A stretch of 64,000 nt of DNA from a virus (taxonomy: Duplodnaviria > Caudoviricetes). Below, in pieces: positions 1 to 64,000 of the stretch (positions within the stretch are counted from its first letter, which is position 1; each line of letters starts with the position of its first letter). The notes below the pieces were generated by a model that was not told the DNA's origin, did no database searches, and saw nothing but the letters and a program-made list of their open reading frames with translations. A program made the translations under genes and the position numbers. The stretch lies in IMG/VR virus record IMGVR_UViG_3300033076_001247, positions 10,123 to 74,122 of that record. One strand, written 5' to 3'.

Positions 1-1987
1 TCCACGCGGCGGCCGCATTCTGAGACCTGAGAAACTTGTCTGAGCGCGCCGGCATGGTCTCGATGGTGACGCCCATCGACTGCATGAGCTGTGCGACGCC
101 GGCCTCCGTGCCGCCCGTGTACCAGCGCATCGGGGCGGCGTAGCGGGCCTTGAGCGAGGCGAGTTGCTGCGCCATCTGCGGCGCCTCGAGCTGCGCCCGG
201 ACGACGTCGAGGACGTAGCAGTGGCCTTGCCCATCGGCGGCGAGGACGACGGCCACCGAGTAGTCCGCCCGGCTCTTGGCCGTGTACGCAAGGTCGACGC
301 CGATGGCGACGCGCCAGACATGCGACCGGACGACGGTCGTCTGCGGGTCGTAGAGGCGGACGTCTCGGAAGACGGCGCCGCCTCGAGGGCGCGGCTCGCC
401 CATATAGAGGGAGGCCCAGCTGTACTCGCCGAGCGCCTCGCGCTGCTCCTTGAGCCAAGCGGGCGAGTACCGCTCGGGCCAGAGCGGGGCGCCCTCGGGC
501 GAGACGGCCTGCAGGTTGACCCGCTCCCACCCGTGCTGCTTGACGAGGCGGCCGGCGAGGTCATCCTCGTGCCAGCGGGTGTGGACGACGATGACGGAGG
601 CGGCCGGGTTGAGGCGGGTCTTGGCGACGTCGGTAAAGAACTGCCACACCCGCTCGCGCTTGAGCGCGGACTCAGCCTCGACGCGGTCCTTGTAGGGGTC
701 GTCGATGACGAAGATGCCGTCGACGCTCTTGCCTGTGAGCTGGCCCGAGACGCCTTCGGCGATGAGCCCGCCGCCTCGAGCGGTGCGCCACCGACGGAGC
801 GCCGCCTGGTCGCTCATCTCGACGCCGGCCGAGTCGGTGATGGACCGGATGCGCCGGCTTTGGTCGGTCGCGAAGTTACCGGCGTAAGTGACGTAGGCGT
901 GCGTTCGCGTCGGGTCTTGAGCGAGGTGCCACGCAAGCGCGTGCATGATCGTCTCGCTCTTGCCGTGCTGCGGCGGGGCGGAGACGACGGCTCGGACCGG
1001 CTCGTGGCGGGCGCGCTCGAGGAGGGCGACAAGGGGCGCGAGGTGGCGCGGGGCGATAAGGGATCCGCCGCTGACGCGCTCGATGAACGAGTTCAACGGC
1101 TCGGCGGCGGTCCGCATGTCGGCGCTCAGGATGGGCGCGACGAGCATCCGGCGCTGCCATGCCGACTCGTCCATGTCCTTCTTGCGCCGCTCGACGCGCT
1201 CGAGGTTCCACTTCTCGGGCCACGTCGGGGCGCCTGCAGCGTCGACGACCGGCGAGCGGACGATCTGCACGTCGGGCTGCGAGGCGAGTCGGGACACGGC
1301 GTCGTCCGGGTGCAGCGGCGTCCCGAGGGCGACGACGGCCCCATAGGGCGAGACCGACGCAAACAGGACCGCCTCGAACCAGTCGCGAATGAGCTGGCGG
1401 GCGCCCGGCGTGCGGACGTGCTCGTCGGCGAGGGCGTCGTCGATGACGAGCAGGTCGATGGGGGCGCGGGAGACGAGGCCGAGGCCGGTCCCGACCGCCT
1501 GGACGGACGGGTCGCGGTGGACCCTGCCGGCGACCGCGAGGCTGCGGGCCTTCGGTTCCCCGTCGAGGCGCAGGTCGGGGAAGACGTGGCGCAGCTCGGG
1601 CGACGAGTCCAGGTAGCGGGCGACGAGCCCGAGGACCGTCCGAGCCGCCGGCAGGGTGCGCCCGACGATGACGATGCGGGCGTTCCTGTTCTTCCCGAGG
1701 GTGTGCAGGATTCGCGAGACGGACCAGAGCGACCGGCCCGACTGGTCGTGCGCCCAGAGGACGGTGCGGCGGCTGCGCTCGGCGGTGAGGTGCCACCGGA
1801 TCTGCTCGCCCGAGAGCTTGACCTTCTCGCCGGTGGCCGTGTCGCGCAACACCATCTCCGCAAACGACAGCGGATCGGCGGCGGCGAGCGCGTAGTGCGC
1901 CTGCCTCGCCCGCTGCCCGGCGCGGCGGAGTTCCACCATCGCAAGGCGCTCGGCCGTCTCGCGGTCGTAGACCGACGGGTTGGTCAC
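1..1987 (-). CDS. terL: Terminase large subunit, 3'-truncated by the window, with tandem ATPase domains (degenerate + intact) and an RNase H-like nuclease domain
   Basis: Manual translation from GTG 1987, which overlaps the TGA of the upstream MTase; open to the window edge and missing from the ORF track. The second domain has Walker A PPQHGKS, Walker B IFVIDDPY, TRWHEDD, LWPERY and nuclease IGVDLA..DYSVAVV. The first domain has HDQSGRS, LLVIDD, GTPLHPDD and TWPEKW. Confidence 0.93.
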   Translation of the reverse strand, partial: MTNPSVYDRETAERLAMVELRRAGQRARQAHYALAAADPLSFAEMVLRDTATGEKVKLSGEQIRWHLTAERSRRTVLWAHDQSGRSLWSVSRILHTLGKNRNARIVIVGRTLPAARTVLGLVARYLDSSPELRHVFPDLRLDGEPKARSLAVAGRVHRDPSVQAVGTGLGLVSRAPIDLLVIDDALADEHVRTPGARQLIRDWFEAVLFASVSPYGAVVALGTPLHPDDAVSRLASQPDVQIVRSPVVDAAGAPTWPEKWNLERVERRKKDMDESAWQRRMLVAPILSADMRTAAEPLNSFIERVSGGSLIAPRHLAPLVALLERARHEPVRAVVSAPPQHGKSETIMHALAWHLAQDPTRTHAYVTYAGNFATDQSRRIRSITDSAGVEMSDQAALRRWRTARGGGLIAEGVSGQLTGKSVDGIFVIDDPYKDRVEAESALKRERVWQFFTDVAKTRLNPAASVIVVHTRWHEDDLAGRLVKQHGWERVNLQAVSPEGAPLWPERYSPAWLKEQREALGEYSWASLYMGEPRPRGGAVFRDVRLYDPQTTVVRSHVWRVAIGVDLAYTAKSRADYSVAVVLAADGQGHCYVLDVVRAQLEAPQMAQQLASLKARYAAPMRWYTGGTEAGVAQLMQSMGVTIETMPARSDKFLRSQNAAAAW

Positions 1988-2427
1988 GGACAGGCTCGGG
2001 CGCGGAAGGTCAGGAGCATCGACGGGAAGGGCGCGCCCACCTTGGCGTCGCCGAACTTGAGCCGACCGCGCAGGAACTCGACGGCGCAGTCTGGGTTGTG
2101 CAGGCAGTGGTCGTGGAACCACGCGACGTCGGTGCGGCTCGGGACGAGCATCACAACGACGGTCGACGGGGCGTCCTTGACCGACTGCGCGGCCTTCTCG
2201 ACCCACCGGCCGATGCCGCGCCCGTAGGGCGGGTTGCACCAGGCGCGCTCGCCGGCCCACGACTGCGCGAGGCCGTCGGCCGCCTCGTCGTAGAAGCGGG
2301 CGCATTTGGCGTTGCCGGCGTCGGCCGCGACGTCGACGGTGAACCGCCAGACGGCATCGAGCCGGTCGAACAACGCCTGCGGCGTCGCCCACTCGACGGT
2401 CTTGGACTGCGCGATGTAGCCGCTCAC
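1984..2427 (-). CDS. Phage DNA N6-adenine methyltransferase (Dam-like, PF05869 type)
   Basis: WATPQ..F..L, DVAA...NAKC..FY, WCNPPY catalytic motif, VVMLVPSRTD..WFH. Confidence 0.92.
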   Translation of the reverse strand: MSGYIAQSKTVEWATPQALFDRLDAVWRFTVDVAADAGNAKCARFYDEAADGLAQSWAGERAWCNPPYGRGIGRWVEKAAQSVKDAPSTVVVMLVPSRTDVAWFHDHCLHNPDCAVEFLRGRLKFGDAKVGAPFPSMLLTFRARACP

Positions 2428-2717
2428 GCGCCGGTCTCAGGCTGGTAGCGGACGCCACAGAACGGGCAGTACCGGATGGGCGATACCGTGACCTTGCCGC
2501 TCGGGTGCAGGCGGCGGATCTGGTGATACGACCGGAGTTCCGGCCGCTTACCGCGCAGGGCGAGGCCCGACAGCGCCATGTCCTCGCAGCAGTCGGCCCG
2601 CTCGGTCTCGTCGTCGGTGAGCCTGTCGCGGGCGGCGGCCTGCCGCTTGTTCTCGGCCTTGTGGGCGATTCGGCGCGCCGCGTCGTGCATCGCGCTGGCG
2701 ATCTCCTCGGCGGTCAC
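2424..2717 (-). CDS. Hypothetical protein with C-terminal CPFC Zn motif
   Basis: GTG 2717 overlaps the upstream stop (GTGA coupling); MTAEEIASAMHD...YCPFCGVRY. Confidence 0.6.
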   Translation of the reverse strand: MTAEEIASAMHDAARRIAHKAENKRQAAARDRLTDDETERADCCEDMALSGLALRGKRPELRSYHQIRRLHPSGKVTVSPIRYCPFCGVRYQPETGA

Positions 2718-2971
2718 AGCTGCACCTCGGGGTTGGCCTTTGCCGCCTCGGCCTTTATGGTCTCGACGAGCCCCGCGACGCGGTCGCGGCAGGTCTGGTC
2801 GTGGAGGGCGCCGAAGAGGTGGATGGTGCGGTTGATGTCGCGCTCCGACGGGGTGCGACGCCCCGGCGAGACGAGCGGCTGCACGGTCCCGCAGAGGCGG
2901 CACTCGACGGAGGTGACCCGCCCGCGCGGGTGCCGGCGGACGACAACCTGGACGTGGTCGGGCCTTCTCAT
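2714..2971 (-). CDS. Hypothetical protein (CxxC/H..C Zn-binding)
   Basis: Coupled at both ends; ECRLCG, HDQTC. Confidence 0.6.
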   Translation of the reverse strand: MRRPDHVQVVVRRHPRGRVTSVECRLCGTVQPLVSPGRRTPSERDINRTIHLFGALHDQTCRDRVAGLVETIKAEAAKANPEVQL

Positions 2972-3888
2972 GCCTCTGCCACCTTTGTTCGCCCTCCGAG
3001 GGCGTTCTGGGATTCGACGACGAGCCCGAGCTGCCGGGCGCGCTGGACTGCGGCCTCGGCCTCTTGGACTGCGGAGACGGCCTCGTCGACGCTGATCTCG
3101 TGTTGGACGACGCCGATGATGGCCTGCGGGGCGCCGACGTGCAGGCGCTCGAGTTCGATGACGACCTGCGCCGCGAGCGTCGCGTCCTTCACCGTGCGGG
3201 ATATCTGCCCGATGGTCGAGGCCGCCTTGTCGATGGGTATCTGGCCGGCGTCGATGGCGGCGCGGAGCTGGTCGGCGAGTTTGGCGAGGCCGGGCATCAA
3301 GCGCATCGTCCCGCCGAGGGTGCCGATGGCCGCGCCTCGAGCCAAACGGACGAGCTGCGCCTCCTGCGTGCGCGCCTCGAGCGCCTGCTGCCTGGCCTTC
3401 TCGCGCTCCGCCTCCTCGGCGGCTTCCTTCGCCGCTCGAGCTCGGGCGGCTTCCTCCCGCTCCCGGAGCGCCTGCTCGGCGATGCGCCGGCGCAGCTCGT
3501 CGGCCTCGGCCTCGGCCTTTTGAATCTCGGCGACCGTGTCGGCCTGCCGGCGGGCCTCGACGTCGGCGAGGGCGGCTTGCCGCTTGGCGGCGGCGCGCTC
3601 GTCGGCTGCCTGTTGCTTCGCTGTTCGCTTTCGCTGGCGCTCAGCGTCGACCTGCGACTCGACGGCGGCCTCGAGCGAGGCGCGGACCTCCGCCGAGTCT
3701 TCGGTCAGAACGAGTGCGATGGGTCGCGCCCACTCCCAGCGGTCGGGCCAGCCGACGTTGTAGGCGCGGCGCGCGGTGACACGGGAGACATCGGCGGCCT
3801 TGGCCGCTCGGTGCCAGTTGGTCCCGTGCGTTCGGAACGCCTCGACGAGCCGCAGGTAGGTGTGCTTGTCGATGAAGCGTTCAGGCAT
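2968..3888 (-). CDS. HTH + long coiled-coil protein, candidate terminase small subunit
   Basis: N-terminal HTH-like NWHRAAKAADVSRVTARRAY, Ala/Glu/Arg coiled coil, position upstream of terL. The function is inferred from position only. Confidence 0.45.
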   Translation of the reverse strand: MPERFIDKHTYLRLVEAFRTHGTNWHRAAKAADVSRVTARRAYNVGWPDRWEWARPIALVLTEDSAEVRASLEAAVESQVDAERQRKRTAKQQAADERAAAKRQAALADVEARRQADTVAEIQKAEAEADELRRRIAEQALREREEAARARAAKEAAEEAEREKARQQALEARTQEAQLVRLARGAAIGTLGGTMRLMPGLAKLADQLRAAIDAGQIPIDKAASTIGQISRTVKDATLAAQVVIELERLHVGAPQAIIGVVQHEISVDEAVSAVQEAEAAVQRARQLGLVVESQNALGGRTKVAEA

Positions 3889-3941
3889 CTTCCGACACCC
3901 TACTTCCGACATGTCGCAAAGAGCAAGCGAGGTGTCGCAAG
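3889..3941. repeat. Nested inverted repeats (four TTC/GCGACA-type units)
   Basis: ttccgaca at 3890 and 3904, tgtcgcaa at 3912 and 3933; outer 11-bp arms 3889-3899/3931-3941 match 10/11. Confidence 0.7.
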
Positions 3942-4035
3942 TTGGCGGTCGTAATCCTGTCGAATCGCGCTAGGCCGCGCCGGTACTGAACGAAAACTCA
4001 AGATGCGACACTTCCACCGAAGGTCGTCTCTGACG

Positions 4036-4254
4036 CTACTCCCCCACCCACCCGTTGCCCCTGGCGAACTGGAGCGCCCTCGCCACGGTCGGGAAGTAGA
4101 GCGCATGGCTCTCGACGCCCTCTCCGATGTGCCAGCCCTTGAGCCTGGTCGAGCCGCACCAGACGTGGCCGTCGACGCAGGCGAGGGAGGCGCCGCCGTT
4201 CGGGTAGCAGACGACGGTGACGGCGGCGGAAGGGTCGGGGCGTTCGTAGGTCAT
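4036..4254 (-). CDS. Hypothetical protein
   Basis: 72-aa ORF with phage-like codon usage. Confidence 0.55.
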   Translation of the reverse strand: MTYERPDPSAAVTVVCYPNGGASLACVDGHVWCGSTRLKGWHIGEGVESHALYFPTVARALQFARGNGWVGE

Positions 4255-4438
4255 GGGACCGGATTCCCTAGCGCCGAGGCGGGAGTCGGGATAGGTGACG
4301 CGGACCAGCTCGAGAGAGCGGACCCGCCCATGACGGGCGAGGATATGGGCGCAAGCCTGTGGCCGACGGTCCGATGGCTCACGCGGTGGTGTTTTGTGTT
4401 GCCGGGGGCGGTGCCGTGCAGGTTACGGGCCGCCCTCG

Positions 4439-4654
4439 TTACGTTTCTCCGCCGACGAGCTCCCACAGGTCGTCTTTGCGGGTGCCGAGGCGTCGCCAGA
4501 CGGAGACCTCGTCGCTGAACCATCTGCGGACGGCGAGCTCGTCATCGGTCTCACGGACGACGGAGTGCGCCATGCCGATGACCTGGTCGCGGCGGGCGCG
4601 GGCTCGGCCGGCGGTACCGAGGCCGGAGGACAGGTCGTACAGGGTGGCGCTCAT
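4439..4654 (-). CDS. Hypothetical protein
   Basis: 71-aa ORF, GAGG upstream. Confidence 0.5.
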   Translation of the reverse strand: MSATLYDLSSGLGTAGRARARRDQVIGMAHSVVRETDDELAVRRWFSDEVSVWRRLGTRKDDLWELVGGET

Positions 4655-4774
4655 GGACGGGTGCCTCGCGAACGGAAACGGGGTCAGCAGCGATTCGGGA
4701 GGGGTCGGCGCTGTCTGCGGACATTGAACACACCAGACGCGAAGCGCGGGCCGTTCCTGCCGGTCGTGATTATG

Positions 4775-5044
4775 TCAAGTGCGTCGGCGGGCGGCGCGGG
4801 ACTGATCGGCGAGGTCGGCGAGGACGGCGTCTCGGACCCGGTCGCCTCGCGGCGTGACGCGGTACGTCAAGCCGTCGCGGTGGAGTGTGCCGATATTGCA
4901 CAGCGCCTCGAGGACGGCGCGGGCGCGGATGCGCGGCTCTCGGACGGACTCCTCATCGAGGAACCAGGTCACGTCGGCCTCAGTCGTCTCCGAGTCGAAC
5001 CGGATGAGCACCGTACGCATGAGCGGGGAGAGCGGGGGGAGCAT
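4775..5044 (-). CDS. Small winged-helix-like protein
   Basis: ATG overlaps the upstream TGA; AVLEALCNIGTLHRDGLTYRVTPRG resembles a wHTH wing. Confidence 0.5.
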   Translation of the reverse strand: MLPPLSPLMRTVLIRFDSETTEADVTWFLDEESVREPRIRARAVLEALCNIGTLHRDGLTYRVTPRGDRVRDAVLADLADQSRAARRRT

Positions 5045-5541
5045 CACTTGGTAAGTATTACCGCACGGCCGGTGTCGGACTGAAGCAGATTCCAGAGCGG
5101 CAGCACCTCGTCTCGGTTGACCCCGTGAGTCGTGAGCCAATGGCACCACTCAGCCAGCTTCTCGACGCGGCTCGTGATGATGGTCCGCAGGCCGCGCTCG
5201 TGCCGGTTCCGCACCAGCATGACGAAGTCGTAAAGGACGCCGGGGTCGATGTACCCGTGCGCCTTGTAGAAAACGACGACCGGCGCGTTCTGAACCCGGA
5301 GCATCTCGTCGTCCGACGGGATGCTCATGTTCGGTTCAATCATGTCGCACCAGGGCGCGCCGACCTTGTTGTCGGGCGTGAGGCTCGCCATGAGGTAGCG
5401 GGCGACAGCCGGCGCCGAGATGTCGGCCGGGTCGTCGAGCACGAGCAAGGTGCGGAGGGTGGGCGTCTCGACGAGGCGCTGAACGGCGCCCTCGGCGGCG
5501 CGGTGCAGGGGCGAGCGTGCTTTCGGGGCGATGAACTTCAT
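5044..5541 (-). CDS. Degenerate DnaC/IstB-like AAA+ paralog (Walker A and B lost)
   Basis: Aligns by eye with the adjacent ATPase (AAEGAVQRLVETPTLRTLLV; RNRHERGLRTIITS) but lacks GKT and DD. Confidence 0.6.
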   Translation of the reverse strand: MKFIAPKARSPLHRAAEGAVQRLVETPTLRTLLVLDDPADISAPAVARYLMASLTPDNKVGAPWCDMIEPNMSIPSDDEMLRVQNAPVVVFYKAHGYIDPGVLYDFVMLVRNRHERGLRTIITSRVEKLAEWCHWLTTHGVNRDEVLPLWNLLQSDTGRAVILTK

Positions 5542-6302
5542 TCAGCGGACTCCTGCGTGTGGGTGGGTCGGATGTCGTCGCCCTTGCAGACAACGAAGCG
5601 GGTGGCGGTCGGGTCGGACAGGCGCGACATGAGGCTGTCGGTGTACCGCAGGTCCATGAACTGGTTGCGGTACTGGACGGCCTGCTCGGGTGTGACGACC
5701 TTGGACGACCGGCGAAGGTTGGTCGTGATGATGGTCTTCCGGCCGTTGTCGTGGCGGTCGAGGATGAGGGAGAGCACCTGGTCGCTCGCCCAGTCGCCCG
5801 ACTCGCGGCCGAGGTCGTCGACGACGAGCAGGTGAGCGTCGATGCAGGCGTCCCGCTTGGCGGTCCATCGGTCGCCGACGGTGACGCGGGAGGCGTGGAG
5901 GAACTGGCAGACCTTGTGCTTTGCCATGTCCCAGAGCGACGGGTGGGCGAGGGGGTAGATGGCAGCGTAGGTCTTGCCACGACCGGCCTTGCCGGCGAGG
6001 ACGAGGGTGGCGAGCTCGGGGCGGGCGAGGAAGGCAGCGACAGCCTCGACGGCGGCTTGACTGCCCTCGTGACCGGGCAGGGCCGGGCAGAAGGCGGGGC
6101 CGGTCGCGATGGTCTCGACGAGGCGCTCGTTCTCGACACCGGCGAACCGGAGGCAGCCCCGGCGGCGGTCGGAGACGTCGATGGTGACGACGACGGGCTC
6201 GGGCCGAGCGACGGGCTCCGGCTCGGGCGGCATCTCGACGCGCTCTTCGAGTTCGGGGCCGGAGTAGTTTTCCCAGGGGGCGAGTTCGGACAGGGGCTTC
6301 AT
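5538..6302 (-). CDS. DnaC/IstB-like helicase-loader ATPase
   Basis: Walker A GKAGRGKT, Walker B LLVVDDLG, RHDNGRKTIITTN, SRL, GDDIR. Confidence 0.9.
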   Translation of the reverse strand: MKPLSELAPWENYSGPELEERVEMPPEPEPVARPEPVVVTIDVSDRRRGCLRFAGVENERLVETIATGPAFCPALPGHEGSQAAVEAVAAFLARPELATLVLAGKAGRGKTYAAIYPLAHPSLWDMAKHKVCQFLHASRVTVGDRWTAKRDACIDAHLLVVDDLGRESGDWASDQVLSLILDRHDNGRKTIITTNLRRSSKVVTPEQAVQYRNQFMDLRYTDSLMSRLSDPTATRFVVCKGDDIRPTHTQESAE

Positions 6303-6326
6303 GGCGGGTTCCTTTCGGGCGGCGGC

Positions 6327-7364
6327 TTAGGCTTCGCCGGCCCAGAGGCCGTCGAGGTCGCGACCGGTGATGTGCTTGGAGGGTTGCGGGCCGGCGGACT
6401 GGACGACCTTGGCCTTGAGACCGGCGGCCTTCTGGGCGGCCTCGGGCGCGACGAGGGCTCGGATGGGGAGGTGAGCGCTGTACGGGTCGGTGTGCAGGGT
6501 CTCGAGCACCCAGACGAGCTCGTCGATGCCGCGCGCCTTGCGCTGCTGAAAAAAGAAGATCCGGTCTTCCTTCGTCAACGCGGGCGGGAAGGGCGGCCGC
6601 TTGAGCTCGACGTAGCGGGCCACCCAGCGGTCGAGGTCGGCCGTGGCGGTCGGTTCGTCCTCGGGCTCTTCGGGGCGCTTGCGTCGACGGTCGGGCTTGC
6701 CGGTGGCCGGCAGGAGGCTTGCCTGTCCGGTGACGTCGACGACGGGTGTCGGGCGGGCGGGCGCTGCCGGCTGCATCGCCGTCGGCTGCGGGTCGGTCGT
6801 CTCTGCCAGCAGGAGGGGCGCCGGTCCGAGGTCGCCTTCCGCGCCGGCGTCAGCCGGCGAAGGTTCGGGAGAAGAGACGAGAGGCGAGACACGAGACACG
6901 AGAGGCGAGAGACGAGAAGCGAGAGACGAGATACGAGAAGACGGATCATCGGCTTGCGTCTGCTTGCAGATGATCGCAGGTGCAAGCAGGGGCGTGCCGT
7001 TGCCGACAATGTCCTCCGCGTGCAAGAGTTGCGCGCCCTCGGGGCTCGGGTACTTGCTCTTGCCGGCGCGGACGTTCTGGTAGGTGTGCCAGTTCGAGAA
7101 CCCGATAAACCTCGCGCCCTTGACCTCGTAGGCGTGCAGGATGTCGACCTCGACCAGCTTCGCGATCCAGGACAGGACGTGCTGGTCGGTCACCTCGGGC
7201 TTGAGCGGGTAGGCTCGCCCCCGGATGACCGGCGGGCGGGCGTCGAACCGGCCGTAGTCGTCCGAGATGAGGAGGAGACGGAAGAAGAACCGCTCCTCGT
7301 CGGCCGTGAGCTGGTCGATATTCGCGCTAACGAGAATGGCGTCCTTGATGATTCGGTTCGGCAT
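6327..7364 (-). CDS. Phage replication initiator (replisome organiser, lambda O-like architecture)
   Basis: MPNRIIK...FFFRLLLISDDYGRFDARP...NWHTYQ N-domain, low-complexity linker, upstream of the DnaC-like gene. Confidence 0.8.
   Translation of the reverse strand: MPNRIIKDAILVSANIDQLTADEERFFFRLLLISDDYGRFDARPPVIRGRAYPLKPEVTDQHVLSWIAKLVEVDILHAYEVKGARFIGFSNWHTYQNVRAGKSKYPSPEGAQLLHAEDIVGNGTPLLAPAIICKQTQADDPSSRISSLASRLSPLVSRVSPLVSSPEPSPADAGAEGDLGPAPLLLAETTDPQPTAMQPAAPARPTPVVDVTGQASLLPATGKPDRRRKRPEEPEDEPTATADLDRWVARYVELKRPPFPPALTKEDRIFFFQQRKARGIDELVWVLETLHTDPYSAHLPIRALVAPEAAQKAAGLKAKVVQSAGPQPSKHITGRDLDGLWAGEA
6876..6938. repeat. Nine tandem 7-bp NNCGAGA units inside the initiator gene
   Basis: gacgaga ggcgaga cacgaga cacgaga ggcgaga gacgaga agcgaga gacgaga tacgaga. 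Confidence 0.9.
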
Positions 7365-7368
7365 GGTC

Positions 7369-7836
7369 CTACCGGCCCAACTGGTGGGAGAGGAGGTCGA
7401 TAACGTCTGGGGATGAAACGGCTTCCATCATCTCGACAATGTGCTCGTCCTTCAGATCGCAGGCAGGCAGCTTGCTCAGTTGGCTGCAAACGACTGTCGC
7501 CGATGACATTGGCATGTCGGCAGTGACTCCAGAGACACGAATGAGGCCGGTAATACCATCGCCCTTCATGTACCCCTGTCTGAAAAAGTCCCGCGTGATC
7601 TCGGCCAGCTCTTTGCGCGTCAACGGTTCCCCGTTGTCGTGTCGCAGGTCGAGGCGCTCGTAGACCTGTGCAAACGTCAGCCGGTACAGCCCCGGCACCG
7701 CCGGATAGGTGTGTGGACCTGTCGTGATGAACATCCACGCGAGCTTCTGATGCGAACTCATGGCTCGGAAGTACGCATCCGCCCACGGTTCCCATCGGGA
7801 CATCTGGACCAGCTTCGCCTTTTCGTATCCTGCCAT
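7369..7836 (-). CDS. Second initiator-like winged-helix protein (N-terminal domain only)
   Basis: ATG 7836 with GGAGG; W.D.YF..MS..QKLAWMFITT..H....GLY.L pattern typical of phage replication-protein N-domains. Confidence 0.6.
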   Translation of the reverse strand: MAGYEKAKLVQMSRWEPWADAYFRAMSSHQKLAWMFITTGPHTYPAVPGLYRLTFAQVYERLDLRHDNGEPLTRKELAEITRDFFRQGYMKGDGITGLIRVSGVTADMPMSSATVVCSQLSKLPACDLKDEHIVEMMEAVSSPDVIDLLSHQLGR

Positions 7837-7882
7837 CCGCCCTCCTTCCTGACTTGAGGTTGACACCTCGGTTGCTTTTGTC

Positions 7883-7911
7883 TTGACCGCTACGGGCCTC
7901 TCCCGTAAAGT
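7883..7911 (+). promoter_or_regulatory. Sigma70-type promoter in the divergent control region
   Basis: TTGACC-N17-TAAAGT; overlaps inverted repeat 7907-7917/7929-7939 (10/11) and direct repeats CTTTGAGA and AGCGCAAGG. Confidence 0.7.
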
Positions 7912-7959
7912 CCTTTGAGACGGTAGCGCAAGGGACTTTGAGAGCGCAAGGAGAATCGG

Positions 7960-8265
7960 ATGCTCGGAGACGAACACAAGGCGACGGTCGACGGCTACGC
8001 CCGCTCGGTGCTCGAGGCATGGGCGAGCGACGGTCGGCCGATGGCGGAGTTCGCCGAGAGGGCAGGGCTGACGCCGCAGGCGGTCTCCCAGATACGGCTC
8101 GGCCAGTGGGGCGTCGGCATGAAGGGGCTGCGCGGCTTCTCGCACGCGCTTGGCGTCACGCTGTCGGACTTTGAGGAGCGCGCCCTCGCCTGGCACGCAG
8201 CGGGTCGGCCGCCGCTCGGGCCGGAGGCGCTGGCGGGTGTCAGCGTGCAGGGAGGTGGGAAGTGA
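7960..8265 (+). CDS. XRE/Cro-like HTH regulator
   Basis: MAEFAERAGLTPQAVSQIRLG...FSHALGV; first gene of the divergent unit. Confidence 0.8.
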   Translation: MLGDEHKATVDGYARSVLEAWASDGRPMAEFAERAGLTPQAVSQIRLGQWGVGMKGLRGFSHALGVTLSDFEERALAWHAAGRPPLGPEALAGVSVQGGGK

Positions 8266-9026
8266 AGGTCGGCTTCGTCGCCTGCTCGTCGAGCAAGCTG
8301 ACCCGCGCCGCCCCGGCGTGGCAACTCTACACCTCGCCGTTGTTCCGGCTGTCAGTTGCATACCTGACGCAGAAGGTCGGCGTCGACCGCTGGTACGTCC
8401 TGTCCGCGAAGCACGGGCTCGTCGCGCCGGAGACGGTCATCGAGCCGTACGACGAGACGCTGACGAAGCTCGGTAAGGCCGAGCGCGCGGCGTGGGGCGA
8501 GCGTGTCGCCGAGCAGATCTACGCCGAATGGCGGAAGTGCGGCACCGACTGGCGCATGCAGGTGCTCGCCGGCAATAGCTACTGCCAGCCGCTTCGCGCG
8601 GCGTTGAGCGCCAAGGTCAATCCGTTCAAGGTCATGCGCCACCTCGGCTTCGACGAGCCGCTCGACGGGAAGGCCATCGGCGAGCGGTTGCAGTGGCTGT
8701 CGAGCGAGCTCGGGCGCGACGACAATGCCGCGCGCAAGTCGGGCGACCTCGACGAGCTGATGCGGCAAGTCCACTGGCATTACCCGTGGGGAACGGCGCG
8801 GGGGCAGTACGCGGTCGTCGACGGGGTGCCGGTGACGGTCTCGAAGCGAGGCTTGGAGTGGGCCGTCGAGGTCAAACGACTGACCGGCGCCCCGATGATG
8901 GCGACGGCCGCGACGGGCAAGGACGCGAAGGCTGCGGCGATTCATGCGGTTCGCGCTGGCGCGTGGCTGGTAACGGGCTATCGGACGACCTGGCACGAGC
9001 CGGCGGTCGAGGGAGGCGACGAATGA
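8262..9026 (+). CDS. DUF6884-like protein with C-terminal extension
   Basis: VACSSSK....A..LYTSPLF...WYVLSAKHGLV.P...IEPYD.TL pattern. Confidence 0.7.
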   Translation: MKVGFVACSSSKLTRAAPAWQLYTSPLFRLSVAYLTQKVGVDRWYVLSAKHGLVAPETVIEPYDETLTKLGKAERAAWGERVAEQIYAEWRKCGTDWRMQVLAGNSYCQPLRAALSAKVNPFKVMRHLGFDEPLDGKAIGERLQWLSSELGRDDNAARKSGDLDELMRQVHWHYPWGTARGQYAVVDGVPVTVSKRGLEWAVEVKRLTGAPMMATAATGKDAKAAAIHAVRAGAWLVTGYRTTWHEPAVEGGDE

Positions 9027-9211
9027 CGAGCGAGACGACGCGCATGACGGAGGCGGAGCTGTCGGCCGAGGTCGACCGGCTGCGGGCGGAGGTCGCGCGG
9101 CTCGAAGCGCGGCTGGCGAACTCCGTCCCGAAGGCGGACCTGACCCGCGAGCAGCGCATCGAGGTCGCCATCCGGCAGCGCCTCGCCGACGCGCCGGTGG
9201 TGAAGTCGTGA
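9023..9211 (+). CDS. Small coiled-coil protein
   Basis: ATGA-coupled; EVDRLRAEVARLEA. Confidence 0.6.
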   Translation: MTSETTRMTEAELSAEVDRLRAEVARLEARLANSVPKADLTREQRIEVAIRQRLADAPVVKS

Positions 9212-9519
9212 AACCCATCACCTGGACCTTCCCGCACGGCCACGTTCGCGACGGGCGGATATCTCGGTTCGCCGGCACGGCGTACGACGGGCGCATCGAG
9301 ATCGAGATGGTCGGCTCGGCGCCTGACGGGTGGTGCGCGCTGCTGTACCGGCGCGGGTCGCCGCTGCCGGCGGTCACGCTGTCGATGTCGGGACCGTCGG
9401 TGGTGCCGCTGCAGAACGCGATGCAGGTCGTCGTCGAGCGACTGATGCGGGCCGAAGGCGCGGACGGCGTCATCGAGGACGCGGACAACGAGAGGCTGGC
9501 GGCTCGGGGGATGCTGTGA
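9208..9519 (+). CDS. Hypothetical protein
   Basis: Coupled at both ends. Confidence 0.6.
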   Translation: MKPITWTFPHGHVRDGRISRFAGTAYDGRIEIEMVGSAPDGWCALLYRRGSPLPAVTLSMSGPSVVPLQNAMQVVVERLMRAEGADGVIEDADNERLAARGML

Positions 9520-10187
9520 CCGAGCGTAAGCTCCGCATCGGGTCGCTGTTTGCCGGCGTCGGTGGGTTCGACCTCGGCTTTGAGCGAGCGGGTTTTGAGA
9601 CGGCATGGGCCGTCGAGATTGACGAGAAGGCGCAGGCCGTCCTACGGCTGCGGTTCCCGAGGGCCGAATTGCACGACGACGTGACGAAGATCGGAGCGCA
9701 CAACCTCGGGCCGGTCGACGTGATCACCTACGGTTTTCCATGCCAGGACCTCTCGGTCGCCGGCAAGCGCGCGGGCCTCGACGGCCAGCGCAGCGGACTT
9801 TTCCATGAAGCAGTTAGAGTTATTCGCGAGCTTCGGGCGCGCGACGGCAAGCCAGATATCGCCATCGCCGAGAACGTCCCCGGACTTTTCAGCAGCAACG
9901 CTGGCCGAGACTTTGCTGTCGTCCTCCAAACGCTGGTCGACGTCGGGGCGCGTGACGTCGCGTGGCGAGTGCTGGACAGCCAGCACCACGGAGTCGCTCA
10001 ACGCCGCCGTCGCGTGTTCATTGTCAGCGATTTTGGAGGCGAACGCGCCGCAGAAATACTTTCTCTCGCCGAGGGCGTGCGCGGGGATTCTGCGCCGCGC
10101 CGCAAAACGAGGAAAGGCGCTCCCGCCGCTGCTGGAGCAGGCGCTCCGAGCAGTCTGCGAATCGACGGAACAGGGGGGGGGGATTAG
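9516..10187 (+). CDS. C5-cytosine DNA methyltransferase, N-terminal (alpha) polypeptide, motifs I-VIII
   Basis: SLFAGVGG, GFPCQD, ENV, QRRRRVF; ends just after the G10 tract. Confidence 0.92.
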   Translation: MTERKLRIGSLFAGVGGFDLGFERAGFETAWAVEIDEKAQAVLRLRFPRAELHDDVTKIGAHNLGPVDVITYGFPCQDLSVAGKRAGLDGQRSGLFHEAVRVIRELRARDGKPDIAIAENVPGLFSSNAGRDFAVVLQTLVDVGARDVAWRVLDSQHHGVAQRRRRVFIVSDFGGERAAEILSLAEGVRGDSAPRRKTRKGAPAAAGAGAPSSLRIDGTGGGD

Positions 10188-10902
10188 CGGCGCCGTGAGT
10201 TGCAAGTGGGCCAAAGGGACCGGCGGGCCTGCGGGCGACGAGTATCAGAACCTCGTCGCGACCGAGACGGTCGGCACCTTGTGCAGCGACACGCACCCTG
10301 GTGCGTACTCGGGTCAGGACGCCTACACGGGGCGGCTGGTGCCGATGAAGGCGAAGGACGAGACGGTCGCCTGTTACGACTACCTCGGATCGCATGGTGG
10401 TGGCGTCGAGGTGGGCATTAGCCCGACGTTGAAACGGAAGGACGGCGTTGCGGTGACTGTCCCGGTTGCCTTCCGTATCTACCCCGGCCAGCCGACAGAA
10501 GGACGTGCCGCTGAGTTGCATGCATGCGAGACGGACATAGCAAACGCCGTGACCGTGACCGAGCACGCGCGCTCAACCGACAGAGGAACGAGAGTCGTTT
10601 GCGCGACGGGCGACATCACCCACACTCTCGACGGCGCTCACGGTGCAACCGAAGACGGCACAGGCAGAGGCACGCCGATTGTGCCAACCCCGCGCATGGC
10701 GGTGCGAAGGCTGATTCCCAGAGAGTGCTCAAAACTGCAGGGATTTTCTCCTGACTGGAACGCTGAGGGCGTCGACAAGGCGGGCAAGCGCATCGTCATG
10801 GCCGACTCGTCGCGGTACAAGCAGATGGGTAACGCAGTCACCGTCAACGTCGCGCAGGCCGTCGCGGAGCGCGTAGCGATGGTGCTGGGAAGGCAGTCGT
10901 GA
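9805..10902 (+). CDS. C5 MTase overlapping-frame (beta-like) polypeptide carrying the variable region and motifs IX-X
   Basis: SLSAILE..PQKYFLSPRACAGILRRA..RGK.LP overlapping the alpha frame; RRLIPRECSKLQGF and RYKQMGNAVTVNV at the C-terminus. Confidence 0.85.
   Translation: MKQLELFASFGRATASQISPSPRTSPDFSAATLAETLLSSSKRWSTSGRVTSRGECWTASTTESLNAAVACSLSAILEANAPQKYFLSPRACAGILRRAAKRGKALPPLLEQALRAVCESTEQGGGISGAVSCKWAKGTGGPAGDEYQNLVATETVGTLCSDTHPGAYSGQDAYTGRLVPMKAKDETVACYDYLGSHGGGVEVGISPTLKRKDGVAVTVPVAFRIYPGQPTEGRAAELHACETDIANAVTVTEHARSTDRGTRVVCATGDITHTLDGAHGATEDGTGRGTPIVPTPRMAVRRLIPRECSKLQGFSPDWNAEGVDKAGKRIVMADSSRYKQMGNAVTVNVAQAVAERVAMVLGRQS
10173..10182 (+). repeat. G10 homopolymer at the alpha/beta frame junction
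   Basis: ACA-GGGGGGGGGG-ATTAG; the only G run of this length I noticed. Confidence 0.9.
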
Positions 10903-11069
10903 CCCCCGTCTTCCGCCGCCGGCCTGCTCCGGCGCTGCCGACGACCGGGCATCGGTGGGAGCTCGACGCGCGGACGGGCGGCAATCGGTGCGTGCGGTGC
11001 GGCGAGACGTGGTGGAACGGTCCCATGCGGGACTGCACGAAGGCCGAAAAGGCCGAGGGGGAGCGATGA
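10899..11069 (+). CDS. Small Zn-finger-like protein
   Basis: Coupled at both ends; GHRW...CVRCG...C. Confidence 0.55.
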   Translation: MTPVFRRRPAPALPTTGHRWELDARTGGNRCVRCGETWWNGPMRDCTKAEKAEGER

Positions 11070-11422
11070 CGAAGCCGGTGAAGCTGTACCGAGTGATGGA
11101 GCCCGACCCGTTCGAGCCCAAGGCGTGGCTGGCGACGGTCGAGGCCGAGAAGTCCGAGCGGCAGTACCGGCTGAACCTGCCGACCGACGACTCGCACGAG
11201 TCGGTCCGCATCCGACAGGTCTTCGGGTCGAACAAGACGATGCACCACCAGACGGCCGACCTGCTCCGCATCGCCGAGACGCCGAAGTACGCGATGGCGC
11301 TCGCGTACCAGTGGCTCGAAGACAAGGAGCGCGAGCTGACCGAGGCGCTCAAGGCCATTCCCGTCTGGCGGGCGCAGTTCGCGGAGGTCGCGGCGCAGGT
11401 CGCGAAGGAGGGCGGGCGATGA
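11066..11422 (+). CDS. Hypothetical protein
   Basis: ATGA coupling, RBS. Confidence 0.65.
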   Translation: MTKPVKLYRVMEPDPFEPKAWLATVEAEKSERQYRLNLPTDDSHESVRIRQVFGSNKTMHHQTADLLRIAETPKYAMALAYQWLEDKERELTEALKAIPVWRAQFAEVAAQVAKEGGR

Positions 11423-11769
11423 CCCGCCTCACGCGAGCGGAGCTGGTCGACCTCGTGCGGCGGCTAGTCGAGTCGCTGGGCGACGGCGGCCTGTCGCGGA
11501 CCCTGTGCATCGAGGCCGAGCGGGCGCTGAAGGCGGAGGAGGCGGACGGCGGCTTTCGCTCGCGGGGCTCGTCGCTCTACCAGGCGAAAGAGGACCGGCT
11601 CCTGACCGTCGAGCCGGAGATCGTCGGCCCTCGTTGGCAGTGGGCGGTGAACGGGTTCATTCCGGGGCTGTCGACGATGCAGTGGCTTGCCGAAGGCTAC
11701 GCCTCGACCGAGGCCGAGGCACAACAGGCGGCGCTCACCGCCGCGAAGGATCTCGCCGATGGCGAATGA
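11419..11769 (+). CDS. Hypothetical protein with AP2-like C-terminal motif
   Basis: WQW...GYASTEAEAQQAA. Confidence 0.6.
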   Translation: MTRLTRAELVDLVRRLVESLGDGGLSRTLCIEAERALKAEEADGGFRSRGSSLYQAKEDRLLTVEPEIVGPRWQWAVNGFIPGLSTMQWLAEGYASTEAEAQQAALTAAKDLADGE

Positions 11770-12133
11770 GAACCACGACCCCTGGGCGCTGCTGCGCGAG
11801 GCGCGGGAGGACGTTGACGCGATGGGCAACGGCGACCTGTGCCGAGCCATCGACCGCGCACTTGCTATTCACGACGCCGCGCTCGCGGAGGCGCAGGACT
11901 CCGCAAAGGATGTTGTGGAGTCTGTCGAGATGCGATGGGATTGGCATGAGGTGAACAGCCCAAATCGTCTTGCGGCGCTGTTGATGGACGGAACTCGCGT
12001 TGAGTGCCACAGGGCCAACTACAACGGTGTGATGGGCTGGTCGTGGAACGCGATGATCCAGCCCGTGGGGTTCGCCCTCACACTCGAAGAGGCCAAGTCC
12101 GCCGCCATCGCGGCGGCGAGGGGGATGCGATGA
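11759..12133 (+). CDS. Hypothetical protein (N-terminus shared with 16860; AP2-like C-terminus)
   Basis: ALLREA..L.RAIDRALA.HDA; GFALTLEEAKSAA. Confidence 0.6.
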   Translation: MANENHDPWALLREAREDVDAMGNGDLCRAIDRALAIHDAALAEAQDSAKDVVESVEMRWDWHEVNSPNRLAALLMDGTRVECHRANYNGVMGWSWNAMIQPVGFALTLEEAKSAAIAAARGMR

Positions 12134-12456
12134 AACGAGACTGGATGGCAATCGAAGAAGCACGTGAGGCCGGCGAACAGCCCGACTACGAAGAGGCCGA
12201 CGTGGCACCCGAGAACACGTTTGCGTGGGTGCTGACGCAACTCATGCGAAAGCAGGGGCGTTCGCTACGCTTCCTGCGTGCCGGGTGGAATGGCAAGGGA
12301 ATGCACGTCGGACTGTGGAATCCGATGGAGGACGAGCATCTCTCCGAGCCGTACCTGTTTCTGTTCACGGTCGGCGGCACTTACGTCCCGTGGGTTCCGA
12401 GTCAGACCGATATGCTCGCGACGGATTGGATGGAGCGTGGCGAGGTGCAGCCGTGA
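12130..12456 (+). CDS. DUF2829 / Tad2-like anti-defence signal-sponge protein
   Basis: R.GWNGKGM...YL...T..G..VPWVPSQTDMLATDW, the DUF2829 signature. Confidence 0.8.
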   Translation: MKRDWMAIEEAREAGEQPDYEEADVAPENTFAWVLTQLMRKQGRSLRFLRAGWNGKGMHVGLWNPMEDEHLSEPYLFLFTVGGTYVPWVPSQTDMLATDWMERGEVQP

Positions 12457-13313
12457 CCCGCGAACAGCTCGACGCCATCCGCGCTCGCGTGGAGGCCTCT
12501 ACGACATGCGGCCTCTCGACACAGATCGAGATCGACCGCGACGGCACGACGCGCTGGGTGAACGTCGGCCCGTACCCGTGCGCGACTCACGAGGACGCCG
12601 CACAGGTTCGCGACCTTGTGACGTTCGTTCATCAGTCCCCGACCGACCTTCGCGCCCTGCTCGCGGAGGTCGAGCGGCTGCGTGACGCACACGCGATGGC
12701 CGTGCAGGTCTCCGGCGAAATGTGCGAGAAGTGCGGATGGGCAATGAAGTTCCCCAGCGAGAAGTGCCGGTGCGAACTGCTCACGGAGGTCGAACGGCTG
12801 ACCGTCGAGCGTGACTTGGCCCGGCTGAACCGCGACCTCGAAGCGAAGGCGTTCCGAGAGGAGTGCACGTTGCACGGCACGACGCGGTCCCGCGTGCAGG
12901 ACGCAATCTCCGTTCTGTGGCACCGGGGGCGCATCGAACTGCGGCTGGACGACGCGACGACGACGACCGCGCTCGCGGACGCGCTGGTAGGGGTGTTCAA
13001 CGAGGTCGAGCGGCTGACCGCCGAGGTCGAGGCCAAGACCAAGCAGAACGTCGCGCTCATCGGGCAGAACGGGCGGCTGCAACAGGAGGTCGAGCGGCTG
13101 ACTGCCGACCCGCTGCCCGCTGCCGCGTGGGTTCGCGAGGTGGAGCGCGCCGCCTTCAAGCGCGGCGTGGCCGCGATGCGGGAGGCAGCGAGAATGAGCT
13201 TCGTGTCCGAGGCCGAGAAATGGCGGAGCGAAGGCGATGTAGAGATGGAAATCCGTTACTTGCGCCTTGCTGGCGACATCCGCTCCCTCCCCGATCCCGA
13301 GGACAAGCCGTGA
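12453..13313 (+). CDS. Ead/Ea22-like coiled-coil protein
   Basis: REQLDAIRAR...DLRALLAEVERLR, repeated EVERLT. Confidence 0.65.
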   Translation: MTREQLDAIRARVEASTTCGLSTQIEIDRDGTTRWVNVGPYPCATHEDAAQVRDLVTFVHQSPTDLRALLAEVERLRDAHAMAVQVSGEMCEKCGWAMKFPSEKCRCELLTEVERLTVERDLARLNRDLEAKAFREECTLHGTTRSRVQDAISVLWHRGRIELRLDDATTTTALADALVGVFNEVERLTAEVEAKTKQNVALIGQNGRLQQEVERLTADPLPAAAWVREVERAAFKRGVAAMREAARMSFVSEAEKWRSEGDVEMEIRYLRLAGDIRSLPDPEDKP

Positions 13314-13558
13314 CCGACGCCTTTGCCATCGCTCTCGCCATCATCGCTGGCCTCTCCCTGCTGCCTCTCGCATGGGATATCGCACGAACGGCGCTCGCTT
13401 ATCTGCCACGCCGACGAGAGCCGATCATCACGGTCAAGTGCAGCTGCGGGTCTCGGTTCGTCTTCCGATTCACGCGAACGGGCGAGGAAGCCGCTGGCAA
13501 CGACTTTATGCAGCGTCACCTCGCCATCCACCGATCCATCTGCCCGGACGTTCAATGA
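13310..13558 (+). CDS. Small membrane protein with C/H Zn motif
   Basis: N-terminal hydrophobic helix; CSCG..H..H..C. Confidence 0.6.
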   Translation: MTDAFAIALAIIAGLSLLPLAWDIARTALAYLPRRREPIITVKCSCGSRFVFRFTRTGEEAAGNDFMQRHLAIHRSICPDVQ

Positions 13559-13992
13559 CCCTCCCGACCCGCTACACCATCAACGGCGTGCCGTGGGGCG
13601 ACTGCGCGTGCTGCGACATGGCGAAGTGCGTCTGGCACACCGAGCACCCGGACCGCGACCCGCCGTCGCGACCGACGACCGCCGCGCTCGTCGAGAAGAT
13701 TGAGCGGCTGTACGTTCGCACGCTCGAGGAGCGGGTGCGGGAACTGCATGAGACGTGCGTCGGGCTCGTCCAAGCGAACAACCGTCAACAGGACCAGGCG
13801 TATCGACTGCAGGGCGCGCTCGACGCGGTGCTGCCTATCGACCCAGCAGTCTACGCGCCGGGCTCTGCTTTCATTCAAGCCTACCGAAAGGGCGCAGACG
13901 ATATGCGGTGGCAGATTCTCCGGCGCGTGTCCTGGGGCTCGGACCTTGCCGACCGCATTCGCAACGAGCCGGTGCCGGAGTACGAGCCGTGA
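13555..13992 (+). CDS. Hypothetical protein
   Basis: Coupled; Cys cluster; C-terminal AY.KG...MR...LA..IR motif shared with 12453. Confidence 0.6.
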   Translation: MTLPTRYTINGVPWGDCACCDMAKCVWHTEHPDRDPPSRPTTAALVEKIERLYVRTLEERVRELHETCVGLVQANNRQQDQAYRLQGALDAVLPIDPAVYAPGSAFIQAYRKGADDMRWQILRRVSWGSDLADRIRNEPVPEYEP

Positions 13993-14225
13993 ACCTTCTC
14001 GACGAGATGGAGCTGACGCACGCCGACTGCGCGCTGCTGCTGGAGCGGCTCGAAGGCGTCCACGGGAACAAGGGGGCACGCCTGCGCGAGAAGCTGTCCT
14101 TCATTCGAGACCATACGGTCGACGTGCTCGACACCGAGGCGAAGGTCTGGGCGGCGTACGCCGACCGCGAACTGACTGAGGACGGGGCGCGAGCGAAGAT
14201 CGCCGCGCTGAAGGACAGCCGATGA
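13989..14225 (+). CDS. Hypothetical protein
   Basis: GTGA coupling. Confidence 0.6.
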   Translation: MNLLDEMELTHADCALLLERLEGVHGNKGARLREKLSFIRDHTVDVLDTEAKVWAAYADRELTEDGARAKIAALKDSR

Positions 14226-14434
14226 CGACTCTGCATTCCCTGCTCGCCGAGTGCGAACGCTGGCTCGGCGTCGAGCCGCTGGGCAACGACCAATGGCTCG
14301 AGGTGGCCGAGCTGCGCGAGCGGGTGCGGCGGCTGATCACGCCGCCGGCCTGCGAGAAGGAGCCGCTGGCGACGAGCGCAGCCTCGTTCCTGTCCGACGT
14401 CGCCGCGAGGCGCCACGCGGACGGCATCGAGTGA
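14222..14434 (+). CDS. Hypothetical protein
   Basis: ATGA coupling. Confidence 0.55.
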   Translation: MTTLHSLLAECERWLGVEPLGNDQWLEVAELRERVRRLITPPACEKEPLATSAASFLSDVAARRHADGIE

Positions 14435-14922
14435 GCATCGAGCGAGAGACGCGACTCGACGGTCGCACGAAGGCGGCGCGAGAACAGGAGCGGCAGCGCG
14501 CCCCGAAGCGCGCTCGCGGGACCGGCAAGCAGACCTGGACCGTCTGCCGGAAGGTGGGCTGCGACCGCAAGCTGCGCTCGGACAACCGCTCGGGCTTTTG
14601 CCGGTCGCATCACCAGTCGGGAGGCCAATGCCGAAGGTGCCTCGGGCCGTGCCAGCGAGGGCACCCGTTCTGCCAGCGATGCCGGGTGAAAAACGACAAA
14701 GAGAGGGCCGAGCGGGTCGCGCCCTGCACGGCAGTGGGTTGCACGGTCGTCGTTCACGGGAAGACGGGGTTGTGCCACGAGCACTACCTGACCGGAGGTG
14801 GGATCTGCCGGTTCGCAGGCTGCTCGACGCGCATCGTCTTCGACAGCAAGACCGGCCTCTGCCGGCGGCACGGACACTACGCTCGGACGGAGCGGCGACG
14901 AGCCGCGAGGGAGAAGCGATGA
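14431..14922 (+). CDS. Tandem Cx4C...CxxH zinc-finger repeat protein
   Basis: CRKVGC..GFCRSH; CTAVGC..GLCHEH; CRFAGC..GLCRRH. Confidence 0.7.
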   Translation: MSIERETRLDGRTKAAREQERQRAPKRARGTGKQTWTVCRKVGCDRKLRSDNRSGFCRSHHQSGGQCRRCLGPCQRGHPFCQRCRVKNDKERAERVAPCTAVGCTVVVHGKTGLCHEHYLTGGGICRFAGCSTRIVFDSKTGLCRRHGHYARTERRRAAREKR

Positions 14923-15092
14923 CGGAGACGAGAGACGCAGAGGTCGAGCTGTCGTGGTTGCGCCACCGGCTCGGCGAGGTGCTCGAGGTAGACGCTGGGG
15001 CTGACGTGGTCGCCGAGGTGAGGCGGGTCGTGCGCGAGCGCGACGATGCCTTGTCGCGGTTGGCTGCGGCGCAGGCGAGGGGCGAGCGATGA
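14919..15092 (+). CDS. Hypothetical protein
   Basis: Coupled 57-aa ORF. Confidence 0.5.
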   Translation: MTETRDAEVELSWLRHRLGEVLEVDAGADVVAEVRRVVRERDDALSRLAAAQARGER

Positions 15093-15337
15093 AGACGTGG
15101 TGGAGCGGACTGTCAGACGAGGTGCGGCACATCCTGCTGTTGGTTCCCGTGATTGCGCTGGTGTTCGCGCTGCTCGCGTGGCTCGACTCTAGCGGCGGCA
15201 GCCTCCGCCAGTACGAGGTGACGCTCGGCGACGGGACGAAGGCAACCTGCGTCGTCGTCCAGGGCGTTCGCTCGGCCGGCGTGACCTGCATTCCGCACGT
15301 CGTCAACGGGCCCGACGCCGACGAGGACGCGCCGTGA
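15089..15337 (+). CDS. Small single-TM membrane protein
   Basis: HILLLVPVIALVFALLAWL followed by C..C. Confidence 0.65.
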   Translation: MKTWWSGLSDEVRHILLLVPVIALVFALLAWLDSSGGSLRQYEVTLGDGTKATCVVVQGVRSAGVTCIPHVVNGPDADEDAP

Positions 15338-15843
15338 GCGACACCGAGGCGAGCCTGCGCTCCCTGCTCGCTCGGGCGCATCACGCACTGCTCGAGGGCT
15401 ACTGCGGCGGCGAGTGGAGCTGGTACGTCCCCGACGAGGTGACGCTCGCGGCGGCGAAGGAGCAGTCGCAGGCGCTCGAGCTGGTCGCCGAGATGCGACG
15501 GGTGCTCGGATGGGAGACGCCCGAGGGCGACGACCAAGACCTCTCCCGCCTCGTCAAGAAGACCATCGACGCGCCGCAGGTCGCGCACGCCGACCTGTAC
15601 TCGATGCTCGTCGGGCAGGTCCGGTACTCGCTCGGGCGAAGCAGTTACATCGTCGGCGACGCCTGTAGCCAGGTGCGCCGGTACTGGCGACATCTGCGCG
15701 AGGGCGAGCGGGCTGTCATCGAGCGCGACGTCGCCGAGGAACTCGCCCGGTACGAGCGGATGGGTAGCACCTGCGGCGACCCGTGCGACCAGTCAGAGTG
15801 GGAGCGCCTCGTCGCGTGGATGGCCGAAAACAAGGCCATCTGA
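15334..15843 (+). CDS. Hypothetical protein
   Basis: 169 aa, last gene before promoter module A. Confidence 0.65.
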   Translation: MSDTEASLRSLLARAHHALLEGYCGGEWSWYVPDEVTLAAAKEQSQALELVAEMRRVLGWETPEGDDQDLSRLVKKTIDAPQVAHADLYSMLVGQVRYSLGRSSYIVGDACSQVRRYWRHLREGERAVIERDVAEELARYERMGSTCGDPCDQSEWERLVAWMAENKAI

Positions 15844-15852
15844 CACCCTGTC

Positions 15853-15930
15853 TTTTTTTCTTGCGCGGCGCATAGGGTCGTGGCAAAACGTCTCTCACCG
15901 GCGCAACGACGCGACGGAACGGAGACGAAG
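15853..15930 (+). promoter_or_regulatory. Conserved promoter + leader module A
   Basis: T-tract, TTGCGC-N17-CAAAAC, 41 nt to ATG including GCAACGACGC-N3-GGAACGGAGA. Confidence 0.65.
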
Positions 15931-16122
15931 ATGACCTCGACCCTGCTGACCGCGACCCGCCCCTCAACCGGCAAGACCAGCTACCACCGCGACGGCACCG
16001 TGACCTACTGGTCGGTCTACTCGCAGACGTGGCAGCGCACCTCGGCCGTCAGCGACTGCGAGTTGGCCGCGATGGGCCACGACGAGCGCGAGCGCGTCCT
16101 GCGTCACACGGGCCGCGCCTAG
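15931..16122 (+). CDS. Small early protein (monocistronic)
   Basis: GGAGA RBS, lies between module A and a terminator. Confidence 0.7.
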   Translation: MTSTLLTATRPSTGKTSYHRDGTVTYWSVYSQTWQRTSAVSDCELAAMGHDERERVLRHTGRA

Positions 16123-16138
16123 CAGTCGCCGCCACCTC

Positions 16139-16162
16139 GGGCGCCCTTCGGGGCGCCCTTTT
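16139..16162 (+). terminator. Rho-independent terminator
   Basis: GGGCGCCC-TTCG-GGGCGCCC-TTTT. Confidence 0.85.
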
Positions 16163-16175
16163 CGTTGGAGTGCGG

Positions 16176-16367
16176 ATGCCGCCCGTCTCTCCGGTCCGCC
16201 CGGTGTCGCCCGACGCTGGCGACCGACGACCGACCGACGACCGACCGAGGCGCGAGGATCGCGCCGACTTCGCCTCGGCGCTCGCGCAGGCCGTCGCCGA
16301 GGAGAGCGAGGAATGGGTCGCCCTGCTCGACCCGCGCCCATCGGCGAGCGTCGCGGGATGCGCGTAG
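16176..16367 (+). CDS. Hypothetical protein
   Basis: GGAG RBS, 63 aa. Confidence 0.45.
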   Translation: MPPVSPVRPVSPDAGDRRPTDDRPRREDRADFASALAQAVAEESEEWVALLDPRPSASVAGCA

Positions 16368-16690
16368 TGGTGGCCGAGGGACCGCGAATGGGACGGCAGC
16401 GGGTCCGCACGGTCGTCGTGCGCTGCGACTGCGGCACGGAGGCTCGGATGCACCTTGGCGCGTGGCTCGCCATCGACCCGGACGGAGCGACGAGCCGATC
16501 GTGCGGCTGCGCGCTCGTCGTGCGGCACGCGCGTCTGGGCGGACGACCGCCGAGACCAGGTCTGCGCGGCGTGTACGCCTCGCGAGGCGCATGGAAGGTC
16601 GAGCTCGGCGGCAGGTACTACGGGACTTTCGCGAGCGTGGAAGAAGCACAGGCGGCGGCGCTGGCAGTTGCCGAGAAGGAGACCCGATGA
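16358..16690 (+). CDS. Zn-knuckle + AP2-like protein (homing-endonuclease scaffold without HNH)
   Basis: CDCG...SCGC then GVY..RGAWKV..G..YYGTFASVEEA. Confidence 0.65.
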   Translation: MRVVVAEGPRMGRQRVRTVVVRCDCGTEARMHLGAWLAIDPDGATSRSCGCALVVRHARLGGRPPRPGLRGVYASRGAWKVELGGRYYGTFASVEEAQAAALAVAEKETR

Positions 16691-16863
16691 GGAACAACGT
16701 GGTCGTGGCAAAAGACGGAGAGGGCTACCGCGTGCGTTGTCCTGACTGCGGACTCGCGATGTGGTTGCAGACGCCCATCGAGGTGACCGCGTTCGTGCGG
16801 ACGATGAACGCCTGGGCGAAGCCGCACGACAAGTGCGCCCGCCGGGCGAAGGAGAGCCGATGA
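16687..16863 (+). CDS. Small Zn-ribbon protein
   Basis: CPDCG...H.KC. Confidence 0.55.
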   Translation: MRNNVVVAKDGEGYRVRCPDCGLAMWLQTPIEVTAFVRTMNAWAKPHDKCARRAKESR

Positions 16864-17381
16864 CCCTCGACGAAGCCGTGGCGCTGCTGCGGGAGGCGCA
16901 AGCCCAAGCCGAGAGCGTGGACGGACTGAGCGTTGCGCTGAGCCGCCGCATCGACGCGGCGCTGGCCGCGCACGACGCGGAGCGGGCGGAAGCCCTGCTG
17001 TTTTCGCCCGACCGATGCTGTCCCGGCTGCGGGAGCGTGCGCCTCGCCCTCGACGAAACGACGATGCTCTCGTCCTGCCCGCCGCAACGACCGGCCGAGT
17101 GCCGCAACTGCGGGAACAGGTTTGCGATCCCAGCGACCGGCTTCCTGATTGAGAAGCCGAAGGCCGGGTCATCTGCCGACGAGACGAAGATCCTTCGCGA
17201 GCGGGTCAATCAACTCCTGAACCGCGACCGCGACGCGATCAAGTGGCGTGATCGTTGGCGCAGCGCCAACGCCGAAGGACTGCGGTTGCGCGAGGCGTTG
17301 ACGGAGATTGCTGTCGGCGACCACGAAGGACTGACACCCGAGGAACGAGCGCAGGTCGCGCTCGACGGAGACGAAGAATGA
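16860..17381 (+). CDS. Zn-ribbon-containing hypothetical protein
   Basis: CPGCGS..CRNCG; N-terminus paralogous to 11759. Confidence 0.6.
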   Translation: MTLDEAVALLREAQAQAESVDGLSVALSRRIDAALAAHDAERAEALLFSPDRCCPGCGSVRLALDETTMLSSCPPQRPAECRNCGNRFAIPATGFLIEKPKAGSSADETKILRERVNQLLNRDRDAIKWRDRWRSANAEGLRLREALTEIAVGDHEGLTPEERAQVALDGDEE

Positions 17382-17599
17382 TGGGTTTGATTCTGTTGGG
17401 CGTCGGGTGCTTTGCGCTCGGCGGGCTGGTTGGGTTCTTCGGTGCGGTGGCCGCGTTCGCGCACGCAATCGCGCACAACACGAAGGGCTTTCGGGACAAG
17501 CTCAAGAAGGACGTCGCGAGGGCCGAGAGCCTCGACCGCGCCGAGCGGACGATGGAGAAGATGCTCGCCGAGCTCAAGTCCGGGAAGGGGGAGCGATGA
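17378..17599 (+). CDS. Small membrane protein
   Basis: N-terminal TM, C-terminal coiled coil. Confidence 0.6.
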   Translation: MMGLILLGVGCFALGGLVGFFGAVAAFAHAIAHNTKGFRDKLKKDVARAESLDRAERTMEKMLAELKSGKGER

Positions 17600-17850
17600 A
17601 CACTCTGATGGTGTTTGTCGTCTTTGCGGGAGGGATGCTGTTCGGCTATCGCCTAACGCAGCCGCCATTCAAGCGAACGTACAGGCTGAACCAGATGTGG
17701 AAAAGGTCGATGGCATGCTGCGGCGAGGTCATCCGCGCTCCCGTTTTTGACGACGACACCGGACGAGCCATCGCGACCTTGCGTGCCTTGGCAGCCGACC
17801 ATTACGACCGATGCCCACTGAAAAAGGAGACGACCGATGACGAGTGCTGA
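17596..17850 (+). CDS. Small membrane protein
   Basis: MNTLMVFVVFAGGMLFG. Confidence 0.55.
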   Translation: MNTLMVFVVFAGGMLFGYRLTQPPFKRTYRLNQMWKRSMACCGEVIRAPVFDDDTGRAIATLRALAADHYDRCPLKKETTDDEC

Positions 17851-18085
17851 ACTCGACGCCATCCGGGAGCGCCTTGCTGCCGCGAAGGCGTGCAAGCCGT
17901 TCACCGGCTCGGTCGACGACATGATCTTCGGGCAGCGCGCCGCACAGGACGTCGAGGCGCTGCTCGCCGAGGTTGACCGGCTGCGCGAGGCACTCGAACT
18001 CGTCGCCTCGCCTCTCTCGCCGACAGTGACCGACCTTTGGGCCGGCGTTGAGACCGCGCGCAAGGCGCTGAAGGAGGGCAAATGA
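17837..18085 (+). CDS. Ead/Ea22-like protein
   Basis: ELDAIRER...VEALLAEVDRLR. Confidence 0.6.
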   Translation: MTSAELDAIRERLAAAKACKPFTGSVDDMIFGQRAAQDVEALLAEVDRLREALELVASPLSPTVTDLWAGVETARKALKEGK

Positions 18086-18603
18086 GCCTCATCACCCGCG
18101 AAGAACTAGACGCCGTCCGCAATCACATCAGCAACATTCCGCCCGTTGGTGCGATGTATGCGCCCGTGCTCGTCGAGCACTGCCGAGCGTTGCTGGACGA
18201 GGTCGACCGACTGCAACTCGAGGCGAGCCACCATCTCGCGGCACTCGGCACCGCCGAGCTTCTGAAGGCCGTCTGGGGGCGCGAGCGGGAGAGGCTGCAA
18301 GGGCTGCTGTCGGAAGCGGGCGAAAGCGCCATACGGGCCCGCGTCGAAAACAAGTCCTTTCGCGAGCGCAACCGTCACGACGAGGCCGTCGCCTTGCTGG
18401 CCGAGCAGGAGTGGATCACTGACGGACGAGAGTGTCTCGTCTACTGCATTCACTGCCGCCACCCAGAGAGCAAGGGCCACGACGACAACTGCCGAGCGTT
18501 CGGGCGGCGTGGCGTTGTAACCGGCTGTCGCGAGGAGAGCGCAGCACAAGCGGCGCGCTTCGAGGCGATGATGCGCGAGATCGACAAGGCGGTGACGCCA
18601 TGA
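18082..18603 (+). CDS. Ead/Ea22-like protein with Zn motif
   Basis: REELDAVR...RALLDEVDRL; CIHC..H..C. Confidence 0.6.
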   Translation: MSLITREELDAVRNHISNIPPVGAMYAPVLVEHCRALLDEVDRLQLEASHHLAALGTAELLKAVWGRERERLQGLLSEAGESAIRARVENKSFRERNRHDEAVALLAEQEWITDGRECLVYCIHCRHPESKGHDDNCRAFGRRGVVTGCREESAAQAARFEAMMREIDKAVTP

Positions 18604-19154
18604 AGCCCGGCACCCTCACGGTCTACTCTGGCCCCATGTTTAGCGGGAAGACCACGGCGCTCCTGTCGCACCTTCGCCGCTGGGAACTCGCCCGCCGGAA
18701 GGTGTGCGTCTACAAGCCATGCATCGACGACCGCTACGACCCCGAGTTCGTCGTCACGCACGGCAAGGACAAGACGCCGGCGCAGGTCGCCGCGACGAGT
18801 GCGGAGGTGCTTCGGCACGCGCTGTCGACGCGGCCGGAGCTCGTCGGCATCGACGAGGCGCAGTTTTTTGACGACGGCCTCGTCTTCGACGTCGAGCACC
18901 TGCGGCGGGAGGGCATCAGCGTCGTCGTTGCGGCGCTCGACCGGACCTCGACCGGCGAGCCCTTCGGGTGCGTGCCGACGCTGCTCGCCCTGGCCGACGC
19001 CGTTCACAAGCTCTCGGCCGTCTGCGTGCGCTGCGGCGCTGACGCGACGCGCAGCTACCGCACGGCGTCTGCCGACGACGTCGTAATGGTCGGCGGAGCG
19101 GACAAGTACGAGGCGAGGTGCGCGGCGTGCTGGACGCGCGGAGGTGCGGCATGA
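18600..19154 (+). CDS. tdk: Thymidine kinase (TK1 type)
   Basis: GPMFSGKT, KP.ID.RY, IDEAQFF, AVC..CG, VGG..KYEARC..C. Confidence 0.95.
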   Translation: MKPGTLTVYSGPMFSGKTTALLSHLRRWELARRKVCVYKPCIDDRYDPEFVVTHGKDKTPAQVAATSAEVLRHALSTRPELVGIDEAQFFDDGLVFDVEHLRREGISVVVAALDRTSTGEPFGCVPTLLALADAVHKLSAVCVRCGADATRSYRTASADDVVMVGGADKYEARCAACWTRGGAA

Positions 19155-19480
19155 CGACCGCCGAGCCCCGAGTCCCGCACGGCACCCGCTCGCGCTACGT
19201 CGGCCACGGCTGCCGGTGCCAACCCTGCCGTGACGCGAACGCAACCGACCGCAGAGCTCGGTTGGTGCGGCGTCCGCTCGTCGACGCTGCGCCCGTTTCT
19301 GCCCATGTCCGCGCGCTACAGGCCGCCGGCCTCTCGCGGGCGCGTATTGCTCGAGCTGCACGGGTCGGCGAGTCCACACTCGACCGCGTCTGCCGAACGC
19401 TAGGCGCGCGGATGCTGCCGAACCTCGCCAAGCGTATCCTGCGTGTGCGACCGCCGGTCGAGGCGCGTCGTGGCGGCTAG
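19151..19480 (+). CDS. Zn-finger + HTH DNA-binding protein
   Basis: HGTRSRY..GCRCQPCRDA; GLSRARIARAARVGESTL. Confidence 0.7.
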   Translation: MTTAEPRVPHGTRSRYVGHGCRCQPCRDANATDRRARLVRRPLVDAAPVSAHVRALQAAGLSRARIARAARVGESTLDRVCRTLGARMLPNLAKRILRVRPPVEARRGG

Positions 19481-19715
19481 GGCTCGACCAGGCTGCGTCG
19501 GCTGGTGCGACGACTGCTATGGGCGGCACACGCAGGAGCGGCGGCTCGCCATCCTGCGCCTCTGCCTGCACCTAACGACCGAGGAGCTGCGCCTCGCCTG
19601 GGCGCACTTCTGGCCGGCGACGGAGGCGGGAAAAAAGCTGCTGCACCGCGACCGAAAGGCGCTGAAACAGGCTCAAAACGACGCCGTGCGTTTTTCTGTT
19701 GACCGGCACATGTAG
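19470..19715 (+). CDS. Hypothetical protein
   Basis: CxxWCxxC; overlaps promoter module B. Confidence 0.45.
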   Translation: MAARARPGCVGWCDDCYGRHTQERRLAILRLCLHLTTEELRLAWAHFWPATEAGKKLLHRDRKALKQAQNDAVRFSVDRHM

Positions 19716-19768
19716 CCGTGGCAAGGTTGCCTACACCGACGCACTGACGCGGCGGCACGGAGACGACG
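19691..19768 (+). promoter_or_regulatory. Conserved promoter + leader module B
   Basis: T-tract, TTGACC-N17-CAAGGT, 41 nt to ATG including GCACTGACGC-N3-GGCACGGAGA. Confidence 0.7.
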
Positions 19769-20017
19769 ATGACCCTGACGACCTCGACGACCTACGGCAC
19801 CTCGACCATCACGGCGACGCTCAACACCGAGACCCTCCGCGTCTCGCTCGATGTTGACGGTATCTGGGCGGGCGACGGCAAGTGGAGCACCACCCGCAAG
19901 ACCGGTGGCTGCATCGTCGACTGCGGCGCGCTCCTGGTCCGCGACGACGACGACGCCACCGAGGCCGCCTACCGCGCTCTCGACGCCGGCCTCCGCGCGC
20001 AACTCGCGACCCGCTAG
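19769..20017 (+). CDS. Small early protein
   Basis: First ORF after module B. Confidence 0.7.
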   Translation: MTLTTSTTYGTSTITATLNTETLRVSLDVDGIWAGDGKWSTTRKTGGCIVDCGALLVRDDDDATEAAYRALDAGLRAQLATR

Positions 20018-20059
20018 ACCACTGACACCCTGCCGCGACGGCAGGGCATGGAGACGCCA

Positions 20060-20350
20060 ATGCGAGCGAACGTCCGCTTCCGATACTGGGCCGAGACCGC
20101 CGACGAGCAGGACACTGTTGAGCTGACCGTCCGCGCCGAGGTCGACGCCGGCGTCGAGCCCGTCACCGACCGCCGCCCCGAGCACTGCCATGAGGGCGAG
20201 CCGGCGAGCGTCATCGACGTCGAGGTGCTCGACGAGAACCTGCAGCCGCTCACAATCACGCAGATCGGCGAGCGATTCGTCGGCGGCACCTACGGGAACA
20301 TCATCCGAGAGGTGCTCCGCTCCCGCGTCGAGCTCCCCGACCCCCACTGA
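20060..20350 (+). CDS. Hypothetical acidic protein
   Basis: GGAGA RBS; preceded by 8-bp hairpin CCCTGCCG/CGGCAGGG. Confidence 0.65.
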   Translation: MRANVRFRYWAETADEQDTVELTVRAEVDAGVEPVTDRRPEHCHEGEPASVIDVEVLDENLQPLTITQIGERFVGGTYGNIIREVLRSRVELPDPH

Positions 20351-20406
20351 CACACACCGCCGCGACGAGCGGCACAACGCGGCACCTCGCCGCACAGGAG
20401 GCCACG

Positions 20407-21480
20407 ATGGCCGTCGAAACCAAGGAGCAGTTCCAGAACCGCGCGCTCGCTACCACCGCGACGAACGGCGCGACGCCGATGCGTTACGAGGCGCCGGTCC
20501 AGGGCGTCAACACGCTCGCCTACGAGCCCACCAACCTCGACGAGGCGTTCCGCATGGCGCAGATCCTCGTCTCGAGCGGCTTGACGCCGCGCGGTGTCGA
20601 CACGCCCCAGAAGGCGTTCCTCATCATGGCGCAGGGACGCGAGCTCGGCTTGAGCACGATGCAGTCGCTCGGCAACATCTACGTCGTGGAGGGCAAGGTC
20701 TCGCTGTCCTCCGACCTGATGGCCGCGATGGTGCTCAAGAGCGCCGTCTGCGAGTACCTCCGCGTTATCGAGATGACCCCGGAGCGCGCCACCTACGCCG
20801 CGAAGCGAAAGGGCGGCGCCGAGTTCCGCTTCTCGTTCTCGTGGGAGGACGCCGTCAAGGCGGGCCTTACGAACCGGCCGAACTACAAGGCGAACCCGGC
20901 GGACATGCTGCGGCACCGCGCGTTGAGCAAGTGCGTCCGCGCCGTCTTCCCCGACGTCGTCGCCGGCCTGTACTCCCGCGACGAGGCCGAGGACATCGTT
21001 GACGTCACCCCGCGTCAGGTCATCGCCGAGGTCGTCCATGCTGCGGCCGAGACGGCGACGCAGCCCGCGCTGCCCGCCGCGACGAAGGTCCGCAAGCGCA
21101 CTCCCGCGCAGCCGGTCTCCGCGCCCGTCGTCCAGGTGCAGCCGGCGCCCGAGCCCGAGCCGGTCGTCGAGGAGACCGTCGCGCAGGAGCAGATCGAGGA
21201 CGCCGCGCCCGTCGCCGGTCCGCACCGCAACGACGACGGCGCCATCATCGACCCGCTTACGGGCGAGGTGCTCGACGGCTTTGAGGCCGGCGCGTTCGCC
21301 ACCGTCGGCGACAGCACGACCGAGGAGGCGTTGACCGCCGCGCAGCGCACCGTCTCGGACGCGAAGCCGATGCTCTCGCCGAGCCGCTACTCCGCGCTCG
21401 CCTGGACGTACTTCTGGGCGCGGAAGACCGTGCTCGGCAAGGACGCGCCCGCCCAGTACCAGCAGCTCCGCGCAATCTGA
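20407..21480 (+). CDS. recT: RecT-like single-strand annealing protein
   Basis: EA.RMA..L..SGL.P....TP......G.ELGL..MQSL.NIYVVEGK; W..NP.DML..RA; GLYS.DE. Confidence 0.75.
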   Translation: MAVETKEQFQNRALATTATNGATPMRYEAPVQGVNTLAYEPTNLDEAFRMAQILVSSGLTPRGVDTPQKAFLIMAQGRELGLSTMQSLGNIYVVEGKVSLSSDLMAAMVLKSAVCEYLRVIEMTPERATYAAKRKGGAEFRFSFSWEDAVKAGLTNRPNYKANPADMLRHRALSKCVRAVFPDVVAGLYSRDEAEDIVDVTPRQVIAEVVHAAAETATQPALPAATKVRKRTPAQPVSAPVVQVQPAPEPEPVVEETVAQEQIEDAAPVAGPHRNDDGAIIDPLTGEVLDGFEAGAFATVGDSTTEEALTAAQRTVSDAKPMLSPSRYSALAWTYFWARKTVLGKDAPAQYQQLRAI

Positions 21481-21545
21481 CCGCCCATCCAGTTCGTCGA
21501 GCCGAACCACGGCCGCTGGCAGGCGGCCCACCGAAAGGATGAGCT

Positions 21546-22778
21546 ATGCCGAGCAGAATCTCCGGCTCCAAATTGCCGCTCGTCTCGCACTGCCGCGCTG
21601 CGTTCGCGCCCGACGTCGTCTGGCCGCCGTCGCCTCCCGGTCGTCCCGCCATCTACGGCACCGCGTTTCATGCGGCGGTCGAGCTCTGGTACGCGAGCGG
21701 CGAGGTCGACCTCGACGGCATCGCCGCGAAGCACGGCCTCGACCTTGAGGAGGCCGCCCGCCTCGAGCGCGCCTTCGACGGTTGGTCGACGTCCCGCGTC
21801 GCGAGCCTGTCCGACGCGACGCCCGAGTGGGGCGCCGGCTACGACACCGCCACCGGCACCGTCGTCCTTTTGCCGCGAGGCGAGGGCCGCGCCGCGTACG
21901 ACGGCCTTCCGAGCACCGTGATCTGCGCGACGCTCGACCTCGTGCGCGTCGACGAGCAGAGCAAGAGCGGCGAGGTCCACGACTGGAAGACCGGCAGGAC
22001 GAAGCTCCCGAAGGCCAAGGAAAACTGGCAGCTCCTCTTCGGCGCGATGCTTCTCGCCCGCGCATACGACCTCGACAGCGTCCGCGTCTACCTGCACACG
22101 GTCGACGAGGACGGCGAGCTCCGCACGAGCGAGGGCGAGGTCGATGCCATCGAACTGGACGGCGTCGAGGCCAACGTCACCCGCTGGCAGCGCGAGGCGA
22201 CCGAGCGGCCGAAGCTCAACCCCGGCGAGCACTGCGTCGGGCTGTACTGCCCCATCCGCGCGACCTGCTCGAAGACCAACGAGGCCACCGACGAGCTCGC
22301 GCCCGTCCCGCTGACCGAGGGCGTCGTCTACCCGCTGACCGGCGCCATCGAGTCGCCCCAGCAGGCGCTCTGGATTCTCCATCGCGTCAAGGCCGTGCAG
22401 GCGGCGGTCGACCTCGCCGAGAAGGCCGTCCGCGCCTACGTCGACGAGCGGCAGGGCATCGAGGTCGACGGCAAGTGGTACGGCCGACACCTCGACACCT
22501 GGACGGAGCCCGACCTCTCGACGCTCGACGAGACGAAGTACGCAACGCTCGCCCGACTCGACCTGCAGAACGCCGTCGAGCACAAGCTCGGGACGACGAA
22601 GCTCAAGGCCGAGATCAAGGCGCGCGGGCTCAAGGGCAAGGCGCTTGAGGCCGCCTACGAGATGGCGCTTGAGGAGCTCGGCGCCGCCGGCATGACGAAG
22701 ACGAAGACGCGCGCGGTCTACACCGCCCGCAAGCAGCGCCCCGAGCCCGTTGTGGCCGGGACCGCCGAGGAAGAGTGA
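21546..22778 (+). CDS. PD-(D/E)XK exonuclease (Cas4/RecB-like, recombination partner)
   Basis: GTAFH, TLDLV...HDWKTG, WQL..A, PGEHC..LYCP..ATC. Confidence 0.85.
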   Translation: MPSRISGSKLPLVSHCRAAFAPDVVWPPSPPGRPAIYGTAFHAAVELWYASGEVDLDGIAAKHGLDLEEAARLERAFDGWSTSRVASLSDATPEWGAGYDTATGTVVLLPRGEGRAAYDGLPSTVICATLDLVRVDEQSKSGEVHDWKTGRTKLPKAKENWQLLFGAMLLARAYDLDSVRVYLHTVDEDGELRTSEGEVDAIELDGVEANVTRWQREATERPKLNPGEHCVGLYCPIRATCSKTNEATDELAPVPLTEGVVYPLTGAIESPQQALWILHRVKAVQAAVDLAEKAVRAYVDERQGIEVDGKWYGRHLDTWTEPDLSTLDETKYATLARLDLQNAVEHKLGTTKLKAEIKARGLKGKALEAAYEMALEELGAAGMTKTKTRAVYTARKQRPEPVVAGTAEEE

Positions 22779-23227
22779 TGGGCATGCTCACGAAGCTCGC
22801 CGAGGAGACGGCGAAGAAGCCTCGCACCCGCAAACCGAAGGTCGTCCCGCTCGACGCGCCGGCGCCGTCGGTCGTCGACCGCATCGCCGAGCAGCAGGCG
22901 GCGCTTTACGCCGACCACCCCGACGTCGTCAGCCAGGCAAAGGCGTTCGCCGCGCAGCGCCTCGCCGACGCGATGGCGACCGAGGCCGAGGCCCGCGCCG
23001 CGATGGCGAAGGAGATGCTCGCGAAGGTGACCGCCGAGCGCCGGGCGATGGACGTCCGCGCCGCCCTCGACGGGCGCGACGAGCTCCTCGCGCAGCACAC
23101 GCAGCTTCTCCGGCTCGCCCGAGGCTGGCTGCTCGGCGAGCACGGAAACGACCCGAACGTCCAAAGCCGAGCGCAGTCGGTCATTACCCTCGCGAGCGAG
23201 CTGCGCCTCGCCACGCGCGAAAGCTAG
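22778..23227 (+). CDS. Hypothetical helical protein
   Basis: Coupled to the exonuclease stop. Confidence 0.6.
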   Translation: MGMLTKLAEETAKKPRTRKPKVVPLDAPAPSVVDRIAEQQAALYADHPDVVSQAKAFAAQRLADAMATEAEARAAMAKEMLAKVTAERRAMDVRAALDGRDELLAQHTQLLRLARGWLLGEHGNDPNVQSRAQSVITLASELRLATRES

Positions 23228-23233
23228 ACGAAC

Positions 23234-23647
23234 ATGGCATCCAACGGATTGAACAAGGCGAGCCTCATCGGAAACCTCACGAAAGACCCAGAGATCCGAT
23301 TCACGCAGGGCGGGCAGGCGGTGGCAAACTTTGTCGTGGCGACGAACGAGTCGTGGACCGGCAAGGACGGCAACACCACCGAGAAGACCGAGTTCCACAA
23401 TGTGTCGTGTTGGGGCGGACTCGCCAAGGCGTGCGGTGACTATCTCAAGAAGGGCTCGCGCGTTTACGCCGAAGGCCGCATCACCTACCGCAAGGTCGAG
23501 AAGCCCGACGGGCAGACCAAGTACTACACGGAGATCGTCGCCCGCGAGGTGCTGTTCCTGACCTCGCCGAAGGACCGGCAGCAGGTTTCCGAGGCTGCGA
23601 CGGACGCCGGATTCGGCGCGGAGCCGGAGACCGACTTCCCCTTCTAG
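23234..23647 (+). CDS. ssb: Single-stranded DNA-binding protein
   Basis: NKASLIGNLTKDPE.RFT, TEFHNV, KGSRVY.EGRI, acidic DFPF tail. Confidence 0.97.
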   Translation: MASNGLNKASLIGNLTKDPEIRFTQGGQAVANFVVATNESWTGKDGNTTEKTEFHNVSCWGGLAKACGDYLKKGSRVYAEGRITYRKVEKPDGQTKYYTEIVAREVLFLTSPKDRQQVSEAATDAGFGAEPETDFPF

Positions 23648-23661
23648 GCTCGCTCTGATAG

Positions 23662-23703
23662 CCTCTCGGTAACGGTCCCACTACGGAGGCCGTTACTGAG
23701 AGG
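23662..23703 (+). promoter_or_regulatory. Hairpin sequestering the HNH gene RBS
   Basis: ~18-bp stem CCTCTCGGTAACGGTCCC / GG(A)GGCCGTTACTGAGAGG whose 3' arm contains the GAGAGG 5 nt before ATG 23709. Confidence 0.75.
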
Positions 23704-23708
23704 ACAGC

Positions 23709-24407
23709 ATGAGAGGCGTGAAGGACAAGATTGAGCCGGGGTATCGCTCCCGAATGCTAACCGTCATTCGAGAGGTCGACGGACTTCCGAAGGGCTCGCT
23801 CCGTCAAGTTGAGATTCAGTGCGACTGCGGTCGACGGAAAGTCATGGCGTGGCGCGATGCCAAGTACGGACGAATACAGTCCTGCGGTTGCATTACGATA
23901 GGCGAACGAGGCACGGCCGAGCCAGCAGCAGTCGCAGGCGCAAGGTGGATTCCAACAACACAGGGCAAATGGACGCTCGTTGACGAAGATGTTTATCCGT
24001 CTGTCTCTCGCTTGCGTTGGTCGCTGAGTGGTGGTGAGCGTGCATATGCCTGCTCGCGAACAGGTAAGAGGTTCGTTCGTCTTCATCACTTGGTCGTCGG
24101 TGAGCCTCCGGCGCGAATGCAGGTCGATCACATCAACGGCGACAGGCTCGACAACCGACGATGCAATCTGCGATTCGCCACGAACGCACAGAACTGTCAG
24201 AACAAAAGGCCGAGAGCGGGCTTCAGATGGAAGGGCATACGCAAAAACAAGTGGGGATGGATTGCTCGCGTGCGGACCAAGGAAGGCCGGATTTACCTCG
24301 GCACGTTCAAGACAGAGGTCGACGCCGCTCGCGCCTACAACGAGGCCGCCAAGCGACTGCATGGCGAGTTCGCCTGGCTCAATCCGATTCCCGATGAGGT
24401 AGACTGA
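23709..24407 (+). CDS. HNH homing endonuclease with Zn-knuckle and AP2 domains
   Basis: CDCG..SCGC; LHH...VDHINGDRLDNRRCNLR; FRWKGI...YLGTF.TE.DAARAYN.AA..LHGEFA. Confidence 0.93.
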   Translation: MRGVKDKIEPGYRSRMLTVIREVDGLPKGSLRQVEIQCDCGRRKVMAWRDAKYGRIQSCGCITIGERGTAEPAAVAGARWIPTTQGKWTLVDEDVYPSVSRLRWSLSGGERAYACSRTGKRFVRLHHLVVGEPPARMQVDHINGDRLDNRRCNLRFATNAQNCQNKRPRAGFRWKGIRKNKWGWIARVRTKEGRIYLGTFKTEVDAARAYNEAAKRLHGEFAWLNPIPDEVD

Positions 24408-24801
24408 GCACCGGCCGCGCGTTCCGACGGCGGCCCTCGGTCCCGACATCGCCGAGGTGCCGCAAAACGCGAGACGAGAGAGCGCGACGGAGTCCACCGT
24501 CGACACACACGCTGGTCGGCAGCGCAGGAGGGGCGAGCCGACGAAGTACCTGGACCGGGTCCGTGGCTGACCCAGAGCGGGGACAACGACCTCCACCTCG
24601 CGAAGAGACAGGGAGCCGAGTCGCACCGCTACGCGACGACAAGGCTGGCCGGCAGCGGTGGAAAGGTCGGGCGGAATCCGCCGCACGACCGACGGGGCGA
24701 GCCGGCACTACCAGCAGCACCACGACGGCCTCGGGCTCACGCTCGGGGCCGTCGTCTTTCGTGCGTCGGCGTGTCCCCAGTCCCGTGATAAAGACGACGG
24801 C
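24408..24801 (+). ncRNA. Putative structured leader / ncRNA with switchable 3' end
   Basis: No credible ORF; stems 24515-20/24537-42, 24624-30/24654-60, 24665-90; 15-bp hairpin 24722-24755 competes with 12-bp stem 24748-59/24790-801. Confidence 0.5.
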
Positions 24802-25026
24802 ATGACAACGCCCGAAGGCGAGAACCTCGCAGTCGACCCCCTCGAAGTCTACGAACGAGCTGCCCGCGAAAGCCTCCGCGCCCGCGTCGTCGAGATTCTG
24901 CTCCAGCAGCAACTCGTCTACGCGCATCAGCCGACGTTCACGGGCAAGGACGAGGAGACCCGCGAGGAGGTGCTCCGAGTCCTCGTTCGCGTGCTCGATA
25001 TGGTCGCCGACACGGGCCTCGAATGA
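24802..25026 (+). CDS. Hypothetical protein
   Basis: 74 aa, typical codon usage. Confidence 0.6.
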   Translation: MTTPEGENLAVDPLEVYERAARESLRARVVEILLQQQLVYAHQPTFTGKDEETREEVLRVLVRVLDMVADTGLE

Positions 25027-25280
25027 CCGACGCTGAGATGGACGCGCTGCACGCCCGCGCCAAAGCCGCGCCGGCCGACCGCTGCTGCTACGCCCTCGCC
25101 GAGCTCGGCCAGCACGCCTACGGCTGCGACCGGCAGCGGCACCCGGCCCGCATCGTCGTCCCGGTGCGAGAGATCGCCTGGTTGATCGACGAGGTGCGCC
25201 TGCTCCGCGAGCAGCTCGATGCCGCCCTCGCCGACCGCGCCGCCCTGCGCGAGCGCGCGAACCGAACGGAGACCCGGTAG
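25023..25280 (+). CDS. Ead/Ea22-like protein
   Basis: EMDALHAR...WLIDEVRLLR. Confidence 0.55.
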   Translation: MTDAEMDALHARAKAAPADRCCYALAELGQHAYGCDRQRHPARIVVPVREIAWLIDEVRLLREQLDAALADRAALRERANRTETR

Positions 25281-25958
25281 ATGCAGAAGATCAACTTCGT
25301 CCGACTCAGCGAGATCGCCAAGTGGCCGAGGAATCCCAAGGATCACGACCTTCCATCCATCGAAGCCAGCATCCGGCGCTTCGGCTTTATCGACCCGCTG
25401 GTGCGTGACGAGAAGACCGGGCGGCTCGTCGCCGGCCACGGTCGCGCCGAGGCGCTTGAGCGGCTCAAGAAGGCGGGCAAGGACCGTCCGTCGCGGGTCG
25501 AAGTCGCGCCCGACGGCGAGTGGCTGGTGCCGGTGCTTGGCGGCGTGTCGTTTGAAAACGAGACCGACGCCGAGGCGTACCTCATCGCGTCGAACCGCCT
25601 GGTCGAGACCGGCGGCTACGACGACACCCTGCTGCGCGCCATTCTTGCGGACCTGCGGGATGCAGACGCCCTCGGAGGTACGGGCTTCAGTGAAAAGGAG
25701 GTCGACGCTCTCCTCAAAGCCGCCGCGAAGGACGCGCCGACGCTGGCCGAGGGCTTCTCGGACGAGGCCGACGCGACGATGGAGGCGCTCGACGGCGAGG
25801 ACGACGACGTCCGCACGCTGGTACTGACCGTCGAGGCCGACGAGTACCAGGGCTTTGTCTCGCGCCTGCAAGCCGTGATGCGGACCTGCAAAGGCGCGTC
25901 GTGGACCGATGCCGTCAAGGCGCTCCTCGACCGATGGGAAGCAGAGTCCGATGGGTAG
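25281..25958 (+). CDS. ParB/Srx-like N-terminal domain protein
   Basis: PRNPK.H....I.ASIRRFGFIDP.....LVAGHGR..A. Confidence 0.85.
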   Translation: MQKINFVRLSEIAKWPRNPKDHDLPSIEASIRRFGFIDPLVRDEKTGRLVAGHGRAEALERLKKAGKDRPSRVEVAPDGEWLVPVLGGVSFENETDAEAYLIASNRLVETGGYDDTLLRAILADLRDADALGGTGFSEKEVDALLKAAAKDAPTLAEGFSDEADATMEALDGEDDDVRTLVLTVEADEYQGFVSRLQAVMRTCKGASWTDAVKALLDRWEAESDG

Positions 25959-26469
25959 GAGTCTCATCTTCGCGACCGAGCTTGAGGCGCGCGCCATCGG
26001 CATGGGCCGCATCTCGGACGCCGCTATCGCTCGCACGCTCGGCGTGACGCGGCAGCGCGTCTGGGCCATCCGTCGACGGTACGGCATCCCCGCGCCCGAC
26101 ACTGATCTTCGTAGCCGGCGGGAGAAGCTGCTCGTTGAGCTGGCGCCGATGTCATCTGTCAGCGACGTCGCGCGCATCCTGCAACTCCCGCATACGACCG
26201 TCGTCGGCATGGGCAAGCGGCTCGGTGTCACGTTCCGCCCGTCGCTGACTCGAGGTCGACCGCCGCGCGTGCGAGAGGGCGACGTCGTCCGCGCCATCGC
26301 CGAGGCGAAGACGCACGCCGGGGCCGCGCGCCTGCTCGGCGTCCACCCGTCGACCATCTCGCAGGCCGTTCGCAAGGCAAGGCTCGTCGAGCGCGGCCTC
26401 GTTCCTCCCGCCATTCGTCGACCACAACTGGTCGTCGTTCCCTTGCCGAACGACCCCAAAACGCCGTAG
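25951..26469 (+). CDS. Triple-HTH DNA-binding protein
   Basis: SDAAIARTLGVTRQRV; SVSDVARILQL; AGAARLLGVHPSTI. Confidence 0.75.
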   Translation: MGRSLIFATELEARAIGMGRISDAAIARTLGVTRQRVWAIRRRYGIPAPDTDLRSRREKLLVELAPMSSVSDVARILQLPHTTVVGMGKRLGVTFRPSLTRGRPPRVREGDVVRAIAEAKTHAGAARLLGVHPSTISQAVRKARLVERGLVPPAIRRPQLVVVPLPNDPKTP

Positions 26470-26507
26470 GTTGCGCCACCGTACAGATATTCACGCTCCG
26501 GGGTTCG

Positions 26508-27356
26508 ATGTCACAGCTCTCCTCCGCCCCGTTCCTGCCGACCGCCGAACAGCGGCGCCTCGTCGTCGCATGGCGGGCCGGTGACGCGCAGGCGCGAGAG
26601 CGGCTTATTGTCGGGCTGATCCCGTCTGTGAAGCTCCGCGTGCAGTACTTCGCCGGCCGCAAGCCGATGGACCCGGAACTCCGCGAGGACTTGATCTGCG
26701 AAGGCACCGTCGGCCTCGTGCAGGGGCTCGAGAAGTACGACGTGAGCCGCCTCGACGACACCGCGCCCTGGTCATACGCCGCACACTGGGTCGACCTGCG
26801 GATCCGCGAGGCGATGGTCCGTCTTATCCCACCCGTCTCGTTCCGAAACTACATGGCCTGGTGGCGCACTGGCTCGGCGAGGCGCCTCGAGCCGGGCGAG
26901 TCGTTCGACGTCGCGAGAGACGAGAACGACGAGCTCCTTGCGCGCCGCCTGCCCTCGCATCAGCGCAGCGCCGACGACTTGCTCGAGGACGCTGAGCGTC
27001 CCGCAGAGGCGTGGGCCGAGCTCCGAGAGGCGGTCCCGCAGGTTCCGTCCGAGGAATGGGAACTGTTTTCGCTGCGCGTCCTGCACCGTCTGACGCCCGC
27101 GCAGGTCGCCGAGCGGTACGCGCGGACGTGGCCCTACTGGCGCGAGAACGATGTCGACAGGGTCACGAAGCGCGTCCTCGGCCTGCTGCTCGTCTCGCAC
27201 GGGCAGGACGCCTCGCCGGCCGCGCTGCTGGCGCGATTCAGAAAGCTGGTTCCCGAGGAAGACGCCCCCGATGCACCGCCTCCACCCGCACCGACGAGCC
27301 TTCGCACATGGTTTCTGACCCCGAGTCCCGAAGCGCCGCCGAAGAAGCGCCGCTGA
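26508..27356 (+). CDS. Phage-encoded sigma70-family sigma factor
   Basis: Region 1.2/2: GD..ARERLI; EDLI.EG.VGL...EKYD; SYA.HW...I; region 4-like TPAQVAERY. Confidence 0.85.
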   Translation: MSQLSSAPFLPTAEQRRLVVAWRAGDAQARERLIVGLIPSVKLRVQYFAGRKPMDPELREDLICEGTVGLVQGLEKYDVSRLDDTAPWSYAAHWVDLRIREAMVRLIPPVSFRNYMAWWRTGSARRLEPGESFDVARDENDELLARRLPSHQRSADDLLEDAERPAEAWAELREAVPQVPSEEWELFSLRVLHRLTPAQVAERYARTWPYWRENDVDRVTKRVLGLLLVSHGQDASPAALLARFRKLVPEEDAPDAPPPPAPTSLRTWFLTPSPEAPPKKRR

Positions 27357-27388
27357 CGCAGCACGTTGGCGGTCTCTGCCTTGCGGTC

Positions 27389-27565
27389 ATGCTGCTCGAC
27401 ACCGGCTACCAACTCGGGGTGTCCGTTGGGCAGCCAAGTGACCGCGACGTGCGCTGGTACCGTCTCGCCGACGACGCGATCCGCGCCGAGGTATGGCGCA
27501 TGCTCGGCCACCGCATCGAGGTCTGGGCGCGCGGCGGAACCGTGCAGCGCGTGGAGATGCCATGA
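27389..27565 (+). CDS. Hypothetical protein
   Basis: Short ORF; start uncertain. Confidence 0.45.
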   Translation: MLLDTGYQLGVSVGQPSDRDVRWYRLADDAIRAEVWRMLGHRIEVWARGGTVQRVEMP

Positions 27566-27816
27566 TCGGTTGCCGTGCCGTCGACAGACAACCTCGCATC
27601 TGTGCGTTTGACGGGTGTGACCGCGTCGTCCTAAACCGACTCGGGTTCTGCGTCTCGCATCACGGCATCGCGTGGCCTTGCTCGTTTGACGCCTCGTGCA
27701 AGTACCGATGCGCCGCACACAGTAAGACCCGGCTCTGCCAGGAGCACGCCTGGTACGCCGAGAAGATGCGTCGCGAAGCGCGAGCGCAACTGCGCGAGAA
27801 CATCCTCAAGGAGTAG
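27562..27816 (+). CDS. Cx4C...CxxH zinc-finger repeat protein (paralog of 14431)
   Basis: CAFDGC..GFCVSH; CSFDASC..KTRLCQEH. Confidence 0.65.
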   Translation: MIGCRAVDRQPRICAFDGCDRVVLNRLGFCVSHHGIAWPCSFDASCKYRCAAHSKTRLCQEHAWYAEKMRREARAQLRENILKE

Positions 27817-27865
27817 GGACTCCATCGACGGGCCGCGCTTTTCTCCGCGCCCGCGTGGAGACTGC

Positions 27866-28519
27866 ATGCACCTCGCCTCACCGCTTCCCAAAGGCTGCGA
27901 GTACCTCGCCGACGTCGCCGAGAAGGCCGGCAAGGACCACGGCGTCTCGCCGTACCTGCTCCTCGGCATCTGTTACGCAGAGTCGAACTTCGGCCTCGCG
28001 CTGAAGCCGCCGGGGCCGGCTGGCTCGGGCGACTACATCGCGCGCCCCGCGACGCCCGACCGGAACACGAAGATGGCCGCCGCTCCGCTGCCCGGCGTCG
28101 AGCGCAAGGTGCTGGCCGACGGCATCAAGGCCCGTAAGCTCGCGGGGCCGGTCGACGCCTGGGTGCCGACGACCACCGGCTGGGGCTGCGGGCTGATGCA
28201 ATTCGACTTCGAGGCGCACTTCGAGTTCTGCAAGAGCGGCGCGTGGAAGGAGCCGGCCGCCATCTTCGCGCAGGCGTGCAAGCTGCTCCTGAGCAACCGC
28301 AAGTACCTCGCCGGCAAGCACCCGAAGCTCGACGCCTACGCGCTCTCGCAAGCGTCCATCGCCGCGTACAACGCGGGCGCGGGCCGTGTTGCAAAGTTCC
28401 TCGCCGAGGGAAAGAGCCTCGACGAGGCGACGTTCCACCCCGGCTACGCGAAGAAGATCTGCGACAAGGCCGAGCAGCTCGCCGGCGCCGCCGGCGTCTG
28501 GGCGCAGTGGGGCGCCTGA
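27866..28519 (+). CDS. Lytic transglycosylase/goose-type lysozyme, probable endolysin
   Basis: AES catalytic Glu, GLMQ, AAYNAG, Y...I. Confidence 0.88.
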   Translation: MHLASPLPKGCEYLADVAEKAGKDHGVSPYLLLGICYAESNFGLALKPPGPAGSGDYIARPATPDRNTKMAAAPLPGVERKVLADGIKARKLAGPVDAWVPTTTGWGCGLMQFDFEAHFEFCKSGAWKEPAAIFAQACKLLLSNRKYLAGKHPKLDAYALSQASIAAYNAGAGRVAKFLAEGKSLDEATFHPGYAKKICDKAEQLAGAAGVWAQWGA

Positions 28520-28597
28520 CAACCCTCGTCGGTCGCACCTCGACGCCGACGGCCGGTTCCGAGAGGGGCTGGCCGTCTCTCGTTGACGCCGCGTCGA

Positions 28598-28673
28598 TTT
28601 TTTCTTGCCTCTCTCCGTGGCCTGTCGCAATCTCCGCCCACCCCGGCACTGACGCTCGGGCACGGAGATACCG
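28598..28673 (+). promoter_or_regulatory. Conserved promoter + leader module C
   Basis: T-tract, TTGCCT-N17-CAATCT, 40 nt to ATG including GCACTGACGC-N3-GGCACGGAGA. Confidence 0.7.
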
Positions 28674-28886
28674 ATGAAGCGCACTGACCTTCCCCCCGCC
28701 CACCTCCTCCCGCTCGTAACCACCGTTGAGCGCGTCTACAGCGAGACGCCGACCTGGCTCATCGCGGTCGGTCTCGCGGTCCTCATGGCCGCCGTCGCGG
28801 CCGTTGGCTGTAGCCAGCAGCGAGACCTCGACAAGCACCAGTGCGAGGCGACCTTCGGCGCGGGCGACGCCCGTTGCGCGCAGTAG
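28674..28886 (+). CDS. Small membrane/lipoprotein-like protein
   Basis: Hydrophobic stretch ending AAVGC; two further Cys. Confidence 0.6.
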   Translation: MKRTDLPPAHLLPLVTTVERVYSETPTWLIAVGLAVLMAAVAAVGCSQQRDLDKHQCEATFGAGDARCAQ

Positions 28887-28902
28887 AGAGGAGGCTCCCG
28901 AC

Positions 28903-29232
28903 ATGTCAAAGACCAACCTCGGCCAAATCCTCCTCGCCGCCATTCACCTTCGCCTCGACAAGACCGCGCCCGACCTGCTCGCGTTGACGCCTCCGTGGGC
29001 CGCGCTCGGTGACCTTGAGCGCGAGGCGTGGTCCTACGCCGCCGAGCAGATCGCCGCCGGCAACGGACTCGCCGTCCGCGAGCGCGCCGCCGAGATTCTC
29101 GAGGAGTACGCCGCCCGCAGCACGCGCCACGGCTCCGACGAGTGGCTGCTTTTCGGCGAGGCGACCGAGGAGATGCGCGCCCTGCGCGTTCCCAGCGCCG
29201 ACGAGCCGATTGTCGACCCGTCCGTCCACTGA
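28903..29232 (+). CDS. Hypothetical protein
   Basis: GGAGG RBS. Confidence 0.65.
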   Translation: MSKTNLGQILLAAIHLRLDKTAPDLLALTPPWAALGDLEREAWSYAAEQIAAGNGLAVRERAAEILEEYAARSTRHGSDEWLLFGEATEEMRALRVPSADEPIVDPSVH

Positions 29233-29265
29233 CCCCCAGCCGCCCGCGAGGGCATCGCGAACCCA

Positions 29266-29481
29266 ATGTCCGAGACCACCGAGAACTCCGCCCCTGTCGC
29301 TGAGCAGCAGGTCCACCCCGAGGTCGCCCGCGTGTCCGCCATCGTCGCGCAGGCCGCGCAGGCGCTCACGCAGGTGCAGACCCTGCTCTACGAACTCCCG
29401 AAGGTCGTCGGCGGCAACATCCAACTCGCCGCCGAGATCGAGAAGCTCAAGCTCGACGGCGTCAAGGACGTGCAGTCGTGA
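29266..29481 (+). CDS. Hypothetical coiled-coil protein
   Basis: 71 aa. Confidence 0.6.
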   Translation: MSETTENSAPVAEQQVHPEVARVSAIVAQAAQALTQVQTLLYELPKVVGGNIQLAAEIEKLKLDGVKDVQS

Positions 29482-29535
29482 GCCAGCCCGTCGAACTCCC
29501 CTGGGCGCTGCGCGACTGGTGGGCGGGCTCGCGTC

Positions 29536-29793
29536 GTGACTAATCGTCACTGCGACAAATGTCACCGCCCTGTTCACCTGGCAACGCACGCCTTCACCGG
29601 CGCCCGCGTTCCCATCGTCTGCTCGGCGAGCTACCATCCGACGGCGCCGGGCGAGTGGGCGATCTGGTCGACGCCCGACGAGCCGCGCATCGACTACACG
29701 GCGCCGAGGCTCGTGCTCTCAACGCTGCGACTCAAGCCAGACGCGCACTCGTGGCGCGGCGACCTGCACGAATGCTACGAGGGAAAGCGATGA
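29536..29793 (+). CDS. Hypothetical protein
   Basis: CDKC...H.C. Confidence 0.55.
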   Translation: MTNRHCDKCHRPVHLATHAFTGARVPIVCSASYHPTAPGEWAIWSTPDEPRIDYTAPRLVLSTLRLKPDAHSWRGDLHECYEGKR

Positions 29794-29972
29794 ACCAGTC
29801 CGCACCGTGGGATGACGCACAGGTTGTCTACGTCACCCAGCACGACGAACAGGCGGCGCCCGACGAGCAGGTCGAGCACGACGAGGCGCTGCTCCGCGCC
29901 GTGATCCGCGCCATCAAGCGGTCGCCGAAGCTGCACGCCGAGCTCGTTATCGCCCTAGAACACAAGGTCTGA
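29790..29972 (+). CDS. Hypothetical protein
   Basis: ATGA coupling; last + strand gene before the terminator. Confidence 0.55.
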   Translation: MNQSAPWDDAQVVYVTQHDEQAAPDEQVEHDEALLRAVIRAIKRSPKLHAELVIALEHKV

Positions 29973-30012
29973 CGGTCCCCCCGCCGTCAGAACAGAGAGT
30001 CCCATCTCTCCG

Positions 30013-30050
30013 AGCGAGCCCGCCGGCCATCCGGCGGGCTCGCTTGTTTT
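30013..30050 (+). terminator. Terminator between convergent units
   Basis: 14-bp stem AGCGAGCCCGCCGG-CCAT-CCGGCGGGCTCGCT + TGTTTT. Confidence 0.85.
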
Positions 30051-30055
30051 CTTCG

Positions 30056-31159
30056 TCAGACGCGCACGGGCATGATGACCGACAGCGTCTTCGCGCTCGC
30101 GACCGTCTCGCCGTGCGGCAGCACGAGAATCGGCTCTTCCTTCGCCACGAGGCGCAGGTCGACCGCCTCGCCGCCGATGGCCTTCACCGCCTCGCGCAAG
30201 TAGCCGGGGTTCAGTCCGATGTCGCTCTCGGTGTCCTTGCCGACGACCGCCGCGTCGTGCGTGACGACGAGCTCGCCGAGGTCGGGTTCTCGAGCCGCGA
30301 GTGTGATCGACTGCCCGGCGACCGTCGCCTGGACGCGCAGCGACGTCCCGCCGATAGCCCGCGCCTGCTCAGTCGTCTCGACCAGAAGGCCGCTGTCGAC
30401 CGTGACCGTCTGGCCCTCGCCGACTGCCTCGACCACGCTGCGCCAGTCGGGGTGCTGTCCGTCGATGAGGCGCATCACGAGCGCCTGGCTGTCGTCGGCG
30501 TAGTGGATCGCGTTCGCCTCGAACGTGAATCGACCTTCGGCTCGAGCGCAAGCGCGGAGCATCTTCGTCGCGTCGCCGGCCACAATGACCTGCGCGTCCT
30601 CGCCGAGCGTCAGCCCGACCGGCCACGCCGTGCGCGTGAGCGCCAGCCGGTGCCCGTCGGTCGCCATCAACGCGAGCCGGTCGCCGTCGCGGGACAGACT
30701 CACACCACACAGGGCATACCGCGTCTCGTCATGGCCCACCGCGTGAGCGACCTTCTCAAAGGCCGTCGAGAGCCGGTCCCACTGCGGGCACAGGTCGTCT
30801 GCCTTGCAGGGCACCGAGATGGCCGCGCTGTCGGCGTCGATGAGAGGCACTGCGAACCGAGCAGCTCCGCTCTGAACCGTCAGGCGCCGGGCCAGAGACG
30901 GGCAATCAAGGCTCGTCGTGTCCCCGTGCAGCGCGCCGACCACCGCCGCGAAGTGACGCAGCGGGACGACGGCCTGCAACGTCGAGATGCCGCCCGAGAC
31001 GCCGAGCCGCCGCTCGTACCAGTCGCCGATCACGTTGACGCTCACGCGCAGCGTGTCGCCGTAGCCCTCGAGGCGGACCTGCGTCGTCCCGTCCGTCCGT
31101 CCCACGCGCAGCCCGAGGGCGAGCGCCTCCTGCAACTCTTCCGTCCGAACCTTCGTCAT
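30056..31159 (-). CDS. dnaN: DNA polymerase III beta sliding clamp homolog
   Basis: DETRYALCGV, MATDGHRL, RLIDG.HPDW, GLNPGYL, VIMPVRV. Confidence 0.9.
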   Translation of the reverse strand: MTKVRTEELQEALALGLRVGRTDGTTQVRLEGYGDTLRVSVNVIGDWYERRLGVSGGISTLQAVVPLRHFAAVVGALHGDTTSLDCPSLARRLTVQSGAARFAVPLIDADSAAISVPCKADDLCPQWDRLSTAFEKVAHAVGHDETRYALCGVSLSRDGDRLALMATDGHRLALTRTAWPVGLTLGEDAQVIVAGDATKMLRACARAEGRFTFEANAIHYADDSQALVMRLIDGQHPDWRSVVEAVGEGQTVTVDSGLLVETTEQARAIGGTSLRVQATVAGQSITLAAREPDLGELVVTHDAAVVGKDTESDIGLNPGYLREAVKAIGGEAVDLRLVAKEEPILVLPHGETVASAKTLSVIMPVRV

Positions 31160-32526
31160 TCGCTGTCTCCCAGGTGCTCCACGCGCACCTCGTAACCCTC
31201 GGCCTGATATGCGAGGCGTCGAGCGCGCGCGTGCGCCTCAAGCCATCGCTGGCCCCTGTCGTTGAACTCCCACACCACGCAGGAGCTCTTCCCCTCCGCC
31301 TTTCGCAGCCCGCGCCCGACGCGCTGAATGGCCGCGATGGTCGACTGTCCGCCGGCCGCAATGACGACCGACCGAAGCGCCGGAATATCGACGCCCTCTT
31401 GAAAGATGACCGAGCAGACGAGGACGTCGATGCGCCCTTCGACAAGCTGTGCGATGGCGGCCTCTCGCTGCTCGGTCGTGTGCGCCCCGTGAACGTAGGC
31501 TGCTCGGATGCCGGCGCGGGCGAAGGCGCGCATCAAGACCTGCCCGTGCTCGACCGCCTGGACGAAGACGAGCGCGGGCTTCTCGGAGCGCCGCACGGCC
31601 TCGACGACGAGCGCGTTGCGCCGCGCCGAATGCACGACGAGCCGGTCATAGACCGTCGGCCACGTCGCGTCGTCGAGCTCGTCCTGCCAGCAGTCCGCCA
31701 TGAGGATGAGCGGCTTCGCGAGCACCTCGCGCTCGACGAGCACCTCGGGCCGCATGCGGTAGATGACGGGGCCGGTCGCACCGACGACGAGCGAGGACTT
31801 CCGGTCGCCTCGAGCGAGCGGCGTTCCCGACAGGCCGATGCGATAGCGGGCGTTCGTCGCGACGCCCATCACCGTCGTGAAGGTCGACGCCGCGAGAGCG
31901 TGCGCCTCGTCAACGATGACGCCGTCGACCGCCTCGAGCAGCGCCCGCGCCTCGGCGTCGCCGTTCGCGAGGCGAGCCGCGAGCGTCTGGAAGGTCGCGA
32001 CTGTGAACCGACGGGGACGCCACCCGCTCTCGCCGACCTTGCCTGCGGTCTCGCCCGTGAACCTCTTGAACGACTCGGCGGTCTGGTTGAGCAACGACAG
32101 CCGGTGAACGAGGAACAGCCAGCGGGCCGTCGGAAACGAGGCAACGATGCTCGAAGCGGTCGAGGTTTTCCCAGATGCGGTCGGGAGCCAGAGGATGCCG
32201 CGCTCGCGGGCGCAAACGGCCTCCAAAGCGGCTCGCTGGTAGTCGCGCAGCCAAGACACGTCGACGCTCTCGTCGCGCGCCGGCGAGGCCGGGCGGAGGT
32301 CGAGGACATCGAGCGTGCGGAGCTCCTTCGACGCCCGCGACTGGACGATGGGCAGGAAGCCGCTTGGGAACTCGCCGGCGGTCTCGTCCAGCAAGCACAT
32401 CGGCCGCTCGACGCCGGTCGCCCCGACTGTGCGGAACGTGAGGAGTTGCCGCAACCAGTCGCGCTCGTAGTCGTCCGCTCGGACGATGCGGCACGACACG
32501 TTGCGGAACTCGACCTGCACGCGCAC
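31156..32526 (-). CDS. SF2 DNA helicase (UvsW/ResIII-like)
   Basis: LRDYQ, PTASGKT, DEAH, GLSGTP, EGVDIP, QRVGRGLR. Confidence 0.92.
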   Translation of the reverse strand: MRVQVEFRNVSCRIVRADDYERDWLRQLLTFRTVGATGVERPMCLLDETAGEFPSGFLPIVQSRASKELRTLDVLDLRPASPARDESVDVSWLRDYQRAALEAVCARERGILWLPTASGKTSTASSIVASFPTARWLFLVHRLSLLNQTAESFKRFTGETAGKVGESGWRPRRFTVATFQTLAARLANGDAEARALLEAVDGVIVDEAHALAASTFTTVMGVATNARYRIGLSGTPLARGDRKSSLVVGATGPVIYRMRPEVLVEREVLAKPLILMADCWQDELDDATWPTVYDRLVVHSARRNALVVEAVRRSEKPALVFVQAVEHGQVLMRAFARAGIRAAYVHGAHTTEQREAAIAQLVEGRIDVLVCSVIFQEGVDIPALRSVVIAAGGQSTIAAIQRVGRGLRKAEGKSSCVVWEFNDRGQRWLEAHARARRLAYQAEGYEVRVEHLGDSE

Positions 32527-32601
32527 CCCTGTCGGAAGACGCGCACGGTACGCGAAACGCTACCGCGTGACAACGGCAACGCGCGGTGCGATGGTGACCG
32601 A

Positions 32602-33039
32602 ATGGGCGGACGAGCGGCAAGGACCAAGGGTCACGGTTTCGAGCGCGAGGTCGCGCAGTGGCTTCGCGAGAAAGTCGGCATTGAGGCGAAGCGCGGCCTG
32701 TCGCAACCTCGAGGCGGAACCGCCGAGGAGCCCGACGTTCTCACGCCCGGCGGGTGGCCGCTCTGGCTCGAGCTCAAGCGCGGGAAGAAGACCGACAGCC
32801 GCGCCGCCCTGCGCCAGGCTCGCAACGCCATCGCGAGCTCGGGCGCCGACTGCTGGCCCGTCGCCATCTGTCGCGACGACCAGGAAGAGGCGACGGCGAT
32901 GATGCCGCTCGAGCTGCTCGGCCTGCTGTTGCTTCTTTGGGACCGCCGAGCCCCGAGCGCCATCGGCTACGTTGTCGAGGCGCCCAAGGCCCGCAAGCCT
33001 CGCAAGCCGAAGCCGGTCAGTCCTGCTCCGGCGGAGTAG
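32602..33039 (+). CDS. Hjc-like Holliday junction resolvase (PD-(D/E)XK)
   Basis: KG..FEREVA..L; PDV; LELKR. Confidence 0.85.
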   Translation: MGGRAARTKGHGFEREVAQWLREKVGIEAKRGLSQPRGGTAEEPDVLTPGGWPLWLELKRGKKTDSRAALRQARNAIASSGADCWPVAICRDDQEEATAMMPLELLGLLLLLWDRRAPSAIGYVVEAPKARKPRKPKPVSPAPAE

Positions 33040-33208
33040 ACGCCGCGTCGCGCTCGGCCTTCGCTTGCGCCACGCGAGCGCGGAATGACGCGCCAACGTC
33101 GGGCTGCGGCGTCTTGCGGACGAACGACGTTGCCGCCGCCCAAGCCGCAGCAAGCATCCCAACGATGCCGGTCCCGATGAACAGCGCGAAGTCCTTGAGC
33201 GACCTCAC
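33017..33208 (-). CDS. Small membrane protein (lysis-associated candidate)
   Basis: One TM helix; overlaps the resolvase 3' end. Confidence 0.5.
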   Translation of the reverse strand: MRSLKDFALFIGTGIVGMLAAAWAAATSFVRKTPQPDVGASFRARVAQAKAERDAASTPPEQD

Positions 33209-33423
33209 GACTTCTTTCCGCCCTTCGCGAACTTGACCGCCTGCACGGCCTTGTCGCCGTTCAACGCGACGGCATTGAGGCCAGCCGCGACGGTCAGCAG
33301 CCAGGGCGCGACCGAGTCGCCCGCCGCCTGCGTGTTGCGGATGCGCTGGTTGAGCACGCTGGCCGCAAGCGACGCGACCGGAACGACGATGCCGGCGAGG
33401 TTGATGATTCCGTCGAGGGTCAT
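33205..33423 (-). CDS. Holin-like two-TM protein
   Basis: Two hydrophobic segments, basic C-terminus KFAKGGKKS. Confidence 0.55.
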   Translation of the reverse strand: MTLDGIINLAGIVVPVASLAASVLNQRIRNTQAAGDSVAPWLLTVAAGLNAVALNGDKAVQAVKFAKGGKKS

Positions 33424-34205
33424 GCCTTCCCTTTCTTGAGCGCGACCTGCGCCTTCTGGAACGCCTTAAGCGCCTTCTCAAGCTTGCCGACCCGCTTCTC
33501 GACGTCGTCGCCGCCGACCGCGAGCGAGCCCTGCTGCTCACCCTTGCCGGCGAGCTCATCGACACGGGCCAACAGGCCGGCCGCCTGCGACTCGACCGAG
33601 GCGACCTTGAGCGCGAGCTCGTCGCGGGCGATCTTGCAGTCGGCGTGCTGGCTCGCCTGCTGTTCGAGCTTTTTCTCTTCGAGCTCGGCCTGTTTTGCCT
33701 CGCGTTCGCGCTTGGCTTCCATCCAGCCGGGGCCGAACCTCCACGCGATGGCGCCGGCCATGACGATAAGGGCGAGGAGCACCGTCAGCACGCTTGCGCT
33801 GCCGTCCTTCGGGATGAGCGCCATGATGTCGGGCGGCACGTCGTGCGGCACGGCAACGGTCGCCGTTGTCACGGCCGGCACAGGGGCAAGAGCGGGCGGA
33901 GCGACCTCGGGCGGCTTGATCTCTTCCATCGGCTTCTCCTTCGGAGCAGATCGCGCTGCCCAGTGTTTGCGGTGCGCGGCCTTCCATTCGGGCGTGTCGC
34001 GGTGCTCGCACCTGTAGTCGCGCACCTCGGCGTCCATCGGATGCCCGTACTCGTCAACGAGTTGCTCTTGCGCGACCCATCCGCGCAGCCCTTCGGGCAG
34101 CGCACACGGTGGCTCGTCGGGTCGCAGGTCCGACAAGCGCGCGTACCCCTGCTCGTCGAGCGGCCACGCGCAAGGCGCCAGGGTCGTCGTGTCAGTAAAT
34201 GACAT
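33420..34205 (-). CDS. TM + coiled-coil protein (holin/spanin-like); probable internal start at 33929
   Basis: VLTVLLALIVMAGAIAW then coiled coil; AAGGAG before ATG 33929. Confidence 0.55.
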   Translation of the reverse strand: MSFTDTTTLAPCAWPLDEQGYARLSDLRPDEPPCALPEGLRGWVAQEQLVDEYGHPMDAEVRDYRCEHRDTPEWKAAHRKHWAARSAPKEKPMEEIKPPEVAPPALAPVPAVTTATVAVPHDVPPDIMALIPKDGSASVLTVLLALIVMAGAIAWRFGPGWMEAKREREAKQAELEEKKLEQQASQHADCKIARDELALKVASVESQAAGLLARVDELAGKGEQQGSLAVGGDDVEKRVGKLEKALKAFQKAQVALKKGKA

Positions 34206-34482
34206 CCTCGACCGTCACGTCGACCAGCACCGTCTCGGGCGACACCTCGCCCGCCTCGCGGCAGACCCATATCTGTTGCGTCGGCGTCCCGAAGGACATG
34301 CCCACGACGCGCGAAGAGTCGATGACGGCGGCGTTGACCACGCCATCGAGGCTCACGTTGACGATGGCGCTCGGATGCCGCGAGACGACCGAGCACGAAC
34401 GACCGACGAACGGCACCTCGACCTGCGGCGACGACGGGTAAGCCTCGGTCGTGCTGATGTCGACCGTGTAAGTGCGGATCAT
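34192..34482 (-). CDS. Small beta-rich virion/hypothetical protein
   Basis: ATGA coupling. Confidence 0.55.
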   Translation of the reverse strand: MIRTYTVDISTTEAYPSSPQVEVPFVGRSCSVVSRHPSAIVNVSLDGVVNAAVIDSSRVVGMSFGTPTQQIWVCREAGEVSPETVLVDVTVEDVIY

Positions 34483-34697
34483 GAGTTCTTCTCCATCCGG
34501 GCCTTGACGACCTCGAGTTCGAGGCGAAGACCGGCGACCTCGCGACGGAGCTGCGCCTGGTCGTCGCGCAGTTCGTGCAGCACGTTCCCGAGCGTGTCGA
34601 CCGCAAAAGACAGATGGTTGATCTCTTTGGCGACCTTCCAAAGGCCACCGAGGATGCTCAATCCAACCGGAACTGCTGCGATGATCCACTCGGGCAC
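34479..34697 (-). CDS. TM + coiled-coil protein (holin-like)
   Basis: WIIAAVPVGLSILGGLW followed by heptads. Confidence 0.55.
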   Translation of the reverse strand: MPEWIIAAVPVGLSILGGLWKVAKEINHLSFAVDTLGNVLHELRDDQAQLRREVAGLRLELEVVKARMEKNS

Positions 34698-34760
34698 GGT
34701 GTCGTCTCCTGCTGTCGCGTCAGCCCGCTCCCTACCGCAGCGGGCTCGACACGAGTGACG

Positions 34761-35051
34761 CTAGGCGTCCACCCAGCCGGCAAAGTCGGGCTGGGTCTTG
34801 AGCCATTCGTAGCCGGAGGCGATGGGGCTGGACGCCGCCGGCAGATCGACCGTCGGGCAGTTGTAGACGCGACCGACGACCGGCACGGCCTGTGCCTGTC
34901 GCGCCGAGGCGTCGGCGTGAATCTCGACCTTGATGAACGAGACGGCGTTCGCCACGTTCTCGGAAGTCACCGAGAGGACGCGGGCGTAGGCGGCGGGGAA
35001 GTCGAAGTAGACGTCGTTCTTCGCGGGAATGCAGTTTCCGATGAGTGCCAT
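34761..35051 (-). CDS. Tail-fibre assembly chaperone-like protein
   Basis: Follows a fibre gene; C-terminal YEWLKTQPDF.G..DA. Confidence 0.55.
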   Translation of the reverse strand: MALIGNCIPAKNDVYFDFPAAYARVLSVTSENVANAVSFIKVEIHADASARQAQAVPVVGRVYNCPTVDLPAASSPIASGYEWLKTQPDFAGWVDA

Positions 35052-35064
35052 GAGGTGTCTCCTG

Positions 35065-37836
35065 TTACGCGGCGAACTTGAGGACAGCGCGAGCGCCCGA
35101 CCCGTTGGTGCCGAGCGAGAGCTTCGCGGAGAAGATGGACTGCACGGTGCTTTCGAGGGTGGCGCTCGCGGCAACGAACACGTCGTTTCCCGCACCCGAG
35201 CCGGTAGCGTTGACGTTCGTTACCTTCGTCGTGCCGCCCGCCTCGCAAGTCAGCGCACCCGAGTGCAGGTTGGCGGTCGAGAAGATGACTGTTCCCGCGC
35301 CGCCGTTGTTCGTGCTGACCGCTCCGACATTGGCGCCGAGTTGGCGCTGCTGCTGAAGAACCGCCGACGCTCCGAGGGCGGTAAACGCGAGAGGCGTTCC
35401 CGAGACGGCGGGCGCAATCTGTGCGCCCGAGAGCGTGAACGTACCGGCGTCCACCTGGAATCGCGTGGTCACGGCAGCCGACGAGATACTGAGCGGCCCC
35501 GACCAAGTGTTGCTCCCGCTTACCGAGCGCAACGCGCCGTCGATCTGCGGTCCCGTGCCGAGAATCGCTGCCGTCTTGTTGCTCGTCGGCGTGATGCTGC
35601 CGGTCAACTCGAGCGCGGCCCCCGACGATACCGTCCACGTTGCGGTGGTTCCGACTGCACCGAGGCCGAGGTTGTTGTTGATGCGGAAATATCCGGCGGT
35701 CACCGAGCCAGCCGTCGCGGTCGAGACATTGCCGCCGTTGAGCGCGAGTCGCTGCTTGGCCCCCGAGGTGCCGCCGCCGACGTTCCAGGTGGACGACGCG
35801 GTCGTCGTCGCCGTGTTCGCTGGAACCGTCAGCGTACCCGTTGCCGAACCGCCCGCAAACGTGAAGGTTCGGGCGCCGTTCCACGTTGTGTTACCGGATC
35901 CCAAGCTGAGATCGCTCGAGCCAGCCCAGCGTAGGTTCGCGTTGAGCGCCTTCGTTCCTGTGTTTGACAGCGTCTTGGAGGAACCGCTCGTATTGTCGAG
36001 CGTGCCCGTCGAGGCAAAAGTAACCGTCTCAGTGCTGGAGCCAAAAGCGGCGTCGTTGTTGAGGTAAAGATTGCCGCCGTTCCAAGCGCAGGTCTTTCCT
36101 CCGGGCGTGTTCGAGCCGCTGAGGACATAGGTTGCGGTGCTGCTGGCCGGGCTGGTGCCGAACACCATGCGTCCCGATATCGGACCGGGGAACACGAGGG
36201 TCGTGTTTGCGGTCAGGCACAGAACATCGGACAAGTCGAGCGTCACCCCACCCGGACCCAGATTGATCGTCGTGTTCGGGAAGGAGGCCGTGAAGAAGAA
36301 ATCGTTGAGCGCGTTGGTGACGACCACGCTGTACGACGAATGCGAGAGCGTGATGTCGCCGTTCTTTCCGTTGTTGATGTAGATGCCGCCCGGCCCACTG
36401 AAGGCGACGCCGCTCATGCTGTCGTAGCCGGCAACATACGAAACGACCGGGAAGTACGTTCCGCTGGTTCCGATGATCGAGCCGGTCCACGACGCGAAGG
36501 CATTCGGTACGGTGCTGTTGAACTCAACCGAGGTGCCAGCGTTCGCGAGATTCGTGAGGCGAAGACCGCCCGAGCCGGAAATGGTTCCACGGAAACTGAC
36601 CCACGCCGAGGACTGTGCGGCAGTCGTTCCGGTCGTGACTTCGACATCGCCGCCGACATCGCTGAACGTCAAGTCGCCAGCGAACGCAAGGTACGTCGTC
36701 GCCGAGGTCGAGGCGTTTCGGATCGCCGTGTTTGCCGGATCGCCATCGAACGTGATGTTTCGACGGACGGTGCGCGTCGTGCCTGTCGTCGGCAACGAGT
36801 AGATCAGTCCCGACGGCAGCACGCGAACGGCATTCGATGGGTCACCAAACGGCGCTGTCTCATTCGTGCTGGTCGTTCCGGCGCCGGCATCGGTCGCACC
36901 GACGTTGTAGCCGACGTTCAGCGAGGCGAGGGTGCTAATGTTTCGCGACCCGATGATGATACCGGGCGAGCCGCCAGAGCCTGCCGCGACGAAACTGTTG
37001 GCCGTGTTCGTCAATCCGGTCGTCACGCCAGTGACATTGATCTCAATCGTGTTCGCGCCGCCGGTCACGGTTCCCGTGAAGGTGCCAGAGGCTGTAGCGT
37101 TGTTCAGTGAGACGGACGACTGCGTGCCGTAGAACTCAAGCGACTTGCTCGCAAACGCTCCGAGCAGGATGGCCGTATACCGCTTGTATGGTGACGCTGA
37201 TACGCTGTAGGTGCCGACGCCAGTGGCGCGATAGACGGTCTGATTGAGGACAATCGTGCCTGCGTCAAGATAGCTGTCGGTCCCAACGTCGATGGTGTTC
37301 AGCGCACTCCCGAGCGCGCCGGCTGCACCAGGAACGGACGCCATGCCGTTCTGCAGCTTGAAGGTTTTCCCAGAGCCGCCGAACGTATTCGCCTGCGAAC
37401 TAGCGAACTGGCCGACGCCATCGAGCGTGAGGCTGTACGCGCCCTGCAGCACGTTGCTAGTGCTTGAGACGGTCAGCACCTTTCCGCTGGTGCCAAAACT
37501 CCAAGTCTGATCGGCACCCAGCGCAAGCGCGGCCGAGCTGGTCAGCGTTCCGCCAGTGCTGCCGGTGAACTTGATTCCGACTCCGCCATAGCTCGCTGTC
37601 GGGTTGATCGTGATGATCTGGCTTGCCGACGCGGTAATCACCTGCGTTCCGGTCGGAGCGACGATCTCGATCTGGCCGATGGTCGAAGTGACAGCCGTTA
37701 CGCCACGCGCCGCCGTCAGCGCACTCGTGAACTGAGCAGCGTCGGCGGCCGAGCTCGGATATCCGGTGCTCGGCGACCACGCGGCAGTGTTTGTCCAGAG
37801 AAGGCCGGTGGTGTCTGTGCGTGCGTAGGTCGTCAT
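35065..37836 (-). CDS. Autotransporter-associated beta-strand-repeat (PATR-like) beta-helix adhesin / receptor-binding protein
   Basis: Repeats such as LTLDGVG...ANTFGG, GALRSVSGSNTWSG, GAGTVIFSTANLHSG. Confidence 0.7.
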   Translation of the reverse strand: MTTYARTDTTGLLWTNTAAWSPSTGYPSSAADAAQFTSALTAARGVTAVTSTIGQIEIVAPTGTQVITASASQIITINPTASYGGVGIKFTGSTGGTLTSSAALALGADQTWSFGTSGKVLTVSSTSNVLQGAYSLTLDGVGQFASSQANTFGGSGKTFKLQNGMASVPGAAGALGSALNTIDVGTDSYLDAGTIVLNQTVYRATGVGTYSVSASPYKRYTAILLGAFASKSLEFYGTQSSVSLNNATASGTFTGTVTGGANTIEINVTGVTTGLTNTANSFVAAGSGGSPGIIIGSRNISTLASLNVGYNVGATDAGAGTTSTNETAPFGDPSNAVRVLPSGLIYSLPTTGTTRTVRRNITFDGDPANTAIRNASTSATTYLAFAGDLTFSDVGGDVEVTTGTTAAQSSAWVSFRGTISGSGGLRLTNLANAGTSVEFNSTVPNAFASWTGSIIGTSGTYFPVVSYVAGYDSMSGVAFSGPGGIYINNGKNGDITLSHSSYSVVVTNALNDFFFTASFPNTTINLGPGGVTLDLSDVLCLTANTTLVFPGPISGRMVFGTSPASSTATYVLSGSNTPGGKTCAWNGGNLYLNNDAAFGSSTETVTFASTGTLDNTSGSSKTLSNTGTKALNANLRWAGSSDLSLGSGNTTWNGARTFTFAGGSATGTLTVPANTATTTASSTWNVGGGTSGAKQRLALNGGNVSTATAGSVTAGYFRINNNLGLGAVGTTATWTVSSGAALELTGSITPTSNKTAAILGTGPQIDGALRSVSGSNTWSGPLSISSAAVTTRFQVDAGTFTLSGAQIAPAVSGTPLAFTALGASAVLQQQRQLGANVGAVSTNNGGAGTVIFSTANLHSGALTCEAGGTTKVTNVNATGSGAGNDVFVAASATLESTVQSIFSAKLSLGTNGSGARAVLKFAA

Positions 37837-37848
37837 CGTGCTCTCCTG

Positions 37849-38163
37849 CTAGACCAGCGTGACGGTGATTCGCTTCGCGCTCGGGTCGTCGGTGAGCGCC
37901 GTCGCCGTGAACCCCGTGCCAGTCGTAACGACGGCAACGAGCGCGTCGAGGCACGCCTGTCCGCTCGCGTAACCGGAGCCGCTGCCTGCATAGTCGAAGG
38001 TGTCGTACGCAATGAGACTGTACGTCCCCGCCGCCCAGCCCGCTGACGGGTCGAGAGTGAACTGCGCGAGACCGGGAAACACGAGCGTTCCCTGCACGGT
38101 CTTCTGCTGCGTCGTGATGACGTTGACCGTTCCGACGATGCGCTGGACGCGAACGACCGGCAT
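37849..38163 (-). CDS. Small beta protein resembling a PATR C-terminal cap
   Basis: GTLV...FTLD...AAGTYSLIAY. Confidence 0.5.
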   Translation of the reverse strand: MPVVRVQRIVGTVNVITTQQKTVQGTLVFPGLAQFTLDPSAGWAAGTYSLIAYDTFDYAGSGSGYASGQACLDALVAVVTTGTGFTATALTDDPSAKRITVTLV

Positions 38164-40874
38164 TACGCCACCACCCCGCCGAGCGTGAAGAACGGGTTCT
38201 CGAAGGTGTTACCGGAGTCTGCCGTCGTGAGAGTGAAGACGACCGCCTGTCCCGAGGTGATGGTCGTGTCGGCGAAAGCGCCAACCGTGATTAGGCTACC
38301 GGTCGTCCAGGTGATCGTGCCGCTCGCGATATTCGAGCCCGCCACACTGATGGTCGCAACCGCATTCGACCCGGTCGGGAACGCCGTGCAAGCGGCCTGC
38401 ACCAGCGTGCGCTTGAGCGTCCACGAGCGGTTCGCGACGAACCGCATGAGCACGGTCGAGACCGGCGGCTTGCCAACGTACTCGCACGCGACGTCATACG
38501 GAGCGCCCTTCGCGTTCGACGCAGCCGTGTCGGCGTAGGCCGTCGTGGCGAGTGCCGTCGAGTTGTTGTTCGCGCTCTGCGTCACGCCCGTCGTGCCCGT
38601 CGGGAGCGATGGGGTGCCGGTGAACGCGGGCGAGGCGAGCGGAGCCGCGCCCGTTACATCCGCAACGGGGATGGCCGCAGCAGCCGTCATGGCTGACGTT
38701 CCGTTGCCCTTGACGTAGCCGGTCAGCGTCGTCGCGCCCGTGCCACCGTTTCCGACAGCAAGCGTGCCGGTGATGTGCGTCGTCAGCCCGATCTTGCCGT
38801 ATGACGGCGCAGCGCCCACGCCTCCCGAAACGAGAGCATTGCCCGTGCCGACATCCGCCAACCGAGATAGCGTGAACGTATCGCTCGCGTACAGCAGGTC
38901 GCCCGTGGTGTAGGCCGTGATGCCGGTTCCTCCCTGCTGGGGAACAAAGTAGCCAGAGGTGATCTTGCCCGCATCCAGACTCGGGATGTCAGCCGCCACG
39001 AGCGCACGGAACGAAGGGTTGCCCGCGCTACCGTTCGGAGCCGCGAACACCCTGTTGGCCGACTGCGAACCGAAGTCCGAGCCAACAACCGTCGCGCCGC
39101 CCGCGAGCACGCCCGATGTCGAGCGCACGAGACCATCAGACAGGCCCGACAGCGTCAGCCCTGCGAACGTCGGAGACGCGCCGCTGTTGATGGACTGCGG
39201 CAGCGAAAGCGTGACCGCTCCGACGGACGCCGACACATCAACCTGATTGCTCGTGCCCGTAAGGGCCGTCACGGCAATCGTCGCCAACGAGGTCGCGGCA
39301 GGAGCTCCGCCTGTACCCAGCAGCACATCGCCAGCCGCCAGCGAGACGGCGGCAACAGTGCTCGTGCCGTTTCCCAGAAGAACGGCGTGCTGCGTCAACG
39401 AGGCCGCACCCGTTCCGCCGTTCGTGACGCCGAGGACGCTTGACCCAACATCCGTTCCTGCCGCGAGGTCAATCGTCTGTCCCGACGACACGATCACGTC
39501 GTTGAGCACCTTGACGAAGCCGCTGCCCGTCACGCTCGGCACCGTCGTGTGAACGTGCGAGGCATACGAGTCGCCAAAGTCGAACGTGACGTCTTTGCTG
39601 TTCGAGGCCGTGAACGCCTCAAGCTTGAGGTAGATGCGCTTCCCAGTGAACGAAAGCGGCCCGATGTTGAACGTCGCCTGGTACTGCGTCGCGACGCTCG
39701 GGTCGTAGATGGCCGTGGCGAGCGTTTGGGCAAGTTGCGCGCCCGACTCCGGGTTCGTGCTGCTATCGTAGGAGTAGAGCGTCAGACGGAACGTCATCGC
39801 GTTAGCGGCAGCCGTGCTCGTCGCGTAGACGTTGAAGTCCCAGATACCTGCCGGCATCGTGCCGATGTTCGGGTCGCTCGAGTCCGAGACGAACCCCGCG
39901 ATGCGCGTCCACGCCGAGGCCGGAACGCTTGAGTAGGTGATGGGGTGCGAGGCCACCTCGGCCGTCCGTCCGAGTTGGTAGGTGTCGGCCGGCAGGTTGC
40001 CGCCCGTCACCGTGGTGCCGGCGTTCATAAAGTAGACGACGCCGCCGCCGCCCGAGCCGCCCGAGGCAACATCGCCCGGCACCCATCCGCCAGATCCGGA
40101 GGTCGACCAGACGAGCGACTGTCCCGACGTCGGAGCAACCGACGACACCGGGCGCCCTTGAATCCCCGTCACGGTTACCGCACCAAGAGCACTGAGAGTG
40201 GCATCGCCAAAGACAGAGACCGCATCGAGCGATCCGCCGCCCGACTGCCCCACGAGAATCTCGCCCTCAGTAATGCCCGACAGATCCGCGCCCGTGCCGC
40301 CGCGAGCAAGACCCAGTTGCCCGGTCGTGATGACGCCCGCATCGAGGCCCGCGATGGCAGTCGTCGTCGCCGAGGAGACGCGCCCCTGGTCGTCCGTCGT
40401 GAACACGGCTACCGCCGACGCGCTGCCGTAGGTGTCGGCCGTTCCGACGTTCGGCATCGAGATCGTGCCGGTCGAGGTGATGGTTCCACCACTGAGACCG
40501 GCGCCCGCCGTGATGCTCGTGACGCCCGACGGTGCGGGAGTAGCAAGCTCGTAGCCGCCGCCCGATGTCGCCGTCAGCACCTTGCCCGCGTCGCCCGAGA
40601 CGGGAGCGCCGAGCCCCGTGCCGCCGTAGCCCGCGCCAAGCGTACCGCCGAGCGTGAACGTGCCGGCACCCGTGATGGTCTGGCTCGTACCGCCCGAAAC
40701 GGTGAGGCCGGTCGACGCGGTACTGAGCGCGACGCTCGTCACCGTTCCGACGCCGCCACCCGGCGCCGCCTTCCATGCACCTTCGGTCGCGTCCCAGGCG
40801 AGAACATCGCCATCGGTCGTACCGAACAGGCCAACAAACTGGCCGGCGTCGAGCAGAATCACGGGCTTGGACAT
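38163..40874 (-). CDS. Long tail/head fibre
   Basis: Repeated L.V..GGTGA shaft motifs, Gly/Thr-rich, globular C-terminal tip. Confidence 0.8.
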   Translation of the reverse strand: MSKPVILLDAGQFVGLFGTTDGDVLAWDATEGAWKAAPGGGVGTVTSVALSTASTGLTVSGGTSQTITGAGTFTLGGTLGAGYGGTGLGAPVSGDAGKVLTATSGGGYELATPAPSGVTSITAGAGLSGGTITSTGTISMPNVGTADTYGSASAVAVFTTDDQGRVSSATTTAIAGLDAGVITTGQLGLARGGTGADLSGITEGEILVGQSGGGSLDAVSVFGDATLSALGAVTVTGIQGRPVSSVAPTSGQSLVWSTSGSGGWVPGDVASGGSGGGGVVYFMNAGTTVTGGNLPADTYQLGRTAEVASHPITYSSVPASAWTRIAGFVSDSSDPNIGTMPAGIWDFNVYATSTAAANAMTFRLTLYSYDSSTNPESGAQLAQTLATAIYDPSVATQYQATFNIGPLSFTGKRIYLKLEAFTASNSKDVTFDFGDSYASHVHTTVPSVTGSGFVKVLNDVIVSSGQTIDLAAGTDVGSSVLGVTNGGTGAASLTQHAVLLGNGTSTVAAVSLAAGDVLLGTGGAPAATSLATIAVTALTGTSNQVDVSASVGAVTLSLPQSINSGASPTFAGLTLSGLSDGLVRSTSGVLAGGATVVGSDFGSQSANRVFAAPNGSAGNPSFRALVAADIPSLDAGKITSGYFVPQQGGTGITAYTTGDLLYASDTFTLSRLADVGTGNALVSGGVGAAPSYGKIGLTTHITGTLAVGNGGTGATTLTGYVKGNGTSAMTAAAAIPVADVTGAAPLASPAFTGTPSLPTGTTGVTQSANNNSTALATTAYADTAASNAKGAPYDVACEYVGKPPVSTVLMRFVANRSWTLKRTLVQAACTAFPTGSNAVATISVAGSNIASGTITWTTGSLITVGAFADTTITSGQAVVFTLTTADSGNTFENPFFTLGGVVA

Positions 40875-40919
40875 GCGGTATCCCTCGCGAGTCGTGTCCT
40901 TTGCCTACCTAGCAACGCG

Positions 40920-40958
40920 AAAGGGCCGGCCGATGCCCCGAAGGACACCGACCGGCCC
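40920..40958 (-). terminator. Terminator hairpin with UUCG loop
   Basis: Minus strand GGGCCGGTCGGTGTCC-TTCG-GGGCATCGGCCGGCCC-TTTCG. Confidence 0.75.
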
Positions 40959-40975
40959 ATGTCTTTCGACCGCGA

Positions 40976-43054
40976 CTAGAGCGCGACGGGCATGCCGATC
41001 TGGAACTTGACCGGGTACAGGCCACCCGCGCTGCCGCCGACGCACGCGCCGAGCGAGATGACGGAGCCGGTGACCGGAGCCACCTTGGACGCCTTGCCCG
41101 CCGTCGCCGACAGGAACAGCGTGTCGGTGATGCCGGGCGCCGTGCCGGTGATGCCGACCGGAATCTCGCCGAGGAAGTCGACCTTCTTCGTCGCCGCCGA
41201 GCCGCCGGCGTTCGCCTCGAGCGCGATGTAGAGCGCCTCGGAGAAGCTCGTCGAGCTGGCCGGCTTGCAGACGCCGTCGGCGTCGAGGAACAGCACATCG
41301 CCCTTCGCCACGCCGGCCGCGACCGACTTGGCGAACCCGATGCTCGAGCCGATCTGCACGCGCGGATCGAGCTGCACGTCGGCGTCGCCGCTGATGTGGA
41401 ACGGCTTGCCGTCGACGAGGACGATGGAACCGTCGCCGTTGTCGTACGCGCTCTGCAGCGAGCTCGACGCCGTCGAGGCGAGGACCGACCAGTCGCCCGC
41501 AAAGGCGCTCTCGGTGGCGTTCGCCGCGTAGGCGTAGCAGAGCAGGCCGGCTGCGATGGCGCCCGAGGAGCTCACGAGCGAGCCGTTCGACACGGCGATG
41601 GCCGCGAGGTCGACCTTCACGACGATGGCGGTCTCGCCGGAGCCGGCGATGAGCTGGTTCTGAACGAACGGAACCTGCGCGCTCGGGAGCGTGCCGCCGA
41701 CGCCCTTGATGGAGACCGTCGAGCCGGAGACGCCCGCGATGACGTAGAGGCCGTCGTTCTTGCCGCCGACGCTGTTCGACACCTGGACGATGTCGCCCGC
41801 CGCGAGGGCCGAGCCACTGATCGTCATCGACGGGGCGGAGACGCTGGACACGCCCGCGACGAACGCCGTGGCCTCCTCGGCCGTGAAGCCGGTGGCCTTC
41901 TTCACGTTGACCGTGAAGCCACCCGCTGTCGCGCTCGAGCCGACGTTGCCGGCGTTGAGGTCGAGGAAGCTGTCGCTGATGATGACGTCGATCTGACCCT
42001 TGCTGACGATGTTGCCCTGAACGGTGAGATCGCCGGAGAGCGACAGGTCCGTGCCGGCGAGAGCGCCGGTCAGCGTGCCGCCGGAGAGCGGCAGCGCGTC
42101 CTGCGCGAGAGCGAGAGCCGACGAAGCGTCGGAGGCCGCAGCATTGGCCGTCGAGACGGCCGAGGCCGCGTCGGAAGCCGCCGCGTTGGCGGTCGAGACC
42201 GCGCCGTCAGCCGTGCTGATGGCCGAGGCCGCGTCGCTGGCCGCCGAGGCAGCCGAAGCCGCCGCCGCGCTCGCGTCGCTCGCCGCGCTGCTGGCGCTAC
42301 CGGCCGCAGCCGAGGCCGAGGAGGCCGCGTTCGACGCACTGGTCTCGGCGTTCGAGGCGGAGGTGGCTGCCGCGCTGGCCGACCCGGAGGCCGAGGAAGC
42401 GTCGCTCGCCGCGCTCGAGGCGCTCGCCGCAGCCGCGCTGGCGTCAGAAGCCGCCGACGAAGCGGAAGCCGCCGAGGCCGTCGCCGCACCCTGCGCGGTC
42501 GCAGCGTCCGAGGCCGCCGACGACGCGGAAGCCGCAGCCGCCGAAGCGTCCGAGGCAGCGGACGACGCAGACGACGCCGCCGAGCTCGCGCTCGACGCAG
42601 CCGCTGAGGCGTCACCCTGCGCCGCGAGGGCGCTGGCCGCAGCGGCCGAGGCGTCCGACGCCGCCGTGCTGGCCGACGAGGCGGCCGACGAAGCCGACGA
42701 CGCGGCGCTCGAGGCGTCCGACGCAGCCGACGAGGCCGAGGCAGCAGCGGCCGAAGCATCGCTCGCAGCCTGCGCCGCATCAGCCATCGCCGTGGCAGCG
42801 TCCGCTGCCGCCGCGTTCGCAGTCGAAACGGCCGCGCTCGCGTTGCTGTTCGCCGTCGCGACATCGCTCGACAGCGTCGAGAGGTCGCTCGACAGGCCGA
42901 CGACGTTGGCCTGGTCGATGTTGGTGACGCCCGAGCCATCGCCGACGAGCGACCCGGCGGTGAAGCTGCCGCCGATCTCGAGGTTGTCGGACGGGCCGAT
43001 CTTGGTGAGCTTGCCGTCCTGAAGGACGACGGCCTTGTTGACGAAATCGGACAT
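40976..43054 (-). CDS. Fibre protein with Ala/Ser heptad coiled-coil shaft
   Basis: ~250 aa of AASDASA/AASASSA repeats (Stf-like) between globular ends. Confidence 0.8.
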   Translation of the reverse strand: MSDFVNKAVVLQDGKLTKIGPSDNLEIGGSFTAGSLVGDGSGVTNIDQANVVGLSSDLSTLSSDVATANSNASAAVSTANAAAADAATAMADAAQAASDASAAAASASSAASDASSAASSASSAASSASTAASDASAAAASALAAQGDASAAASSASSAASSASSAASDASAAAASASSAASDAATAQGAATASAASASSAASDASAAAASASSAASDASSASGSASAAATSASNAETSASNAASSASAAAGSASSAASDASAAAASAASAASDAASAISTADGAVSTANAAASDAASAVSTANAAASDASSALALAQDALPLSGGTLTGALAGTDLSLSGDLTVQGNIVSKGQIDVIISDSFLDLNAGNVGSSATAGGFTVNVKKATGFTAEEATAFVAGVSSVSAPSMTISGSALAAGDIVQVSNSVGGKNDGLYVIAGVSGSTVSIKGVGGTLPSAQVPFVQNQLIAGSGETAIVVKVDLAAIAVSNGSLVSSSGAIAAGLLCYAYAANATESAFAGDWSVLASTASSSLQSAYDNGDGSIVLVDGKPFHISGDADVQLDPRVQIGSSIGFAKSVAAGVAKGDVLFLDADGVCKPASSTSFSEALYIALEANAGGSAATKKVDFLGEIPVGITGTAPGITDTLFLSATAGKASKVAPVTGSVISLGACVGGSAGGLYPVKFQIGMPVAL
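42120..42900 (-). repeat. Degenerate ~21-bp tandem repeats encoding Ala/Ser heptads
   Basis: Periodic AASDASA/AAASASS at protein level, synonymous codons diversified. Confidence 0.8.
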
Positions 43055-43099
43055 GGAGCTTCCTTTCGACGCCGGGGCGCCCGCCGGCTCGGGTGGGGG

Positions 43100-43657
43100 T
43101 TAGGAGTTGGTGACCGGCGTGCCGAGCAGCGCGTAGAGGCTCGTCGTCGTCGCGCCCTTACCGACGAGCTGCACGACCTCGCCGGGATTGACTGGCTCCG
43201 TCGTCGTCAGCCCGCCACCGACCGCGACGTAGTAGAGCGCGTCAACGACGATTCCCGTCAGTCCGTCGATGGTGCCGCTCGACTTGACGAGATTCGAGGT
43301 GCTGCCCGCGTAGAAGCCGATGCAGGGCATCTTGGCCTCGTCGCCAGCGTCAGCCGCGACAAGTCCATCGCCGGCCTGCGCGACCGGCGTACCGGCAGGG
43401 ATGCCGGGATAGGTCGTCGGTCCCGGCGCAGGAACCGCACCAGCGACACCGGCTGCAGGAGGAACGCCGGGCACCCATGCGGTGCCGTTCCAGATCAGCA
43501 CATCGCCGACTGCGGGCGCCGCCGTCCCGATGGCTCGACCGCGCAGGCCGTCGACGGTCGGCGCCGGGTAGTTGCCCGACAGGTCGCCGGCGGCCGGTCC
43601 GGTTGGAGAACCGCCACCGCCGCCACTGCCGCCGCCGAGCGGGATGAAGACTGCCAT
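43100..43657 (-). CDS. Virion protein: fibre linker + shared beta domain
   Basis: GDLSGNYP.PTV..L.GR...GDVL.WNGT.W; C-terminal domain paralogous to 44063. Confidence 0.7.
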   Translation of the reverse strand: MAVFIPLGGGSGGGGGSPTGPAAGDLSGNYPAPTVDGLRGRAIGTAAPAVGDVLIWNGTAWVPGVPPAAGVAGAVPAPGPTTYPGIPAGTPVAQAGDGLVAADAGDEAKMPCIGFYAGSTSNLVKSSGTIDGLTGIVVDALYYVAVGGGLTTTEPVNPGEVVQLVGKGATTTSLYALLGTPVTNS

Positions 43658-43669
43658 GCGTGCCTCGCG

Positions 43670-44050
43670 TCAGTAACGGGGAAGGATAAGAAGCTCAACG
43701 TCGCCGTCGTTGGGGGCGGTGTACCGCTTGCCGTCCTGCTCAACGACCCACTCGCAGGCGTAGGTGCCGGGGACATCGGTATCGCCGGCGATCCAGGCGT
43801 ACGAGACAATGCCCTTCGGAGCGTTCTCGATGGTCGCGAGCGCCTCAAAGACAACCTCGGGCGCCACACACCCGCAGCCCGCCGGCCACCATCGGAACGT
43901 GACGACCGCGCCCGTCAAGTCGGCCGCTCCGAACGTCGATACGACCTGCACTCGAATGACCGGCAACGTGTCGCCCGCCTTCAAAACGAAGCGCGGCGAC
44001 GAGTAGCCGGTCTGAAGCGATGCCTTGATGGGCGTGGTGAGGGTAGCCAT
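43670..44050 (-). CDS. BppU-like Ig-fold virion protein
   Basis: LKAGDTLP.I...DLTGA.V.F...GIVSYAW..GDT..PGTY..EW.V...YT.P. Confidence 0.7.
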   Translation of the reverse strand: MATLTTPIKASLQTGYSSPRFVLKAGDTLPVIRVQVVSTFGAADLTGAVVTFRWWPAGCGCVAPEVVFEALATIENAPKGIVSYAWIAGDTDVPGTYACEWVVEQDGKRYTAPNDGDVELLILPRY

Positions 44051-44062
44051 TCCCTCCCCTAC

Positions 44063-44839
44063 TTAGGTCAGGCGCACGCTCAGGCCGAGCTCGAGGAAGG
44101 CGTTCGTCGTGCCAATCGACTTGCCGATTCGCTGCTGCACCTCGCCGACGACAGACGGCGGAACGTCGGTGAATCCGCCGCCGACAGCGACGAACAGAGG
44201 GACGTTCTCGGGCAGGCCGACGAGCCCCTCAAAGGTTCCGTCGGTGCGGACGAGGTTGCTCGCCGCGCCCGTGTAGAGACCGACGCACGGCATGGTCGCG
44301 GGGTCGCCAGCGTCGGCGACGACGAGCACGATCTCGTCGATGATGCCGACCGGCGTTCCGACGGGGATCGCAGGGTACGGACCGCCCGGCGCAGGAACCG
44401 TGCCTCGGAGCTGCGCGGGCGCCGCGCTGCTGGCCGTGCCGCTGTAGACGCTCGGGGTGACGTACAGGGGAGAGGTCGGCACGATGGCCTCCAGGGCGCC
44501 GCTTGAGCGCAGCAGGACGATGTCGTAGCAGTAGCCGGTCGTGCGCCACGAGCCGGTCTGGTCACCCGGCAGCGAGAAGACGGCGAGGTTCGGTCCCTGT
44601 TCGGGGACGTTGACGCCCTGCACTGCGAGCAGCGGCGAGAGGTCTCGAGGCGACCGACGAACCGTCAGCGTCAACGTCGTGTCGAACAGGTCGACCGCTG
44701 TGCCCTGCTGGTCAACGACCGTGACGAGGATGTCGTTCGACATGCCGCCGACGATGGCGAGCCCCTGCCGAGAATCGAACGGGACGCGAAGGCTCGGTCG
44801 GCCTCCCGAGCGAACGACGCCTGTCAGTTGCGAGAGCAT
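44063..44839 (-). CDS. BppU-like domain + shared beta domain virion protein
   Basis: G..VDL...L.LTVRR...YDIVL; C-terminus aligns with 43100 (ADAGD...MPC.G.Y.G..SNLV). Confidence 0.7.
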   Translation of the reverse strand: MLSQLTGVVRSGGRPSLRVPFDSRQGLAIVGGMSNDILVTVVDQQGTAVDLFDTTLTLTVRRSPRDLSPLLAVQGVNVPEQGPNLAVFSLPGDQTGSWRTTGYCYDIVLLRSSGALEAIVPTSPLYVTPSVYSGTASSAAPAQLRGTVPAPGGPYPAIPVGTPVGIIDEIVLVVADAGDPATMPCVGLYTGAASNLVRTDGTFEGLVGLPENVPLFVAVGGGFTDVPPSVVGEVQQRIGKSIGTTNAFLELGLSVRLT

Positions 44840-44848
44840 GACGACCTC

Positions 44849-47800
44849 TTAGGCGTTGTTGGCCTGGCTGAGTTGGCACCAGAACGTGCCGTCGAAGACG
44901 AGCTCGAGCGTGGCGTACTGCGCGAGAGCGTGCGACGGGTTGGTCAACTTGAGACCGCTGCTGCCGCCTCGCGAGAACGTCGTCGTCCCTGCGCCCACCT
45001 GAACGAATGCGATGCGCGAGCCAGCGTTGATCCCGGTCGTTTGGATTGTCGCGTTTGCCGTCCCGAGGTTGACCGCGCCCGCGTTGTTGAGCAGCACGGT
45101 CGGACAGTAGAAGGGGATCGTCGTTCCCGCGACTGGCGTGTAGCTCTTGCCGGGCTGAACGCTGCGACCCACCTCGACCCAGTAAGTGCCATCGAAGATG
45201 AGCGTGATCGTATCGTACTTGAACAGGTAGATATTGCCGGTTGCGAGCTTGAGGTAGCTCGTTCCGCCCGCGTCTTGCGTGAGGTCGACATAGAAGGTCG
45301 AGTCCTCGTTCGCGAGAGTGACGATGGTGCCTGCCGTGATGCCGCTCGTCTGCAGCGTCGGCGAGGCGGTCATGTCTCGGTTCGCAGCCGGATTGAGGAA
45401 GATGGTCGGACCGTTGACTGGGATCGTCGTCGCGGCGGTCGGCGCGTAGGTCGTCGGCACGCCGACGTTACGCCCGTAGACAGAGACATCCTTGCCGCTG
45501 CGACCGACGCCAACCGACTGCGCGTTCGCCGTACCAACCGATACGACGCCGGCAGACGCGAGGCCGGTCGCAGCTCCGGCGTCCACTGTCGCGCCGCCCG
45601 ACGTGGCACCGGCAGCCGATGCGGCCGCGCCGCGCACGATACCGTTACCAGCCGTCGTGCCTGTTCCGCCCTGTACGATGGCGTCACCGCCCGCAAGGCT
45701 ACCCGCGCCACCAACAAGCGATGCGGCGCCGCCCGAGCCATTGGGTGCAACAGTGCCCGCGCCACCGCTAACCGTCATCGCGCCGGCCGCGAACGCCCCG
45801 ACCGTATCGCCAGCCGCGAGCGTGAGGCCAGCTCCGGCGCCTGTCGATTCCAGGTCGACGACCATCGTCACGGTCGTTCCGACGCCCGGTGACTTCACGG
45901 GGATCTGGTTCGAACCGTTGGCCGCCAGGCCGTTCGGGTTCGGGTACGTCGAGCCCGTATAGCCGAGCACACCGCCGGCCGAGCCGGTCGGCGACGCGCT
46001 GTTCGATGTCGGTGCCCAGGCAGTGCCGTTCCAGCCGAGCACCTCGCCCGATGCCGGCGCCGTAGAGGCGACCGCGCGCCCCTGCAGCTTTGCCACCGTC
46101 GGAGAGGGCAGGTTGCCCGAGAGGTCGCCCCCCGCAATATCGCCCGTCATTCCGAGCAGCGTCACCGCCGAGCCGATGCCGCTCGACGTCCCGTACAGGT
46201 ACGAGAGCTGCGCCGCCGTGACGATGTTCGTGCCAACAGAGCCCGAGCCGAAGATGGCCTTGCTCGCACCGTTGGCGACGCCGAACAGGGTGTTCCAGAC
46301 GAAGGCCGCGACCTGTCCAGCTGACCCATTCGTGACGCTGATGCCGTGCGAGCAGGAGGCGTAAGACAGCGTGACCGACGAGTTCGACAGCGTCAGCTTG
46401 ACGCCCGCGTAGCTGCCCGTGACCTCGATGCCGGGACCGATGGTCTGCGCGTCGAGGAGCAGCCGGTCGGCGAACAGCGAGGCGTCGTTGGCGACCGTGA
46501 TGCCCTTGCCTGTCGAGCCGCTAGACACCGCCGACCCGAAGTAGAGCTGCGTGCTGCTGATGCGGACGTCGCCGTAGAGCACCTGCACGATGTCGGGGCC
46601 GGCGGTCTGCACCGTCACGACGCAATCGTTGAGCGTGATGCGTGGGCGGATAGCGTTCGAGGCGTCGATGACGACGGCCGCAGCGGCGGTCGCGTTCGAG
46701 ACCGTCAGATAGCAGTCGGTGACGACGAGCGAGAACGCGCCCGAACTCGACACGTTGAGAGCCGGCGCATTGCCGGCCGACGGCGGCTCGACAAACAGAC
46801 GGTCGAGGCCGATGACGTCATTGAACTTCTGCGTGGCCGCGTCGGGCGACACCGTGACCGAGCCGAGGATCTTCGTCGCCTGCGTTTCGGGCCGCGAGCC
46901 AGACCCGTGAAAGACGATGTTCCACTTCTCGATGATTAGGCTGCCGGTATACGATCCGGGACCAATCTCGACCGAGACCCAGTCCGTCGGATAGTCGACG
47001 AGCGCGACGTCGTGCGCCTTCTGCGGTGTTGCGAACGGGTTCTCGATGCTGCCGTCGCCCGTAACGTCGGAGCCGCTCGTTGCGACCCAATACGTCTGCG
47101 CGTACAGGTTGGCCGGCACGATCTCGGCCGGCGCCGGTCCGACCATGAGGTCGAACGTGCTCGCACCGACCGCGCACACGGTGCCGATCTGCCGCTTGAT
47201 GGTGCCGGGCGTCAGCGCGATGCCTGCCGCGTCTGAGATATAGACCGGGTCGCCGATGGACGGCGCGGAGCCGAAGGGCACGCCCTGGAAGAGTCCCGTC
47301 GTCTGCACGGTGATGACGTCGTCGGCCGCGATGCTGCCGCCAAGGACGCTACCAGCGACGACTCCGTAGACGCCCTGCACCTCGGCCGCGACGTTTGCAT
47401 GCGCCTTTGACCAGGAGGCGACGACACGCTGTCCCGGCAGGGTATCGGCGAGCGTGTAGGTGTCGCCCGCGTAGACGACATCGCCGACGACGAGCGACTC
47501 GCCCGCGACGCCCGGCAGGACGCCCGCGTCGGTGAACCGCGTCACCCGCTCGAGGATGGCGTCGACAGGGTTCGCCCAGCCGTCGTTCGCGCTGTTCTCG
47601 ACCGTCTCGCCGATGGCCGGAATCCGGTCGCCCGTCTCGAGCTCGCGCACCGCCGCAATGAGCTGTTGCGTCGACTCGGTCGGCAGGCCGTCGTCGACGA
47701 CGAGGCGCAGGAGGTACGAGCCTTCCTTCGACGCGGTAAACGAGGCGTCCTGCTGCGTCGGCGTGACGAGTGCGTCAGTCGCGCCCGCCGGCTGCGAGAC

Positions 47801-47920
47801 GATGGCCCACTGGTAGGTCGTCGCCGTATCGACGCTGTGCAGCGTGACCGTCGAGCCCAGCGTGACGTTGTCGTCAGAGACGCCCGCCGCGCCGCCGTTG
47901 ATCTGGATGATGGCTGCCAT
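44849..47920 (-). CDS. Multidomain fibre/tailspike: PKD + shared beta domain + pectin-lyase-like beta-helix + Gly-rich shaft + tandem C-terminal domains
   Basis: YQW.IVSQP..G.Y..RLVV.DG; YWVATSGSD.TGDGS.ENPF.T.Q.A; two C-terminal repeats ending L.FDGT.W. Confidence 0.75.
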   Translation of the reverse strand: MAAIIQINGGAAGVSDDNVTLGSTVTLHSVDTATTYQWAIVSQPAGATDALVTPTQQDASFTASKEGSYLLRLVVDDGLPTESTQQLIAAVRELETGDRIPAIGETVENSANDGWANPVDAILERVTRFTDAGVLPGVAGESLVVGDVVYAGDTYTLADTLPGQRVVASWSKAHANVAAEVQGVYGVVAGSVLGGSIAADDVITVQTTGLFQGVPFGSAPSIGDPVYISDAAGIALTPGTIKRQIGTVCAVGASTFDLMVGPAPAEIVPANLYAQTYWVATSGSDVTGDGSIENPFATPQKAHDVALVDYPTDWVSVEIGPGSYTGSLIIEKWNIVFHGSGSRPETQATKILGSVTVSPDAATQKFNDVIGLDRLFVEPPSAGNAPALNVSSSGAFSLVVTDCYLTVSNATAAAAVVIDASNAIRPRITLNDCVVTVQTAGPDIVQVLYGDVRISSTQLYFGSAVSSGSTGKGITVANDASLFADRLLLDAQTIGPGIEVTGSYAGVKLTLSNSSVTLSYASCSHGISVTNGSAGQVAAFVWNTLFGVANGASKAIFGSGSVGTNIVTAAQLSYLYGTSSGIGSAVTLLGMTGDIAGGDLSGNLPSPTVAKLQGRAVASTAPASGEVLGWNGTAWAPTSNSASPTGSAGGVLGYTGSTYPNPNGLAANGSNQIPVKSPGVGTTVTMVVDLESTGAGAGLTLAAGDTVGAFAAGAMTVSGGAGTVAPNGSGGAASLVGGAGSLAGGDAIVQGGTGTTAGNGIVRGAAASAAGATSGGATVDAGAATGLASAGVVSVGTANAQSVGVGRSGKDVSVYGRNVGVPTTYAPTAATTIPVNGPTIFLNPAANRDMTASPTLQTSGITAGTIVTLANEDSTFYVDLTQDAGGTSYLKLATGNIYLFKYDTITLIFDGTYWVEVGRSVQPGKSYTPVAGTTIPFYCPTVLLNNAGAVNLGTANATIQTTGINAGSRIAFVQVGAGTTTFSRGGSSGLKLTNPSHALAQYATLELVFDGTFWCQLSQANNA

Positions 47921-47930
47921 GAGTGTCTCC

Positions 47931-49094
47931 TTAGAAAGCCTGCGCGTAGAGCGAGAGACGCACCGTCATCGGGGTTGAGAAGTTCTCGACCTCGGCCGTG
48001 GTGATCTCGATTCCCAAGGTCGTTGCGTTGCCGGCAATGACGGTGAACTTCGCGACCGTCGGTCCGATGAGCGCGTCGTAAGTGCCTGCCGCCTCGAAGA
48101 TGGGCAGTGCCGAGGCCCGAGTGACCGTCGCATGGCTCTTGACGGCCGCAAGAAGGTAGGGCTGAAAGTCGGCAAGGCTTGCGTTATCGAGCACCGAGAC
48201 GCCGCCCGCGACAAGACGAAACACGCTCGGATTGACGGCGCCCGACGAGACGTAGACCTCAAAGTATTTGACGCTGCCCGAGTAGACGGGGCGCACAACA
48301 GCATGCACGCCGTTGTTGCCGAAGTCGAATCCCTGCACCTCGGCGGGGTCTGTTGACCCGATACGAGCGTCGAACTCGAGGTTCATCGCCCGTCCACCGT
48401 GCGGAATGAGCACAGGTCGACGGTCCTCGATGTCGGAGTTTGCGAGGTTGGCGGAGCCGGCCGGAACGTAGATGCGGGCGATCTCAAGATAGCCGCTCGG
48501 GATAACAGGAACCGTCGGAGTCCCGCCGGTGGCCGTGCCAGTGATGACGCGCACGCCGGCGCCGAGCGGCGAGTTGACCGGCGACGTGTCGAATGCGTTT
48601 TCAGTGAACTGCGTCGGCTTTGGCTGGAATGAGAACGTGCTTGATGTCGGATTGAGCAGGCCGATGTTCTCGATGTCGGTCGGCTCGTTGGGCGACTTGA
48701 CGCACACGACGTCGATGCGATTGAGGCCAGCACCGAGGTCCGTCACGAGAAGCGAGATGCCCGCCACGCTCGGGTCGTCGGGCTCGCACACGACCGGCGA
48801 GTAGGCACCCGAGTTGACGCCGTTGGCGTCATCCTGCGCGTCCTGCGCGATGAAGCCGAGCCCCTTCTGGACGACGACCTCGCGAGAAGTCGTGCTCGCG
48901 AAGCACCGGAAGCTGTTGCCGATGAAGCCGGTCTCAAAGGTGGGGTTGCCGCCCGGCGACGCCGAGTAGACCGCGCCCGCGAGGTAGCTTTGCGTGACCG
49001 AGTCGTAGAACGCCTGCAGGTTGAGGTCCGACGACAGCGGGCGCTGAAGCGGGTTGATGACTCGGCGCTGGAAGGGCGGGGTGATCGTCGGCAT
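47931..49094 (-). CDS. Baseplate-proximal tail fibre/adaptor
   Basis: RIDVV...G......P.IP.GYLEIA.I.VPAG...I.D.R. Confidence 0.7.
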   Translation of the reverse strand: MPTITPPFQRRVINPLQRPLSSDLNLQAFYDSVTQSYLAGAVYSASPGGNPTFETGFIGNSFRCFASTTSREVVVQKGLGFIAQDAQDDANGVNSGAYSPVVCEPDDPSVAGISLLVTDLGAGLNRIDVVCVKSPNEPTDIENIGLLNPTSSTFSFQPKPTQFTENAFDTSPVNSPLGAGVRVITGTATGGTPTVPVIPSGYLEIARIYVPAGSANLANSDIEDRRPVLIPHGGRAMNLEFDARIGSTDPAEVQGFDFGNNGVHAVVRPVYSGSVKYFEVYVSSGAVNPSVFRLVAGGVSVLDNASLADFQPYLLAAVKSHATVTRASALPIFEAAGTYDALIGPTVAKFTVIAGNATTLGIEITTAEVENFSTPMTVRLSLYAQAF

Positions 49095-50092
49095 CAGTTC
49101 GTCTCCCAGAGGACGTAGGCGGCGACGCCGGCAGCCTTAATGGCCGCGAGCTGGTCCGTGAAGCTGCCGTAGGTCGAGTCCGGTATCGGACCGGCCGAAT
49201 CGAACAGCGACACAACGAACGCCTGCAGGTAGTTGCGGGGAAGGTAGCGGTTGCGCGAGGGCGGGAACGGGCGCGGGTCGTCGTAGACGAACGTGGCGCC
49301 GAGTTCGTTGATGTCCGCCGTCTGTCGACCGTAGGCCGTCTGGAAGTCGACCGCCCAGAGGTCGTGGTACTCGTAGGACTGCGTCGGCGACGTGAAGATG
49401 CGGGCAAGCATCCGCTGAATCGCGCCCGGCGTGACGGTGTCTGGTAGCGTGCGGCAACGCAACCGGAACGCCTCGTCGCTCTCGCCAGGGTACTGCGTCA
49501 ACCCACGGTCGTTGCCGAGCAACTCGAGGAACGGCGAGACACCGCCGTCGGTGCTGCCGTCGGCCGAGGCAGTGATCGTTGAGTCGGCGAACGGCGGGTC
49601 CATCGTCAGCGCGCCGACCGTCCAGGTTGTCGTGATGGGAACCGTCGTCACGCCCGCAACGACTGCCGTGTTCAGCCAGTAGGCGGCAACCGACGAGACG
49701 ACCGGCACCGAGACCGCGAGGTCGGTCGCGCCGAAGGTGACGTCCTCGCTCGTGAAGTAGATGCGCCCGCTCGTCGCGACGACCGCCGAGCCCGCCTTGA
49801 CGTCGAAGACGCCCGTCGAGGTCGAGGCGCGGGTCAGCATCACCGTCGCCGTCGAGAGCTCGGCGGATGGCGCGGTCAAGAAGAACAGCCCGCACCCCAG
49901 CCGCTCGGCCGCCGCGCTGACGCGCGAGAGCGCCTGCGATGCCGCGAGGATGACCTCCCAGCCGGGAGCCCCCGGAGCGCCCGTGCCGGGCGGCTCCATC
50001 GGGTCGAGGTACTCGGGCGGCAGGAACCGGCGAAGCACCTCAACGAGCCGCTCCGGCGTGTCGGCGTTGACGGGGCAGGGAATCAGCGACAT
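49094..50092 (-). CDS. Baseplate wedge protein (gpI/gp48-like)
   Basis: GESDEAFRLR...VTPGAIQ; follows baseplate J. Confidence 0.7.
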   Translation of the reverse strand: MSLIPCPVNADTPERLVEVLRRFLPPEYLDPMEPPGTGAPGAPGWEVILAASQALSRVSAAAERLGCGLFFLTAPSAELSTATVMLTRASTSTGVFDVKAGSAVVATSGRIYFTSEDVTFGATDLAVSVPVVSSVAAYWLNTAVVAGVTTVPITTTWTVGALTMDPPFADSTITASADGSTDGGVSPFLELLGNDRGLTQYPGESDEAFRLRCRTLPDTVTPGAIQRMLARIFTSPTQSYEYHDLWAVDFQTAYGRQTADINELGATFVYDDPRPFPPSRNRYLPRNYLQAFVVSLFDSAGPIPDSTYGSFTDQLAAIKAAGVAAYVLWETN

Positions 50093-50095
50093 GCG

Positions 50096-51235
50096 CTACC
50101 CCGCCACTACGAGCTGAAGGTTCGTGCGAATGACCTGCAGTGGCGTCGGAACGACCGTCGCCGTCGGGAGCACCACCTCGTCGCCGACGAAGTAGAGGCC
50201 CGTGACGTTTGCGAGCGCCGCCTCGAGCGCGCCTACCGTGAGCTCGGCACCCGGAGCGAGCGCGTTGACGGTCTGCACGCACACCGAGCGGGCCTGCAGT
50301 GAGACCGCCTCGGTGTCGTACCCTGCCTTGACTCGCAACCGCAGCGTCACCGGCTGAAGGACGACCTGCGCCACGACCGTAGCGACGTAGATGCCAGCCG
50401 CTCGAGCCTGGTCGACGGCGAGCGCGACCTGCGCCGCGAGCTGCTGCGACTGCGTCTCGTAGGCCGGCGGGACGGTCCCAAGGTTCGCGAGCGTGTCCGT
50501 GTACTGGTCGGTGACTGCGAGCGAGACGTAGCCCGTCTGCTGGCCGTAGGCGTCCACGTCCTCGAAGGCTGCCGCGTACCGCACGCCGGGAACGCCTCGA
50601 GCCGCCTGCTCGATGGCCGCGAGGGTGCCACGCTGGACCGTCGTGAAGAACCGGCGAGCCCGCTCTCGGAGCTCGGCGTCGCTCTCGGGGTCCGCCGCAC
50701 CCGCCGTCGCGAGGGCGTTCGTCACCGCGAGGTCGGCCACCGCGCCGGGGACCGGCGACAGGAGCGTATTGATCTCGCCCACGCCCGCCTGCTGCGTCGT
50801 GCCGGCGAGGACCGAGCGCACCGGGACCGAGACCGGCCCGTTGCTCCCGATGGTGAAGGTCGCCGGCTGCGTCGTCTCAAACTGCGTCCCGTCAGCCGTC
50901 ACGAGCTTCGTCTGTACGGGGATGGCAAAGGTCGACGTCGCGCCGCTCGCCGAGGTGAACTGAACCGTGCCGAGTGCAGCCGCCGCAGGCTTGCGGACGA
51001 GGCCATAGCGGTCGAAGACCAGCCGGTCGAGGTTCAGCCCCGTCGCCGTGTCGAGGAACGACGCCGCCGCGACGTAGGAGACCTGCTGCGCCACCTCGTC
51101 GCCGACCGCCGCGATGCTTGCCACAAGCGCGTTCGCGTCCGAGCCGGGGCGGTCGACAGCCGTCAAGCGTGGGTTCGCCAGCAACAGTTGGTTGCGGGCG
51201 ATGGAGAACAGGTCGGCGTAGGTAGGACGGTCCAC
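50096..51235 (-). CDS. Baseplate J-like protein
   Basis: DTATG..LD; G.V.FT; GA.D.ESD.ELRER; RGT..A. Confidence 0.92.
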   Translation of the reverse strand: MDRPTYADLFSIARNQLLLANPRLTAVDRPGSDANALVASIAAVGDEVAQQVSYVAAASFLDTATGLNLDRLVFDRYGLVRKPAAAALGTVQFTSASGATSTFAIPVQTKLVTADGTQFETTQPATFTIGSNGPVSVPVRSVLAGTTQQAGVGEINTLLSPVPGAVADLAVTNALATAGAADPESDAELRERARRFFTTVQRGTLAAIEQAARGVPGVRYAAAFEDVDAYGQQTGYVSLAVTDQYTDTLANLGTVPPAYETQSQQLAAQVALAVDQARAAGIYVATVVAQVVLQPVTLRLRVKAGYDTEAVSLQARSVCVQTVNALAPGAELTVGALEAALANVTGLYFVGDEVVLPTATVVPTPLQVIRTNLQLVVAG

Positions 51236-51245
51236 GAGTCACCTC

Positions 51246-52076
51246 TTATGCCGCCGCGACCACCCGCGTTGCGACGTTCACGCTCGTTCCGCTCCGCAGC
51301 CGCGCTTGAATCTGGACGAGCACGATGCCGTCGCTCTGGAGCGACACGCGCACGCCCGCGTCGACGACCTCGGGCTCCTTGAGCACGTTCGCCTTGATGG
51401 TGTCGCGGATGACCGGAAGCTGGCCGGGCGAGATCAGCCCCTTGACCGGCAGGTCGAGCCCGTAGTCGGGCAGCCAAGTGAAGCCGCCCTTCGGGATGGT
51501 CAGCCGCCGGACGATCAACTTGCGAACCGTCTCCTCGACGGTGCCGAGTTGATAGTCGCCGTCGCTCCCGACCTGCAGCGTGCCGGAGACCTGGTTGTCC
51601 AAGACCTGCGGTTGGATGTTCCGCAGGTCGCCGGTCGTTCCCGGCTGCGCGACGAGTTGCGGCGCCTGCGCGCACCCGTCGAACGAGATGGCGGCGTCGG
51701 GCTGCACCGCGCCGACTGGATTCCGCAGGCCGACCGTCGAGACGGTCAGCGTGTCGGTCGCCGGCCCGAGCGGGAAGAGGGTGATCAGCCGGTAGGTCGT
51801 CGCGTTGACGTACTCGACGGAAGCCACGACGCGGTCGCTCGTTCCCGTGATGACGCCCTCGGCGTTGCGGACCGGCCCGACGATTGTCCACGACGCGGGG
51901 TTGAGCGCGTCGCCGGGGTACTGCGCCCCGAGGTGCTGCGGCTCGTAGTTGAGCTCCACGAGCACGATGCGGTCGCCCGCCGCGAACGCCCGCACAAAGT
52001 CGATGACGCCGACCGAGAGCCCGCCCCATTCGGACGTGCCCCACGCCTGATAGCCGTAGCCGGAGACCGTCATCAC
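51246..52076 (-). CDS. Baseplate wedge gp25/W-like protein with N-terminal Ig-like domain
   Basis: RRLT.PKG....PDYG; VL.EP.V at the C-terminus. Confidence 0.75.
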   Translation of the reverse strand: MMTVSGYGYQAWGTSEWGGLSVGVIDFVRAFAAGDRIVLVELNYEPQHLGAQYPGDALNPASWTIVGPVRNAEGVITGTSDRVVASVEYVNATTYRLITLFPLGPATDTLTVSTVGLRNPVGAVQPDAAISFDGCAQAPQLVAQPGTTGDLRNIQPQVLDNQVSGTLQVGSDGDYQLGTVEETVRKLIVRRLTIPKGGFTWLPDYGLDLPVKGLISPGQLPVIRDTIKANVLKEPEVVDAGVRVSLQSDGIVLVQIQARLRSGTSVNVATRVVAAA

Positions 52077-52726
52077 TTCACCTCGGAGGTCGTCGAAAGA
52101 ATGGCCGACGTCGGGCCGACAAGAACCGTCGGGTCAACGGAGAGTTGCATCGTGCTGGTAACGACGCCGGCCGCCGCCGACGTGTGCGTGTGGCCGTTCA
52201 GTTGGTCGACGATGCCGCCAAGGTAGCTCTTGAGGCTCTCGCCCTTCGCAACCGCCTCGGTGCCCGTCTCGCTGCCGAGGAAGACCTTGCCCGTGTCGAC
52301 CGCGAGGATGACGTTTCCGCCGCCCTGCACCGTGAGCCGCAACGACTTGTCGGCCTCGACGACGAGGACGACGTCCTCGGGCGTCGCCTCTAGCCCCGCC
52401 GGCGGAACGTCGGCCGGCGACCAGAGCCGCTGCGTGATGACGAGCCCCTGCGCCGGGTCGCCGCCGGGAGCCGAGACGAGCACCTCGTCGTCGACCTTGA
52501 CCGGCGCGTAGAAGCCAAAGCCCGAGCCCGCGTAGGCCGCGCCGAGCCGCGCCGTCTCCCGCCGCTTGGAAGGCATCAGCAGCACGTCGCAGAACACGCC
52601 CGCCGCCTCGTCGATGACGACCGACTGCACGATGGCGAGCGAGCACCACGACCTCGGGTCGATGCCAGGGCGCTGCATGGCTCGCGAGAGCGCGTTGAGG
52701 TCGAGGCCGCTGGCTGCTCGTCGCAT
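52073..52726 (-). CDS. Baseplate central spike (gpV-like)
   Basis: OB fold P...DEVLV..PGGD; C-terminal HTH metal-binding apex (NGHTH). Confidence 0.8.
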   Translation of the reverse strand: MRRAASGLDLNALSRAMQRPGIDPRSWCSLAIVQSVVIDEAAGVFCDVLLMPSKRRETARLGAAYAGSGFGFYAPVKVDDEVLVSAPGGDPAQGLVITQRLWSPADVPPAGLEATPEDVVLVVEADKSLRLTVQGGGNVILAVDTGKVFLGSETGTEAVAKGESLKSYLGGIVDQLNGHTHTSAAAGVVTSTMQLSVDPTVLVGPTSAILSTTSEVK

Positions 52727-52735
52727 GGTCGCCTC

Positions 52736-54508
52736 CTACCTCTCGCTCGGGACTTCGACGGCCTGTAGCGGCGTCGGCACGTTGCCGGTCGTGTTCGTCG
52801 TCGGAAGGCTCGTCGTCACCGCGAGGCCGGTCTTTGCCCGCGTCGCCTCGACGTAGTTCTCAAAGTCGCAGGTGATCTTGACGCCCGTCGTCACGCTGTA
52901 GTCGAACTTCACATGCTTGGCGCGGAAGATGGGCGCGAGAGCGGGAACGCCGCGCTCGGCCGACTGAACGATGGCCGCCGCCATGCGGGCGGGAATGCCT
53001 CGGCTCGTCATCTCGCGGATGCGCTCGGCCGCCGTCGTCGTCGCGTCTTTCTGCAGCGGAGAGACCGCCGGAGCCTGTCCGGTCGAGAGGCGCTCGTCGA
53101 CCTGTATGCGGACCGCGTCGCCCGGCCGAAGCTTGAGCAGGTCGGCTTCAATATCCGGTCGGCCGTAGGTCGCGAGGTTGCACGTCTCAAAGGCACCCGA
53201 CATCTCGCCGCGCCCGATCTCCTCGTAGACCGCCTTTGCCACCTCGAGGAGCTGTGCCTCGCTCTTGATGCCCGAGACGGGAATGCGAATGACGTCGGTG
53301 TACCCGACGAGGCCGCTCGGCGAGATCTGGCCGACCTGCGGTCGCGTCGTCTGTCCTGGCGGGAGCGCCGCCTCGTGCGTCTTGACGGTCTTTCCCGTCT
53401 TCGTCGTGCCTCGGTTGTCCGGGTTGTTCGCGTCGAGGATGGTCGGTCCCCAGACGACCTCCTTCAGCCGAGCGTTGCCGCGTTGCGTGCTGTCGGTGTC
53501 GATGGACGTCACCATGACGGCGCGCCCCTTGAGTCCGTTCGCGCCTTGGAACCTGCGGTTGATCTCAAGACTGAGGACGTCGCGCCCGTAGATCATCCCG
53601 CGAACGGTGCCGAGCTGCGACCAGTAGGACCGAGCCCGCCGGAGAATGAGCTTGTTCCCCGAGAAGTACGGCAGCACGCCGCAGAGGAAGCAGTAGTTGG
53701 TGATGAGATCCCAAAACGAGACCTCCTCGCCCGTCTTTGGCGTGCCCTTCGATTCCGTGCCCGTCGCGCCGAGGCGCACGCGGGTCGAGCCGTCGGACGA
53801 ATACGGGCTCGGCGGGATGCCGAAGAAGCCCTCGCCGGGAACCTTCCATTCGTCGGGGAAGTACCAGAGCGACAGGGTCGAGCCGAAGGGGTGCTTGTCG
53901 AGGATCTGTCGCACGACGTTCTGGATGGGCTTGCGGAGGTCAAGCTGCGTGAACAGCGCGGCCGGTGCGGGCGAGTCGAGCAGTACGCCCCGGAGGTCGC
54001 GGCCCTCGAGCGTGACGCGGCTCATCTGCCCGTCGTGACGCACCCGCACCTCGTCGACGATGCCGACGACGACGAGGTTCTCGTCGGTGAGCGAGACCAG
54101 CGCAGGATTATCCGAGAGCGAGTAACCCTGTCCGCCGATACCCTGCGCCGACTTGTCCGCTGAGACGCCGCCCAAGTAGACCTCGCACGCGATGGCCGAG
54201 AACATGCGCGGGTCAACAGGAAAGTCGCGGTAAAGGAACTCGAGCGAGAAGCGACCGGCCTCTCGAGGCGACGGCACCTCGACGCTCGCCGAGATGGGGC
54301 GCACGACGATCTGCTCGGTGAGCCCGTCGTTCTTCGCGCCCGTGATTGCCGACGTATTGCCCGCCGGCTGCACGACGGCGCGCGGCTGCTGTAGCGATGT
54401 CGTGCCGGGCGGGTCCGTCGCTGGCAGGTAGGCCGTGTCGAAGCGGGCGTTGAGCTTCACGAGGCAGCTCGGCCGGTAGACCGGCGGGCGCGGCGTCAGT
54501 CCGCTCAT
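52736..54508 (-). CDS. Baseplate hub (gpD/gp44-like)
   Basis: G.VDE....D.....LEGRDL..L.D; position between initiator and spike. Confidence 0.75.
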   Translation of the reverse strand: MSGLTPRPPVYRPSCLVKLNARFDTAYLPATDPPGTTSLQQPRAVVQPAGNTSAITGAKNDGLTEQIVVRPISASVEVPSPREAGRFSLEFLYRDFPVDPRMFSAIACEVYLGGVSADKSAQGIGGQGYSLSDNPALVSLTDENLVVVGIVDEVRVRHDGQMSRVTLEGRDLRGVLLDSPAPAALFTQLDLRKPIQNVVRQILDKHPFGSTLSLWYFPDEWKVPGEGFFGIPPSPYSSDGSTRVRLGATGTESKGTPKTGEEVSFWDLITNYCFLCGVLPYFSGNKLILRRARSYWSQLGTVRGMIYGRDVLSLEINRRFQGANGLKGRAVMVTSIDTDSTQRGNARLKEVVWGPTILDANNPDNRGTTKTGKTVKTHEAALPPGQTTRPQVGQISPSGLVGYTDVIRIPVSGIKSEAQLLEVAKAVYEEIGRGEMSGAFETCNLATYGRPDIEADLLKLRPGDAVRIQVDERLSTGQAPAVSPLQKDATTTAAERIREMTSRGIPARMAAAIVQSAERGVPALAPIFRAKHVKFDYSVTTGVKITCDFENYVEATRAKTGLAVTTSLPTTNTTGNVPTPLQAVEVPSER

Positions 54509-63379: not shown

Positions 63380-64000
63380 CTACTTGTGCTCGACGGTCAG
63401 CATCCGCTTGTAGCGGCTCTTGTCGCCGACGGCGGCGTCGGTGCGGCAGACGAAGTCGCCGACGTAGCGCCACGAGGTCGAGACGAGATCCTGCAGGCGG
63501 TTCAGCGGCGCGCGCATGATCAGCGTGATCTTGTCCGAGTTGACCTCGATGCCGTTGTTCGTGATGGCGGGCGTCGCGAGCTTGCCCGTCAGACCGGCGT
63601 CGGTGATGTACTGACCGACGTCCTGGTAGTACTCGTTAAGACCGCCCTGGCCCGAGAACAGCACGCGGTGGATCTCGGTGTTCGAGGCGTTCCAGATCTC
63701 GCCCGCGAACGGATCGTCCTGCGTGAAGACCTCGGTCGCGTTGCTGTCGCCGGCACCGATGACGGTCTCCTTGACTGGGCACTCGGTGTTGCGGAAGAAC
63801 GTCACGCCGAGCATCTGGCCGATAGCGAACTGCCGGTACATGTAATAGTCCGGCAAGCTCGTGTTGAGGCGCTGGAACTCGGTCGACTCGTAGATCTCGG
63901 CCTCGGAGATCGGGTCGAGGTGCGAGTGGAACGAGCCGTCGGCGTACTCGGGGACGTTCTGCTGACGGAAGCGAGCGACCGCCGCGCGGATCTGCGTCAT
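63380..64000 (-). CDS. Major capsid protein, C-terminal part (N4 gp56-like HK97 fold)
   Basis: EIG...GV.F...; RAPLNRLQ..VS.SW...G; upstream of the neck genes. Confidence 0.75.
   Translation of the reverse strand: MTQIRAAVARFRQQNVPEYADGSFHSHLDPISEAEIYESTEFQRLNTSLPDYYMYRQFAIGQMLGVTFFRNTECPVKETVIGAGDSNATEVFTQDDPFAGEIWNASNTEIHRVLFSGQGGLNEYYQDVGQYITDAGLTGKLATPAITNNGIEVNSDKITLIMRAPLNRLQDLVSTSWRYVGDFVCRTDAAVGDKSRYKRMLTVEHK

Follow-up and report, generated by a model that had tools for sequence, protein, structure and literature searches.

A phage large terminase gene of probable chimeric origin, with a predicted pseudo-ATPase domain in front of a complete enzyme

The fused terminase gene and its neighborhood

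The window, i.e., the entire 64,000-nucleotide stretch of tailed-phage DNA that was analyzed, carries at its left edge a gene for the large terminase subunit (TerL). As stated in the original prediction, this is a single frame on the minus strand that is coupled to a methyltransferase gene: it is open from GTG 1987 to the left edge of the window, and its start overlaps the methyltransferase stop codon as GTGA. The final 64 codons of the nuclease domain and the stop codon lie outside the window, to the left; in the 74,122-bp virus record, the TGA is located 193 nt beyond the edge, and the complete protein (P0002; G000:C1:9929-12109, minus strand) consists of 726 aa. The portal protein gene (645 aa; phrog_145, E 2.8e-11) is located about 800 nt downstream of the TerL gene, and this synteny is kept in the relatives. 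The features of the locus are the following.

1..1987, minus strand: fused terminase large subunit gene, 726 codons in total, cut by the window edge (PHROG 38, E 4e-97)
1..352, minus strand: nuclease domain of the RNase H-like type, aa 546-726, truncated at the window edge (PHROG 5573 and 38; PF17289 on homologs)
353..1099, minus strand: second, canonical ATPase domain of a complete type B TerL core, aa 297-545 (Pfam Terminase_6N, E 1e-5; PHROG 38 and 4758; tree)
698..715, minus strand: Walker B motif IFVIDD of the second copy, aa 425-430 (D429 and D430 invariant in 47 sequences)
956..976, minus strand: canonical Walker A motif PPQHGKS, aa 338-344 (K343 invariant in 47 sequences)
1100..1132, minus strand: inter-domain linker, aa 286-296 (pLDDT below 50 at 287-294; alignments)
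1133..1987, minus strand: N-terminal TerL-type ATPase domain, type A (T7 gp19-like), predicted to be catalytically degenerate, aa 1-285 (PHROG 38, AF2, Foldseek, tree)
1436..1453, minus strand: Walker B motif LLVIDD of the N-terminal copy, aa 179-184 (D183 and D184 kept)
1730..1750, minus strand: Walker A-like P-loop HDQSGRS, aa 80-86 (Arg85 in place of the Lys found in 98% of type A TerLs)
1984..2427, minus strand: DNA methyltransferase, its stop overlapping the TerL start (phrog_111, E 2.8e-47)
2968..3912, minus strand: p314, a putative small terminase (position, co-occurrence) belonging to the type A lineage; it contains a helix-turn-helix (HTH) and a coiled coil, and its C-terminal domain is conserved

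Thus, P0002 consists of a TerL-type ATPase domain (aa 1-285), a flexible linker of about 10 aa and a complete TerL that includes both the ATPase and the nuclease. That a single gene encodes two TerL-type ATPase domains and a nuclease, as originally predicted, is borne out by the matches of PHROG 38 (TerL) to both halves of the protein: aa 1-290 align with profile positions 266-514 (E 1.5e-30) and aa 291-662 with positions 292-652 (E 1.6e-65). The similarity of both halves to the same part of this profile is far above chance and, when aligned with each other, they show 25% identity (E 9e-11). The Pfam domain Terminase_6N passes the threshold in the second ATPase copy only, not in the N-terminal one. 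The two pairs of Walker motifs are located where the original prediction had placed them.

Residues 297-726 display the ATPase motifs, the nuclease domain and the portal neighbor by which a TerL is recognized. In the nuclease domain, the PHROG 38 match reaches profile position 652-714 and PHROG 5573 matches with E 1.9e-18; PF17289 is on record (precomputed) for full-length homologs of the fused TerL, and the Pfam nuclease match is weak (E 0.2) when the window-truncated piece is used alone. In the AlphaFold model of the full-length protein, the individual domains are confident (mean pLDDT 85.5), the linker is disordered at residues 287-294, and confident inter-domain packing is absent from this monomer model (pTM 0.44).

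Translation from an internal start at Met291, within the linker, was considered as a conserved feature and rejected: close relatives have Ile or Val at this position, and a clear ribosome-binding site is missing upstream of it. An intein as the source of the extra length was rejected as well, given that no Hint or LAGLIDADG domains were detected among the Pfam matches.

The search for homologs with the same fusion, which the original prediction had called for, showed the frame to be open, with no break between the halves, in numerous assemblies made independently of one another. Independent assemblies (JGI, NCBI, ENA and Logan) have yielded no fewer than 13 clusters of proteins, 725-732 aa long, in which the frame is kept, and it is kept as well at IMG/VR loci from five metagenomes. 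An artifact of assembly or sequencing that joined two genes is effectively refuted: the repeated occurrence of the continuous 725-732-aa ORF in independent assemblies and samples, at 57-96% identity, excludes an assembly chimera; furthermore, the codon bias is continuous along the ORF (GC3 of 0.83-0.97 throughout), and the junction sequence is conserved in alignments of the relatives. Among 50,697 cultured-phage records searched by tblastn with the N-terminal domain and with the whole protein, none shows the two-ATPase layout, the matches being single-ATPase TerLs only; the two matches with more than 80% coverage result from both halves of P0002 aligning with one ATPase. In the literature searched, no relevant account was found of a pseudo-ATPase, of a TerL with two ATPase domains or of duplication of the ATPase domain in TerL.

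Two TerL lineages in one gene

In the phylogenetic tree, the N-terminal domains of the fused proteins form one clade (support 100) within one TerL family, hereafter type A, and the C-terminal halves form one clade (support 99) within another, hereafter type B, as the sister group of an unfused 457-aa TerL (P0229). The profile built from type A TerLs and the fused N-terminal domains matches T7 gp19 and PhiV-1 TerL (E 2.6e-22). The type B relatives are encoded next to Portal_Mu, Mu_F and gpT genes, that is, in Mu-like head modules. The description of the gene in the original prediction as carrying a duplicated ATPase does not hold because the two copies fall in different TerL families, and the N-terminal copy is a relic of the native TerL. 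This provenance follows from the genomic context: at all loci that encode portal proteins 41-48% identical to that of the present phage and that cover the portal-upstream region, a full-length type A TerL is found, so that the N-terminal domain is a remnant of the ordinary TerL of phages with related portals. The portal of this phage shows no similarity to the HK97-type portal of the phage encoding P0164, and therefore, related type A TerLs need not imply related portals in every type A phage.

Taken together, the sequence comparisons indicate that P0002 did not arise by internal duplication and that a complete enzyme was imported from an unrelated phage group. That this is a real fused gene made of two TerL lineages is very probable.

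A distant relative and putative fusion, P0016 (782 aa), shows the reciprocal state: its N-terminal copy has GKT and retains all of the type A consensus residues, and its C-terminal copy has SKT, suggesting that the motor swap may have occurred twice. P0016 is a singleton, and IMG/VR scans with this protein as the query revealed no additional genes of this type. In the AU test, a single clade of all fused N-terminal domains, including P0016, is not rejected (p 0.55); for the C-terminal halves, a single clade is rejected if P0229 is left out (p 0.023) but not if it is included (p 0.15).

The N-terminal domain and its possible role

The N-terminal domain alone is modeled with high confidence (pLDDT 94.5, pTM 0.91) and has the TerL-type ASCE fold, in agreement with the original prediction for the first 290 aa. 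Its best Foldseek matches are all TerL ATPases (E 7e-12 to 4e-6): at the top 8dgc_E (E 7e-12), which is PhiV-1 TerL in the complex with Avs3, and, in addition, those of P74-26, T4 (gp17), Sf6 and HK97. This domain has no nuclease of its own, and in the alignments, the type B TerL core starts directly after it.

This domain has lost catalytic residues. As noted in the original prediction, the Walker A lysine is replaced by arginine: Arg85 is present in all 13 GR-type fused sequences, and this replacement is invariant over three sublineages of fused TerLs (HDQSGRS, HDESGRT). Position 176, just before the Walker B motif, is occupied by Pro or Ala (Pro in P0002); in 98% of type A TerLs, as well as in T7 gp19 and PhiV-1 TerL, it is an arginine, which is a candidate trans-acting arginine finger by likeness to R139, the residue with this role in P74-26 TerL (PMC5389665). 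Five other residues that are each at least 80% conserved in type A (K117, W145, R211, H232 and E276) are missing as well. The P-loop Gly and Ser/Thr, the two Walker B aspartates, D229 and the W256-P257 motif are kept. Given the loss of both the Walker A lysine and the arginine preceding Walker B, the N-terminal domain is predicted most likely to no longer hydrolyze ATP, and we consider it probable, judging from these replacements, that it is not an active ATPase. Nevertheless, it may still bind nucleotide or DNA; the arginine in Walker A together with an intact Walker B could permit slow hydrolysis, and R174, two residues upstream, might substitute for the lost R176.

In the closest pair of fused genes, dN/dS is 0.083 for the N-terminal domain and 0.099 for the second ATPase; between more distant genes, the N-terminal domain exceeds the second ATPase in dN by a factor of 2-2.5, in line with relaxed constraint. 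The N-terminal domain retains 45% identity, with the frame open, over three sublineages in which synonymous sites are near saturation, and many of its positions are invariant in the alignment of 14 fused sequences. The dN/dS in the closest pair indicates that the domain is under purifying selection; with catalytic residues lost, fold kept and selection ongoing, it is a candidate pseudoenzyme.

A possible clue to the function of this domain comes from p314. Homologs of this protein are encoded at distances of 0-2.8 kb on the upstream side of every fused TerL and of unfused TerLs of type A; next to the unfused TerLs of type B, no homolog was detected. It has no Pfam or PHROG match to known small terminase (TerS) families, and in the atlas only weak, sub-threshold HTH/Terminase_5 leads were detected; its position and its co-occurrence with type A TerLs make it a putative small terminase. 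In the sister lineage whose type B TerL is unfused (L179/L209), the N-terminal domain is absent and the portal belongs to the same family as that of the present phage, at 51% identity; a TerS of phrog_4102 (E 1.4e-24) and no p314 are encoded there, on a contig that begins just 1.4 kb upstream of the TerL. The phrog_4102 TerS is absent from the present phage record, which is about 56% complete, so that a TerS could be encoded elsewhere in the genome. The association of p314 with the N-terminal domain, and of TerS with its absence, amounts to one evolutionary contrast.

We propose that the large terminase of this portal lineage was ancestrally an ordinary T7 gp19-like (type A) TerL and that the conserved core of a type B TerL, in its entirety, took the place of its nuclease half, with the reading frame maintained. 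The type B part, with its intact Walker A and Walker B motifs and nuclease, would perform both the ATP-driven packaging and the cutting, and the type A ATPase domain would be retained, flexibly tethered through about 10 aa. Selection would have kept this domain, probably as a pseudo-ATPase adaptor that preserves a lineage-specific contact with p314, impossible for the imported motor alone. In phages lambda and P22, TerS binds the N-terminal end of TerL (PMC9611059). We give this explanation as a whole, i.e., a chimeric TerL with an imported type B motor and a dead type A domain as adaptor, an even chance. That the N-terminal domain is an adaptor to p314 or TerS is plausible on the gene associations, if somewhat short of probable; more tentative still is the reading under which the dead native T7-like ATPase domain is a built-in specificity adaptor, such that a complete Mu-like motor was transplanted to an unrelated lineage of phages and the resident DNA-recognition protein p314 was kept.

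Several other explanations of the N-terminal domain have to be weighed against this adaptor role. The two ATPase domains could both be active, forming a true double motor in which the N-terminal copy, with its unusual GR[ST] P-loop, acts, e.g., as a second ring or in DNA recognition or maturation. The retained P-loop, Walker B, D229 and W256-P257 residues agree with this possibility, as does the fact that R85 is invariant rather than drifting and that the N-terminal copy of P0016 is intact; nevertheless, it appears unlikely, considering that K85 and R176, both conserved in 98% of type A TerLs, are replaced and that the domain evolves faster than the second ATPase. Conservative K-to-R changes in the Walker A motif of T4 gp17 were reportedly found to be lethal by Rao and Mitchell in 2001, which also counts against a double motor. 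The second ring tier envisaged in the original prediction finds no support in the monomer model, which has a low pTM and a disordered linker and gives no fixed arrangement of the two domains. Less likely still, the N-terminal domain would dock the imported type B motor not onto p314 but onto the portal or procapsid of the lineage, which is of the non-Mu type. This portal family is common to the phages with type A TerLs, and some of the models discussed in PMC5389665 have the portal contacted by the ATPase domain of TerL, but most evidence places TerL's C-terminal tail there (PMC5389665), and L179 and L209 combine an unfused type B TerL with the same portal family and no N-terminal domain.

Highly improbable is a functionless relic of the gene replacement that is yet to be deleted: although the loss of catalytic residues, the elevated dN relative to the remainder of the protein between more distant genes and the existence of the P0229 lineage without this domain would all be expected of such a relic, the low dN/dS in the closest pair, the frame kept open across three sublineages, the confidently modeled fold and the many invariant positions are not. 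The least probable of the functional proposals, marginally behind the relic, is the one made in the original prediction, namely, that the domain would protect against STAND defenses of the Avs type, which sense terminases, by acting as a decoy or an immune shield. Its sole link is the best structural match, 8dgc_E, which reflects membership in the T7-like TerL family and no decoy feature; a covalently fused extra TerL-like domain leaves the authentic one unhidden, no defense or anti-defense context was found around the fused gene, and the origin by gene replacement accounts for the domain without an immune role.

Comparison with other packaging enzymes and tandem ATPases

Few viral enzymes are as conserved or as well studied as the large terminases, which are treated as consisting of one ATPase and one nuclease. 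The architecture of P0002, in which a motor domain from a different lineage is added, is recurrent and under selection, and it shows how phage groups can exchange packaging motors. Should the reading of the dead domain as an adaptor be true, modular motor swapping would have a natural example in P0002. This protein is also a natural construct for locating the specificity of TerL for the small terminase or the portal. For annotation, TerL phylogenies and TerL-based classification would assign the two halves of P0002 to different families.

Residues 297-726 of P0002 are a complete TerL of the canonical kind (T4 gp17, P74-26 TerL, Sf6 gp2, HK97 TerL; Terminase_6N/6C), with the GKS Walker A, the DD Walker B, the RNase H-like nuclease and the gene position upstream of the portal; the difference is an entire additional TerL-type ATPase domain of about 285 aa in front. 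The N-terminal domain and its unfused type A relatives belong to the same sequence and structure neighborhood as T7 gp19 and PhiV-1 TerL (PDB 4bij, 8dgc) but, in contrast to these, the domain lacks its own nuclease as well as the Lys of Walker A and the conserved Arg preceding Walker B. TerLs carrying inteins, which were found in the same searches, are also long (650-1300 aa), but their additional regions are Hint, LAGLIDADG or intein-splicing domains, whereas that of P0002 is a second ATPase domain.

Tandem ATPases with one degenerate site are known among type II AAA+ proteins (NSF, p97, ClpB) and in heterodimeric ABC transporters with a degenerate nucleotide-binding site. By analogy, P0002 has two P-loop modules, one of which is retained despite the loss of catalytic residues, as in such chains or complexes; unlike in these, the fold is TerL-type ASCE rather than AAA+ or ABC, the modules come from different gene lineages, and no stacked or paired arrangement is predicted by the monomer model. 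The role proposed for the N-terminal domain matches the docking of the cognate small terminase at the N-terminal end of TerL in lambda (gpNu1-gpA) and P22 (gp3-gp2) (PMC9611059). In lambda and P22, however, the docking element is a short N-terminal peptide, whereas the putative one in P0002 is a whole relic ATPase domain.

One continuous gene with two terminase ATPase domains

The fused large terminase subunit (TerL) of this phage, P0002, is encoded by a single open frame, and GC3 stays at 0.83-0.97 over the entire frame, so that both halves are coding in it.

TerL gene, its motifs and upstream neighbors (positions in the window)
1987 to the left edge, minus strand: fused TerL gene, 726 aa, starting with GTG at 1987; its TGA lies 193 nt further left in the 74,122-bp IMG/VR virus record, of which the window spans bases 10123-74122
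1730-1750, minus strand: HDQSGRS, Walker A position of the N copy
1436-1453, minus strand: LLVIDD, Walker B of the N copy
956-976, minus strand: PPQHGKS, Walker A of the second copy
698-715, minus strand: IFVIDD, Walker B of the second copy
1984-2427, minus strand: small DNA methyltransferase (phrog_111), overlapping TerL at 1985-1987, where GTGA links its TGA to the TerL GTG
2968-3912, minus strand: p314, ~1 kb upstream of the fused TerL; HTH-like at its N terminus, it also has a variable coiled coil and a conserved C-terminal domain

The four motifs quoted in the original prediction are all present, as is the GTG/TGA overlap, through which the methyltransferase is predicted to be translationally coupled to the TerL start. 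The P0011 and P0227 relatives lack the methyltransferase gene at this site. A conserved internal start at Met291 is unlikely because close relatives have Ile or Val there and the stretch before it shows no clear ribosome-binding site.

The two halves map onto the same part of the large terminase profile PHROG 38, given that aa 1-290 match positions 266-514 (E 1.5e-30) and aa 291-662 match positions 292-652 (E 1.6e-65). Aligned to one another, they are 25% identical (E 9e-11); Pfam Terminase_6N reaches its cut-off on the second copy only. The AlphaFold2 model of aa 1-290, built from a 70-sequence input, has a mean pLDDT of 94.5 and a pTM of 0.91, and the top PDB structures in a Foldseek search with it are without exception ATPase domains of large terminases, namely those of PhiV-1 TerL (8dgc_E, E 7e-12), P74-26 TerL, T4 gp17, Sf6 gp2 and HK97 TerL, in agreement with the N-terminal ASCE ATPase that had been proposed. 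In the full-length model the domains are well folded (mean pLDDT 85.5), yet the pTM is 0.44, and linker residues 287-294 fall below pLDDT 50. The N-domain is thus predicted to be flexibly tethered rather than fixed as a second tier, which lends no support to the second ring tier suggested originally.

The two-domain fusion first noticed in this phage recurs in homologs of 725-732 aa that word-index and HMMER searches retrieved from JGI, NCBI, ENA and Logan assemblies. Across 10 fused clusters, N-domain identity is 70-96%; in P0227 and P0228, seen on six contigs or more, drawn from different samples, it is 45% and 41%, respectively, with 68-69% for the C-half. The identical continuous ORF layout is found in IMG/VR loci from five different metagenomes. 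A chimeric assembly is excluded because the fusion recurs independently at 57-96% identity. Among the phages of a 50,697-record cultured collection, none has the two-ATPase layout.

In the P0227 lineage, EGF_CA and EGF_3 domains, which are unusual in phages, occur in a 263-aa protein encoded just downstream of the fused TerL (L083:9178-9969, minus strand; also L084 and L085). Elsewhere, the window is a genome of myovirus type: 20194-22778 (plus strand), 30056-32559 (minus strand) and 44849-60441 (minus strand) encode a RecT-like annealase, an exonuclease, a helicase, baseplate wedge and hub proteins, a tail sheath, and a sliding-clamp-like protein whose ORF also matches RusA. A 1038-aa ORF at 44849-47965 (minus strand) has no PHROG match.

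Two TerL lineages in one chain

The nearest non-fused relatives of the N-domain are ordinary TerLs of ~480-550 aa (30-37% identity; type A), and a profile combining these with the fused N-domains hits T7 gp19 and PhiV-1 TerL (E 2.6e-22). For the C-half, the nearest such relatives are again ordinary TerLs, ~440-480 aa long (50-58% identity; type B), whose genes, where long contigs exist, directly precede Portal_Mu, Mu_F, a Mu-like protease and gpT. In a joint tree the type A/type B split is fully supported; the fused N-domains form one clade within type A (support 100), and the fused C-halves form one clade within type B (support 99), sister to the unfused 457-aa P0229. The fused TerL is therefore a chimera of two TerL lineages. 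The placement of the two halves in different families rules out an internal duplication, so that of the "duplicated ATPase" originally proposed, the presence of two TerL ATPase domains in one chain stands but the duplication does not. The fusion junction coincides exactly with the start of the conserved type B core; some type B TerLs begin at exactly this position, and a variable leader of 0-55 aa is the sole part replaced in the fusion.

Using the 645-aa portal protein encoded downstream of TerL, we gathered 39 IMG/VR loci and typed their TerLs. Loci with 57-92% portal identity have the fused TerL; at 41-48%, every locus with the upstream region included has a full-length unfused type A TerL; and at 51%, L179 has an unfused type B TerL that shares 99% identity with P0229. 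The ancestral TerL of the lineage was thus type A, and the N-domain is its remnant. No additional TerL is present in this phage's record.

A distant candidate second case of this layout, P0016 (782 aa; a single 8.4-kb contig, ENA ERZ1761150), shows the reciprocal motif state. In its N copy, which shares 63% identity with the unfused P0164, every type A consensus residue is kept and the motif reads HIEGGKT, with GKT intact; the C copy has PPQHSKT, with Ser for the Gly before Lys. Both halves fall outside the main fused clades in free trees, and AU tests do not reject a single fusion origin if P0229 is treated as a secondary loss. This singleton may be an independent fusion.

Many type A TerLs (P0023, P0026, P0041, P0054, P0086, P0091, P0013 and others) reach 640-1300 aa through inteins (Hint_2, LAGLIDADG_3, Intein_splicing) at no fewer than two sites, directly after Walker A and within the nuclease domain. 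On one contig (L212:3805-5255, Logan SRR14932615), which also bears a resolvase and an Abi_alpha gene, a type A TerL is apparently split into a 273-aa ATPase ORF (GKS intact) and an abutting 209-aa ORF, which may reflect either a frameshift or a genuinely split gene.

The N-domain and its candidate partner

Changes in the N-domain were scored at positions conserved in 80% or more of type A TerLs. The Walker A Lys-to-Arg change noted originally holds without exception: Lys85, present in 98% of type A, is Arg throughout the fused clade (HDQSGRS or HDESGRT). R176, Arg in 98% of type A and also in T7 gp19 and PhiV-1 TerL, is replaced by Pro or Ala; G174 is Arg; and K117, W145, K158, R211, H232 and E276 are lost. 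The P-loop Gly and Ser/Thr, Walker B D183-D184, D229 and W256-P257 are retained. R176 lies seven residues upstream of the Walker B acidic pair and may be equivalent to R139 of P74-26 TerL, a trans-acting arginine finger in the region before Walker B (PMC5389665). As judged from these residues, the N copy has lost hallmarks of catalysis. Nevertheless, in the closest pair it is clearly under purifying selection, with dN/dS of 0.083, compared with 0.099 for the second ATPase. Among more distant sequences, where synonymous sites are near saturation (GC3 ~0.95), its dN reaches 2-2.5 times the value for the second ATPase.

An HMM of the p314 family matches upstream of every fused TerL with the upstream region available. 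In portal-related phages it has matches 0-2.8 kb before many unfused type A TerLs, often directly abutting TerL, and it also matches upstream of the type A TerL P0039, among the closer type A relatives of the N-domain. It found no match beside unfused type B TerLs (L179/L209, L168, L169). Homologs are present in L184, L190, L197-L201, L204, L208 and L166 (alignment A6), and neither Pfam nor PHROG has a matching family. Since p314 matches no known small terminase (TerS) family and the protein atlas gives sub-threshold HTH/Terminase_5 leads only, we consider it a putative small terminase by position and architecture. In many uncultured phages, members of this conserved and hitherto unnamed family precede type A TerLs, and they probably make up a new family of small terminases.

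The small terminases of lambda and P22 bind their TerL at its N-terminal end (PMC9611059). We propose that the type B core would be the working motor and nuclease, and the N copy a pseudo-ATPase, perhaps still able to bind nucleotide or DNA, that would serve as an adaptor to p314; an adaptor to the portal is disfavored because L179, whose portal is of the same family as this phage's, has an unfused type B TerL. In that sister lineage, the TerL (L209:1411-2802) is preceded by a recognizable TerS (phrog_4102, E 1.4e-24), a type absent from this phage's record. The module at L209:612-2802 (IMG/VR 3300045009_000365), with canonical TerS and type B TerL, no N-domain and no p314, in a lineage whose portal is 51% identical to this phage's, looks completely replaced. 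Thus, lineages retaining p314 also retain the type A ATPase domain, whereas the sister lineage with a canonical TerS has neither; because this is a single evolutionary contrast, it is only suggestive of a tie between N-domain retention and p314.

No description of a large terminase that has two ATPase domains or contains a pseudo-ATPase was found in the literature. The layout would surprise packaging-motor researchers and may offer a concrete handle on TerS/TerL specificity. The parts are all familiar; the arrangement and its origin are new.

Follow-up and report, generated by a model that had tools for sequence, protein, structure and literature searches.

A two-frame phage C5-methyltransferase gene whose homopolymeric G tract may set the subunit structure of the enzyme

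Phage cytosine methylases guard phage DNA against host restriction, and they are annotated everywhere as simple single genes. In the stretch of phage DNA analyzed here (64,000 nucleotides, hereafter the window, to which all positions refer), one such gene stops directly after a run of ten G residues, and its missing C-terminal motifs continue in another reading frame that had already opened far upstream, inside the methylase gene. The question is therefore whether this locus is a broken or misread single-chain gene, or a gene that encodes an enzyme in two pieces. The reading we favor, which we regard as rather probable, is that the orphan phage C5-methyltransferase of the window is in a two-chain state, and that this state is set by a hypermutable tract within a gene that is read in two frames.

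The methylase is an orphan phage enzyme on a 74-kb IMG/VR record. It lies within a dense array of small phage genes, including phrog_5935 and phrog_1048, with no function assigned. There is no endonuclease gene adjoining the methylase, no promoter-like or terminator-like sites were found near the gene, and no close relative turned up among the GTDB genomes scanned. The GTG start of the first open reading frame (alpha', Table 1) overlaps the stop codon of the upstream gene (GTGA), and relatives begin MTERKLRIGSLFAG. The part from 9516 to 10184 matches positions 2-160 of the PF00145 profile (E = 1.8e-49) and also TIGR00675 (2.9e-47), and it carries the motifs by which a C5-cytosine DNA methyltransferase is recognized, namely I (FxGxG), IV (PCQ), VI (ENV) and VIII (QxRxR). 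Motifs IX and X are not on the same polypeptide as motifs I-VIII in the window, and would be so only if the tract were G9. They are found at the end of the second open reading frame (beta), which matches PF00145 at its C-terminus only (positions 272-322). The two frames overlap by 383 nt, and with ten G residues the beta frame ends 715 nt beyond the stop of alpha'. The relatives P0366, P0369 and P0373 have been called from the same methionine as ATG 9805 (M[KR]QLALFENF...). The initial annotation had described both the alpha frame with motifs I-VIII and the overlapping frame that runs from ATG 9805 through the tract into the variable region and motifs IX-X, and all coordinates and readings in its observation proved to be correct.

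Table 1. Features of the methylase locus, in coordinates of the window
Feature	Position	Strand	Description
alpha' ORF, 223 aa	9516..10187	+	GTG start; motifs I-VIII and linker; TAG directly after the G tract
alpha' motif I	9549-9566		FAGVGG
alpha' motif IV	9738-9746		PCQ
beta ORF, 365 aa	9805..10902	+	+1 frame: nested domain, through G10, TRD, motifs IX-X
Nested domain	9805..10182	+	+1 frame; overlaps alpha motifs V-VIII and linker; phrog_16143 member
alpha' motif VI	9870-9878		ENV
alpha' motif VIII	9999-10013		QRRRR
Best-conserved part of nested domain	10018..10176	+	SLSAILE..KYFLSPRACAGILRRAAKRGKALPPLLEQALRAV; three predicted helices
G10 homopolymer	10173..10182	+	Frame-setting tract; read from DNA; same G10 in L001
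Variable region (TRD) and motifs IX, X	10183..10902	+	Under G10, continues the nested frame
alpha' stop codon	10185-10187		TAG
Motif IX	10705-10758	+	RRLIPRECSKLQGFSPDW; +1 frame
Motif X	10828-10851	+	GNAVTVNV; +1 frame
beta stop codon	10900-10902		TGA

Removal of one G from the tract joins alpha to the downstream part and gives a single chain of 461 aa, as had been predicted for a G9 allele. Three full-length relatives (P0003, P0005 and P0006) indeed read '...RIDGTGGGISGAVSCKW', which is the window reading with one G fewer, and join across the tract as '...R[IV]DGTGGGISGAVSCKW...'. The further prediction that the nested ORF under G9 ends as a peptide of about 130 aa is supported as well, and the third frame terminates in '...GGGLAAP', as had been stated for that peptide. 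A shift of frame directly after motif VIII, as in the reading of P0001, was ruled out, since the full-length relatives (438-502 aa; P0003, P0005, P0006, P0009, P0010 and P0012) keep the alpha frame through the linker.

We propose that, under G10, the locus would produce alpha', with motifs I-VIII, together with beta, in which the nested domain is fused to the TRD and motifs IX-X; beta would have a start codon of its own, most likely ATG 9805, and the two chains would assemble into an active enzyme, as in M.AquI. Such an assembly is plausible because natural two-chain C5 enzymes exist and because fragments of monomeric C5 enzymes complement each other (PMC3404938, PMC2836561). A G9 or G6 allele would give the arrangement usual for the family, a single-chain enzyme with the nested protein (about 130 aa) as a separate product, while in a G11 allele motifs IX-X would be left untranslated and the gene would be OFF. 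The tract itself would be a hypermutable slipped-strand site, so that phage lineages would move among these states, and such switching may be frequent and adaptive.

The tract is a coding homopolymer that sets the reading frame, and with ten residues it lies above the length of at least seven taken to mark a contingency locus. Tracts at the same junction as in the window were also detected in two unrelated clades. In a clade of 43% GC, L046 (G7) encodes a single chain, while in L056 and L066 (both G8) the nested frame continues into the C-terminal half. Around the site, identity between L046 and L056 is 99.4%, and their tract lengths were read at the DNA level. In the other clade, L049 (C9) is single-chain versus a fused arrangement in L044 (C10). 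Among 59 family loci, 12 G/C runs of at least 7 nt fall within the 90-nt junction window, versus 15 in the remaining 300 kb. This is an enrichment of about 45-fold, with a Poisson P-value of about 2e-16 that is optimistic, as the loci are related.

Recurrence of tracts at exactly the same junction would also be expected if the tract were mainly a recoding site, at which ribosomal or transcriptional slippage on G10 yields some single-chain enzyme and switching at the DNA level is secondary. The local sequence suits such a role, as tRNA-Gly can re-pair one base on in a G run and a stop codon follows directly (GAT TAG). However, tract lengths differ in the DNA of near-identical relatives, either directly (L046 and L056) or as inferred from their proteins, and runs of G or C are generally known to be poorer sites of transcriptional slippage than runs of A or T. 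We consider it unlikely that recoding is the main role of the tract. It is compatible with a switch at the DNA level, and a G10 allele could yield some single-chain enzyme as a minor product through slippage of the ribosome or RNA polymerase.

For a tract that switches by changing its length, close relatives should differ in the number of G residues, and the comparison of homologs suggested in the initial annotation revealed that lengths vary, that the G10-type frame recurs and that the nested frame is conserved. The lengths were inferred from protein termini, except in the window and in L001, an independent IMG/VR contig of 92% DNA identity, where G10 was read from DNA. L001's contig was the only match when IMG/VR was scanned with a pattern of the tract context, and the same scan of JGI metagenomes gave one unrelated match. 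The two-chain arrangement is implied for six further sequences that terminate in GTGGGD, as do the window and L001 (G10; P0282, P0284, P0354, P0358, P0359 and P0360), for one that terminates in GTGGD (G7; P0357) and for one that terminates in GTGGGGD (G13; P0283). The partner of the last, P0364, lies on the same 75.6-kb contig and reads EQGGGGISGAV. Single chains are implied by GTGGISGAV in P0355 (G6) and by GTGGGISGAV in P0356, P0003, P0005 and P0006 (G9). The terminus GGGGLAEP of P0361 implies G11, a natural allele of the type that had been predicted to be OFF; motifs IX-X would be left untranslated in it. Clusters of at least 90% identity hold GTGGD, GTGGGD and GTGGGGD termini as well as GTGGISGAV and GTGGGISGAV junctions, all of them protein-inferred. 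Furthermore, beta-type proteins that begin at the methionine equivalent to ATG 9805 were found in JGI, ENA, Logan and NCBI contigs. The slipped-strand switch put forward in the initial annotation thus gains support from relatives that imply G6, G7, G9, G10, G11 and G13. Its suggestion that specificity may change does not, because both productive states use the same TRD.

Neither a single assembly error nor a decaying pseudogene is expected to yield this pattern of lengths. A pseudogene, that is, a methylase that has been frameshifted and gone out of use, would account for a frame that is broken relative to the single-chain relatives, and further breaks exist among family members (Omega gp127/gp128; L004-L008). 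But 15 of the 16 sequences are in a productive frame (ten two-chain and five single-chain, with one OFF), versus about two thirds by chance, and the 365-codon beta ORF is intact in the window and in relatives down to 72% identity (P0007 and P0373). Purifying selection on the nested frame is seen between the window and L001, where 14 substitutions in a linker stretch of 135 nt, one that overlaps the best-conserved part of the nested domain, include 10 that are silent only in the nested frame versus 2 that are silent only in alpha; fusions of the beta type, in addition, are common in nature (see below). Decay is therefore an improbable account of the locus. Even less credence can be given to G10 being a homopolymer error of assembly or sequencing, the true gene being a G9 single-chain methylase with the nested ORF kept. 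Homopolymers are error-prone, and P0003, P0005 and P0006 do read as G9, but the independent contig L001 has the same ten residues, at least ten further contigs (JGI, ENA, Logan and NCBI) are in the G10-type frame according to their alpha' or beta proteins, and the G7 and G13 variants preserve that frame.

The +1 segment, which had appeared conserved on first inspection, proved to be conserved far beyond chance, and the overlapping +1 frame is a real, family-wide coding frame. We fetched 80 further IMG/VR loci of the family and calculated statistics on the 59 in which the motif VIII anchor was found; these loci are phylogenetically related, and P-values are optimistic for that reason. The +1 frame is open and conserved in 59/59 loci, whose GC content spans 34-68% and which include phage P1 dmt. 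In every locus, it has no stop in at least the 55 codons before AWRVLD and the 66 codons after it, versus stops within 3-35 codons in the third frame of most loci, and it remains open in genomes of 34-45% GC. In a fixed stretch of 121 codons, a single stop occurs in the real sequences of the 59 loci together, versus 1.99 per locus in synonymous shuffles that preserve the alpha protein. Scored with the profile (HMM) of the +1 frame, real sequences reach 132.8 bits versus 44.7 bits for shuffled sequences. In the linker, the nested frame has a mean pairwise identity of 0.58 versus 0.28 for the alpha frame, and in motif VIII the relation is reversed (0.68 for alpha versus 0.47 for the nested frame). 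Summed over independent close pairs, about 80 substitutions are silent only in the nested frame versus about 30 that are silent only in alpha.

The consensus of the nested protein is ...GKTSPExS...SxxWxxSG...GExLTLNTSExPN...SLSQILE...PxKYYLSxKACxGILRRAxxRGKxLPxxLxxAL, with a stop usually 5-20 codons after its end. The residues Y85, L87, S88, A91, G94, I95, L96, R97, R98, A99, L106 and P107 are near-invariant. The window has the +1 ORF over motifs VI-VIII and the linker with the sequence KY[YF]LSxKACxGILRRAxxRGKxLPxxLxxAL that marks the family. The nested start of gut-type loci is marked by a conserved stop, followed by the Shine-Dalgarno-like sequence GAGGT and, nine bases on, an ATG; many other loci have a purine-rich motif before an ATG that comes after a stop. 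The Shine-Dalgarno motif before ATG 9805 itself is weak.

When the +1 peptide of the window (9868-10170) was used as a tblastn query, matches were obtained in 169 phage records. The frame was checked in four records, by offset for mycobacteriophage Omega gp127 and with a translation as well for P1 dmt, Vibrio phage 1.009.O and a Ruminococcus phage. Each time the match falls on motif VIII and the linker of a gene annotated as a single-chain methylase, in its +1 frame. In the distant canonical methylases L099-L101, taken as negative control, the +1 frame is absent. The nested frame is thus a feature of the whole family and not special to the window gene, a point that the initial annotation had missed. 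Across the family it lies over motifs IV/VI-VIII and the linker that comes next.

Nested-type proteins are also abundant as called proteins. When 1.84 billion representatives were searched with a profile of the nested domain (A5), 6136 clusters matched at E<=1e-3. Among the 150 best clusters, about 43 are at least 250 aa long, most of them with the nested domain at the N-terminus, and all nine long clusters tested carry only the C-terminal part of PF00145 (IX-X), as beta-type fusions do; a nested domain joined to the C-terminal half is therefore a common natural arrangement. The domain matches phrog_16143 ('DNA methyltransferase', a 139-aa profile; E = 4e-10), and Pfam and NCBIfam hold no model for it. 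The notion that +1 conservation is a by-product of codon bias and of methylase-frame conservation over motifs VI-VIII, to which it can be credited that alpha-preserving shuffles still score 44.7 bits with 10.6% staying open and that only 2-4 identities are possible per nested residue over motif VIII, is refuted for practical purposes by linker conservation twice that of alpha with substitutions mostly silent in the nested frame, by the open frame at 34-45% GC, by the start signals conserved in gut-type loci (stop, Shine-Dalgarno motif and ATG), and by thousands of called proteins that include fusions to IX-X.

Structure prediction gave a partial picture of this domain. In AF2 models, built from alignments that left out sequences from phage records, the last ~50 residues of the nested domain form three helices (pLDDT 90-96). 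Confidence is limited to those residues and to the IX-X part, the first 70 residues being of low confidence; the latter might fold only on a partner. The AF2 models show no docking of the chains. A Foldseek search with the model of the nested domain returned no match, and the sole match with the beta model was a weak one, of the IX-X part to M.HhaI.

Beyond the favored two-chain reading of this locus, the family-wide pattern allows a broader proposal, which we put forward tentatively and hold to be somewhat short of an even chance: the +1 protein may be a so far unannotated subunit that the phage C5-methyltransferases of a very large family, P1 Dmt among them, need for their function, and the repeatedly evolved homopolymers may be selected three-state switches that gate or tune anti-restriction methylation. 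If so, one locus would toggle among three architectures: the subunit free beside a single-chain enzyme, the subunit joined to the TRD and motifs IX-X in a two-chain enzyme, and OFF. If a second protein is encoded, the annotation of thousands of phage genomes, including those of P1 and Omega, misses a gene, and constructs that recode the methylase frame would destroy the nested one. A tract that reshapes the subunit structure of an enzyme would be phage-borne phase variation. Natural split-methylase pairs would also be on offer for the engineering of targeted methylation, which has so far relied on M.EcoHK31I and on artificial splits. In the searchable literature we found nothing relevant on a nested gene in phage methylases or on phase-variable phage cytosine methylases, M.EcoHK31I and M.AquI being the only precedents.

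Among known families, the nested domain of the window matches the profile of phrog_16143; that family is derived from annotation, however, and the +1 nesting in phrog_116-type methylase genes is not stated there. The closest precedent for a split enzyme is M.AquI (CYCGRG) of Agmenellum quadruplicatum, a two-subunit C5-methyltransferase whose break falls within the variable region (Karreman and de Waard 1990; Pinarbasi et al. 2002, as cited in PMC3404938). By the definition in PMC3404938, the G10 state of the window has the M.AquI-type split layout, with motifs I-VIII on one chain and, on the other, motifs IX-X together with what remains of the variable region. It differs in that beta overlaps the alpha' gene by hundreds of nucleotides in the +1 frame and carries a conserved nested domain of ~125 aa, that a homopolymer decides whether the enzyme is split, and that the enzyme is a phage orphan without an adjacent endonuclease.

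M.EcoHK31I (YGGCCR) is an alpha/beta C5-methyltransferase in which the alpha gene also harbors the coding sequence of the beta subunit, in a different frame (Lee, Kam and Shaw 1995, as cited in PMC2836561 and PMC3404938). The analogy drawn in the initial annotation is sound in that a second polypeptide comes from another frame inside the gene of the catalytic subunit, and under G9 the nested ORF of the window would lie wholly inside alpha. It is only partial, because the nested part of the window (9805-10182) carries no motif IX. Motif IX on beta, with the TRD and motif X on alpha, is not the arrangement in the window, and under G10 beta is not contained in the alpha gene, as it passes the end of alpha' with the TRD, IX and X. 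The M.EcoHK31I layout itself, in which the nested frame supplies motif IX and the main frame keeps motif X, is present in L067, L081 and L083. When an EcoHK31I-like nested ORF was searched against plasmids by tblastn, only P1-like dmt genes were obtained. With EcoHK31I compared by its description, the shared layout appears to link the M.EcoHK31I architecture to the phage family.

Bacterial phase-variable methyltransferases and restriction-modification genes carry poly-G/C contingency tracts, and some control phasevarions (cf. PMC5700931, PMC5084427). As in those loci, the tract of the window is a coding homopolymer that varies in length among close relatives and sets the frame. The window locus differs from them in being phage-borne and in having its tract at the end of an overlapping gene. 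Moreover, whereas the bacterial loci are switched simply ON or OFF, two of the three frames in the window would be productive and give enzymes of different subunit architecture.

The two methyltransferase genes of Mycobacterium phage Omega, gp127 and gp128, are a single member of the C5-methyltransferase family with a break at a G8 tract. Past this tract, the frame with the conserved PVAALTANGVGTCGADDNQAQAGHL motif is one base out of register, and one additional G would join it to the frame before the tract. Since motifs IX-X of gp128 are again in the gp127 frame, at least two frame changes have occurred in this gene. In phage P1, the nested +1-frame ORF of dmt includes ...NTSEWHNDADACLLSQVLEQTSIPQRYFLSSKACAGILRRGEKRRKSLPPLLQMAL... 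and is not annotated in the NC_005856.1 record.

Coordinates of features in the window and in related loci
Feature	Position	Remark
G8 tract, Omega methylase	L011:1734-1741 = NC_004688.1 about 68566-68573	break point in gp127/gp128
Nested +1-frame ORF in P1 dmt	L013:949-1434 = NC_005856.1 about 66713-67198	about 160 codons open
Nested frame extended into motif IX	L067:2176-2771	also L081, L083 (one clade)
Frame change between motifs V and VI	L004:2986-3606	also L006
Early main-frame stop	L016, L027, L035, L039, L041, L045, L052, L053, L059, L060, L070	
Gene upstream of the methylase	window 8262-9026	matches phrog_5935 and phrog_5436 (unknown function)

Further tracts may be present in other relatives. 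Truncated alpha proteins from the sister clade of P0010/P0012 (P0285, P0287-P0291 and P0294) have the C-terminus ...SKWAKGGGASR*, which fits one additional G in a second G run, located within the conserved KGGGPAGDE motif; the clade may therefore have another switch site here. P0355, P0356, P0364 and P0371 all terminate inside the variable region (TRD) at ...YDYLGTQ[GR]GG, P0364 despite its position within a 75.6-kb contig, suggesting an additional break or tract in this sub-clade.

Among the 11 loci with an early main-frame stop, the stop is 100-130 codons past the motif VIII anchor AWRVLD in most cases and only 36-63 codons past it in L041, L045 and L053. Shortly before the stop there is a conserved GG[DV]LGGG motif (loci inspected: L016, L035, L059 and L070). 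Motifs IX-X are found 100-200 codons further downstream in a different frame, except in L059, where they are beyond the stop with the frame unchanged. These loci may represent a different type of split or an inserted element. In L004, the nested peptide shares the frame of methylase motifs I-V and motifs VI-X are in another, revealing that some family members also change frame between motifs V and VI. L006 has the same shift and one further frame change (L004 and L006 were the loci read for this, out of a related group that also has gut contigs L005, L007 and L008).

In the window, start-to-stop overlaps of the genes around the methylase (GTGA at 9516-9519 and at 10899-10902) suggest translational coupling within an early-gene module.

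In the clade of L067, L081 and L083, motif IX (VRRLTPTECERLMGYPDGWT) is read in the continuation of the nested frame, and the main frame has motif X without IX. This layout is the same as that described for the two-chain enzyme M.EcoHK31I.
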